Positions 1 to 64,000 of a DNA stretch of 64,000 bases are shown one piece after another. A model generated the notes under the pieces. It saw nothing but the letters and a program-made list of their open reading frames with translations, ran no database searches and was not told where the DNA came from. Position numbers and translations under genes: made by a program. Each line of letters starts with the position of its first letter. Position 1 is the first letter of the stretch. This DNA comes from Anthoceros angustus (lineage: Eukaryota; Plantae; Anthocerotophyta), in NCBI GenBank assembly GCA_010909165.1, contig MU008168.1, forward strand, positions 1,302,001-1,366,000, given 5' to 3'.

Positions 1-981
1 CCAGATCTGCACGCACACCATTCCTTCACGGGTGGCCGCCTGGAGGTCCCGCCCTACGGCCAGGCACAGCAGCCGCTCCCGAACCTTCATGAGCCCCTTG
101 ACGACAAGTAATGTGTGGGAGAGGGGAGGCCTGGCCACAGCCGTCCAGCTCCACCTGCCCCGCTCCAGATCGTAGGTCACCAGATTGCAGTCATCGAGGG
201 CGCCGGCCAGGCAGTAGAGCACGCGACCCACAAACACCCCCAGGTGACTCCCGCGCCGGTCTAACATCCCCTCGGGCACCTCCAAGGGGCTGCTCGTCTC
301 ACACCATGTCCCCAGCGCAGAATCGAAGACGAAAGTGGAGACAGGTTTTTCCCTCTCCGCGGGACCCTGCCGAGTGTCCCTCACCGCCACCAGCTTGAAG
401 CAGCGCGCCCGGTCATCCACGAACAGGCCGCGCAAATCCGCCATCTTGAATTGACCTGGAAGGGCCGGCACGCGGGCCCAGGACCGCGCCAGCGGGTTCC
501 CCACATACGTTGTGCCCATCTCCCCCGCCTCCTGCTCCGTCGTGGACCTGAGGCACATGAGCACGCCGACGCCCCCGAATACTATTGGGAGCTCAATCCA
601 TACAATTATTCGAGACTCGGAGACTAGGGGTGGATCGGAGACGTGGGACGCTAGGGATGGCATCCATGATAAGCTCTCGAACTTGTACCAGGTGTTGGAG
701 GCGGGGTCATAGGCACACGAGGCGTCATACACCTCAGATGTGGAGCCTATGACGAATAGCATCCGTTCCCGCTCTCCCCCTCGCAATTCTAACCGCTCAT
801 GCCAGAAACCCCGCGACGATATTGCATCCTTCCACGCTCTGCATACGGCACGCGACCGTAGCAGGCTTCCTGGCGGAAGCTTTAGCAGGATCGTGATCAG
901 CAAGTCTTCATGCAGCTGGCTCCACACATCTACGCTCTCCACCGCATCCATCCCGGATTCTAACACCTTCTCGGCATCCAT
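1..981 (-). CDS. F-box protein with C-terminal beta-propeller/FBA-like region, 3'-partial (runs off window)
   Basis: Manual translation from ATG at 981 is open for 327 codons to base 1 (absent from the ORF track because it has no stop in the window): MDAEKVLESG...WSQLHEDLLITILLKLPPGSLLRSRAVCRAWKDAISS (F-box) ...YDPASNTW...VGNPLARSWARVPALP...FVFDSALGTW...GVFVGRVLYCL...VTYDLERGRW. Colinear with the paralogues at 4.4 kb and 7.2-8.7 kb. Confidence 0.85.
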   Translation of the reverse strand, partial: MDAEKVLESGMDAVESVDVWSQLHEDLLITILLKLPPGSLLRSRAVCRAWKDAISSRGFWHERLELRGGERERMLFVIGSTSEVYDASCAYDPASNTWYKFESLSWMPSLASHVSDPPLVSESRIIVWIELPIVFGGVGVLMCLRSTTEQEAGEMGTTYVGNPLARSWARVPALPGQFKMADLRGLFVDDRARCFKLVAVRDTRQGPAEREKPVSTFVFDSALGTWCETSSPLEVPEGMLDRRGSHLGVFVGRVLYCLAGALDDCNLVTYDLERGRWSWTAVARPPLSHTLLVVKGLMKVRERLLCLAVGRDLQAATREGMVCVQIW

Positions 982-1561
982 CGAGGATCCGAGCTACTAC
1001 GTGTCCATCCCAGACCCTAGTACCTCTGCGTCATCTCAATTGAACCTTCTCCCTCTGCATCATCTCAAACCTTCACGTTGCCGCACCCATCCCACACTCG
1101 TGTGTCCACCCCAAACCCTAGCACTTCCACATCCATATAAAACGCACTACATGTCAAACCTCCCGACACCACCAAGGTGACAAGGCTAACTATAACAAGC
1201 ACGAGGCTCTACGGTTGAACAATACCTCTGAAATATCAGTCTAACTTAGGATCCTCTTCTTCGGGAAACATGCACCCACAAAGACACAGTTGCCCTCGTC
1301 GGACCGCTTACAGAATTGCTTATGACCGCAGCCTCTTGCAGAAATTTTATTGCAGGGTTCCAAACCATTCATCCCCCGACACTTTCCAATAAAGGGCCAT
1401 GGAAAAAACTTTAAAAGCAAGAATAAAAAAATTAATCTGCAATCCGAAGTCAATCAATAGCATCTACGGTTTCATATTTATTTCCCGCTATATAAATCAT
1501 AAAAATAATTATTATTTCTATATAACATATACTTGGCCAATTTTTAGATAAAAATTTAATA

Positions 1562-1885
1562 AAGTCTATTCACCTTGTAACGAAGTCTATTCACCTCTTA
1601 ATGAAATCTATTCACCTTTTAACGAAGTTTATTCATCTTTAATGAAGTCTATTCACCTTTTAACGAAGTCTATTCACCTTTTAACGAAGTCTATTGACCT
1701 TTTAGCGAAGTCTATTCACCTTTTAACGAAGTCTATTCACCATTTAACGAAGTCTATTCATCTTTTAACGAAGTCTATTCACCTTTGAATGAAGTCTATT
1801 CACCTTTCAACGAAGTCTATTCACTTTTTAATGAAGTTTATTCACCTTTAATGAAGTCTATTCACCTTTTAATGAAGTCTATTCT
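1562..1885. repeat. Tandem array, 21-bp unit (AAGTCTATTCACCTTTTAACG), about 15-16 copies
   Basis: Direct inspection; the ORF 1785..2069 (NEVYSPF repeats) is a by-product of the array. Confidence 0.95.
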
Positions 1886-1991
1886 TTTCATTGTTTTTAT
1901 TGCTTCAATAATAACAACGATCCATCAAAATGCACCACGACTAAAGGCGCACAGGAGACGTGCACTACAAGGACTACTACCAAGACCTTTA

Positions 1992-2246
1992 CAATTGCAC
2001 ACGAGCTCTCACAAGCACAAGGCTAAGAGCTATGCAATTGCACACCAGCTCTCACAAGCACAAGGCTAAGAGCTATGCAATTGCACACCAGCTCTCACAA
2101 GCACAAGGCTAAGAGCTGCAATTGCACACCAGCCTCACAAGCACAAGGCTAAGAGCTATGCAATTGCACACATGCTGACAAGCACAAGGCTAAGAGCTAT
2201 GCAATTGCACACAAGCTCTCACAAGCACAAGGCTAAGAGCTATGCA
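1992..2246. repeat. Tandem array, 43-bp unit (CAATTGCACACCAGCTCTCACAAGCACAAGGCTAAGAGCTATG), about 6 copies
   Basis: CAATTG recurs about every 41-43 bp from 1992 to 2202; units are head-to-tail with no unique spacers. Confidence 0.95.
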
Positions 2247-3476
2247 ACAGGACTTGGCTCAAGCATCCAGCCATATGTGCCAAGAGGACTCTACAAGGCT
2301 CTTGAACATGGCTCTGATTTCATATACAAGAAAAAAAGCTGAGCCTTTATTGAGAGGGAACACGACACTCCCATAAAATGTGGGTTACATGCACTAGGCA
2401 CACTATATACTAGCTCATTAGCACACTTGCACATACCACACCTAATAGTTTTTTTCTTTTTGGTAAATAGTGATCACGTTAAATAGGATAAACCAAAAAG
2501 TCTGGGTACAAACGCTAGCAAAATGGAGTAGTCACTAAGCAAAAACAAGGATAACCAACTAAGCCATTGGAAAGAAGGACCTCGGAGAGAACAAAGATGA
2601 TGGAGATAACAATGATTCCAGATTTAGTCTTCAATATATCTATCTACATATATAAAATTATTTCAAGGAAAATATTACGTATTATATGTATATACTTGAA
2701 ACTTTAGAAGTAGCTTTACCAAAAGTTCTATTTAGTGGAATGTGGAGACTTTATAAAAAGAACGAGATGGGAAATCTCATCTACCCCGAGGCGAAAGGGG
2801 ACAACCCACTATGGGGCACCAGGCCAGGGACTTCCATCATCTTTGTTCTCTTTAGTAAACGAAGATGACATGGCTAATGTCGCCTACACGCTGCCAAAAA
2901 CCTGGCATGCATCTTCCACTGCACGGCATTTGCATATATGTTGATCAAGCAGTTGTCAGCAAGTGCTCAATGTGTGAGTGCAGCTGCATGCCTTTTTGGA
3001 AGGCACCAATTCTTTAGGCATTGAGAAGGCAAGCTCATTTAAGGAACATAGTTACGCCAAAAAGTAGGCCCTTCTTTATTTCTGGAAGGCACCAAGTCTC
3101 CAGGCATTGAGAAGGCAAGCAACATTGTTAAACCAAAAAGCAGGCCCTTCTGCCTCATTTGTCTGATGAGGTCTCTTAAACTGAAGACTAGTAGATGAGA
3201 AAATGCCTCAATTAGATCAATTCATGGATTTGACGCAGCTTGGTTGGTGTCCACTAAACACTTGTGCTCATGCCTCTTCTAATCTCTTTGGACAATATGT
3301 GCGGCTACATGCCCTGTTGTATAATTAGTACCAGTGCTCAAGGTAAGCAAATTTAAGCAGTAGTGTTAAACCAAAATGCAAGCCCTTGATAAGGCCTCAC
3401 GTCCCATCTGGCAATTTCATGTGAACACATTCTCTAGGCATGTTGTAAAAAATGTGGTAATATTAGGTAGCTCACC

Positions 3477-3546
3477 GTATTTTGCATTGGTTGTGAAGAA
3501 CCTAGAAACATGTATTTTGCATTGGTTGTGAAGAACCTAGAAACAT
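3477..3546. repeat. Perfect 35-bp tandem duplication
   Basis: GTATTTTGCATTGGTTGTGAAGAACCTAGAAACAT x2. Confidence 0.9.
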
Positions 3547-4430
3547 CTTACAGTTCCCATATTTTACAGTAACATATTTGTATAAATTTATTTCCAGATT
3601 TTATTTCAAATAAATGTATAAGTTTTCAGATTTATGACAAGCCAAAAAAGTCTATACTTTATACTTTTCTAGATATGTATAAGTTTTTAGATTCATGACA
3701 AGCCAAAAAGTCAATACTTTATGCTTTTCTATATATGCTACTAGACCCCGTCCTGGATCATGTTTGCTCATGAATCATCTTGTTTGTCAACTGATTAAAA
3801 CAAAACACAACTCAAAAGAAGAGTAAAATAAAATTGAAAAGAATTCTTGAAAAACTGATATAATTTTTAAATCAGCAGTTTCGTTTATCTCAAAAAGATT
3901 CATTTTGACTCGCTACTCTTTCGGTTTCGGTAAACAGTTAATTTTCAGGAATATTAAAATTCTAAATTTTCACTTTTGATATGGATCATATCATGTTCAT
4001 AATCTAAATTTAAATAACAATATCTAATAATTAAAATATTTATTAGAAATAATTATATGATTTATCGATTTAATCTTTATTAATTTAATCTTCACTCATA
4101 GAGTTCTTGGTCAACAAGGTTTAACCTGCATATAAGTAATAATCAACCGAGGTATGCAGTACAAGGATCGAATCTACTACCCACCTAGTGTACTAAATGT
4201 ATCATAAGGTAAACCCTAAAGAACCCAAACGTGTGGTAAACCCTACCGAAGATAAAACTAAATGAAGCTGAAGAAGGAGGATAAATTGTGTACCCTGACG
4301 GTTTAGTCTATTGTCCCTGGTGATTTGTTGTGTTTATCCCTTTGTGCTTTGTTCTGTCTCGAGGTGGTCGACCCGCGCTCACTGTGGCTGCAGCTGGAGC
4401 TTGGACATGTCGTCATCGCACGTTCCAGCA

Positions 4431-5747
4431 ATGCTAGGGTCTCGGATGGAGGAGGAGGAGGAGGATTCAGGCAACGAGTTACCTCAACAGATGGAGGAGG
4501 AGGAGGATCCATGCAACGACCTACCTCAAGAGATGGAGGAGGAGGAGGAGGAGGAGGAGGAGGAGGATCCATGCAACCAGCTACCTCTAGAGATGGTGAC
4601 AAAGATCCTGGCTCGGCTGTCGGTGCCGAGCCTGGTCCGGTCGCGAGCGGTGTGCAGAGAGTGGAATGAGGCGGTGTCATCGCGGCACTTGTTCCAGGAG
4701 CGGGTGGAATCGCGAGAGGGAGAGCGGGACCGGATGTTGCTGGTGGTAGGCTTCGTACGCGGGTCCGGCATCGCCTCTTGGGTCTACGACCGGTCGTCTA
4801 ACCGATGGCACAAGCTCCAGCTCCCGCCATGGCTGCGAGGCTCTCGAGCCAGGTCGGTGAAAATCCCGGACGTATCGCCGGACGGGGGCCTGGTGGTGTC
4901 CACCAGGTGCCCGGCGCAGGGCTTGGGCTTCCGCATCCTGCACCTGGGCAACCCGGTGACGGGCTCCTGGACCACCCTACCGGAGCTCCCACAGTTACTG
5001 CGGATCAATCACGTGCAGGGGATGTGGGCGGACACGGAGGCTGGCTCCTTCAAGCTGGTGGTTGTGGATGTGCAGTGGTGGGGCTTCCCGTTCGTCAACG
5101 GCCCCATCCACACCGGCGTCTTCGATTCCATGCTCGGGACATGGAGTGTGTCGACCTCCGCCTCGCCCATGCCCGACCAAGAGGCAGGCAGGTTCAACGA
5201 GTCCCAGGGGCCGTGTTTGTGGGCAGCGTGCTCTACTGCCTTACCACAGGGTGCAAGCTGCTGGCCTACGACCTGGAGCAGGCCAGCTGGAGCTGGTTGG
5301 CTGTGGCAACGCCTCCCGCTTCTGTTTGATTGACTGCAATGGGCCCGTCAACGTGCGGGGCCGGCTGCTGTCTTAGCCGAAGGCACGCGGACCCATGACA
5401 CAGTTCCGTATAATCATATGGAGATTTGGGAGCTGGACTTGGAGCGCATCGCCTGGACGGTGGTGGCCGCCATGCCCGTTCCCATGGTCAGTCACTTCTG
5501 GCGGTCTGGCCCGCGTCCGATTTTCGACCTATTGGAGTTCACGCCTGCGGATCGCCATGACCTCATCGTCGTGGCGGGGGACGACGAAGTTTACTTTATG
5601 CAGGAGGGGGGGGATCAAAGGATTGCGGCTCTCGATTTGCGAGGAACGCCTCCGGCATGGAGGTGGCTTCCCGCCTGCCCCAATAAATTTAAAAAGGGGA
5701 GTCTTCACTGCCTGGATCCTTGGCTGCAATTCGACTGCGGGCATTAA
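4431..5747 (+). pseudogene. F-box protein (paralogue 2), full-length but with about 3 frameshifts (about 5200, 5310, 5370); pseudogene or sequencing errors
   Basis: ORFs 4311..5333, 4805..5329, 5062..5376 and 5418..5747 tile one protein: LPLEMVTKILARLSVPSLVRSRAVCREW (F-box)...GAVFVGSVLYCL...DCNGPVNVRGRLL...MEIWELDL...DPWLQFDCGH*. The start is chosen at 4431, shared with paralogue 3; ATG 4407 is also possible. Confidence 0.85.
4446..4592 (+). repeat. Coding acidic repeat, 3 units of ME(n)D(S/P)(G/C)N(E/D/Q)LP(Q/L)(Q/E) with GAG tracts
   Basis: Translation of ORF 4311..5333. Confidence 0.9.
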
Positions 5748-7150
5748 GCGAGATTAGGCTAAAAATGACAGTGTTCGTTTTGTGCTAGGGATGTTGAGTC
5801 CTCACTGTTACGTCCTTGGCTGCAGCCTGCAATCCTGCAGCTTGAAGCAACATTGGTCGGAACATGCATTCAACAACTGTCTGCAGCAATCACTTGTAGT
5901 AGCGACATGTATATAGCTGTAGGCTAGCTAGCTTCAAATCCAGCTTTTGTCCACCTGTGTTCTGCAATCAAAGCATCCTTTTATCTCCAATACCTGCCTG
6001 GTCGGCGTGGCTGTGCTCCATCGAAGCCCAGGTGCTTGGTGTATAATTCAGCAAGGGTGCAACATGTATACGCATCACCTGCGATGCATATGTACCATGT
6101 GAGCGAAGTGCAAAATTAGGATGAGTTCATCACATCAAATGTGCATGCCATTGAAGCGGATTGCATGCAGCCAAGGAAGGAATTGCCTTGCAATTGATCG
6201 ATATCACTCAATTCCAGGATTCGAGCTGTTACAGGATTTGATGCAAGGAGCCCGAATCAGGCCCTCTTCCTCGCCATCTGTCAAGACAGAATTCCGTCGA
6301 GCAGAGTGATGCCATCCTCCTGCATACTTGCAGTCGTTTCGCTGGATATGCAGATGGGCCATGGTGCTTTTTCTTCCAAACCGAGCTCTCCGGCTATTAA
6401 GCCTGAACATAGGGATTGGAAATGGGCATCGTAACGGCTGGAACCGTGAGCATGTTATTCGCCCAGCCTGATACATCAGCCTGATGGTGCTACTTTACTT
6501 GCTTTTCGTTGCACGTCAGTCACGAGGGACTAGTATGCTACTGTCACGTGAGGGCCGAAGTCCTGTTGTGGGTTTGAGATGTTTGTTAAATGCCTGCAAA
6601 AGTCTTGGGGATGCGGAGAGCTATGTGGTGTTTTGAAAGCATTGTTGGGCTGGACCCCAGGAAGCGCGTGCATAGGTAGAGCGGACTGAAACACTGAGAA
6701 AGGTAGCAGAAGCTAGCAGGAAACCTGCAGTGGCGAGCATTGAGTTGCTACAAAGATTTCTGGTGGGAGAAGGAGAGGATTGCGTTAAAAGTAGCTAGAG
6801 CGCGAATGCACGTCTGAAGCAGGAAGCGGAGGTCACCTACCTCACGCGACGGTTGGTGTTGAAGCCATCTGTGCGAGAAGGAGAACATCCAGGATCATGG
6901 CGAATTCTTGGTCTACTTTCCAGGCAGGTATGGGAGGCAAAGGGTGTTTTGATTGCAGAACACAGCTAGACAAAAGCTGGATTTAAAGCTAGCTAGCCTA
7001 GAGCTATACATGCAGCTACTACAAGTGAATGCTGCAGACAGTTGTTGAATGCATGTTCCGACTGATGCTGGCTGCCAAATTGCAGGCTGCAGCCAAGGAT
7101 GTAAACAGTGAGGACTCAAGACTCCTAGCACAAAATGAATACTGTCATGT

Positions 7151-8658
7151 TTAGCCTAATCTGGCTTGATTCCCGCTGCCGAATTGCAGCCAAGGATCCA
7201 CGGAATGGAGACTCCCCTTCTTAAACTGATGGTCGGGCCCGGCGGGAAGCCATCTCCAAGTCGGAGTCGCTTCTCGCAAATCGACAGCCGCAATCTTGTC
7301 CCCCCCCTCCCGTTTAAAGTAAACTTCGTCGTCCCCGCCACGACCATGATGTCATGGCGATACGCAGGCGTGAAGTGAAATCCGTCGACGATCGGACGCG
7401 GGCCAGGCCGCCAGAAGTGACTGACCATGGGAGCGGGCATGGCGGCCACCACCGTCCAGGCGATGCGCGCCAAGTCCAGCTCCCAAACCTCCATAGCATT
7501 ACACCGAACTCTGTCATGGGTCCTGCGGTCCTTGCCCACGGCCAAGCACAGCAGCCGGCCCCGCACGTTGACGGGCCCGTTGCAGTCAAGCAAACGGAAT
7601 GGGCGAGGCCGGGCCGCCACAGCCAACCAGCTCCAGCTGGCCTGCTCCAGGTCGAATGCCAGCAGATTGCACCTTGTGGTAAGGCAGTAGAGCACGCTGC
7701 CTACAAACACGGCCCCATGGACCTGGTTGTACCTGACTGCCTCCTGATCGGGCATGGGCGAGACGCAGTGTTTCACACTCCATGTCCCCAGCTTGGAATC
7801 GAAGACGCCGGTGTAGATGGGATCGTCGATGATCAGGAAGCCCCACCACATCACGTCCACAGCCACGAGCTTGAAGGAGCAAGCCTCGGCGTCCACCCAC
7901 ATCCCATGCACGTGATCGATCCGCAGGAGGTCTGGGAACTCCGGTAGGGTGGTCCAGGAGCCCGTCACCGGGTTGCCCAGGTGCGGGATGCCCACGTCCC
8001 AGCCTTGCGCCGGGGACAAGGTGGACAGCACCAGGCCACCGCCCGGCGATATCTTCGGGGAGCTTCACCCACCTGGCTCGAGAGCCTCGCAGCCATTCGG
8101 GGAGCTGAAGCTTGTGCCAGCGGTTGGATGACGGGTCGTAGACGCAAGAGGCGATGCCAGAGTCGGGTAGGAAGCCTACCACCACCAGCATCCGGTCACG
8201 CCCTCTCGCTCGCGATTCCACCCGCTCCTGGAACAAGGGCCGCGATGACACCGCCTCCTCCACTGTCTGCAAACCGCCCGCGACCGTATCAGGCTCGGCA
8301 CCGACAGCCGAGCCAGGATCTTTGTCACCATGTCTTGAGGTAGCTCGTTGCATGCATCGTCCTCCTCCTCCATCTGTTGAGGTAGCTCGTTGCCTGAATC
8401 CTCCTCCTCCATCTGTTGAGGTAGCTCGTTGCCTGAATCCTCCTCCTCCATCTGTTGAGGTAGCTCGTTGCCTGAATCCTCCTCCTCCATCTGTTGAGGT
8501 AGCTCGTTGCCTGAATCCTCCTCCTCCATCTGTTGAGGTAGCTCGTTGCCTGAATCCTCCTCCTCCATCTGTTGAGGTAGCTCGTTGCCTGAATCCTCCT
8601 CCTCCATCTGTTGAGGTAGCTCGTTGCCTGAATCCTCCTCCATCCCAGACCCTGGCAT
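7151..8658 (-). pseudogene. F-box protein (paralogue 3), full-length but with about 3 frameshifts (about 8250, 8045, 7335)
   Basis: ORFs 8176..8772, 7586..8770 and 7156..8031 tile one protein colinear with paralogue 2. Where paralogue 2 has TAA this copy has CAA, extending the C-terminus by QARLG to TAA at 7151-7153. Confidence 0.85.
8332..8643 (-). repeat. Coding tandem repeat, 39-bp unit (MEEEDSGNELPQQ), 8 units (6 identical)
   Basis: TGAGGTAGCTCGTTGCCTGAATCCTCCTCCTCCATCTGT repeated on the + strand; see ORF 8176..8772. Confidence 0.97.
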
Positions 8659-9619
8659 TGCTGGAACGTGCGATGACGATATGTCCAAGCTCCCAGCGGC
8701 ACTCGAAGTGAGCGCGAGTCGACCTCCTCGAGACGCAACAAAACACAAAGGGATAAACACAACAAAGCACAAGGGTTGTAGACTAAACCTTCAGGGTCCA
8801 CAATTTATCCTCGTTGGTGAGGGTCATTAGTTAAATCTTCGTTAGGGTTTACCTTAGGGTACGATTCCTTTGGGATTATTAGGGTTTATTTAATTTAGTA
8901 AATTAGGTAGATAGTGGAGTCGATTCCCATATCTTGATTGATTGTCATTTAGATGTAGCTCAAACCTGTCTACCAAGAACTCCTTGCTAATGGATAGGGT
9001 CCAAAATTGAATCAATGAATCATATGATTATTTATAATAAATATCAATAAATTATAGTATAGGTGATCTATATTAAAGTGACTGATTAGCGTTTCAATAA
9101 AGCTGAAATTGAGAGTCCAAAAGTTTTAATTAATGTCGTGAAAAATGAAAAGTAGGTGAAAGTCACCAAGTCTTCCAAAACCAAAGAGTAATGAGTCAAA
9201 CGAGTGTCATCCATATAGAGGAAGCCACTAATTTAGATATTACATCAGTTTCTCAAGAATTCTTTTGAATTTTGTTTTATTCTACTTATGAGTTGTACCC
9301 TATTTCAATTAGTCAAGGAACAAGGTGATCAATCAACAAAACATGATCGATGAGGGATCTCAAATATATCTAGAAAAGTATGATATATAAACTTGGCTTG
9401 TCATAAATCATTTATCAATAATTATGTACAATATCCTATGTATTTATGGTAGTTTAAATTATATAACTATTAATTTTATAAATTTATATATATATAACTT
9501 GTCACAAGAAAAATCTCTATATATTCTATATTTATATATATATTTGAAGCTTAAGCCTTGAAGCTTTAATAAAAGTGCTTCTTTAATAAATAATGATAAT
9601 ATAGCTAACCTTACCCGTT

Positions 9620-9905
9620 GGATGTGTGTCACCATCGAGGTAGCTAGTTGCAAGGATCTTCCCTCCTCCTCTTGAGGTAGCTAGTTGCAAGGATCTTCCC
9701 TCCTCCTCCATCTCTTTGAGAGGCTAGTTACCCGGATCCTCCTCCTCCATCTCCTTAGCTAGCTATCGGGATCCTCCTCTTGAGGTAGCTCGTTGCATGG
9801 ATCCTCCTCCTCCTCCATCCGAGACCACAGGATTGCTGGAGTGTGCTATAGCGGCCGTGAGAGTGAGCGGGTCGACCACCTAGAGATGTAACAAAGCACA
9901 AAGGG
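9620..9905 (-). pseudogene. 5' fragment of a fourth F-box paralogue (leader plus about 4 degenerate acidic repeats, truncated at start of F-box)
   Basis: The reverse complement reads MEEEEDPCNELPQEED...CN*LPQ...MVTHI and then diverges into AT-rich DNA; the leader (AAAGCACAAAGGGGATAAACACAACAAA) matches 8745-8770. Confidence 0.75.
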
Positions 9906-10189
9906 GATAAACACAACAAAGGACAACGTTGGTCACCCAAATTTCCGGATGACAAGACCGCATTTCTAGTTGTGAACGCGATTGGGTATCCTTTGACTCC
10001 AGCCTTTTATGTGCAACCATGCTTGGAAGATGCGGGATGGATTTTCCGAGGGACTTGGTCATCACACACACAGTATGGCCAATCCTCACGAACTGGTGAA
10101 CCTCATCCGGCTTAGACTAGTACTATTCGTCAGCAAACGACTTGGAAGTGATCCTCAATGTCGCGAGTTTAAGGTGAAAGTTTGATGAT

Positions 10190-10545
10190 TGTTACCACGG
10201 TTTCAAGCGCGCCACGGCTTTCCAATTGTGCTCATGATATCGTTGGTGCGAAACAATATAAAGGAGAAGGGCTGGAGGTGGTTCCCTCCCTCCGCAGAGA
10301 GAAAGCTACACCTCCATTCCTACGATACGGATGAGGGAGGTGGGGAAATGCCATCCTTCGTAAAATATTCAATGCATTCGATCGGTCTCAATGAGAACAA
10401 GGGAGTCAATCACATTTAGCATCAGACATTGAGTTTTATGTTCTGTGAAACGGGTGCACGAAGTAACTGGTGACATAACGCTTCGTGCTGAACTACTAGC
10501 TGAAACGTGCCCTAAATTAGGCTAGCGATACTATTTATCTCAACA
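10190..10545 (-). repeat. Copia 3' LTR (TGTTG...TAACA, about 356 bp), preceded by PPT AGTGGGAG (10546-10553)
   Basis: The PPT and TGTTGAGA start lie directly after RNase H. The far end (GGTAACA at 10190) is inferred because no second LTR is present for comparison. Confidence 0.6.
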
Positions 10546-10559
10546 CTCCCACTTAGTGA

Positions 10560-12096
10560 GCTAGCATTAAACTTAGGACTTATATACTTGAGAATTAATT
10601 GTTACTAAAAGACTTGAGATAGTCTTCTTAGGCCCATTGATGCACAATGTTGTTGATGCTTGTGAGAGCCTTGGTGAGGATATCATTTGTCATTTGTTCC
10701 GTGGCCAATATATGACTTGAACTTTCCGTCCTTCGCTACTTTGGATAAAATGAAATTGTACCTCTATGTGTTTGGTACGCTGGAACTTGGAGTAAGTAAG
10801 TGAGATAGCTCCACGGTTATCACAATAGAGAGGTCTTGGGAGATCTTGAATTTCTCCCAACTCTGATAGCTGTAAAAGCTGCCATAATCCCTCCTTACAA
10901 GCATGTGTCAAGGAGCAATATTCTCGTCTGAACTTAGAGCAATCACGCTGCTTGGTTGCTCCAACTCAGCCGTGCCCCGAGACACATAGTCGTGCTTTTC
11001 CTAACGCCTTTGTCTCCGCCCAATCAGATCACTATATCCTTCGATGAAGGTGCTCATACTGCTTGATGGGAGATTGGTACAGGAGTCCCATATCCGAAGT
11101 AGATCTAAGATATCTAAATATGCGCTTAATGGCCTTCCAGTGTTCTTGTGTGGAAGATGATAGAAACTGAGAAAGTGCTCCCACTGGAAAAGCAAGGTCT
11201 GGTCGAGTGCAGACCATTAAATACATAAGGCTTCCGACTGTTGAAGAGTAGGGTAACTCATTGGTGTCGAGATCTGGAGTTGAATCTCGATCTGCCTTAA
11301 TCAACTTAAGGTTAACTTCCATTGGCGTGGAAATGGGCTTAGAGTCTTGCATCTTGTACTTAGCTAGAACTTCCTGTATATATTTGGACTGATGTATAAA
11401 TATGCTTCTAGACTCTCTATGTCTAACAATTTGAATACCTAAACAATAAGATCAATGCCTGCAAGTGGTCATAGCAAAACGCTTTGAAGCATTGACCTAG
11501 TTTCTTCTAGCATGGGTTTGGAGTTAGACATTAGTACTATATCATCTACGTATACAGCAAGTAGAATGAAACAGCCATCTGATTTTCTAATGTAGATATT
11601 ACTATCCGAGTCTAGTTTTGTAAACCCTAAGGCCTCTAAAGTTTCATCCAATTTAGAGTACCATTCCATAGCACTGCTTAAGTCCATAGAGTGCCTTTAA
11701 TAATTGCATGCATTGTATAGTCGTTCTGTTGACTTTAATCCCTTGGTATTTCCATGTATATGGTGTGTTGTAGGTCCCCATATAAAAATGCTTTTATATC
11801 TAATTGCATGAGCTCATAATCGTGATGAGAGGCTAGTGCTATGAGGGTTCTAAGTGATGTAATCTTAAGTACCGGGCTAAAGGTTTCATCATAATCAAAA
11901 CCGTGTTCGAGAATAGCCCTTAGCTACTAACTTTGGCCTTGTACCTCTCTATCGCCATCTGCATTTATCTTGAATGTCCACTTAGAGCCGACTAATTTTC
12001 TATATGGAGGTAAGGTGGTAAGTGTCCATGTTTTGTTAGCTCTTAGTGAATCCAGCCTCGACCTAATGGCAATTTTCCAATTTTCCTTTCGACATG
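10560..12096 (-). pseudogene. Copia reverse transcriptase plus RNase H, fragmented
   Basis: NKTWTLTTLP...GSKWTFK; WYSKLDETL...GF...LAVYVDDIVL; PYSSTVGSLMYLMVCTRPDLAF...HWKAIKRIFRYL; LYCDNRGAISL...RTKHIEVQFHFI. Confidence 0.95.
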
Positions 12097-12101
12097 TAAT
12101 A

Positions 12102-12438
12102 TGCAACAATCCTCGGCTCTGGGGTTAGGCGATGAGTCTAGGAATGGCATCTTTCATTCTTGTTTCTTGTGTACATATAGGTCCCGGCCTCGTTCATGCT
12201 AAGAACTCTTGGGAAATCAATCGGTTCTTGTTTACTGATTCTACCTCGATTCTAATTTACGGAATTTACCCATATTTAATCGGCTATTTCCTAATTCTTG
12301 GATAACGAGGTTAGTCTGGTTTTACCGTTTCTACATTAGTAAGTCTGTTATTATCTCCGTCGCCTCGTTTGCGTCCGTTAGGTTTGCTGCGCCATAGCGA
12401 GCGAAGTTTGTGTGGGTACCCTATCGGAGTGAGTCACA
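12102..12438 (-). repeat. Gypsy 3' LTR (TGT...TTGCA), with PPT GGGGAGAA at 12439-12446
   Basis: Aligns to 36924-37295 and to 39330-39685. Confidence 0.85.
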
Positions 12439-12449
12439 TTCTCCCCATT

Positions 12450-15400
12450 AGGCATGGTGCGGTCCTCCGACCATCAAGAATGGTAGAGAAAATCTGCGAC
12501 ACCGGTCTTTGTTCCCGGATGCAAGCTCGTCGGGTTTGCGCACGGATAATGTGATAGTGCGATGGCGGGCTGGCGTTGGCCAGTATGATCCGGTCGAGTT
12601 CTGGATGGAGGTCTCCTGCTTTCGTTTGGTGGTGTCTTTGGTTGGAGAGGGAGGGTCGAGTGTCTTGATGCGTTGCCGGTGACATCTGCGTTGTCTGTGG
12701 CAACATTTCGGGCTGAGAGGTTTATGACTAACGGGGCCCGATGGTAGTGCTGAAGTGCGGTGGTCGTGTGACGGGCTTGACATGGAGACATGGAATGTCT
12801 TACATATGATGTCACGGGGAGCTCGGTGGGCACCAGTTCACTGCTTGATCCGGAATGGTCCCAAATCGGTAGCTAAGTTTGTGCTTCTTGAACCGGGAGG
12901 GTATCGATGGTTTCATCCGAGCCACACCATCACTGACAGTAGCTCACATGTCGGCCAGTCTTTGGTTAAGCCAACTGTAATATCGATTAGTGCTGTGAGC
13001 TTGCTTCGTGCTTGCTGGATTTCGTGGAACAAGTCTTGACCACTCATTGCGCCATCACATCTTGTCTGGGCCATAGGCCAAGGCGGAGGGGGCCTGGTAA
13101 AGGAGCTTGAAGGAGCTACCACAGCCGGCATGGGGAAGAATTGTAGGCATATTCAAGAGGTAACATGGTTTCCCGCCCTTGCTTGTCGTGAGTGAAGTGC
13201 GCAACATATCTTCAAGCACTGATTGTGCTCTGCGTCCAGACTCGGGTGACATGAGGACGAGAGGTCTTGTTGGATTCCAGCGTCTCTGTGAAGGTCTTCG
13301 AGCCTAAAAACTTCGTATCTCGCCGGACACTATCATCAGGAGCTCCATGAAGCCTAAAATTTCTCGGATGAGCCGAGCTAGTTTTCTTTCTTTGTAACAT
13401 TGGCATGGTAGGGATCAAGTGGCAAGTTTTGGACGGTCCATGACCACCCGAATCATCCTTACCGGTCAGTGCAGATGTGTGTGATAAAGTCCATGGAGAT
13501 GGTGGAATCTGCCGATGGGGATCTGCGGAGGAAATGCGAGACATTTGTTCCGATTCTCGGTCTTAGCTTGGCAAGAGGTGCGAGGCGCGCAATTAATAGC
13601 ATCGGCCCCGCATCGGTAAAATGCTCCTTTACTCTAGCATATGTCTTATCGACTCCAAGATGGCCGAGATGGGGTCATCGTGGAGATCATGAAGAATGGA
13701 CCTCTTCACATCGCTAGTTGTTCGGGTATAACGAGTCGACCTTTTCTATAGGCACGCATCTTTCAATGTGTATTCTTGCATGAGTGGGGTAGGTGTACTG
13801 TTGTACATCTGATACCGATAAATTGTCCATAATGTGGGTCTCGAGGAAGAGCCTCTCTCCAAGTGATGGTGTTGGTGGGTTGTCATGAGGGTGCAGCCCG
13901 GCTCGGGGCATCGGCCACCACATTAGTGGTGACATCGGTTGAAATTGAATGCCAACCAGCAGCGGCGCCTGTTCGAGGTTGGGTTGGTGAAAAAAGTCTT
14001 TGCAATGAATGATGATCGGTGTGGCATGTGAACTTGACCAAGCGGGTAATGTCGCCAAGTTCTCGGTCGTGCACTATGGCCAACATCTCTTTGTCATATG
14101 CGGTAGTTCAGCTGCACCAGCTTAGTGACTCATAGGCAATGACCTTGCCCTCACAGGAGAATCGCCCCATGGCGAAGTCCAAAGCATCGGTGTGTCTGAA
14201 TACGGTAACTTTGGATTGGCCTTTGCTAATCAGTCTTTGTACTGAGCCTCCTTGAGGGCAAAAGCTTGTCTTGCTACAAGTCCCTAAGAAGCTCTTTCTT
14301 TGGCAGTTAGGCGGAGGCGTCCGTCAATGGGCGACAATCTTGTATAATCACGATAAATCTCCGGTAGAAGCGGATATGCCCAGGAACCCTTGTGTGATAT
14401 CTGAGGCTTCACTCCGATATCGCTTTGATTTTTGTGTCCACCTTGATACCATCTGTGATCGGATGGCCCATGTATTCACATTCCTCCTTCATAAATACAC
14501 ATTTGCTGCGTTTTGCGTTTTGCGGAGCTTGTTCTTGCGTAGAAGATCAAACACCTTCCTAACCAACTCATAATGGCACGGGATCGGCGTGTATATTAGG
14601 ATGTCGTCGAGGAAAACCTCGGTACGCGGAGGAGGCGCGAGATTCTGCATCGAGACCTTGAAAGGTGGTGGTGCATTTGTGAGGCCAAAGGGCATCACGA
14701 TGAACTCGAAGTGCCCATGTCTCGTCTGAGCAGCGTTTATATTCATCCCTTCTCGATTCGAATCGATGGGCCGGGCCTTGAGATCCACCTTGGTAAAATA
14801 TCGGCCCCATTTGGTCTAATATTTCGTCTGTCGTGGCATACGGTACACGTTTCTAATGGCTCGGTTTAAACCCACGTAGTCGATACATAGGCCTTGACCT
14901 CCATCTGGTTTTCCCACCAACAACACTGGAGCACGAGGAGGGAAGGCAGGATGAACCCTTGCTGTAAGTCGTCAACGGCAGTCTCCTCACTTTTTTGGTC
15001 ACGGAGGCCGGTGGTGGTATGCTCACGGCTTATGACGGTACTAATTCGATGCAGTGGTCGATAGCTCTCGGGGTGGCGATCCTGTGGGTGTTGCAACGTC
15101 CTCATACTCACTTGTGGTCCTTCATCTCGGTAAGTGCCTCATCTTCCACAGCTTGGCGTACGTGACTCATTGTTCCTTCTAAAGGGAGAACCTTTTTGAG
15201 GCGCTACATACAGGAACTTGGTGGGCGGTAGCTTTACTAAGAGCCGACCACGGCAAACAAGTGTTTTGTCGGGGCGTGTTGTCCCCTTTCATCACGTCTT
15301 GTTCTTGGTTGAGGTTCATTAACTACATTACTTGACCGATCTATCTCCAATCCATTGGAGTGTTTGGCTAGCCAAGGTTTGCCAATGATCATGTCATGGC

Positions 15401-16114
15401 ACAGGTTGGCATCACGTGAACTCCGGGACCTACAACCAGGAAGGCAACCTGCGGATGTACATTGCTCCTTGCCGTGTCTCGCCCATCCGAGTCATTACCA
15501 CAGTGGACGGATGTGTGTCTATGACTAACCACCTTCTCTGCTAATGAGACATAGTGGTGACTAGCACAGTCTAGCAAACTAGTGGCTTTCTCTCCATTCA
15601 GTCTCACTAACAACTTGATTGGCACATGATCCAGTTACAGGCTTATTCTGACCATGGCACAACCGAGACCGCGGTGGCGTTTTGGCTCGGCTACCTCTTC
15701 TATGGTGGTGACCACTCTTGACACATGCAATAAAATGCAGAGTACGAGTAGACTTACCCGTTTCCTTAAGCGATGAACTCCTTCCTATGTGGCAAGCCGG
15801 GATCGTAGTGCAGCATGGCCGTGCACAAGTGTTTCTCATGGTATTTCTTTTCTCCTCTTACATGAGAATCTTGAATACGGGCTTCTTTTCTTGCTTTCGA
15901 CCCCATCTCGGCTCGATGCTCTACTGTGTTGAGATGCTTGTATTTATTACTCGTAGTTGATAGCGGTTCTCATTGCATCAGCCAGGGTGTTTGGATCCGT
16001 TTGATTCACGTCGGCCGAGATCATTCTTGAGAGTCGATGAACGTTCGATCTTCACTCTTCGTCAAGCGGGCATGTCAAGGTGAGTTGAAGAAATTTATAC
16101 TTAATAGTCTTGAA
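12450..16114 (-). pseudogene. Gypsy gag C-terminus, protease, RT, RNase H, integrase and chromodomain, heavily frameshifted
   Basis: DYYDKFLQLTLDMP...QFIDG (gag); CxKSGH knuckle; LLDCASHHYVS (PR); EFIVMPFGLTNAP, FLDDILIY (RT); IAYESxKL, EMLAIV, TDHHSL (RH); integrase core; GPFRI...LELP...FHVS; PELDRII...PDELAS (chromodomain-like). Confidence 0.9.
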
Positions 16115-16122
16115 TGTTCCTA

Positions 16123-18492
16123 AACCGATAATTTTGAAGGGATATCGGCCCTTGACAACCCCTTGTCACGAAGAACACCTTTCCGACGACATATGTGCCC
16201 TACTTTGATAATGCACACCCTTTACGAGGTCATACTGTGATAAAGAGCACTTTCAAGTCTACACGAGGCTGGAGCACAATAGGGTGTGGGCCCGTCGTTT
16301 TGTAGAATGCATAGAGGGCTGCCATTTTCATATGTTTATTACAACCGAAAACTTTTACTTTCAAGTGGTGGAACACAATGAAAACAATCTTGTACTAGCG
16401 GGAGTCTTATTTCATGGTCGTGAGAACATTGCAACAAACAAGCTAAAGGAAGAAGTGGTCATCGGCGCCAATAGTCATTCAAGAGTGCGGCTGACGACTC
16501 ATCCATGCCTTCGCGGCGGGTCAAGTACCGCCATATTAGGAGGCGGTCCATATCCTCCGCCTCGAAGTTGTCGTTCTCCTCCATTGCTTGCTCGTCTTCA
16601 ATAGTACCATTCTTGGGCCCGGTCCGGCGGTGTCGGCCACACCTGACATCTAGCTGTGACCCTCATCCAAAAGGTCGCGGTCGTGGTCTTCAACCTTCGG
16701 CACTCAATGCAACCACTTGGGCTTTAAGGCAATGCTAGCGTCCTTAAAATGAACAAAGTTAGTTGCCCATGCGCCCATGCAAGCATCCTTAAAATCAACA
16801 AAATTGAGTTAGGAAGATACGGTTTTGAACACGCAACCTATTCATTACTACACTTATTTCCCAAACACTTGACCAACAATCCCAAGTTGCAACTCTTGAG
16901 GCGCTAAATATATATTTTCTTGAAGACAGCCTATGAGGAGCCCATGGGGGCGCCGGCCAGCGCCCATGGGTGGGCAGTGTGCTAGGGAGGCGCCGGCCGG
17001 CGCCATGCGCAGGGCGTGTGGGGGCGTGGCGGCGGGGCGGGCGTGTGGGGCGGCCGGCCCGGCCGGCGGTGTGCTAGGGCCGGGTGCCCGGCGGTGTGCT
17101 AGGGGCGCGGCCGGCGCCCATGGGCGTGTGCTAGGGAGGGCCGGCGCGCCATGGGCGGTGTGCAGGCGGGCCAGGCGGCGGGCGTGTTGGCGCGGCCGCG
17201 CCCGCTGGCGAGTGTGCTAGGGGCGCGGCGGCCCGGCGCCAGCCAGGCGGTGCTAGGGGAGGCGGCCCGCCCATGGCGAGCATCTTGGGGGAGGCGCCCG
17301 GTCGGCGCCTCCTCCTCATCCTACGGTGCATGCGGGTGAAGCTAGGGGGACAAGAAGGGCAGCGGGTATCCTATCACCGATGGAAGGTGTGGCCCATTTG
17401 CGGGAAGGGTTAAAGATTTGCGTCCATAAGTGGTATTGAAGAGTACAAGTGGTGGGAAGCCTTTTGGGTGGACGGAAGGAGATTGCTATCATTGTGGAGA
17501 ATAACATTGGGCTAGTGCTACACGTCCTTGGAAGTGGTTTTCACGTGTAGAAGTGGATCATACTGACTGACCACTTCAAGTGCGGATGAAGCTTTGCTAG
17601 ATGAGGCATTATTGAGGACCTCCAGTGATATGTAGGGGCATATCAAAATGCGGGAAGGGCTGGGAAATGGCGGATGAATGGGGACATAGCGAAATCGAGA
17701 GGGATGTTTACGGCGTGCCGTGTCTGGACACGCATACTAGGCCATTACGGATTGGGAGGTCATTGGCGTGAAGCTAAACGCACCGACCTCACTTTCTTAT
17801 CCACTAGTATCGGACCGAGCACCGAGCGTATGAAGGAGATATGTGCGAGGAATACATAGTCCGGTGGTAACCCATCGGTCCAATCTTGGGAAAAAGGGAA
17901 TAAGGTCCATTACCATCGAGGTATTTGTAGATGAAACGTCATCACTGTATTATGGGTTTGTGTTGAGCATGCGAAACATCATGCGGTGGACAAAAAGCGA
18001 TAAGGGATAAGCTCTGCGAGTTCGTGGCTTCATACAACTGCGAGTCAAAGTGCGGCGAAGATAGTGATGACAATGCGGGAGAAAATTTGGACCAAGTGAT
18101 GAGATGGATTGAACTACGGGGATGAGTGGGCGAAATCTCGTTTTCCGGGGTCCCGAGTTAATGTTGTAAGTCCAGGTTCTTGATGTTTACGTGAGGAAAT
18201 ACCCAGTGGCTTTTGTGGTGTCATAACAAAACCACATTTCCATCCCAAAAGCGGGTTCTGATCGTCCTTGCGGAGAGCGGCCTTCCTCACCGTTCCTACT
18301 TTGCATCATTCCCTAGGTTCGAGTTTCGACCACCATTCGACACAAACATTCTTTGGATGGAAAGTAGTAACTTTCTTGGTGACACCCTTTTGAATTTGTT
18401 TTCCATGCCTTCAAAGCCTTTTAGGGCCCATCAAAACCCCTTGAGATTATTTACGGAAAACCCCTTCTAGATTATTAACCCCAAAATTATCG
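16123..18492. mobile_element. Non-autonomous TIR DNA transposon (about 2.37 kb), about 20-bp TIR CGATAATTTTTGAAGGGG, about 8-bp TSD (TGTTCCTA); hAT-like geometry
   Basis: TIRs at both ends (clearer in the mirror, 59671 and 62011-62030). Removing it restores gag: ...FWKIQQLGT|IQDYYDKFLQL. No transposase recognised inside. Confidence 0.75.
16935..17315. repeat. GC-rich tandem array (about 35-39-bp unit) with core CCATGG-GGCGCCGGCCGGCGCC-CCTAGCACAC
   Basis: About 10 degenerate units; cleaner in the mirror at 60850-61210. Confidence 0.85.
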
Positions 18493-18847
18493 TGTTCTAG
18501 TTGTTGTATCTTCCGGGCCGGTGATAAAGCTCCCTTGGTGGTTAGCCGGGGAGGAAGTTCTCCAAGAAAGATCGGAAGGGCGACCGGGAGTAGATCGGCT
18601 TCTCCATTCCAATCTCCACATCTCTCCCTCTGCCTCCACCACATGGGCGTAGCCCTCAAGGACATAACTTGCTGGATTTTTGAGTCCGTCCTTCCAAGTC
18701 GCGTTCGGGTTCGAGCTTGTCCAACCAATCGTGTCACACTTGTGCATCCTTTTCATTGCCGTTGAATGTGGTCGTTACGATCTTACCAGCAATTCTTTGT
18801 CCAAGCTGTGCGAGGTTTGAATAGCGCCGTCCCTTGTGACTCAATTC
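18493..18847 (-). pseudogene. Gypsy gag, middle segment
   Basis: Mirror ORF 59419..59676: KIQFCVMSLEGYAYRWWRQRE...SWSSFRQIFLENFLPVNHRRELYHQFWKIQQ, a retrotransposon gag motif. Confidence 0.85.
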
Positions 18848-18850
18848 GCT

Positions 18851-21800
18851 CCTAGAAAAGGGCACCTATGTTACACTTTATGTTAAGATTTGGACCCTGG
18901 ATGTAACACTCATGTTGCAATTTTGGGGTCATGTAACACTTTTGGGCCCCTTGTTACACTTTGGCTTGGAAACCATACCACGGTTGTTGCAATCATGTTG
19001 CAATGGTGTTGCAATTATGTTAAGATGAAGTGAGAGGTGGTTTGCCCTCTCTCAAAATTGCAACATGATTGCAACATCTAAAGTGTTACAAGAGAGGTCT
19101 TGTAACACTTTTGGAGGCTTGGAACCTCCTCCCCATCCACCATTGCCCTTTTACTTTTGCCTTTGAAATACCACGTTTTTACTTGGTAGTTACCAAATAC
19201 ACCCTTCAATCGACCATATACAAATACGTATCAATACATCCTTGTACTATACGCATAGTCTACTGATAAATGTAATGTATTATTCTAAGTGCTATACGGG
19301 TGTATTCAATTTCATATAAAATAAGTTTGTATATTACGTATTACATACATATCGTATATTCATGGTACGATACTTTGTATTTACTATATGTAAATAGCGG
19401 CACCCTTTATACCCCTACTTTATAGCATCTTGGCGGTTTGTCCTTCCGTCAACAATAGCCATCGGCTTCCGCCATGCGCCCAAGAAGATATTGTCCCCAC
19501 CTATCACCTTATTGTGACGCATCACCGAGGTTATGCCCCTACAAGATTGTCTTTGCGGAGGAGATTTGGTATCGCTATGCTTACGCCTCCATGTAAGGCA
19601 CTTCCTACTCGTCATCGTATGCACCTGAAACTTCCGCCTCCCGTTCGATTCGCAATTTTCTTCTTCCCCTCCCCACTTGCGTTTGGCGAGGCAACTTCCT
19701 CCGCTTCCCTCCACTACGTAGCACACATTGCACATACAAACCAGCATGGCCGTCATGAGTTATCCAGTTAATGGGTTTCCCAGCTGTCCATTTGCCTTAC
19801 CTTCCCTCCGGTCCCTCCTCTTTTCTTCCGCCCTTCTTGCTGGACATTTTCCTCTTCCGTCCTCCTTCTTCCGGTACAGCCTGCCCTTGTCACTTGCCCA
19901 CGCCGCCTCCTCTACTCCTCCTCCGTTTTCCTCTTTCGGCCTCCACCCTTTATCACAGTGGCATTTGCCTCAGGGCTCCACTATGCAGTCCATGCATCCG
20001 AGGCTGCAAGGTATGTGTCGGCACAAAATTAGGCACATCGTCCTCTTCAGCACTCCTCTCTGCGTCCATGTTCTGCAGGCCCCCCGTCTGTCCCCACGGC
20101 CTCCATCTGCATTGGCCTTTGCGATATCAAGCTGCATGTTGCCCTCTTAGTCCTCCTTCATTCTCTCTCCCTCGACATCCGCCTCATGTTCGTTCTGCGC
20201 CTTTTTTTGCCCACCATGGCTGGCTGGGTGATCCACTCATCGTCCTCCACCCGCTCCTCCTAGTCCCCTGCGATTTTTTGGTCCATAGTGCATGCACACA
20301 AGTGTGTTTCTTCACGGTGACGTTGTTGCCCCCTCCGTGCTCCACCACCCGACTCACGCCTCCACACCTTGTTCCTCCGCGTCGTCCTCCGCCTCACTCC
20401 ACCTCCCCACCACCACATACATGGCGGTCGCGGGCACCCTCCACCTCTTTTCCATTATTTGCTTGCCCACTGACCCTCGCGTGCCTCCATTGACCCCAAT
20501 CCCGGGCATGCCTTCCACCATCCCTAGGCAATCGTGGTGTCGCACCACAATATAAATCCCGTCACTCGGTTCCCCCCCTCCGCCTCCCTCCTGCATGTTT
20601 CCTCAAGACTGCGCCTCACCTCCACTTCCCCGCTCCTTGTTCATCACCTTTCCCCATTCAAAGTCCGTTGTCCCTCGCCCCTCGGCCTCCTTCCTCCCAA
20701 GCCCCTTCCGCCATCTGCATTCCTTGATAGCCTCTCGTCCATGTCACCACCTCGTGCACCATCGTTGCCTCCCACCCCTTCCTTCCTCGTCTCGGAAAGG
20801 CCACCATATCGGATCCATCTTCAATTCAATGTTAAGCAAAATGGTCATTTCCTTGTTCTCCTTGCAATAGCCCGAACCTCTAGGATCTTTTCATACACTC
20901 CCTATCTTACCTGAAGGAACTCGAGTAACCCCACTATCGCCTTTCACGATTTCCACCCTTTCCCTTCTAGCAATCGGCCTCCCTCGAAAGGTTGCCTCCC
21001 TTGTCTCAAGCTTGAAGCCAGATGCGGTGCACATGTGTTACCGTTTGTCCACCATGCCCACTCATCGCTGCAAACTTGAGCGTGTGCACACTTGCCGTCA
21101 CTTGCCGTTAACGCGTCTGCGAAACCCACCTCATCCAATGTAAATAGCTCTTCATCTATTTCACTTCACGATTGCTCCAACTCCGCATCCGTCGGGGGAG
21201 GTTCCACGTCTCAAAGTCGTCAAAATCAAGTCCGGGCTCGGCCATGTCGCCTCGCCTCTTACCTCTCGTGGCCCGTCTTGACGAGGAGGCCGCTTCTTCA
21301 CATCGCCGATGTTCGAATGGAGACCGGTGCGGTGGATGAGAGATAGCCCGAGGCCATTTGGCCCCTCATCCTCCCCACCCGGATATGCAGCTCGGCGGCC
21401 GTCCACTATGGTGTTCGCGCCTTCATGCGTGACTCCCCTAGCAAGCTTCACCTCGCCATACTCCCCATCCTGCGAACGGTTGTCCACCACCTTCGTGCCA
21501 TCAAGGCAATGGCTTCCCTCTCGTGAAAGGTGCGCCATGAGTCCGCCGAATTCAAGGCTGCTATTTTGAAAAAGCTTTGTTTGCAAAGGCCCGGTGGTTG
21601 TCATTTACTCCTCTTGGAATGATAGTGTGCACATGCTACTTGCCCATAATCGAACAATTTTCGACCACAACCTTGCGGACTTGGGAGCAAGTTTCATGTC
21701 CCATTGGTTCTGTCGTTACTCATGATGTATTATATTGCCCACATGGCGCCGCTCTCAATCGCCCATTCGCATTTTACCATTAATCATCGTCTTCCATGAC

Positions 21801-24800
21801 CAAAGATTGCCTTGTGCATCCGGGAGGGAGGACAATAGACTATAACCTGCAATCACCAATCCATACATGATTTATTCCACTTTCAGACGCGTGACTCGAG
21901 TAGCGTGCAAGGGTGACTTGTCATGTCGGTCAGTATGGACGGGCACCAAACCATACCCATCCATTCCGCCAAGCGGACAAGTCATCGAGTTTTATTGCGT
22001 GTGACATGGGAAGTACAAGTAGTGATCAAGGATGAAGGACTTTCCCATCCCAATGTTTAATTACGGTAAGCATATGTCCCCACATTGTGAGGTATAAACC
22101 GTCCTGCTCACCACGACGCTGCCGTGCCCGAGGCAGAGCCAAGGGATGGCCCTCCATACCAGTCCTTGATGGGCGAGGGAGAGCAACCTCCCATCCATCA
22201 TCCTCGATGGCCATCGTCATTGTGGAATTGCAGCCCTTGTCCTTAATGGCCGTCGGTTTCCACCACGAGCAACAATAATGTGCACATACGCAATGATCCA
22301 CAAAGCGGACACAATCGGTGAGGCGGCGGTTTTGACTTATGGATTCCACAAACACTTTAGCCTGCGCATGGACTTGTAGGTAGGCGAATAGGGCCAAAAA
22401 GTGTTCACATCCGGGCCTCACACTGAACCCCAGCCATACCGTGTGGTCACGAACACCATGCACCATGTGGAAGGAACCACCTCGCCACCGAGCGGCAAGT
22501 CCCCACGAGGATAGCCACATGACGCTCGCTCCACGCCATGAGGCGGTGACACTCCAACCTTTGCAAAGGATCCTTGATGGCCATCAAGATTTCTAGTTGT
22601 GCACGAAGATGGAGACATGAACACACGCCTCGTGGTGCGAACTACCACTCCACGCCCATTTAGGTTTCAAGCTAGCTCCGGCATACGTCAACATGTCATA
22701 CATGGCATAAGGTAGCAGGAGGCGCCGCAGGCATGTTCCGTGAAAATCGCCCTGCGAGGATGACCAAGAGAAAGGTAGTAGCGTGAAGCGAGGGCAAGGT
22801 GGTGACATTTAAAGCGGACCACCACCTTCTCACCTCTTGTGCCCCAGGCCACATCGGGTTGCGGATGAGAGGATCTTGAATTTCAACTGCCCATGTGACA
22901 AACCAAACATGGCGAGCTTTGATGGTGCCGTCGAATGATGGTTCTGCTGTAAATGTGAAGTGTGCGCCCATAAAGGCCGAATAAGTTTGTTTTCATGTCT
23001 CCTAAGGGCTGGAAATCCTTTGCGGCAGTGCGGCCATAGTGACGTCAGCCGTCACCCTAGCATGGTGCCGGGCGTGAATACATTATACGTTACGCCATGT
23101 GACGCGCATGATTGGTGGAGGCGAGAATGGGAGTCTCGAGCGATGGACATCATTATCTAGGAGAGCGGAATTGGCATATATGGCAAATTCACATACAGAC
23201 GGTCCTTCATTCATGGCATAATGAAAGGGGCATTTAGTTTGCTTGAATGGCTCTCACGTGCCACCCACCGTCCTTGCACAATGGTGTAGATGTTGATATA
23301 GATTATTACAAAAGCGATTGGAGCAGTAGCGTCGTCATTCAAACGACCTTGAGACGTGGCATGTTTTCTTCCATGCCATGAGTTTTCAATTATTCTAATG
23401 GCTTGCACCCACCTTCCTTGGACCATGGTGGAGGGAGAATTTTATTTGAGAGAAAGGGAACCATTGTCCTTGGTTCATGGCGTTGTAAGATGGCCATGAC
23501 CTTGTCATGGCATGGCACTTCCTTGGTCATCGGCCACTCGAAATCGCATTGCAAACACTTGTCCTTGGGTCACGAAATGGTCATAAAAAGCGGGGACTAT
23601 ATATGGCATGCATGGAGGAATGGCATCGTGGACAAGGAAGGTTTCGTGTTTGTGCCTTGCAAACACATGTAGTGAGGAAGGTGGCATGGCAAGGCAAGGA
23701 GCCGGCATGGCATGCCACGTAGTCCCCTTCTTGGATGGAAGCACGAAGGATGGTCCTAGCGGCAAGTGAGGTGGGCACGCTGGAGAATGCGATTCAAGTG
23801 GAGAGGGTGGATGATCATCGCGTGGGCGGGAGGCGGCGAGAGAGGTGTCGGGTCGGAGGGAGCAACTCCAGCGGTGGAGTCTGCGCCAAAGAGGGCGATC
23901 TTTGAGAAAGCGGCCGCAAGGGTGGGTGTCTCTAATAGGTGGGAGCTAACTGGAGGCGCTTTGCAGGAGAGAATCCAAAACTTTCGGAGGAATCGCAGGC
24001 CGTGACATCGGAGGAGGAGGAATTTGGCGTGAGTCAGGAGAAAGGGGCTGGTGATCGGGAGGAGCATGGTGGTGCTGCCCAAGAGGCCGTGTGGGTGAGA
24101 GAGGCCATTGGTCTTGTGGACCTTCTTGGGTGGCGATGGATAACCCCCAACAACGTGGGAGGAGGATGCAGGAGGAAAAGCTGCCCAAGTGGGAGGTCTC
24201 TGGAGGCCAAGGCGCGCAATGATGAGAAGGCAAGCGAGGCGGATGTGGAGATGGCGGATGATGAGGTGGAGAGACATCTACTACTACACTACATTGGAGA
24301 ATTGATGGAGCGGTTGGCGGTAAGCCACTAGGCAGCGTCATTTGCCGTGTTGTCTGCATGGGCGTGGAGTGTACATGGCTGTGAGCGGTTGCGATGGAGG
24401 TTGGGTGGAGAATGAGGAGTTGTTGGTTGGTGCGACGTGGTGATATGTAGGACGTGAGCTCTAAGTGATGTGTGTGCATGACTAGGGAAGAAGGGAAGGG
24501 AAAGGCGGTGGAAGGTGAAGGCCATGTCGGAAGGAAGGCACGAGATACTAGTGGAGAGAAGGAAGATGGAGGAAAGGTGGCAAGCAGGCGTCACCGTCAA
24601 GTGATCTTGGAGGCAACGTAGATGGTGGGGAACGGATGTGGGGAGAGCTGGAGAGATGGTGGGGACACGGATGTGGGAGCGGGAGCACTGGAGATGGTGG
24701 GGAACGGATGGATGAGAGAATGCGGGGCGCATGCCGATCTGAAAAACAACCGTGGCGGTGGGCCGTTTGTGGAGGGGAATGAATGTTGAGCCATTTTCTT

Positions 24801-25883
24801 CGAGCTGAGTCGCCAAGATGCGTGGGTGGACCGGTGATGGTCAATCAACAAGCAGATGGAATTGGTATTCCCACCTTTATAGCCTAGCATTTACAGGGTC
24901 CTTCGCCGTGAAAGTGGTGATTGAGGCCTGGATAGGTCTAGGAAGTTGTGGAGGAACCACAAAAACAATGGTGTTGGTCAAGAGTCACCAAGTGGCGTCA
25001 AGACTATGGCCATATCACTTGGAAGACGTACATGTTTGTAGATAAAGCCAATTGCATCGGTGGCAACAAAGCCACGATCTTTGAAAAGGGATAGAGGGCG
25101 CTTGAACTATCCAAAATTCCAATTAATTTGTCAATAAAATCAAACACTTATATATGCAAGGTATGAGAGTGACGTAAGGGTTAGCACATATATATTACTA
25201 TATACACAAGTCTTGACGCCTATATACGTACATATATACGTATACAAAGAGACATATAAATACACTAATATAATAGAAGTATAACAGATGGATGTGTACA
25301 TATATATGTACACATACTTACACATACTTATGTCTTGAAGCCTACAAACATATATATGTATACTGTGTATATGCAAAGGAGGTAAAAAGGAAGGAAGGAG
25401 AGAGAGGTCCTTGTACAAGCATGTTGCAAGAGGAAGAGGGAAGAGTATAAAATGGGTTGTGATAGGGAGGTCCTTCTCACGGTCATGAAGGAGGAGAAGT
25501 GAAAGAGTATAAAAGGGTGTGATAAGGGCAATAAATAGCAGGGTGAGGTGAGAGGAGAGAGACCAAGTATTTAAGATGGGGTGAAGATGGGGTGAGAAGT
25601 TAGGATGGTGGGAAGAGAAAGAATGGACCAACTTAACGCAAGCCATCAAACCATGTTGCAAGTTGGAAGTGGTACATAAATACACGTAATAAAGTGGGAA
25701 ATTATTAAAATGCTTGTGAGAGGTGTACCCGGAAGGGAGTGGGAAGAGAGAGTGCGAGGTTCGTGTTAAGATACGCACCAAACGGGACAGAACTAACAAA
25801 CTTAATACCAAGCCTCAAAACATGTTGCAATGGAAGTGTAACAAAAATTGCAACATCGACTATAGGGTGCCCTTTCTAGTAGG
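18851..25883. mobile_element. CACTA/EnSpm-type DNA transposon (about 7.0 kb), probably defective
   Basis: Termini C(A)CTACTAGAAAAGGGCACC(C)TATGTTACA inverted at both ends; 3-bp TSD GCT (18848-50 and 25884-86; AGC in the mirror); dense subterminal TGTTGCAA/TGTTACA/TGTAACA repeats at 18868-19110 and 25655-25860. Confidence 0.8.
25150..25420. repeat. TA/CA-rich low-complexity tract
   Basis: TATATAC/ACATAT runs; explains the spurious ORF 25140..25811. Confidence 0.7.
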
Positions 25884-25886
25884 GCT

Positions 25887-26735
25887 GGTACGCCTTATGC
25901 CTCCAGTGCTCATAGCGGAGGAGTTGCAGGCGTCTCACGGTGCCTTGATGTCTTGGTTATCACCTTCGAGTAAGAGTTCGACTACCAACTTCCTAGGTTC
26001 CCCTCAGACTCAGTCCCTTTGGTCCCATTTCGCCTTCTCTCCGTCTTGACTTTGTCCGTAGGCTTGTGTGTCGGCGGGGTGTCTTGAGGCGGATCGGGCG
26101 TCGCGGCTGGGGGTTGTGGGGATCTCGTCCGGGGTGGGATCGTGGCCCAGGCACGGCTGTTCCAAGGCTTGGAGCACGCCACTCGGTGGCGTTCAACCCG
26201 TCGCCCTTCTTCGGTAGCGACTCTGCGATTCGGCGACTCCTCCACTATCGGTGTCCTGTGAAACCGTAGTTTGGACATCGCAGGCTCTCTCCAAGCTTGC
26301 GTGCGCTCTTCCAATCGACACCGAGAGCCTCTTGCAGTGTGATGTCGTGGCTTTGGTTTTGGACTACGGCGCATGCTCGTGGAGCGACTCGTCTAGCTGT
26401 GGGATTGCGGGGCCGTTCTTCTTCCTTGGTCGGCCGCGTTTGCGTGGGAGTGGCTCCGTTGCATATTCAGCTGTGGCGTCCTGCGCCTCAATGTCAGCGT
26501 CTTGAATGGCAAATCACGCCGCCGCCCGTGATTGTCGCCCGCCATGTGCGCTTGCGTCTTCTCGACTTGTGTCTCGTATCTTCTGCAGGACTAGTCCAAG
26601 AGTACCCCACACCTTGTTGGAGGCGGTCCAGGCCTACCTCTTTGGCGTACTCAGAACCAATTCCATCCAAGCTCTTCGCCTTCTGCTGGCCGGAGATCCG
26701 CTCTCCACCTCTTGTGGTGAGATGTGATCACTCAT
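25887..26735 (-). pseudogene. Gypsy gag N-terminal segment
   Basis: ATG (MSDHISPQEVE) about 50 bp after the PBS; includes an RKRGRPRK basic motif; continues across the CACTA TSD into 18847-18493. Confidence 0.6.
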
Positions 26736-26784
26736 GGTTGGTCGTGCCACGAGTTCCGGCTAGATGCTTGCTTTTGAATCGTGG

Positions 26785-26795
26785 GCTCGATACCA
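26785..26795 (-). promoter_or_regulatory. Primer-binding site for tRNA-iMet (TGGTATC[A]GAGC)
   Basis: GCTCGATACCA on +, 2 bp from the LTR end TTGCA. One base is missing relative to the canonical TGGTATCAGAGC in both arms. Confidence 0.8.
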
Positions 26796-29221
26796 AATGC
26801 AACAATGGGTCTAAGCACGATTATGGTGACCACAACCGGAACGCAGAAACCGTCCCGATTGGCATGTTCGAGTTACATGGAATATGTTTTATGCAAAAAT
26901 ATCGTCAAATTGATCTCAATTTTAGTGTACAATACGTTTTGGGAGGAGAATTTTGTTGAATTTTTTTCTCCATAAAAACATGCATAACATATATCATTGC
27001 CATTATTACACAGATTAAGCTGGGACAAATGACAATTTCGTGACTAAGTACCCTTGTCCACTGTGAATCTGGCGTCGCAGCGTCGGACGCGACCACATGT
27101 GTTGATTAGGTCTTTGGTTTTGCAAAGCGAGTGTTTTGGGGGCGGACTCTTCATGTGAACAGACGTTTGTGACGTGGGCGCGTCGTGGAGGCCAGCGCTT
27201 ACTGTGTGTGCACAGAATCGATTGCACGCGTGGCGTGGAAGCTGGAAGTGTGGCGAGCTTAGATTCGTTTGTGGGTGGCGCAGGCGTGGGGCTGGATTTT
27301 GATCGATTGGAGGTGCTTGCTTTTGGAGGTCGTTTCTAACACGGTTTTTGTTTGCTACCTAGGAGGGTGCTAGTGTGGCGCCCGATGAGGCGTTTTGGGT
27401 GCTCAAGTGCTAGTTTGGGTTGGTGGTTGTTTGTGTGTGGGCGGTGTGTGGGCGGAATCCATGGGTGAACCACTTGGCGGTGGAGGGAGGCAGTGTGGCT
27501 TTGCGGGGAGGCGGCGTGCGGCTATGGCGGCTGCGGTGAGGATGGTGGCGAGGGAGCATCACGCCCAAGGGAGTAGGAGGCAGGAGGCAGGCTGCCACCC
27601 TTGGAGAGAGTGACCGCAGCCTTGCAAGTCGACATCTCTTGACGAGGCGAGCCGTGGAATTGGCACTCGGGGATGCGGTTCTATCCATTGGTGTGAATGT
27701 GCGGGATGAGAACAGCAATTGGGCTTAAGGCGTGTGGGTGGGTCGGATGTTTTGGCTAGGTACTTTGGAGGCCTTCACGGAGCAAATGATGGCTACCTTC
27801 TAGGGACTACTAATTTCTTTATCGTGGAAGAATGGAGGAACATCGATGACTTGGTGTACAGTTATGCAGGCGCCGGCCTAGCTTGCGCCGGAGGGTTCCT
27901 CGAAACCTTCGTTGGTGTGTTGGTGGAGCGCTCGGTAAAGGGTGGGCAAGCTTATTGGGACAAGCTTGGATGAAGAAGAAACAACGGAAGTGTAAAGATG
28001 GTAGTAGCGATCTGAGGGACGAGGAAGGTGGAGGTGAGGAAGATGAGGGCTCGGATGCTGATGATGCTCCACCAAGTGAAGCTTGGTGCGGGGCTGGCGT
28101 TCCATGTCGGAGGAAACTCCACATTGAGGCCACGGAGGCCACAGTCGTCAACAAAGTTTGGAGCTGCTCTCAAAGGAAAAGGCAGTATGATTGACAAGGA
28201 GCCATTGTCCTCGTCGAAAGTTGTGGCGAGCTTACGGAGAAGGACCACGTCGTCCATTGAAAGGTAAGACATATGGCCGTGAGAAAAGTGGCCTCGACCA
28301 TGGGCTCCAATGGAGGTGATTTGGCTCTTGGCTTCGTGTGAAGAAGGACTTGAGGCGTCGCGGATGAGGAGTCAAAGCTTGCTAAGGCGGGGAGGATGCC
28401 TTGAAGGATCTGGACTTGACAGGTCCAAATGACCTTGTGCTCAATGGCGGTGGGTTGGACTCGAAACACAACGATGCACCATGGGCGGTCCGCCAAAGTG
28501 TGAAGGCCAAGACAGACCATTGTAATGTTGTGAACAAGAAGTTGGCGAAAACACGGCTTGTAGGAGCAAGGCAAGAACATGTTCTTTGGGTTTTGGATTT
28601 TGAACAGGCGATCCGGTGAATTCACCAGCTAAGAGTGAAGAAGTCACGCCGGCACAGGCGGTGGCTCCATGCCACTCCCACGAGCCACACCACCGTGATA
28701 ACGATGTCAGTATGCACGTGCGTTTTCATAGTCCGACATCACAGTCATTACGCAATTCTCAATGGTCTTTGTCTCGAGGGGAGTTTTGATTTTGTGTCCT
28801 TGATCTCATGTGCACATGTTTGTTATTCTACGGAATATGCGGAGGATGTTTCGAAGGTCGGGTTCTTTAATGAGTGTGCAATGATTGCCTACAAAGCAGT
28901 CGTGTTTGTTGTTCTCCGATAAGTCCTGCTTCTAAGGGTGGTAGTGAAATGGTAGGGGAACCGAGCACTTTTACTCTCTATGATCTGAGTTGATGCTGCA
29001 TGCAGATGCTGGCTTTTTGGCGTGGAAGTCCATGTGTTTGATTGTGGTGTGTGGAAGATGCATGCGCTCTGTGCGGAGATGGTGCACTAGTTTGCCATTC
29101 TATTTCTTGTCCGAAGTTCTTGCATGTGTGGTAGACACGTGGTATGCGTGAGGCGAGTTGCTTGTGTCGAGCCGTGATGGAATGGATTTGTTGTGGTGGC
29201 GGGGTTGGTGGTCGATTGGAC

Positions 29222-29700
29222 ATCATGGAGATGTGGTGGCATGTGGAGATGTGGTGGCGTCGAGCATCATAGAGATGTGGTGGCGTCGAGCATCATAGAG
29301 ATGTGGTGGCGGGTTGGTCTTTGAAGTTTGTGACATGGTGGCACTTGATGTGGTGGCGGGGATGGTGGCGCCGAGTATGTGCCATGGTGGCGCTTGCTTG
29401 ATGTGGTGGCGGGGTTGGTGGTCACCTGCCCGAGTATGTGCCATGGTGGCCGCTTGCTTGATGTGGTGGCGGGGTTGGTGGTGAACTGCCCGAGTATGTG
29501 CCATGGTGGCCGCTTACTTCATGTGGTGGCGGGGTTGGTGGTGAACTGCCCGAGTATGTGCCATGGTGGCCGCTTACTTGATGTGGTGGGGTTGGTGGTG
29601 ATCTGGCCGAGTATGTGCCATGGTGGCCGCTTACTTGATGTGATGGCGGGTTTGGTGGTGATCTGCCCGAGTATGTGACATGGTGGCCGCGTACCTGATG
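29222..29700. repeat. Tandem arrays inside the Sola-like element: 25-bp unit x2-3, then about 60-bp unit x about 6 (GTATGTGCCATGGTGGCCGCTTACTTGATGTGGTGGCGGGGTTGGTGGTGAACTGCCCGA)
   Basis: Direct inspection; mirror at about 46950-47400. Confidence 0.9.
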
Positions 29701-32700
29701 TGCTGGCCACAGTTGGTGGTCTTCAATCCTCTTTGGTGATGTGTTGGCAAGGATTGTAATGTAGTTATAGCTTGTGATGTTCTCGTATCTGATTTTGTGA
29801 TTTGTTGGTGAAGGCGCTCTCGACTTTAACGTGGGTCTTCTGCGGGTGGTATGCATGCGAGATGGTATTCGCGCCACAGGCATTGCTTCCATGACATATG
29901 TCTCTTCCAAGCGTTGCAAAGGCATGTTCACCGCGCATAGGGTGCAACGAGATTTCAAAACACAGTTCTTGGCCAAGGGTGGCCCTTGAAGGACACCAAC
30001 GCACTGCATCGTGGGAGGATGACCAGCAGTGGGAAGCCAGTATTTGGAGATTATTCGCGATCCGCACGCATCATAGATGGGCGGTGTGATAAGCTCAAAC
30101 AATCGCTAGCAACACCTCGAGCAAGAAGTACTTAGAATCACCGGGTTTTGGCGCACTTGCATTGCTATCTACCGCAACGGTGAGCGAATTTCACAGCCAT
30201 ATTGTATCATTCTTCTCATTTTTGAATGGTCTTTGCTTGTGCCGGGAACATGAGCAGTCCCCATGTCCACAAACTTCTCCATGCATCTGTGGTAGCCTCT
30301 TTAAAACACCGCCTGACAATAGGGCTCCACCAGAAAAGCTAATACGGAGGTGCGTCCATCTTGGGACATGCACGAATATGTACACGCAACAAGCCCGCTT
30401 GACGCCATAATCCGGGCCAATTGTCGTGTCCACGTAGCCAATCCAATCCTCCAAAGATGGACTCGAGGTGGTGGCCCTTGCATCAAGGCTCCGCGTTTTG
30501 GGAAGCAGGAGGGCTTGAAGGGAACATGGACGGTGTGGCCCTTAGTCCCTACAATGGCTTCTTCGGTGCCCCTACAGTCACCTAGCACTCTGGAAATTCT
30601 TGTGCAGTCTTGAAGGATGTGGATGCCATTGTTGGTCGGACTTTGCTCCACGAAGATGGCGTTCGGAAGAGTTTTTGGCGATAATTTTGTAGGGTCTAGT
30701 GATGTCTGTGTCGATGGTGCTGTCACATTGGTGACGGTGGTTCGCACCCATGAAGAAACGCGATGGAGGTCGGGAGGTGATGAGATTGAATTGGCGGGGA
30801 TGGTCAGCATCTGTTGTTGTCATTCGGTGCCCAAGAGGTTATAAAGCGGTGATGTTCACCTGCTAGTGGTTTGAAGCTTTGTGTAGCTCATCCTTTGGTG
30901 ACCATGTGGCTATGCTTGATGGTGATGGTGTGGACAAGAGTGAAAAGGTTGGTGATGGTCGGTTGTGATCTCCTTTGCCGCATGGAGAACACGGCTCTTC
31001 TCAAAGCTGCCGAGGGGCCAATCTGTGGAGGCGATCAAGTGGACAATGACAGCATGCATGAAGCTCCGCGGCGATGATGAAGATGCCACCACATGCTCAA
31101 GAGGTGGATGAGTTGCGAGGTTTAGTTCTGCTCTTGTAGAGAAGATGAGCACAAATGCAGTGCAGGAAGTTCGCACCCTTCACGTGGTAGTGGCGGCGTG
31201 GAAACAATCGTGGTCGGGCTGGCCCATTGAAGGCGGAGGAGGGGCGTGGAGGGAGGAACACTCGTGCGGGCATGCAACTGATGAAGAGCCTCAACGACCT
31301 GAAGGTATGGGCTATGGTTCGATGGCCGTGACTACGGTACAAATTTCATGGTGTTGGCTCAAGGGAAATCCACGAGGAAGTGGACTTTATCTCTTGAAAT
31401 GTATGGAACACATCGAACTTGTGACCTTCAAGGATACTAATTGGGGAGGGAGGAGTTTAGCAGCACTATTGTTGTGAAAGCCTTCTACTATGAGCAAGTT
31501 CCCGGCATTGGTATGTACACTTTCTTTGGACTGGCGTGCCACCCAATGATCCTGAGGAGGACTGGTGCTGGCGACTAAGTTTTTGATGTGGCCAATGAGA
31601 AGCAAAATGAAAGCAACAATCGGCTCCACCCACATGAGAGGAAGTACATAGAGTGGTTGGCAAAGGTCGAACATGCAGGCGAAAAGTTGAAGACCGTGTG
31701 ACGATTGAATGTGTTTGTTTGTGGATCATGTGAGGGGTCTCTGAATTTGTCCTGCTGGTTGTGAGTGTTCGAGGCCATGTGACCGACATTTTTGGACAAA
31801 TGCGGTGTGAGTCGGGGATAAACACTTTGAGTCTGGATCCCATGTTGTATCAATGGGTATACGCCTTGTGACGAAATGCTCCATTTTGTGAGGGCACACC
31901 GAGCTAACCCCTATACTTGAATGGTTCAATGTATCTGACGACTTAGAATGAGAAGTGCCCTTCAAATTGCGTTCGCGCATGACAATTGGGTCCAACACGA
32001 TGCCAACCTAGCATCCTCCACCCACAAATGGCACAACCGATGGCATGAAGGTGAAAAAGCGGAAGGGCTCAAGCACAATCGCCCATCACCACACCGGTGG
32101 TGAACAACACAAAGCGCTAACCAAGGGAAGTATCGCTAGCCTATGAACAAAGGAACATGTAAGGCCCGGCTGAAGTTCCTTCCTCATGCTAGGATGGATT
32201 AGGCATCCACTTCCACCATCGTCATCCTCGCCCTCTTGCACCATATTATTGTCCACACCTCGGATCTGCAGATTCGGCTCCCGCCGCGTTCTTCCCGACC
32301 ATACGGCGTGGCGGCGGCGTCTCGGCCCATCACGCTTCCGCCTTTGTTGCCGGCGGTGGCTCGCGGTACTCCACCCAGCTTAACGCCGCCATGGCATCGA
32401 TCCTCTTGCTTCCACGGCCCGAGGTGCATGCACTGCGCGTGTGCCTCTTCGGCGCGGTAGCAACGACGTCGGAAGGCACTCGGACCCGACCCCATGTTGT
32501 TGCTGGTGCGGACTTAGCGAAGATGATCGGCGGGTGAAGGCGAGAGGAATGAATTGGTGTCATATTACCTGTTTTGTACACAACCAAGCTGTTGCACCCG
32601 GGCGGTCAAGTGGCCACCGTCATATGGCTCGGCTCTTATTCCCCAGGCGAAAGGAGGCGGTCACGCAGCATCACGTGTCCACGATGCGAGGAACTTGGAG

Positions 32701-32853
32701 GAATTAAGAATCATTATTGAATGCACCGGAAGTGTACCCAGGCGAGATGTATTAGAATGACGCAATTGTGATTCTGACTCATGAGTACAATTGTTTTTGG
32801 CATTTGCCTATGTTTCCATCGGATGCCCGCTTAATTCATTTTACGCTAGGTAG

Positions 32854-35800
32854 TCACATGGAGTCGTCACCCTCTAAAGCAAAGTACACACCCCCTGCAC
32901 CTCGTCTTATGGTCATCTCAAATTTGCACATCACGCATTCAGAGGATGCAATCGCATGGTCGAATAAAAGGCATACAAGCGCTCGCATCTTGAATAGTGT
33001 AATACATTCCAGACAATGACCTCTCGGCATGAACGTCTTCATACTCCAAGGACACGATCTTGGGTGCGGAAAGTATGCTTTGCCTCCGTGCATCCGAGGA
33101 CATAAAATGTTGTCCCTCATCCGTGGTCTGCAAAAGCGAGGAAGTTGTCTCCTACTTCGGAAGGTCACCATGTCGGAGATATCTTCACTCTCATTGTCCA
33201 GATAACATCGGGACCATTGGTCCCTACGTCCGAGGCTAGAGGAGCACCATTAGGCATGTTCGGGAGGCCGCTTGCCGCGAGTTATTATTCACAGGATTTG
33301 GCCATGTGGCCTCAAAGTGAAGGCTTTCCAATACACAGATGAGGCACCGTTTCGCATTCGAATGCGCACTTCCGGGCACTCCACGCAAAAACAAGCAAGG
33401 CTCGCATTTTCGCTTAGTCGGATCTCAAGCTAAACCCATAGATCTGTGCATTTTTTGGACCAGTGTAGTCGCAACCAAACTTATTCCTCCTGTTTACTTG
33501 ATTTCTCTATGAGCCGAAGCTCCGATGCATATGGTGTCCACTTGTGTAAGAAGAAGAGGCCCCACGAAATATGACTTGTAAGGTAGGCCACGACATCCGC
33601 CGTGATTGAAGCGTGCCGTTGGGGATGATTCTGCTGCCAACTCTTTTGAATAGCTCCTGCGTCATGTTCACCCTTCCCATGGCCACTACGAAATCGACCA
33701 CAACATCCGACACCGCCCGGTGAGGGGTATCTTGCAATGAAATATGCCTTGAAGGGCTTGCACATCAAATAACACCAATGTTCTCGTGGCGCGGAAACCA
33801 GTCGCCATCCATTGCCAATGCTTCATAACGCAATGTTGGTAACAACGATCGTGAACCAAGTCATCAACGATGTAAAATGATAATACTTCTCAACGTTGCA
33901 GCCTGGGTCTTGGGGTCAATGGGCCCATTTCGCGGTAAAGACCGGCACCAAAATGGATACTTGATCATTACGCGATTATAGGCGTATTTAGATTACGAAC
34001 ACCAAAAGCATAGTTTTGGTGAAGTCCATAAGCGAGACAACGACATCCGATGGGAACCACTCTAAGCATTGCCTAAATTCCAAAGCACATCGCGCACATA
34101 ATAATCGTGGAGGATGAACTCCCTCATCTTTTTAGAAGTATGACACAAACTCCATTGGATGAGTCTCCATGAAAACTAGCTTTATGCGCTTCTTGTCCCC
34201 CTCACTATCTCTACCAACCACTTGATATTGAAGCGTCGCCACTTCAAAATGGAGTCGGGTGCACCTCCTTTGATGTCTCACCGGGCGAATCGCACCTTCC
34301 TCACGCCACAACGGGGCACGAAGACATGCAAGCTTGTGCCATGCGCATCACACTCTTTCTCGCAAGGCTTTGACAAGCAACCTTAAGCAACACAGTCTTG
34401 TGCATTGCAATGAAGAGGAGACTCTTCTACCGAGTGAGGAACACAAATGTCACGGCAATGGCATTGTCCGAGGATGCACTCTTGAAAGCCCACCACGCAA
34501 AGCATTAAAAGCGTCCTTGAGGAAGGCCATTTCTACATGGTACCGGCGTGAGCGTTGCGTTCTTGCAAGCTTTTGGAAATACGGTTTGATTTTCAAAATC
34601 TGGCGCCTGAATCTCTGGGTGCTCGCGCAAAACCAAGTAGAACTCGTCGCAACACCGGGATAGGCCATAGATTGAGACACGCCATCACACAAATTACTAG
34701 CTCGGCTTTGAGCAACACACGGCGTGTGCAAGCGAGAATGTGCCACCATGTGCACACACATTTCCACACTCATAGCATACAAGCGTCTCCGTGGACACCA
34801 AGCCACTACCATAACACCACAAACCACGCCATAACACGGACCACCTCGATGTCCTCATGACCGGGGCGACACTATCACGGTGGCTACATTGCTCACCGCG
34901 TCACTACATCACCACAACACGCCACCGCGAGGCCCACCACCACCTCCGAGCCACCGCCACCACCTCCAGACCTGCCACCACCTCCGGATCACTTGCCACC
35001 ACCTCGGGAGCCCCCACCCACTCCCAGGAGCTCTCCCACCACCCATCGTTACACCTCGCCCGGGCTCCACCACCACATCCGGAGCCCGGCCACCACATCG
35101 AATCTTGCGACCACATCCGGGCCCGACCACCACATCCGAGCCCGAACACATCCGGGAGGTTGACCACAACATGTGGAGCCCTCCAACCATATCCGGAGCT
35201 CGACCACCGACCGTGGCCGACCACCACCCGGAGCCCGACCACGCATCCACCGTCCACCGCCACCCGCAAACAACATCACCACAGCTCTAGCGGCTACCAC
35301 ATGCCCACATCCCAAAGCCCAACACGACTGGCCGGCGTACCACGGTTCTCCACCACCATTGCACCACGGATTCCCTAATATCGCCTCCAACCTATAGCAT
35401 CACCTCATGGAGGCAAAAAACCCACTGTCGGACCATCTCCAACAACCTCGTAGCACAATGGACTAAAAGGAAGGAAAAGCGCGGTTGAAGTGCCACTGGC
35501 ACTTGCACAAAGAAGGAACCCACATCCCAAGCAGCGTGGAAAAAATCACAACACACACGATGCAAATTAAATCGCCATTGTAGGTCCATACCCGAAGCCT
35601 TAAGCTTGAAGAAGGTGCACCCTCCCTCCCAACCACTCGCGCCTTCAGCAGAGCACGAACCAATCCAAGAACATCCGAGCACGCACCACACAAATGGCGG
35701 TTGAATGCAATATGGAGGATGCCTAAGCGCTTCTAAGCGGCGGACATTTGACATAAGAACCAGCATGGCATGAACAGGACCGCTCCCATCGACGTGCTCC

Positions 35801-36810
35801 TACAAAGACCACTTGCACCATGCCCTTTCGAACCAAACAAGGTTCTTAGAAGGCCACTAGGAAGAACATGAACCACCACATGTCGGGCCCATCAAACTAA
35901 ATTGAAGACCACAGTGCATCACACGAGAGGTGTCGAGGAAGTGGATTATATGCTTGACATATGAGTTGGGACCGATCGCATCCGCTTTGTGTCCTTGGTG
36001 TTTGAAGAAGGGATGCCACCTCCCAAAATTGCACTATGGTGGCCTTCACGATTCTGAGACAACGTCGCACCTTGTTCTCCTTCCACTCCCACACAAAGTG
36101 TTTGCTGCGACGCTCTGCCTCTCCACGACCATCCAACGCCTAATCGCTTTTGGTGACACCAATGTGCTTTGCGGTGTTGGAACCAAGTTAAACCGGTCAA
36201 TGTCGTTCGACAATATGAGGTTCCACAATGTATTCCGTGCTGCAAGTGATCGCCCACTTGTACATCTCTTAGATTCCAAGCCGTCCTCGGGTTACGCATT
36301 ACAGACAAACAAGCGTGCATCTTTGGCGTCGAGGGGAGGAGTCCAAAATCCAAGGAGAGGAGCACGATGAAACCACTCCAAAATCTCGCGTCGACATGGA
36401 CACGAAAACTTGTCTGTCATCTTCAAAACTCTTACGCCAATGCCTTGGCCACTTGCTTCCTTCCTTCGTCTGCACTCCTCACTTCCCAAGGTAGTTGCTG
36501 ACCCGTTGCATTACCGCACACACGTACTCTCGTGGAAGTTGAAGGAGGTGTTGGCACTTCCTCATTCCCTCTTCTCCAACAACTGGAGGTGGTTCTTGTG
36601 CCTCATCCTCATCCCTTGACTTGCCTCTCACGCGCCTCGTTTGTTGGCTGCCCAATATCGGCGCTCGCCGGTGACCGCATCTTGCTCCTTGCTACTTTGA
36701 AGTCCTTGTATACACCTTCCTCTCCGCTAGCACATTTCTTGTCCATGCACCTCCAACATTCAGCAGTCCGGGGAAAACTGCGCCCAACACGCAACAACCC
36801 CATCACCTAA
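32854..36810 (-). pseudogene. Sola-type DDD transposase, frameshifted, interrupted by about 1.1 kb (about 34720-35870)
   Basis: Combining both arms gives, in order: FWEVAS..SSNTKDTKRMRIGPNSYVKH; IKPYF...YHVEM; CARCGVRKVRFCP..E; KWRRFQY; SLMDFTKNY; HFY.SDD..HD; WSDGAAS; SGHGKGEHD(G)AGA..KR; LACFCVEC; VGDNFLAF...EGDDSM*. Confidence 0.8.
34880..35300. repeat. CCACCAC-rich degenerate repeat tract
   Basis: Recurrent CCACCACCTCCG/CCACCACATCCG motifs; lies within the transposase interruption. Confidence 0.7.
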
Positions 36811-36923
36811 CCTAATTGACGTCAACCTCCGTTGACTTTCGCGGTGATAACATGCCGCTACACAGTGGCGCTTGACAACTTAGCCACTACCACGTTTTTG
36901 ACCACCAAAGCGTGCATACACCC

Positions 36924-37295
36924 CAATCCTCGGCTCGTTGGGTTGAAATTTGATAGTCTAGGAATCATCTTTCATTCTTGTTTCTCGTGTACATATAGGT
37001 CCTGGCCTCGTTCATGCGAAGAACTCTTGGAGGTAACCGAATCGGGTTACTGTTTCGACCGTTCTACCTACGATTCCAATTTACGGGCATTTACCCATAT
37101 TTAACCGGCTATTTCCTAATTACTGGATAACGACCGGGGTTAGTCTGGGTTTGACCGTTTCTACCTGTTAGTAAGTCTGTTATTATACGGTCCGTTGCGT
37201 GCTACTGTTTGCGTCCCGTTAGGTTGCTAGCACCTGCGCCATAGCGAGACGAAGTTTGTGTGGGTACCCTATCTGACGAGTGAGCTGCTGTGACA
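36924..37295 (-). repeat. Gypsy 5' LTR (main part; last 5 bp displaced to 26798-26802 by the Sola-like insertion)
   Basis: Aligns with 12102-12438; flanked by TSD TAATA at 37296-37300. Confidence 0.85.
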
Positions 37296-37300
37296 TAATA

Positions 37301-38250
37301 GCCTCGCGATAATTAGCAGGTACAAATTGATCAATAGCCGCAGATAAACAATATGCTAAATTAATTTTGGGGTCCCTCCAATTAGAAGGAGAATACCTCC
37401 GTATTGTAGCTGCATTTGTACGTTGAGTGCGTCTACCGGGCCTGGCGTCCGCATGATCCTGATCCTCGGTATGTGGTAGAAGTTGACCGCCTAATCCCGA
37501 ACCCGGGTTACCTCTGCCAGGATATCGTGAAGATGCGTCCACCTCCAAGATATCGGGCTGAGAGTCGAGGTCGGAGTCGGGGTCGCAAGGGTGAGCATGG
37601 TGTGCGCGATGTGGATCGCGATGGGAGCTGCTGCGTGCGCCTCGATCGTGCAGCGTCCATCTGGCTGGTCGTGATCGCCTGTCAGACGAGTGTGCACACC
37701 ATTGACTGATGGTTTCGGGCGCCTCGAAGCGCTGCACGGCAATGGCTGATGCACCCGATGGTGTGATGCGCTCAGGGCTCCTCCTGCCCTCGTATGATCC
37801 TCCTCGCCAGCCCTCCACTGCGGGTTGTAGGCGGCGAGGATGCACAGCATGTCTTGGGTGAGGCGATCTCCTCCTCGTCGAGGTCGCCAAGATTAAGAAT
37901 TTAGTGGGGAGGCGGGCTGCCCAGGCTGTGGTGTAGGCTGGACAGGTGGTGGTGCGCCCATGGGAATGTCGTCATCGCTGTCTGCAGGATCTTGAGGAAG
38001 ATTGGATGCTCCCACTGGCACTGAGCCTTGCATATCCTCTAGGAAGGTGACGTCCCGTGAGTGGGTGACCTTGTGAGTCTGTGGGTGCATGATTTTGAAG
38101 CCCTTGACACCAATGGTGAAGCCAATGAAGATGTGCTTCCGCGCGCGATCCTCTAACTTGGTTCTGGTTGCTTTAGGTACATGCGCATATACGGGGGAGC
38201 CGAATACTCTAAGGTTTGATAAATCCGGCTTGTGTCCTGTCCAAGCTTCG
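37301..38250 (-). pseudogene. Copia integrase C-terminal region and INT-RT linker
   Basis: TDPYEAWTGHKPDLSNLRVFGSPVYAHVPK..RTKLEDRARKHIFIGF..GVKGFKIMHPQTHKVTHSRDVTFLE, a canonical Copia post-integrase motif. Confidence 0.92.
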
Positions 38251-39329
38251 TAGGGGTCTGTGTGGCAAAGCTATTGCTAAGACACATTATGGGCCCGACC
38301 ATGCTAATCCATGCCCGCCCAAGACTTACTGCCGAAGCAATGGCACATGCTTATCTTATTAACAGTCCATATGTGCCTTGCCTAGACCCCTCTACGAAGC
38401 TTGGAGCGGAGACATGGCGGATTTATCAAACCTTAGAGTATTCGGCTCCCGTATATGCGCATGTACCTAAGCAACCAAGTTAGAGGATCGCTGGAAGCAC
38501 ATCTTCATTGGCTTCACCATTGGTGTCAAGGCTTCAAAATCATGCACCCATGACTCACAAGGTCACCCACTCACGGACGCCACCTTCCTAGAGGATATGC
38601 AAGGCTCAGTGCCAGTGGGAGCATCCAATCTTCCTCAAGATCCTGCAGACAGCGATGACGACATTCCCATGGGCGCACCACCACCTGTCCAGCCTACACC
38701 ACAGCCTGGGCAGCCCGCTCCTCTCCCACAGATTCAGCCAGCCTTAATCTTCGGCGACCTCGACGAGGAGGAGATCGCCTTCTCACCCGGCATGCAGCCT
38801 GCATCCTCCAGCCCGCCACAACCCTGCAGGGAGGAGACTGGCGAGGAGGATCATAGCGAGGGCCAGGAGGAGCCCCAGCCGGAGCGCATCACCGCCCATC
38901 GGTGCATCAGGCGCCAGCCGCCTATGACCGGCATGTCGAGGCCTTGTCAAGTGGTCACAATGCACCGGCCAGTCTGGCGCCGCGCACCAGCCAGATGGAC
39001 GGGCACGCAGAGGGCGCCACGCAGCTCCATCGCGATCCACATCGCGCACACCATGCACACTGCGACCCCGACTCAACTCGACTCTCACCGATATCTTGGA
39101 GGTGGACGATCTTCACGATATCCTGGCGGTAAAACCGGGTTCGGATTAGGCGGTCAACTTCTACCACAGGATCGGGATCATGCGGACGCCGGGCAGTGAC
39201 GCCTCAGCGCCTACATGCAGCCTGTCGGAGTATTCTCCTTCTAATTGAGGGACCCCAAAATTAATTTAGCATATTGTTTATCCGCGGCTATTGATCAATT
39301 TGTACACGCTAATTATCGCGAGGCTATTA
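38251..39329 (+). pseudogene. Mirror copy of Copia integrase C-terminus, extending about 130 bp further into the integrase core
   Basis: (N)GKA...ARTMLIHAR.PKTY.AEAMAHA.YLIN.SP...DPYEAW, then a match to 37301-38250. Confidence 0.85.
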
Positions 39330-39685
39330 TGTCACGACTCACTCGTCGGATAGGGTACCCACACAAACTTCGTCCTCGCTATGGCGCGGTGCTAGCAACC
39401 TAACGGACGCAAACAAAGAGTAACGCAACGGACCGTATAATAATGACTTACTAACGGTAGAACGGTCAAACCGCACTAACCCCATTATCCAAGAATTAGG
39501 AAATAGCCGGTTAAATATGGGTAAATGCGTGAATTGGAATCGAGGTAGAACGGTCGAAACAAAGAAGCGATTCTACTCCAAGAGTTCTTCGCATGAACGA
39601 GGCCGGGACCTATATGTACACGGAAACAAGAATGAAGATGTTCATTCCAGACTATCATTTCACCGCACGAGCTTCCCGAGGATTG
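39330..39685 (+). repeat. Mirror copy of Gypsy 5' LTR (TGTCACGAC...), preceded by TSD TATTA
   Basis: Reverse complement of 36924-37295. Confidence 0.85.
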
Positions 39686-42600
39686 GGGTGTATACTGGTG
39701 GTCAAAAACGTGGTAGTGGCTAAGTTGTCAAGCGGCCACCAGTGGCATGTTATCATCCGGAAAGTCCCGAGGTTGACGTTTGAATTAGGTTTAGGTGATG
39801 GGGTTTGTTGGTTGCAGTGTTGGGCGCAAGTTTTTCCATACGGATCACGGGTGGAGATGCATGTGATGTGCTAGCGGAGAGGAAGGTGTATACAAGGACT
39901 TCAAAGTAGCAAGGAGCAAGATCACCGGCCACGGCGCCGATATTGGGCAGCCAACAAACGAGGGCGGCGTGAGAGGCAAGTCAGAAGGGATGAGGCACAA
40001 GAACCACCTCCAGTTGTTGGAGAAGAGGGAATGAGGAAGTGCCAACACCTCCTTCAACTTCCACACGAGAGAGTACGTGTGTGGCGGTAATGCAACGGTC
40101 AGAGTAACTACCTTGGGAAGTGAGGAGTGCAGATAAGGAAGCGAAGTGGCCAAGGCATTGGCGTAAGAGTTTTGAAGATGATGACAAGTTTTCGTGTCCA
40201 TGTCGACGCGAGATTTTGGAGTGGTTTCATCGTGCTCTCCTTCGTGATTTTCGGACTCCTCCTCCTCGACGCCAAAGATGCAGCTTGTTTGTCACAATGC
40301 GTAACCCGAGGACGGCTTATGGAATCTAAGAGATGTACAAGTGGGCGATCACTTGCAGCACGAATACATTGTGGAACCTCATTGTCGACATTGACCGGTT
40401 TAACTTGGTTCCAACACCGCAAAGCACATTGGTGTCACCAAAGCGATTAGTGCTGGATGGTCGTGGAGAGGCAGTGCTCAGCAAACACTGTGTGTGGGAG
40501 TGGAAGGAGAACAAGGTGACGTTGTCTCCAGAATCGTGAAGGCCACCATAGTGCAATTTTGGGAGGTGGCATCTCGCCTTCTTCAAACACCAAGGACACA
40601 AAGCGGATGCGCATCGGTCCCAACTCATATGTCAAGCATATAATCCACTTCCTCGACACCTCTCGTGATGCACTCGTGGTCTTCAATTTAGTTTGACGGG
40701 CCCCATATGGTGGTTCATGTTCTTCCTAGTGCCTTCTAAGAACCTTGTTTGGTTCGAAAGGGCATGCCGGTGCAAGTGGTCTTTGTAGGAGCACGTCCGA
40801 TGGGAGCTGTTCATGCCATGCTAGTTCTTATGTCAAATGTCCGCTTAGAAGCGCTTAGGCATCCTCCATATTGCATTCAACCGCCATTTGTGTGGTGCGT
40901 CTCGGATGTTCTTGCGATTGGTTCGTGCTGCTCGCAAGGCGCGAGTGGTTACACCGGAGGGAGGGTGCACCTTCTTCAAGCTTAAGGCTTCGGTATGGAC
41001 CTACAATGGCGATTTAATTTGCATCGTGTGTGTTGTGATTTTTTCCACGTTGCTTGGGATGTGGGTTCCTTCTTTGTGCAAGTCTGCAGTTGAAGTGCCC
41101 GTGGCACTTCAACCGGCTTTTCCTTCCTTTTAGTCCATTGTGCTACGAGGTTGTTGGAGATGGTCCGACCAGTGGGTTTTGCCTCCATGAGGTGATGCTA
41201 TAGGTTGGAGGCGATATTAGGGAATCCGCATGGTAATGGTGGAGAACCTGGTACGCTTGGCCAGTGTGGTGTTTGGGATGTGGGCATGTGGTAGCCGTGC
41301 TAGAGTCGTGGTGATGTTGTTTGCGGGTGGCGGCGCGGTGGACGAGCCGTGGATGCGTGGTGGCCGATTGTGGTGGTCGCCACGAATGTGGTCGAGCCCT
41401 GGATATTGGAGGGCTCCGGATGTTGTGGTCAACCTCCCACGTGTTCGGCTCTGATGTGGTGGTCGGGCCCGGATGCCGTGGTCGCGATTCGATGTGGTGG
41501 CCGGGCCCGGATGTGGTGGTGGAGCTCCGAGGTGTAACGCATTGAGTGGTGGGAGAGCCTGAGGTGGCAGGGCTTGAGGTGGTGGCAAGGATCCCGAGGT
41601 GGTGGTGGCAGGAGGTGGTGGCAGGGCTCCGGGAGGTGGTGGCGGGCCGCTTTGTGGCCGATGTTGTGGTGATGTAGTGACGCTGGTGAGCAATGTAGCC
41701 ACCGTGATAGTGTCGTCCCCTGGTCATGAGGACATCGAGGTGGTCTGGTGTTCTGGCGTGGTATGTGGTGTTATGGTAGGTAGGTGGCTTGGTGTCCACG
41801 GAGACGCTTGTATGCTATGAGTGTGGAAATGTGTGCACTGCTGGTGGCACATTCTCGCGCACACGTGGTTATTGCTCAAAGCCGCTAGTAATTTGTGTGA
41901 TGGCGTGTCTCAATCCTGATGGCCTATCCTCGGTGTTGCAGACGGAGTTCTACTTGCGGTTTTGCGCGAGCACCCAGAGATTCAAGTAGGGCCAGATTTT
42001 GAAAATCAAACCGTATTACAAAGCTTGCAAGAACGCAACGCTCACGGTACCATGTAGAAATGGCCTTCCTCAAGGACGCTTTTAATGCTTTGCGTGGTGG
42101 GCTTTCAAGAGTGCATCCTCGTGGACAATGCCATTGCACTGTGACATTGTGTTCCTCACTCAGAGAAGAGTCTCCTCTTCATTGCAATGCACCAAGACTG
42201 TTGTCTGTAAGGTTGCTTCAAACAAATTTTGTGCGAGAAAGAGTGTGATGGCACAAGCTTGCATGTCTTGAGTGTGCCCGTTGTGGCGTGAGGAAGGTGC
42301 GATTCTGTCCTGGTGAGACATCAAAGGAGGTGCACCCCGACTCCATTTTGAAGTGGCGACGCTTTCAATATCAAGTGGTTGGTAGAGATAGTGAGGGGCA
42401 GGACAAGAAGCGCATAAAGCTAGTTTTCATGGAGACTCATCCAGCGGAGTTTGTGTCATACTTCTCCAAAAAGATGAGGGAGTTCATCCTCCACGATTAT
42501 GTGCGGCTTTGGAATTTAGGCAATGCTTAGAGTGGTTCCCATCGGATGTCGTTGTCTCGATTATGGACTTGATCAAAACTATGCTTTTGGTGTTCGTAAT

Positions 42601-45600
42601 CTAAATACGCTAATCGCGAATGATCAAGTATCCATTTTGGTGCTGGTCTTTTACGTGAAATGGGCCCATTGACCCCAAGACCCGCAACGTTGAGAAGTAT
42701 TATCATTTTACATCGATGACTTGGTTCACGATCGTTGTTCTCCAACATTGCGTTATGAAGCATTGGCAATGGATGGCGACTGGTTTTCAGCCACGAGAAC
42801 ATTGGTGTTGGTCGGATGGGGCTGCAAGCCGCCAAGGCATGTCGGCCTTCATATTTCATTGCAAGATACCCCATCTCACCGGCGGGTGTCGGATGTTGTG
42901 GTCGATTTCGAGTGGCCATGGGAAGGGTGAACATGACGCAGGAGCTATTACGAAAAGAGCGTATGCGCAGAATCATCCCCAACGGCACCTGTGCTTCAAT
43001 CAGCGGATGTCGTGGCCTACCTTACAAGTCATATTTCGTGGGGCCTCTTCTTCTTACACAAGTGGACACCATGCATCGAGCCTGCTCATAGAGAAATCAA
43101 GAGGAATAAGTTTGGCGACCTATACTGGTCCAAAAAATGCACAAGATCTATGGGTTTAGCTTGACAGATCCGACTAAGTCGAAAATGCGAGCCTTGCTTG
43201 TTTTGCGTGGAGTGCTGGAAGTGATTCGAATGCGAAACGGTGCCTCATCTGAGGTATTGGAAAGCCTTCACTTTGAGGCCACATGGCCAAATCCTGAAAT
43301 AACTCGTGCCGGGCAAGGTGCCTCCGAACATGCCTAATGGTGCTCCTCTAGCCTCGGATGTGCGGAGGGACCAATGGTCCCGATGTTATCTGGACAATGA
43401 GAGTGAAGATATCTCGACATGGCGACCTCGAAGTAGGAGACAACTTCCTCGCAGACCACGGATGAGGACAACATTTTATGTCCTCGATGCACGGAGGCAA
43501 AGCATACTCTTCGCACCCAAGATCGTGTCCTTGGAGTATGAAGACGTTTCAGGGAGAGGTCGTCGTTGGAATGTATTACACTATTCAAGATGCAGGCGCT
43601 TGTATGCCTTTTATTCGGACCATTTTGCATCCTCGCATGGAATGCGTGCGATGTGCAAATTTGAGATGACCATAAGAGGTGAGGGGGGTGTGTACTTTGC
43701 TTAGAGGGTGACGACTCCATCGGGTGACTACTGTAGCGTAAAATGAATTAAGCGGGCATCCGATGGAAACATAGGCAAATGCCAAAAACAATTGTACTCA
43801 TGAGTCAGAATCACAATTGCTTCATTCAATACATCTCGCCAAGCACTTCCGGTGCATTCAATAATGATTCTTAATTCCTCCAAGTTCCTGATCGTGGACA
43901 CGTGATGCTGGCATGGCCGCCTCCTTTTCGCCAGGGGAATAAGAGCCGAGCCATATGACTGTGGCCACTTGACCCCCGGGTGCAATGGTTGTGTACAAAA
44001 CAAAGGTAATATGACACCAATTCATTCCCACTCTCGCCTTCACCCGCGCCGATCATCTTCTCGCTAAGTCCGCATCAGAGCAACATGGGGTCGTGCTCGC
44101 CGAGTGCCTTCCGACTGGTTGCTACCGCCGTCAAGAGGCACGCGCAGTGCCGGCACCTCGGGCCGTGGAAGCAAGAGGATCGATGCAAGCCATGGCGGCG
44201 GCTTTTGCAGTGGAGTACCGCAGCGCCACCGCCGGCAACAAAGGCGAAGTGATGGGCCGAGACGCCGCCGCCACGCCGTATGGTCGGGAAGAACGGCGGG
44301 AGCCGAATCTGCAGATCCGAGGTGGACAATAATATGGTGCAAGAGGGCGAGGATGACGATGGTGGAAGCGTTGTGGATGCCTAATCCATCCTAGCACAGT
44401 AGGAAGGAACTTCGCAGCCGGCCTTACATGTTCCGTTGTTCATAGGCTAGCGCATACTTCCCTTGGTTAGCAGTTTGTGTTGTTCACCACCCGGTGTGGT
44501 GATGGGCAGATTGTGCTTGAGCCCTTCCAGTTTTTTCACTCTTCACTGTACCATCAGTTTGTGCCATTTGTGGGTGGAGGATGCTAGGTTGGCATGCTGT
44601 GTTGGACCCAATTGTCATGCGCGAACGCAATTTGAAGGGCACCTGCTCATTCTAAGTCCGATACATTGAACCATTCAAGACATAGGGGGTTAGCACTTGT
44701 GCCCTCACAAAATGGAGCATTTCGTCACAAGGCGATACCCATTGATACAACATGGGATCCAGACTCAAAGTGTTTATCCCCGACTCACACCGCATTTGTC
44801 CAAAAAATGTCCGGTCACATGGCCTCGAACACTCACAACCAGCCGACAAATTCACAGACCCTCACATGATCCACACAACAAACACATTCAATCACACACG
44901 GTCAACTTTTCGCCGCATGACCTTTGCCAACCACTCTATGTACTTCCTCTCATGTGGTGGAGCCAGACTGTTCTTTCATTTTGCTTCTCCATTGGCCACA
45001 TCAAAAACTTAGTCGCCAAAGACCAGTCCTCCTCAGATCACAGGCCACAGAGTCCAAAGTGTACATACCAATGTCGGGAACTTGCTCATAGTAGAAGGCT
45101 TTCACAACAATAGTGCTCGCTCAAACTCCTCCCTCCCCAATTAGTATCCTTGAAGGTCGGCCAAGTTCTGACAGTTCCATACATTTCAAGAGATAAAGTC
45201 CACTTCTCGGATTTCCCTTCGGAGCCAACACCATGAAATTTGTACCTGTAGTCACGGTCATCGAACCATAGCCCATACCTTCAGGTCGTTGAGGCTCTTC
45301 ATCAGGCTGGTTACGTCTGGCACGAGTGTTCCTCCCTCCACGCCCAGCCCCTCTCCGCTTCAATGGGCCAGCCCGACCACGATTGTTTCCTCCACGGCGG
45401 CCACTACCACGTGAAGGGTGCGAACTTCCCACTGCATTTGTGCTCTCATCCTGCTCTACAAGAGCAAGAACTAAACCCGCAACCCGTCATCCACCTCTTG
45501 AGCATGCGGTGGCATCTTCATCCTTGTCGCCGCGGAGCTTCGTGCATGCTCGTGTCATTGTCCACTTGATCGCCTCGCATTGGCCCCTCAGCCTTTGAGA

Positions 45601-48600
45601 AGAGATGTCTCCATGCGCGTGGAGATCACAACCGACCATCACCAACCTTTTCACTCTTGTCCACACCATCACCATCAAGCATAGCCACATGGTCACCAAA
45701 GGATGTAGCTACAATTAATGTGCTTCAAACCACTAGCAGTGAACATCACCGCAGCTATAACCTCTTGGGCACTGTGAATGACAACAAGATGCTGACCATC
45801 GCCCCGCCAATTCAATCTCATCACCCTCCAGCTCCATCGCGTTTTCATCGGTGCCGAACCACCGGTCACCAATGTGACAGCACCATCGACCAGCATATCA
45901 CTAGACCCTACAAAATTATCGCCAAAACTCTTCCGAACCATCTTCGTGGAGCAAAGTCTGACCAACAATGGCATCCACATCCTTCAGCACTCCCTCGCTA
46001 ACAGCAATTTCCACAGAGTGCTAGGTGCAGCCTGTAGGGGCACCTGAACAAAAGCCACTGTAGGGACTAAGGGCCACACCCCGTCCATGTTCCCTTCAAG
46101 CCCGCCCGTTCCCAAAACGCAGCCTTGAGCCTGTACAGCAAGGGCCACCACCTCTGAGTCCATCTTTGGAGGATTGGATTGGCTACCTACCGGTGGACAC
46201 GATAATTGGCCCGGATTGCGTCGCAAGTGGGCTTGTTCAGCGTGGTACATATTCGTGCATGTCCCATGGACGCACCTCAGATTAGCTTTTCTGGTGGAGC
46301 CCTAGGCGGCCGGTGTCAAGTGTTTTAAAGAGGCTACTACAAAGATGCAGAAGTTTGTGGACATGGGGGACAACTCATGTTCCCCGCACAAGCAAAGACC
46401 ATTCAAAAATGAGAAGAATGATACAAATATGGCTGTGAAATTCTCAATTGGCGATAGCAATGTGCAAGTGCGCCAAACCGTGATTCTAAGTACTTCTTGC
46501 TCTGAGGTGTTGCTAGCCAGTTGTTTGAGCTTATCGGAGCGCCACCTTCTGCCCATCTATGATGCAGTGTTGCGGGATCGCGAATAATCTCCAAATACTC
46601 TGCTTCCCACTGTGCTCGCTGGTCATCCTCCCACGATGTGCTGTCCTCAACACCTTGGCCAGAACGTTTTTGAAATCTCGTGTTGCACCAGGCGGGCAGA
46701 ACATGCCTTTGCAACGCTTGGAAGAGACATATGTCATGGAAGCAATGCCCATGTGGCGCCAATACCATCTCGCTTGCATGCATACCACCCGCAGAAGACC
46801 CACGTTAAAGTCAAGAGCTGCCTTCACCAACAAATCACAATCAGACACGATCGAACATCACAAGCTATCGCAACTACATTACAATCCTTGCCAACACATC
46901 ACCAAAGAGGATTGAAGACCACCAACTGCGGGCTGGCACATCGTGCACGCCCACCATGTCACATACTCGGCAGATCACCACCAAACCCGCCATCACATGG
47001 GCCACCATGGCACATACTGGCCAGATCACCACCAACCCCGCCACCACATCAAGCAAGCGGCCACCATGGCACATACTGGCGTTCACCACCAACCCCGCCA
47101 CCACAAGTAAGCGGCCACCATGGCACATACTCTGACCACCAACCCCGCCACCACCACATCAAGCGCCACCATGGCACATACTGGGCGGTGACCACCAACC
47201 CCGCCACCACATCAACAAGCGGCCACCATGGCACATACTCGCTTGACCACCATCCCCGCCACCACATCAAGCCACCATGTCACAAACTCGGTCATAAGCA
47301 CCAACCCCGCCACCACATCTCTATGATGCTCGACGCCACCACATCTCTATGATGCTCGACGCCACCACATCTCCACATGCCACCACATCTCCATGATGTC
47401 CAATCGACCACCAACCCCGCCACCACAACAAATCCGCTCATTCCATCACGGCTCGACAAGCAACTCGCCTCACAATGCGTGCATACCACCAGTCTACCAC
47501 ATGCAGAAACGCCGACAAGAAATAGAATGGCAAACTAGTGCACCATCTCCGCATGCAGCGCATGCATCTTCACACACCACAATCAAACACATGGACTTCC
47601 ACGCCAAAAGCCAGCATCGCAGATCAACTCGGATCATAGAGAGTAAAAGCAAGTGTCGGTTCCTACCAGCCTTCACTACCACCCTTAGAAACAGAACTTG
47701 CTGGAGAACAACAAACACGCCGACTGCTTTGTAGGCAGCAATCATTGCACACTCATTGCGGCAACCCGACCTTCGAAACATCCTCCGCATATTCCAAAGA
47801 ATAACAAACATGTGCACATGAGATCAAGGACACAAAATCAAAAACTCCCCGAGACAAAGACCATTGAGAATTGCGAATGACTGTGATCTTTGGACTATGA
47901 AAACGTACTGGTGCGACAAGATGTCTTATTGCCGGTGTGGTGTGGGAGTGGCATGGAGCCACCGCCTGTGCCGTGGACTTCTTCACTCTTAGGTGAATTC
48001 ATGGATCGCCTGTTCAAAATCCAAAAACCCAAAGAACATGTTCTTGCAACTTGCTCCTACAAGCCGTTTTCGCCAACTTTGTTCACAACATTACAATGGT
48101 CCGTCTTGGCCTTCACACTTTGGCGGACCGCCCATGGTGCATCGTTGTGTTTCGAGTCCAACCCACCGCCATTGAGCACAAGGTCTATGCGTGGACCTTC
48201 GTAAGTCCAGATCCTTCAAGGCATCCTCCCCGCCTTAGCAAGCTTTGACTCCTCATCCGCAAGACGCCTCAAGTCCTTCTTCACACGAAGCAGAAAAATC
48301 ACCTCCATTGGAGCCCATGGTCGAGGCCACTTTTCTCACATATGTCTTACCTTTCAATGGACGTGGTCCTTCTCCGTCAAGCTCGCCACAACTTTCGACG
48401 AGGACAATGGCTCCTTGTCAATCACAAATGCTTTTCCTTTGTTGGCGAGAGCTCCAAACTTTGTTGGGACGACGCAGTGGCCTCCGTGGGCTCCTGTGGG
48501 AGTTTCCCTCACATGGAACGCCAGCCCGCACCAAGCTTCAGCTGGTGGAGCATCATCTGCATCCGAGCCCTCATCTTCCTCACCTCCACCTTCCTCGTCC

Positions 48601-49805
48601 CAAGATCGCCACTACCATCTTTACACTTCCGTTGTTTCTTCTTCATCAAGCTTGTCCCAATAAGCTTGCCAGCTCACCCTTTTACCGAGCGCTTCCACCA
48701 ACACACCAACAAAGAAGGTTTCGAGGAACCTCGTGGCAACAAGCAAGCTAGCCGGCCTGCATAACTGTACACCAAGTCATCGATGTTCCTCCATTCTTCC
48801 ACAGACGAAATTAGTAGTCCCTAGAAGGTAGCCATCATTTGCTCCGTGAAGGCCTCCAAAGTACCTAGCCAAAACATCCGACCCACCCACACGCCTTAAG
48901 CCCAATTGCATGTGTTCTCATCCCGCAGACATTCCAAATGGATAGAACCGCATCCCCGAGTGCCAATTCCACGCCAAGCTCGCCTGCCAAGAGATGTCGA
49001 CTTGCAAGGCTGCGGTCACCTCTCGCCGGGGCGGGTGGCAGCCCTCTGTGCCTCCTTACGCCTTACTCTCCCTTGGGCGTGATGCTCTCCCGCCACCATC
49101 CTCACTGCAGATGCCGCCATAGCCGCACCGCCTCCCCGCAGCCACACTGCCTCCTCCACCGCCAAGTGGTTCACCCATGGATTCCCCACACACCGCCCAC
49201 ACACAAATGTACCACCAACCCAAACTAGCACTTGAGCACCCAAAACGCCTCACCGGCGCCACACTAGCACCCTCCTAGGTAGCAAACAAAACCGTGTTAG
49301 AAACGACCTCCAAAAGCAAGCGACCTCCAATCGATCGAAATCCGGCTCCGCCCGCCACCCAGCGAATCTAAGCCCGCCACACTTCCGGCTTCCACGCCCG
49401 CGCGCAATCGGTCTGTGCACACCACGATGGCCCAGCCTCCACGCACGTCACAAACGTCATTCACATGAAGAGTCCGCCCCAAAACACTCGCTTTGCAAAA
49501 CCAAAGACCTAATCAACACATGTGGTCGCGTCCGCCTTGCGACAGCGCATTCAAGTGGACAAGGGGTACTTAGTCACTGAAATTGTCATTTGTCCCACCG
49601 TTAATTCAGGTAATAATGGCAATGATATATGTTATGCATGTTTTATGGAAAAAATTCAACAAAATTCTCCTCCCAAAAAGCGTATACACTAAAATTGAGA
49701 TCAATTTGGCGATATTTTTGCATAAAACATATTCCACGTAACTTCGAACATGCCAGCGGGGACGGTTTTGCGTTTCCAGTTGTGGTCACCATCGTGCTTA
49801 GACCC
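39686..49805 (+). mobile_element. Mirror copy of the Sola-like transposon (transposase core about 41900-43720)
   Basis: ATTG|GGGTGTAT...TTAGACCC|ATTG TTGCA TT TGGTATCGAGC; ORFs 42288..42530 and 42716..43159 carry transposase motifs. Confidence 0.8.
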
Positions 49806-50761
49806 ATTGTTGCATTTGGTATCGAGCCTACGATTCGAAAGCAATAAATTGCTAGCTGTCGAACACGCGCACGACCAACCATGAGTGATCACATCTCACC
49901 ACAAGAGGTGGAGAGACGGATCTCCAAAGAGTAAGACTTAAGAGCTGTTGGATGGAATTGGTTCTGAGTCGCCAAAGAGGTAGGCGGACCACCGCTTCCT
50001 CCAACAAGGTGGCCGAGTGCGTACTCTTGGACTAGTCCTGCGGAGATACTGAGACACAAGTCGGAGACGCAGCGGGCACATGGCGACAATCACGGGCCGA
50101 GGCGGCGGTGCATTACAAGACGTCGGTGTTGAGGCGCAGGGGCGCCCACGGTGAATATGCAAGCGGAGCCACTCCCACGCATAAACGGCCGACCAAGGAA
50201 GAAGAACGGCCCGCAATCCCACATTGACGAGTCGCTCCACGAGCATGCGCCGTAGTCCGGCAAAACCAAAAGCATCACACTGCAGAGGCTCTCCGTGTCG
50301 ATTGGAAGAGCGCACTGCAAGCTTGGAGAGGCATGCGTGTCCAAACTCCTGGTTTCACAGGACACCGGATGCTGGCGTGGAGTCATTGAGCCGGGAGAGT
50401 CAGCGAAGAAGGGCGGGGGTTGGACGCCACCGGTGAGTGGCGTGCTCCAAGCCTTTGATGCTGCCAGTACGATCCCACCGCGTCCCGCGACGGATCCCCA
50501 CAACAACCCCCAGCGCGGCGCGCCCGATCCAGCCAGACACGCCGCACAGCGCTGCACAAGCCCACGGACAAAGTCAGCACAGAGGAGAGAAGGAAGCGTC
50601 GAAGGTGCCGATGGGACCAGCAAGGGACTCGGAGTCGGAGGGAACCTTAGGAAGTTGGTAGTCGAACTCTTACTGAAGGTGATAACCAAGACATCAAGGC
50701 ACCGTGAGACGCCGCAACTCCTCACCGCACTGGGAGCACGCGAAGGGCAAGGCGTACCAGC

Positions 50762-53700
50762 CCTACTAAAAGGGCACCCTATGTTACAGTCGATGTTGCA
50801 ATTTTTTGTTACACTTCCACATTGCAACATGTTTTGGAGGCTTGGTATTAAGTTTGTTAGTTCTGTCCCCGTTTGGTGCAGCCATCTTAACACGAACCTG
50901 GCACTCTCTCTTCCCACCTCACCCTTCTGGGTACACCCCCTCTCTCACAAGCATTATTAATAATTTCCCACCTGCCCTTGTTACAGTCGTGTTGCAATTT
51001 TATGTAACACTTCCAACTTGCAACATGTTTTGATGGCTTGGTGTTAAGTTGGTCCATTTTTTCTCTTCCTTCTCCCACCATCCTAACACAATGCTTGGTC
51101 TCTCACTTCATGTACCACTTCAAAATTGCAACACTCTTTGGTGGCTTGGTGTTCAGGTGTCAATTTCTTATCCACCTTCTCACCCCATCTTAACACAATG
51201 CTTGGTCTCTCTCCTCTCACCTCACCCACCTTTATTGCCCCTTATCACACCCTTTTATACTCTTTCACTTCTCCTCCTCCATCATGGTGAGAAGGACCTC
51301 CCCTATCACAACCATTTTATACTCTTCCTCTTCCTCTTTCAACATGATTGTACAATGACCTCTCTCTCTGGGCTGTCCTTCCTTCCTATTTTACCTCCTT
51401 TGCATATACTTTGTATACATATATATGTTTGTAGGCTTCAAGACATAAGTATGTGTAAGTATGTACATATATATGTACACATCCATCTGTTATACTTCTA
51501 TTATATTAGTGTATTTATATGCCTCCTTTGTATACGTATATATATGTATATAGGCGTCAAGACTTGTTTATATAGTAATATATATGTGCTAACTAACGTC
51601 ACTCTCATACCTTGCATATATAAGTGTTTGATTTTATTGACAAATTAATTGGAATTTTGGATAGTTCAAGCGTCCTCTATCCCTTTCAAAGATCGGTGGC
51701 TTTGTTGCCACCGATGCAATTGGCTTTATCTACAAACATGTACGTCTTCCAAGTGATATGGCCATGCGTCTTGCGGCGTCACTTGGTGACTCTTGAGACC
51801 AACACCATTGTTTTCGTGGTTCCTCCACAACTTCCTAGACCTATCCAGTGCCTCAATCACCACTTTCACGGCGAAGGACCCCTGTAAATGCTAGGCTATA
51901 AAGGTGGGAATACCAATTCCATCTTTGTTCGATTGACCATCACCGGTCCACCCACGTCTTGGCGACTCAGCGTCAAGAAAATGGCTCAACATTCACATTC
52001 CCTCCACAAAGGCCCACACGCAGTTGTTTTCCAGTTGCATTGGCATGCGCTCCGCATTCTCTCATCCATCCGGGTTCCCCACCATCTCTCCGGTGCTCCG
52101 CTCCCACATCCAGTTCCCCACCATCTCTCCAGCGCTCCGCTCCCACATCCGTGTTCCCCACCATCTACGTTGCCTCCAGATCACTTGACGGTGACGCCTG
52201 CTTGCCACCTTTCCTCCATCTTCCTTCTCTCCACTAGTATCATGCCTTCCTTCCGACATGGCCTTCACCTTCCACTTTCCTTCCCTTCTTCCCCCAGTCA
52301 TGCACACATCACTTAGAGCTCACGTCCTACATATCACCACGTCGCACCAACCACCAACTCCTCATTCTCCACCCAACCTCCATCGCATAACCGCTCACAC
52401 CATGTACACTCCACCACGCCCATCACACAACAGCAATGGCGTCGTCAGTGGCTTCTTACCGCCAATTGCTCCATCAATTCTCCAATTTGGTGGTGGCAAT
52501 GTAGTCGGTATGTCGTCTCCACCTCATCATCCGCCATCTCCACATCCGCCTCCTCGCTTGCGCTTTCCCCATCATTCGCCACTCCGCCTCCCTCCGGTGG
52601 ACGCCTCCACTCCCGGGCAGCAGTTTCCTCCCTCCAGGCATCCTCCTCCCACGTTGTTGGGGTTATCCATCGCCACCGAGCAGAAGGTCCACAAGACCTC
52701 TCTCTCGCCACCACACGGTCGGCCTCTTGGGCAGCACCACCATGCTCCTCCCGATCGGTCCTCTTTCCTGACTCACGCCAAATTCCTCCTCCTCCTCCCG
52801 ATGTCACGGGGCGATTCCTCCTCCGAAAGTTTTGGATTCTCTCCTGCGGCTCCAGTTAGCTCCCACCTATTAGAGACACCCACTCCCCTTGCGGCCGCTT
52901 TCTCTCGATCGTCCTCCTCTTTGGACTCCACGCTTCTGGAAGTTGCTCCCCTCCAAAGACCCGACACCTCTCGCCGCCTCCGCTCACGCGATGATCATCC
53001 ACCCTCTCCACTTGGTGACTCTTCGACCAACACCATTGTTTTCGTGGTTCCTCCACAACTTCCTAGACCTATCCGCCTCAATCACCACTTTCACGGCGAA
53101 GGACCCCTGTAAATGCTAGGCTATAAAGGTGGGAATACCAATTCCATCTGCTTTGTTCGATTGACCATCACCGGTCCACCACGCATCGTGGCGACTCCTG
53201 CAAGAAAATGGCTCAACATTCACATTCCTCCACAAACGGCCCACCGCCACGGTTGTTTTCATTGCATTCGCATGCGCCCCGCATTCTCTCATCCATCCAG
53301 TTCCCCACCATCTCTCGTGCTCCTCCCACATCCGTTCCCCACCATCTCTCCAGCCCCGCTCCCACATCCGTGTTCCCCACCATCTACGTTGCCTCCAGAT
53401 CACTTGACGGTGACGCCTTGCCACCTTTCCTCCATCTTCCTTCTCTCCACTAGTATCTGCCCTTCCTTCCCATGGCCTTCACCTTCCACCGCTTTCCTTC
53501 CTTCTTCCTAGTCATGCACACACATCACTTAGAGCTCAGTCCTACATATCACCACGTCGCACCAACCCCAACTCCTCATTCTCCACCCAACCTCCATCGC
53601 ATAACGGCTCACAGCCATGTACACTCCACCACGCCCATGCACCGCACAACACGGCAATGACGCTGCCTAGTGGCTTACCGCCAACCGCCCATCAATTCTC

Positions 53701-56700
53701 CAATTTCGGTAGTGGCAATGTGATGTCTCCACCTCATCATCCGCCATCTCCACATCCGCCTCCTTGCTTTCCTCATCATTGCCGCCTCCGCCTCCTCCAA
53801 GAGCCTGCCTCCACCCTGTGCAGCTTTTCCCCTCCACAGCATCCTCCTCCCACGTTGTTGGGGTTATCCATCGCCACCGAATGAAGGTCCACAAGACCAA
53901 TGGCCTCTCTCGCCACCACACGGCCGGCCTCTTGGGCAGCACCACCATGCTCCTCCCGACCACAGTCCTCTTTCTCCTGACTCACGCCAAATTCCTCCTC
54001 CTCTCGATGTCACGGCCCGATTCCTCCTCCGAAAGTTTTGGATTCTCTCCTCGCAGCGGGCCCAGTAGCTCCCACCTATTAGAGACACCCACTCCCCTTG
54101 CGGCCGCTTTCTCAAAGATCGCCTCCTCTTTGGCAGACTCCACCGGGAAGTTGCTCCCCTCCAAAGACCCGACACCTCTCTCCGCCTCGCCTCACGCGAT
54201 GATCATCCACCCTCCACTTCAGAATCCGCATTCTCCACTGCCCACCTCACTTGCGCTAGGACCATCCTTCGTGCTTCCATCCAAGAAGGGGACTACGTGG
54301 CATGCCATGCCGGCTCCTTGCCTTGCCATGCCACCTTCCTCACTACTTCGTGTTTGTGCCGCAAGTGCAAACAAAACCTTCCTTGTCCACGTATGCCATT
54401 CCTCCATGCATGCCATATATAGTCCCCGCTTTTTATGACCATTTCGTGACCCAAGGACAAGTGTTTGCAATGCGATTTCGAGTGGCCGATGACCAAGGAA
54501 GTGCCATGCCATGACAAGGTCATGGCCATCTTACAACGCCATGAACCAAGGACAATGGTTCCCTTTCTCTCAAATAAAATTCTCCCTCCACCATGGTCCA
54601 AGGAAGGTGGGTGCAAGCCATTAGAATAATTGAAAACTCATGGCATGGAAGAAAACATGCCACGTCGAAGGTCGTTTGACAGACGCTACTGTTCGCTTTG
54701 GTAATAATCTATATCAACATCTACACCATTGTGCAAGGACGGTGGGTGGCGTGAGAGCCATTCAAGCAAACTAAATGCCCCTTTCATTATGCCATGAATG
54801 AAGGACCGTCATTATGTGAATTTGCCATATATGCCAATTCCGTTCTCCTAGATAATGATGTCCATCGTTCGAGACTCCCATTCGCTCTCCACCAATCATG
54901 CGCGTCACATGGCGAGCGTATAATGTATTCACGCCCTCGGCACCATGCTAGGGTGACGGCTCACGCGTCACTATGGCGTCGCACCGTCGCAAAGATTTCC
55001 AGCCCTTAGGAGACATGAAAACAAACTTCGCATTCCGCTCCTTTATGGCCGCGGCGCGCCGGCTTCACACTCATTGCATTTACCAGAATCGTCATTGGTC
55101 GACGGCGACCATCAAAGCCCGCCATGTTTGGTTTGTCACATATGAGCTTGAAATTCAAGATCCTCTCATCCGCAACCCGATGTGGCACAGGGCACAGAGG
55201 TCAGAAGGTGGTGGTCCGCTTTAAATGTCACCACCTTGCCCTCGCTTCACGCTACTACCTTTCTCTTGGTCATCCTCGCATGCGGCGAGCCTGTCTTCGA
55301 AACATGCCACTGCGGCGCTCTCCTGCTACCTTATGCCATGTATGACGGACATGTTGACGTGTCAAGCTAGCTTCGGAAACCTAAATGGGCGTGGAGTGGT
55401 AGTTCGCACCACGAGGCGTGTGTTCATGTCTCCATCTTCGTGCACAACTAGAAATACTGATGGCCATCAAGGATCCTTTGCAAAGGTTGGAGGCGGTGTC
55501 ACCGCCTCATGGCGTAGCAGCTGTCTCGTGGCTATCCTCGTGGGGACTTGCCGTCGGTGGAGGTGGTTCCTTCCACATGGTGCGGCATGGTGTTCTGGTG
55601 ACCACACACGGTATGGCTGGGGGGTTCAGCTGTGAGGCGCCGGATGTGAACACTTTTTTTGGCCCTATTCGCCTACCTACAAGTCCATGCCTGCAGGCTA
55701 AAGTGTTTGTGGAATCCGCATAAGTCAAAACCGCCGCCTTCCGCTGCCTGACCTGTGTCTGTTTGTGGATCATTGCAGAAGTGTGTGCACATTATTGTTG
55801 CCTGGTGGTGGAAACCGACGATGGCCATTAAGGACAAGGGCTGCAATTCCCTGTCAATGACGATGGCCATCGAGGATGATGGATGGGAGGTTGCTCTCCC
55901 TCGATCAAGGACCGGTATGGAGGGCCGTCATCCCTTGGCTCTTCGTCTCGGGGCAGCGGGGCGTCGTGTGGCGGACGGTTTATACCTCACAATGTGGGGA
56001 CATATGCTTACCGTAATTAAACATTGGGATGGGAAAGTCCTTCATCCTTGATCACTACTTGTACTTCCCATCGTCACGCAATAAAACTCGATGACGTCTT
56101 GTCCTTGGCGGAATGGATTATGGTTTGGTGCCCGTCCATACCGTTGACGGACATGACAAGTCACCCTTTGACGTCACTTAAGTCACGCGTCGAAAGTGGA
56201 ATAAATCATGTATGGTGATTGGTTTGCATGCTATAGTCTATTGTCTCCTCCCTCCGGATGCACAAGGCAATCTTTGGTCGGTGGAAGGCTGATTAATGGT
56301 AAAATGCGAATGGCGCATTGAGATGCGCCATGTGGGCAATATAATACATCATGAGTAACGTCAGAACCAATGGGACATGAAACTTGCTCCCAAGTCGCAA
56401 GGTTGTGGTCGAAAATTGTTCGATTATGGGCAAGTAGCATGTGCCACCGCTCCCGGCCAAGAGGAGTAAATGACAACCGGGCCTTTGCAAACAAAGCTTT
56501 TTCAAAATAGCAGCCTTGAATTCGGCTAGGGACTCATGGCCCGCACCTTTCACGAGAGGAAGCCATTGCCTTGACAGATGGCAAGGTGGTGGACAACCGT
56601 TCGCAGGATGGGGAGTATGGCGGTGAAGCTTGCTAGAGTCACGTCTGAAGGCGCTGCGAACACCATAGTCGGACGTCGGCAGCCGCCGTATCTGGGTGGG

Positions 56701-59296
56701 GAGGATGAGGGGCCAAATGGCCTCGGGCTATCTCGCTCATCCACCGCACCCGCGGTCTCCATTCGACATCGGCGATGTGAAGAAGCGGCCTCCTCGTCGA
56801 CGGTCGGTGAGAGGTAAGGCGAGGCATGGGCATGGAGCCAACTTGATTTTGACGACTTTGAGACGTGGAACCTCCCACCGACGGATGCGGAGTTGGAGCT
56901 GCGTCAGGAAGTGAAGGAAATAGATGAAGAGCTTCGCTGGATGAGGTGGGTTTTCGCACTCGCGTTAAGTGATGGCAAAGTGTGCTGCGTTCAAGTTTGC
57001 GGGCGGATGAGTGGGCATGGTGGACAAACGGGTAACACATGTGCACTGGCATGTGGCAGCGTTCAAGCTTGAGACAAGGGAGGCAACCTTCGAGGGACGG
57101 CGGTGGATTGCTAGAAGGGAAAGGGTGGAAATCGTGAAAGGCGATAGTGGGGTTCGTACTGAGTTCCTTCCCGTAAGATAGGGAGTGTATGAAAAGATCC
57201 TAGAGGTTCGGCTATTGCAAGGAGAACAAGGAAAATGACCATTTTGCTTAACGACATTGAATTGAAGATGGATCCGATATGGTGGCCTTTCCGAGACGAC
57301 GGAAGGAAGGGGTGGAGGCAACGATGGTGCACGAGGTGGTGACATGGACGAGAGGCTATCAAGGAATGCGGATGGCGGAAGGGGCTTGGGAGGAAGGAGG
57401 CCGAGGGGCGAGGACAAGGACTTTGAATGGGGAAAGGCGACGATGAACAAGGAGCGGGAAGTGGAGACTGAGAGCTTGAGGAAGCATGCAGAGGAGGCAG
57501 CGGAGGGAACCGAGTGGCAGTGTGGGCGATATTGTGGTGCCCGCGACACCACGATTGCCTAGGATGTTGGTGGGCATGCACAGGATTGGGGTCAATGGAG
57601 GCGCAACGAGGGCAGGTCGTGGGCAGCAAGCAAATAATGGAAAAGAGGTGGAGGGTGCCCGACCGCGGTGGCGCCATGTATGGGGAGGGTGGAGGCCGTT
57701 GGGATCGAGATGGAGTCGGCGCCGATGGAGGCGGGGAACAAGGTGTGTGGGCGGGGAGTCGGGTGGTGGAGCACGGAGGGGCAACCGTCACCGAAGAAAC
57801 ACACTTGTGTGCACTATGGACAGCCAAAAATCGCAGGGGACTAGGAGGCGGGTGGCGGAGGCAGACGATGAGTGGATCACCCAGCGGCAGCCATGGTGCG
57901 AGGGCAAAAGGCGCGTGAACATGAGGCGGATGTCGAGGGAGAGAGAATGAAGGAGGACTAAGAGGGCAACATGCAGTGCGGTTGATATCGGCAAAGGCCA
58001 ATGCAGATGGAGGCCGGGGACAGGGGCGTGGGGGACTGCAGAGAACATGGGAGCAGAGGAGGCGGTCAAGAGGACGATGTGCCTAATTTTGTGCCGACAC
58101 ATACCTTGCAGCCTCGGATCAGAGCATGGACACATAGTGGAGCCCCAGTTGAGGCAATGCCACGTGATAAAGGGTGGAGGCCGAAGAGGAAAACGGAGGA
58201 GGAGTAGAGGCGGTGGGCGGTGGGCAAGTGACAAGGGCACGGGCTGCACCGGAAGGAGGACGGAAGAGGAAAATGTCCAGCAAGAAGGCGTAAGAAAAGA
58301 GGAGGACGGAGGGAAGGTAAGGCAAATGGACAGCTTCTGTGGAAACCCATTAACTGGATAACTCATGACGCCATGCTGGTTTGTATGTGCAATGTGTCAG
58401 GCGGGGAGGAAGCGGAGGAAGTGGCAAAGCTTGCCTCGCCAAACGCAAGTGGGAGGAAGAAGAAAATTGCGAATCGAGCAGGAGGCGGAAGTTTCGTGGT
58501 GCATACGATGGAGTAGGAAGTGCCTTACATGGAGGCGAAAAGCATAAGCCAGCGCATACCAAATCTCCTCCGCAGACAATCTTGTAGGGGCATAACCTCA
58601 CGGTGATCACAATAAGGTGATAGGTGGGGACAATATCTTCTTGGGCGCCATGGCGGAAGCCGATGGCTGTTGACGTGGGAAGGACAAACCGCAAGCCGCA
58701 TGCTATAAAGTAGGGGTATAAAGGGCCGCTATTTACACGTATAGTAAATACAAAGTATCGTACCATGAATATATACGGACCGATTAATGTATGTGTCGTA
58801 ATATACAAACTTATTTATATGAAATTGAATACACCCATTATAGCACTTAGAATAATACATTACATTTATCACCGTAGACTACATGCGTATAGTACAAGGA
58901 TGTATTGATACGTATTTATATGGTCGTATTGAAGGGTGTATCGGTGGTAACTACCAAGTAAAGCGTGGTATTTCAAAGGGCAAAAGTAAAGGGCAATGGT
59001 GGATGGGGAGGAGGTTCGTACCAAGCCTCCAAAAGTGTTACAAGACCTCTCTTGTAACACTTTAGATGTTGCAATCATGTTGCAATTTTGAGAGGGCAAA
59101 ACCACCTCTCACTTCATCTTAACATAATTGCAACACCATTGCAACATGATTGCAACAACCGTGGTATGGTTTCCAAGCCAAAGTGTAACAAGGGGCCCAA
59201 AAGTGTTACATGACCCCAAAATTGCAACATGAGTGTTACATCCAGGGGTCCAAATCTTAACATAAGTGTAACATAGGTGCCCTTTTCTAGTAGGTG
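50762..59296. mobile_element. Mirror copy of the CACTA element, with an extra 1.23-kb internal tandem duplication
   Basis: AGC|CCTACTAAAAGGGCACC...GCCCTTTTCTAGTAGGTG|AGC. Confidence 0.8.
51782..54219. repeat. Tandem duplication, about 1229-bp unit x2, right arm only
   Basis: CTTGGTGACTCTT..ACCAACACCATTGTTTTCGTGG occurs at 51782 and 53011; the left arm has a single copy (about 23790-25000). Confidence 0.92.
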
Positions 59297-59670
59297 AGCG
59301 AATTGAGTCACAAGGGACGGCGCTATTCAAACCTCGTACAGCTTGGACAAAGAATTACAACAGAAGATCGTAATCTACCACATTCAACGGCAATGAAAAG
59401 GATGCACAAGGTACACGATTGGTTGGACAAGCTCGACAACAATTAACGCTTGACGAGGACGATCTTCAAAAAATCCAGTTTTGTGTTATGTCCTTGGAGG
59501 GCTACGCCTACAGGTGGTGGAGGCAGAGGGAGAGACAGGTGGAGATTGGAATGGAGAAGCCGATCTACTCCTGGTCGTCCTTCCGGCAGATCTTCTTGGA
59601 GAACTTCCTCCCTGTCAACCACCGAAGGGAGCTTTATCACCAGTTCTGGAAGATACAACAACTAGGAACA

Positions 59671-62030
59671 CGATAATTTTTGAAGGGGGTTAATAATCTC
59701 AAGGGGTTTCCAAATAATCTCGAAGGGGTTTTGATGGGCCCTAAAAGGCTTTTGAAGGCATTGCGGAAAAAGCCCAAAAAAGGTGTCACCAAGAAAGTTA
59801 CTACTTTCCATCCAAAGAATGTTTGTGTCGAATGGTGGTCGCAAACTCGAACCTGGGGAATGATGCAAAGTAGGAGCGGTGAGGAAGGCCGGCAGGACGA
59901 TCAGAACTCGCTTTTGGGATGGAAATGTGGTTTTGTTATGACACCACAAAAGCCACGAGGTATTTCCTAACTAAACAAGAACCGGACTTACAACATTAAC
60001 TCGGGACCGGAAAACGAGATTTCCACTCATCCCCGTAGTTCAATCCATCGTCATCACTTGGTCCAGTTCTCCTGCATTGTCATCACTATCTTCACGACAC
60101 TTTGACTCGCAGTTGTATGAAGCCACGCAACTCGCAGAGCTTATCCCTTATCGCTTTTTGTCCACCGATACTGATGTTTCCGCAATGCTCAACACCCATA
60201 ATCTGGATGACTCATTCACAAATACCTCGTATGTTTTTAGGTAATGGATCTTATTCCCTTTTTCCTCGGCATTGGACCGGATGGGTTACCACCGGGCGGA
60301 CTATGTATTCCCGCATATCTCCTTCATACGCATCTATGTGCTCGGTCCGATACCGTGGATAAGAAAGTGAGGTCGGTGCGCTTCACGTCAATGACCTCCC
60401 AATCCGAATGGCCTAGTATGCGTGTCCGTATTGCACGGCACGCTGTAAACATCCTCTCGATTCGTTATGTCCCCATTCATCCGTGCCATTTCAGCTGTTG
60501 CCTTCCCGCATTTTGATATGCCCCAAATACATATCACGCGTGGAGGTCCCTCAATAATGCCTCATCTAGCAAAGCTTCATCCGCACTTGAAGTGGTCAGT
60601 GTATGATCCACTTCTACACGTGAAAACCACTTCCAAGGACGTGTAGCACTAGCCCAATGTTATTCTCCACAATGATAGCAATCTCCTTCCGTCCACCCAA
60701 AAGGCTTCCCACCACTTATACTCTTCAATACCACTTATGGACGCAAATCTTTTAACCCTTCCCGCAAATGGGCCACACCTTCCATCGGTGATAGGATACC
60801 CTGCCCTTCTTGTCCCCCTAGCTTCACCCAGAGGATGGTGCAAGGAGGGCGCCGACGGCGCCTCCCCAAGATGCGCTCATGGGCGCCGGCCGGCGCCTCC
60901 CCTAGCACACTGCCCATGGCGCCGGCCGGCGCCCCTAGCACACCTGCCCATGGGCGCGGCGCCGCGCCAACACGCCCTGCCACGCCCCCTAGCACACGCC
61001 CATGGCCGGCCGGCGCCTCCCCTAGCACACCGCCCATGGGCGCCGGCCGGCGCCTCCCCTAGCACACCTGCCCATGGCCGCCGGCGCCTCCCGCACCGCA
61101 CGGCGCCCACACGCCGCCCCGGCGCCGGCGCCCACACGCCATGTGCCATGGCGCTGGCCGGCCGGCGCCTCCCCTAACACCTGCCACCATGGCGCCGGCC
61201 GGCGCCCCCTCCTCATAGGCTGTCTTAAAGAAAATATATTTAGCGCCTCAAGAGTTGCAACTTGGGATTGTTGGTCTAGTGTTTGGGAAATAAGTGTAGT
61301 AATGAATAGGTTTGTGTTCAAAACCTCGTGCCTCCTCAACTTCAATTTTGTTGATTTTAAGGATGCTTGCATGGGCGCATGGGCAACTAACTTTGTTCAT
61401 TTAAGGACGCTAGCATTGCCTTAAAGCCCAAGTGGTTGCATTGAGTGCCGAAGGTTGAAGACCACGATGGCGACCTTTTGGATGAGGGTCACCCTAGATG
61501 CCGTGGCGCCGACACCGTGACCGGGCCCAAGAATGGTACTATTGAAGACGAGCAAGCAATGGAGGAGAACGACAACTTCGAGGCGGAGGATATGGACCGC
61601 CCGAATATGGCGGTGGTACTTGACTCCGGCGCAAGGCATGGATGAGTCGCCAGCCGCACTCTTGAATGGCTATTGTCGATGCCGATGACCACTTCCTTTA
61701 GCGCTTGTTTGTTGCAATGTTCTCACGACCATTAAATGAGACTCCGCTAGTATTGTTTTCATTGTGTTCCACCACTTGAAAGTAAAAGTTTTCTTGTAAT
61801 AAACATATGAAAATGGCAGCCCTATGCATTCTACAAAACGCACGCGGCCCACACCCTATTGTGCTCAGCCTCGGTGTAGACTTGAAAGTGCATCTTTTAT
61901 CAAAGATATGACCTCGTAAAGTGTGTGCATTATCAAAGTAGGGCACATATCTTTGTTCTAGGAAGGTGTTCTTAAGTGACAAGGGGTCTTTGTCTCGGCC
62001 GAAGATATCCCCCTTCAAAAATTATCGGTT
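59671..62030. mobile_element. Mirror copy of the 2.37-kb TIR element
   Basis: TAGGAACA|CGATAATTTTTGAAGGGGG...CCCCCTTCAAAAATTATCGGTT|TAGGAATC. Confidence 0.75.
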
Positions 62031-64000
62031 TAGGAATCAAGACTATTACGATAAATTTCTTCAACTCACCTTGGACATGCCCGCAGCGAAGAGCGAGAAG
62101 ATCGAGCAGTTCATCGACGGCACGAAGAATGATCTCGGTGGCGTGAATCAAACGGATCAAACACAGGCGATGCAATGAGAACCGCTATCAACTACGGTAG
62201 CAATAAATACAAGCATCTCAACAGAGGCGTCAAAGCCGAGATGGGGTCGGTGGCGGTGTGAAGAAGCCCGTATTCAAGATTCTCACGAAGAGAAAAAAAT
62301 ACCGAGAAAACTTGTGTTTTCACGCACTTCTGAGACCACGGATCCGGGCTTGCCACATAGGAAGGAGTTCATCGCTGGCTTAAGGAAGCAGGTAAGTCTA
62401 CTCGTACTCTCCGGACAGACTTCCAATGTCAAGTGGTCACTCGGTCACCATAGAAGAGGTATGAGCATAGCTCCGGCGATGTCTCGAAGTTGTGCCATGG
62501 TAACAAGCTGGGTGTAACTGGATCATGTGCCAATCAAGTTGTTAGTGAGGTGAATGGAGAAAGCCACTAGTTTGCTAGACTCGGTGCTAGTCACCACTAT
62601 GTCTCATTAAAGTGAAAGCGAGGTTAGTCATCTGGGACAGGACACATCCTTGTATGACCACGGATGGGCGAGACAAGCAAGGTGTACATCTGCGAAGTTG
62701 CTTCCCGGTGGTTACACGGAGGTCCACAGTTCTGATGCCAACCATGCCATGACATGATCATTGGCAAACCTTGGCTAGCCAAACACTCCAATGGATTGGA
62801 GATAGATCGGTCAAGTAATGTAGTTAATGAACCTCAACCAAGAACAAGACGTGATGAAAGGGACAACACGCCCCCGACAAACACTTGTTTGCCGTGGTCG
62901 GCTCTTAGTAAAGCTACCGCCCACCAAGTTCCTGTATGTAGCGCCTCAAAAGGTTCTCCCTTTAGAAGGAACAATGAGTCACGTACGCCAAGCTGTGGAA
63001 GATGAGGCACTTACCGAGATGAAGGACCACAAGTGAGTATGAGGACGTTGCAACACCCACAGGATCGCCACCCCGAGAGCTATCGACCACTGCATCGAAT
63101 TAGTACCGTCATAAGCCGTGAGCATACCACCACCGGCCTCCGTGACCAAAAAAGTGAGGAGACTGCCGTTGACGACTTACAGCAAGGGTTCATCCGGCCT
63201 CCCCTTCGTGCATTGTTGGTGGAAACCAGATGGAGGTCAAGGCCTATGTATCGACTACGTGGGTTTAAACCGAGCCATTAGAAACGTGTACCGTATGCCA
63301 CGACAGACGAAATATTAGACCAAATGGGGCCGAGATTTTACTAAGGTGGATCTCAAGGCCCGGCCCATCGATTCGAATCAGAAGGGATGAATATAAACGC
63401 TGCTCAGACGAGACATGGGCACTTGAGTTCATCGTGATGCCCTTTGGCCTCACAAATGCACCACCCACCTTTCAAGGTCTCGATGCAGAATCTCGCGCCT
63501 CCTCCGCGTACCGAGGTTTTCCTCGATGACATCCTAATATACACGTCTGATCCTGCAAGCCATTATGAGTTGGTTAGGAAGGTGTTTGATCTTCTACGCA
63601 AGAACAAGCTCCTGGCAAAACGCAGCAAATGTGTATTTATGAAGGAGGAATGTGAATACATGGGCCATCCGATCACAGATGGTATCAAGGTGGACACAAA
63701 AATCAAAGCGATATCGGAGTGAAGCCTCAGATATCACACAAGGGTTCCTGGGCATATCCGCTTCTACCGGAGATTTATCGTGATTATACAAGATTGTCGC
63801 CCATTGACGGACGCCTCCGCCTAACTGCCAAAGAAAGAGCTTCTTAGGGACTTGTAGCAAGACAAGCTTTTCGAGGCCCTCAAGGAGGCTCAGTACAAAG
63901 ACTGATTAGCAAAGGCCAATCCAAAGTTATTCACAACACCGATGCTTTGGACTTCGCCATGGGGGCGATTCTCCTGTGAGGGCAAGGTCATTGCCTATGA
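62031..64000 (+). pseudogene. Mirror copy of Gypsy gag C-terminus, protease, RT and start of RNase H
   Basis: QDYYDKFLQLTLDMP...QFIDG; FLDDILIY at about 63520; DASDFAM/IAYE at the window end. Confidence 0.9.

Follow-up and report, generated by a model that had tools for sequence, protein, structure and literature searches.

Organization of the locus

The window, a 64,000-nucleotide stretch of an Anthoceros angustus contig, contains a 10.1-kb transposon at 26807-36923 (Table 1). The element starts with GGGTCTAAGCACG... at 26807 and finishes with ...CGTGCATACACCC at 36923. The first-pass annotation had described GGG termini, imperfect terminal inverted repeats of ~30 bp and a 4-bp target-site duplication, and all three were confirmed. 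The termini read GGG...CCC, and the inverted repeats match at 23 of 31 aligned positions; an equal or better score was obtained for just 13 of 20,000 random pairs of 30-mers drawn from the window. The tetranucleotide CAAT is found on both sides of the element and occurs only once in a paralogous empty site, in which the flanking sequences are joined directly. This paralogue reads ATGCAACAAT up to the junction and CCTCGGCTC after it, with 19 identical bases over the junction, and beyond that point it tracks the right flank for ~320 bp at 82% identity. The boundaries, the duplication and the empty site are directly demonstrated.

The element lies in the left arm of a palindrome that is itself directly visible in the sequence. 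The arms are at least 24 kb long, share ~87% identity and are separated by a spacer of ~124 bp, and the right arm contains a mirror copy of the whole element. Only ~2.2 kb of the 10.1 kb is explained by coding remnants, namely those of the main transposase exon and of an upstream exon.

Table 1. Coordinates of the element, its mirror copy and the surrounding features in the window.
Feature	Position	Strand	Details
Paralogous empty site	12097-12428	+	one CAAT joining the element's flanking sequences
Palindrome, left arm	14130-38259		
Target-site duplication, outer side of copy 1	26803-26806		CAAT
Element, copy 1	26807-36923		GGG...CCC ends
Outer terminal inverted repeat	26807-26836	+	GGGTCTAAGCACGATTATGGTGACC...
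Internal region	26837-33303		~6 kb, no recognisable coding content
Short repeat	29246-29311		26-bp repeat preceding the 60-bp array
Tandem array	29343-29707		60-bp unit, 6.2 copies
Main transposase exon remnant	33304-34605	-	family profile positions 21-480; stops and frameshifts
CFCxxC cysteine cluster	33376-33393	-	counterpart of SCFCxxC in intact relatives
GHGKGEHD block	33661-33684	-	third catalytic Asp at 33661-33663
Codon of first catalytic Asp	34024-34026	-	MDF block; ENY/QNY block downstream in a different frame
Low-complexity repeats	34900-35290		G+C-rich, between the two coding parts
Upstream exon/ORF remnant	35860-36726	-	~280 aa and HTH-like in intact relatives
Inner terminal inverted repeat	36894-36923	-	reverse complement GGGTGTATGCACGCTTTGGTGGTC...
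Target-site duplication, inner side of copy 1	36924-36927		CAAT
Palindrome, right arm	38384-64000		runs past the window end
Mirror copy of the whole element	39686-49805	+	87% identical; ATTG at 39682-39685 and 49806-49809
Mirror-copy transposase remnant	42042-42973	+	profile positions 42-362
Mirror-copy CxxCG	42273-42287		kept in this copy only
Mirror-copy longest open piece	42659-43156	+	
Mirror-copy WSDG	42809-42820	+	kept in this copy only
Mirror-copy HGKG	42917-42928	+	

The transposase remnant and its relatives

Of the transposase motifs claimed for 26807-36923, the GHGKGEHD block and the CFCxxC cluster are present on the minus strand of copy 1. Others were only partly borne out. WSDG is lost in copy 1 and survives in the mirror copy, as does the CxxCG of the family. 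DFxxNY does not occur as a literal motif; MDFTKTM and QNYAFGVRN sit in different frames, and the motif is therefore obtainable only by frameshift correction. The long C-terminal extension that had been proposed is unsupported, with the transposase signal undetectable here beyond profile position 480 and the main exon of intact relatives ending ~615-650 residues in. Upstream, the second coding remnant matches a profile from 14 metagenome ORFs in colinear order. In the relatives, an HTH-like exon is followed by a catalytic exon of ~620 aa.

When 1.84 billion proteins were searched by HMMER with a 166-aa open piece, 38 matches (best E = 1e-13) were returned, all carrying the same blocks. A profile search returned 231 relatives, of which the named ones are Klebsormidium GAQ92554.1 and Cryptomeria XP_057867281; a word-based protein search with the 166-aa piece was blank, in keeping with the length filter of that method. 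These proteins of ~600 aa come from peat and moss metagenomes, Klebsormidium and Cryptomeria, and the closest share only 37-42% identity with the remnant, whose homology to them is directly demonstrated. Their blocks DFAENY, WSDGCAxQFK and GHGKGEHDGAGA are spaced by 85 and 42 residues, and the spacing in the remnant is the same. Three aspartates (D202, D287 and D329) are invariant across the 38 relatives. An AlphaFold model (pLDDT 85) places the first on strand 1, the second where strand 4 ends and the third where the helix following strand 5 begins. Foldseek matched the model, weakly, to RNase H-fold enzymes only (IstA, Tn5, retroviral integrases, RNase H and PIWI). The open pieces of the broken gene were searched singly, and pieces and exons were kept separate for both searches and fold prediction.

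No Pfam model matched the remnant (10, then 8 pieces) or the first 10 intact relatives scanned, and the profile had no match among the sequences of solved structures or the viral contigs scanned. Rfam gave no match over the whole window.

Inverted duplication and the internal region

The mirror copy is not an independent insertion, because both flanks are common to the two copies. The element is present twice only because it is enclosed in a large inverted duplication. It is real but long dead. The first-pass annotation regarded it as young, a view that does not hold because the gene is full of stops and frameshifts and because the insertion is probably older than the inverted duplication, the two arms of which have diverged by ~13%.

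The ~6-kb internal region gave no Pfam match on any open piece of at least 55-60 aa in either copy. A ParB-like or N4C/N6A methyltransferase gene was detected by Pfam in none of the 210 open pieces of both copies, and the corresponding domains in none of the 120 ORFs of related loci. The element had no nucleotide match in 80 related metagenome loci, and a translated search of the 6 kb against related loci yielded low-complexity matches only. Some intact Sola2 elements from peat metagenomes contain an ORF of 350-570 aa that is conserved, lies on the opposite strand and has no Pfam match; it might represent cargo. A profile of a candidate accessory ORF from relatives found no remnant anywhere in the window. 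It appears unlikely that the 6 kb is both native to a Sola2 lineage of bryophytes and the remains of an accessory gene without known relatives. If it were so, a new Sola2 cargo would come to light in intact copies from Anthoceros or related genomes.

Probable assignment to Sola2

Sola2 elements follow the terminal rule 5'-GRG ... CYC-3', and the GGG...CCC termini and short imperfect repeat of the present element fit this rule. The transposase was compared by eye, unscored, with published Sola1 and Sola2 sequences. In this comparison, the catalytic blocks, their order and their spacing agree with those of Sola2_DFa-2, Sola2_PPa-1 and Sola2-1_Ec32 (85/42 vs 87/43). The dictyostelid transposases, from Dictyostelium and Polysphondylium, contain DFKEN, WSDGAKHFKS and HGKSDVD spaced by 87 and 43 residues (Bao and Jurka, 2013; PMC3627910). 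The corresponding blocks of Ectocarpus Sola2-1 are VDFIEKF, TDGCAKQYKGK and HFKGSHDGIGAVAK; this transposase also has cysteine clusters, as does the present family, and shares with it the N-terminal block RKRSDA..FW..E.SR..N.KD (PMC12477816). The curated Ectocarpus Sola2-1 further resembles the element in its GGCGG-CCGCC ends, its 26-bp imperfect inverted repeat and its 4-bp duplication, the last being typical of published Sola2 elements (PMC3627910, PMC12477816). It differs in length (4.6 kb vs 10.1 kb), in its brown-alga host and in its low sequence identity (unscored). The blocks of the Sola1 type (MDGANQ, VDNTxxENKN and GHTHxxIDQ in Sola1-1_Ec32) are all missing from the remnant and its relatives.

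Collectively, blocks, spacing, mismatch to Sola1, termini and duplication support the Sola2-type identity given in the first-pass annotation, and 26807-36923 very probably represents a single old insertion of a Sola2 DNA transposon of the autonomous type.

Alternative readings

The transposase could instead belong to a separate DDD lineage that merely resembles Sola2, such as Sola3 or a group close to Pfam DUF7869 that has no name. The blank Pfam result and an unscored comparison covering Sola1 and Sola2 would permit this reading, and the family has DUF7869 clusters and unnamed animal clusters among its neighbours in the protein atlas. Three published Sola2 transposases nevertheless share the catalytic blocks, the spacing and the N-terminal block with the family, one of them having been classified by BLASTP against Repbase Sola2-1_HM, and the single Sola1 transposase compared differs clearly. 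A separate lineage is therefore considered very improbable. The palindrome, in turn, could be an assembly artefact derived from an unpolished fold-back long read, in which case many lesions would be sequencing errors and the element could be single, near-intact and young. Between the arms there are 340 indel events and 684 mismatches in 10 kb; these differences are evenly distributed with a transition fraction of only 0.55, many lesions are restricted to one arm, and the spacer is short, all of which would suit such an artefact. However, a 1.2-kb tandem duplication in the right arm (51780-53013 and 53009-54219) is single in the left arm, and the arms are therefore not one molecule read twice. 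At least one frameshift, that between DF and QNY, is common to both copies; the non-palindromic paralogue at 12097 is likewise indel-rich; and F-box gene pieces of 331-398 codons remain open elsewhere in the window. An artefact of this kind is thus unlikely, and the genuine, old inverted duplication is retained.

The length of the element is more debatable. The original transposon may have been far shorter, perhaps 4-5 kb, with 26837-33303 representing later nested insertions of unrelated repeats and 10 kb not being the native length. This reading draws on the lack of any resemblance of the 6 kb to related loci or Pfam, on the frequency of fixed nested insertions in giant DNA transposons and on the 4.6 kb of Ectocarpus Sola2-1 (PMC12477816). 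Against it, the search for repeats detected neither an LTR nor a long internal repeat pair and no second pair of inverted repeats, and outside the mirror copy the 6 kb is not repeated in the window, the tandem array excepted. Related metagenome copies also share ~10 kb (L025 6010-16074 and L026 5751-16540), with no clean inverted repeat or duplication at the ends of the shared segment, and dictyostelid Sola2 elements reach 10-15 kb (PMC3627910). In a further metagenome locus (L012), positions 36 and 9547 mark an inverted pair with GAG ends, without a matching 4-bp duplication. A short original element is fairly unlikely to be the correct account, and the 6 kb was probably already part of the Sola2 element at insertion.

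Proposed history and relation to known elements

For the old Sola2 insertion, a probable transposition chemistry, drawn from relatives, and a probable order of events can be proposed. An HTH-like N-terminal part, cysteine clusters and three catalytic aspartates within a compact RNase H-like core would have made up the transposase. This protein would have bound the GGG-ended inverted repeats, excised the element and reinserted it through cleavage with a 4-bp stagger, which would produce the CAAT duplication. The neighbourhood as a whole would later have been duplicated in inverted orientation, giving rise to arms no shorter than 24 kb and to the second copy; both copies would then have decayed further.

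The first-pass annotation considered the element to be unusually long, a member of an under-described plant Sola lineage and a candidate new system. Its length falls within the published range of the dictyostelid elements DFa-2 and PPa-1, which also resemble it in their 4-bp duplications, their short imperfect inverted repeats (12-22 bp) and the blocks and spacing of their transposases. These elements differ in carrying a Fanzor1 gene and in preferring AWWT target sites rich in AT (PMC3627910), whereas the present element lies at a CAAT target and shows no recognisable second gene. The lineage is not under-described in the strong sense, given that fern genome papers list Sola elements, that Sola is annotated in ferns and conifers, and that, in a report on a cypress genome, Sola2 ranked first in abundance among DNA-transposon superfamilies. 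Rather than a new system, the locus contains an ordinary member of the known Sola2 superfamily that was doubled within a palindrome. It contributes a clearly bounded Sola2 insertion, verified by an empty site, to the hornwort genome and has little importance otherwise.

Sola1-1_Ec32, the Ectocarpus giant with a ParB-methyltransferase, is likewise a large DNA transposon with a 4-bp duplication (PMC12477816). In contrast, the present element and its mirror copy lack a ParB or methyltransferase domain, and their transposase, of the Sola2 type, does not share the Sola1-type signature of that element; grouping the two together as 'Sola-like' is therefore inappropriate. Pfam has no model for this plant/streptophyte branch of Sola2, which automatic annotation consequently misses. 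The exon structure of the relatives could aid the construction of a family model.

Boundaries of the element and its mirror copy

The transposon studied here is most likely a decayed new member of Sola2, a superfamily that is itself known. It starts with GGGTCTAAGCACG, ends with CGTGCATACACCC and carries CAAT directly outside each end. Alignment of its first 30 bases with the reverse complement of its last 30 matches 23/31 positions with two single-base gaps, an inverted-repeat score equalled by just 13 of 20,000 random 30-mer pairs sampled from the window. The strongest support for the boundaries is a paralogue in the window that resembles an empty site. The left and right flanks joined with one CAAT removed read ATGCAACAATCCTCGGCTC, and the identical 19-base string is present in this paralogue; the chance of the six bases matching beyond CAAT is ~1 in 4000. 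Beyond the junction, the paralogue is 82% identical to the element's right flank over ~320 bp. Left of the site, the homology stops after ~10 bases, which indicates that the paralogue is truncated or starts there. The boundaries and the 4-bp duplication are thus established, and the termini, ~30-bp imperfect inverted repeats and 4-bp target-site duplication claimed in the first-pass annotation are borne out.

Self-comparison of the window places the element in a palindrome whose arms span at least 24 kb at ~86–87% identity and are separated by a ~124-bp spacer; the right arm continues past the window edge. The palindrome therefore contains a second, inverted copy of the element. Both flanks of this mirror copy are as in copy 1 and its duplication is identical (read ATTG), so it is not a separate insertion; the element would have inserted first, and the inverted duplication would have followed.

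Comparison of the two arms within the element gives 684 mismatches plus 340 indel events in 10 kb, distributed uniformly; the transition fraction is 0.55. This even spread, the many indels and the transition fraction would suit a palindrome produced as a fold-back read artefact, an explanation we consider improbable: a 1.2-kb tandem duplication in the right arm is single in the left, F-box gene pieces elsewhere in the window are open over 331–398 codons, at least one transposase frameshift is common to both arms, and the paralogue outside the palindrome is just as indel-rich. An artefact would alter the age estimate and leave the classification unaffected. We favor inverted duplication of an inserted element. 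Other repeats and gene pieces in the window are included in the table.

Features of the window and of related metagenome loci (window positions unless a locus is named)
Feature	Position	Strand	Remark
Element, copy 1	26807-36923
Mirror copy, copy 2	39686-49805
Palindrome arms	14130-38259; 64000-38384		mirrored
Empty-site-like paralogue	12097-12428
Upstream-ORF remnant, copy 1	36726-35860	-	profile of 14 upstream ORFs
Upstream-ORF remnant, copy 2	39875-40693	+	profile of 14 upstream ORFs
Family profile match, copy 1	34605-33304	-	profile positions 21-480
Family profile match, copy 2	42042-42973	+	profile positions 42-362
Best open piece, copy 2	42659-43156		166 aa
60-bp tandem array	29343-29707
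Tandem duplication, right arm	51780-53013; 53009-54219		1.2 kb
Left-arm counterpart	23795-24995		single
Retroelement reverse-transcriptase fragments	14418-14941; 63323-63713	-; +	mirrored between arms
F-box / beta-propeller gene pieces	1-993; 4299-5330; 7159-8782	-; +; -	long open frames
Smaller inverted duplication	3690-6001; 6920-9409		71-85% identity
Upstream ORF (also in 14 further loci)	L003 540-1385; L012 525-1346
Opposite-strand ORF	L012 7029-8732; L019 3686-5302; L003 6857-7903	-; -; -	35-64% identity
Decayed paralogous copies of related element	L025 6010-16074; L026 5751-16540		~10 kb in common
Extra insertion	L026 11952-12866		~0.9 kb

Transposase remnant and its relatives

No long ORF was found in the element. 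The broken transposase pieces and the two coding parts were searched separately, unjoined. The best open piece, in the mirror copy, includes WSDG and GHGKGEHD; neither this piece nor any other transposase piece matched Pfam, and a word-based protein search with it returned no match. A full HMMER search with it returned 38 matches (best E = 1e-13), all carrying DFAENY, FYISDDKxHDxxFVQHC, WSDGCAxQFK and GHGKGEHDGxGA. A profile built from these matches recovered 231 relatives, many of ~570–680 aa; those named are from Klebsormidium nitens and Cryptomeria japonica, and the remainder are metagenomic. Aligned to P0046, a related transposase used for residue numbering, copy 1 contains seven in-frame stops and copy 2 a change of frame. 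Among the claimed motifs, WSDG is intact in the mirror copy only, and DFxxNY does not survive literally, as MDF and QNYAFGVRN lie in different frames through a shift common to both copies.

Asp202, Asp287 and Asp329 (P0046 numbering) are invariant among 38 aligned relatives. An AlphaFold model (mean pLDDT 85, pTM 0.84) predicts Asp202 on strand 1, Asp287 where strand 4 ends and Asp329 where the helix following strand 5 begins, the layout of an RNase H-like transposase core. Every structure matched by Foldseek was an enzyme of the RNase H fold, with weak scores (best E = 3e-4): NurA, IstA, the transposases of Tn5 and ISCth4, retroviral integrases, RNase H and PIWI; a sequence search for relatives among solved structures found none.

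Among 80 metagenome loci encoding related transposases, 16 contain a conserved ORF of ~280 aa with an HTH-like segment; it shares the strand of the main transposase ORF and precedes it by 0.7–1 kb. One of these ORFs has an HTH Pfam match. A profile of 14 upstream ORFs matches both element copies in colinear order (best E-value 8e-7). The conserved end of this ORF, RKKRSDA..E...L...FW..ETRVSPNKKD, has a counterpart, RTKRSDATPPEMLELMGTFWHTDEVSRASGNSKD, just ahead of the cysteine-rich region in the single-ORF Ectocarpus Sola2-1 transposase fragment, so the upstream ORF most probably represents the transposase's first exon. The complete transposase of the relatives, with this exon, is probably ~900 aa; gene predictions in protein collections hold the second part only.

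Probable assignment to Sola2

The catalytic blocks were matched by eye against Sola2 and Sola1 sequences printed in paper supplements.

Catalytic blocks of the element's family and of published Sola elements
Element	First Asp	Middle	Second Asp	Third Asp
Element's family (relatives)	DFAENY	FYISDDKxHDxxFVQHC	WSDGCAxQFK	GHGKGEHDGAGA
Sola2_DFa-2, Dictyostelium fasciculatum (PMC3627910)	LMDFKEN	FSDVLNHC	FWSDGAKHFKS	YHGKSDVD
Sola2_PPa-1, Polysphondylium pallidum (PMC3627910)	CDFKEN		WCDNARHFKS	YHGKSECD
Sola2-1_Ec32, Ectocarpus (PMC12477816)	VDFIEKF	FASEDPRHDFDFHLH	FTDGCAKQYKGK	SHFKGSHDGIGAVAK
Sola1-1_Ec32, Ectocarpus (PMC12477816)	MDGANQ		VDNTVAENKNNY	GHTHIQIDQ

The Asp spacing is 85 and 42 residues in the element's family compared with 87 and 43 in Sola2_DFa-2. 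Sola2-1_Ec32, classed by its authors via its best BLASTP match to Repbase Sola2-1_HM, shares the C..G.C..CG cluster with the family; its termini are GGCGG-CCGCC, its imperfect inverted repeat is 26 bp long and its duplication is 4 bp (PMC12477816); dictyostelid Sola2 elements have 12–22-bp repeats and 4-bp duplications (PMC3627910). In contrast, the Sola1-1_Ec32 blocks form a clearly different signature. From the shared blocks, Asp spacing and anatomy of termini, repeat and duplication, every testable feature appears to agree with Sola2, with blocks compared by eye against Sola2 and Sola1, consistent with the Sola2-like identity first proposed.

Plants are reportedly already listed among the hosts in the paper defining Sola. 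The proposal of a young, unusually long element from an under-described plant lineage does not hold: 2739 Sola copies are tabulated in the fern Ceratopteris, Sola elements are reported as abundant in Azolla, and a 2026 preprint on Cupressus ranks Sola2 first in abundance among DNA-transposon superfamilies, in keeping with the Cryptomeria relative recovered by the profile search. Within the literature searched, Sola2 is without earlier description from hornwort-like plants. The element is old, with a decayed gene, and its 10 kb falls inside the published range for dictyostelid Sola2 (10–15 kb; PMC3627910).

Remaining sequence and possible cargo

The ~6 kb separating the transposase from the element's outer end contains a 60-bp tandem array and nothing further recognisable. 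Translated search of this region gave low-complexity matches only, comparison with ORFs of at least 120 aa from related loci found no similarity, and 210 open pieces of both copies gave no relevant Pfam match. No long internal repeats were found in the element. An Ectocarpus Sola1 element has a published ParB-DNA methyltransferase cargo gene (PMC12477816); no remnant of such a gene was seen in the element studied here or in 120 ORFs from related Sola2-type loci.

In intact peat-metagenome Sola2 loci, an opposite-strand ORF of 350–570 aa is conserved downstream of the transposase. It lacks a convincing Pfam match, is absent from the window element, and is a possible accessory gene. A related element is present as two decayed paralogues, in metagenome loci L025 and L026; the extra insertion in L026 is a repeat that recurs in many moss-associated metagenome contigs.
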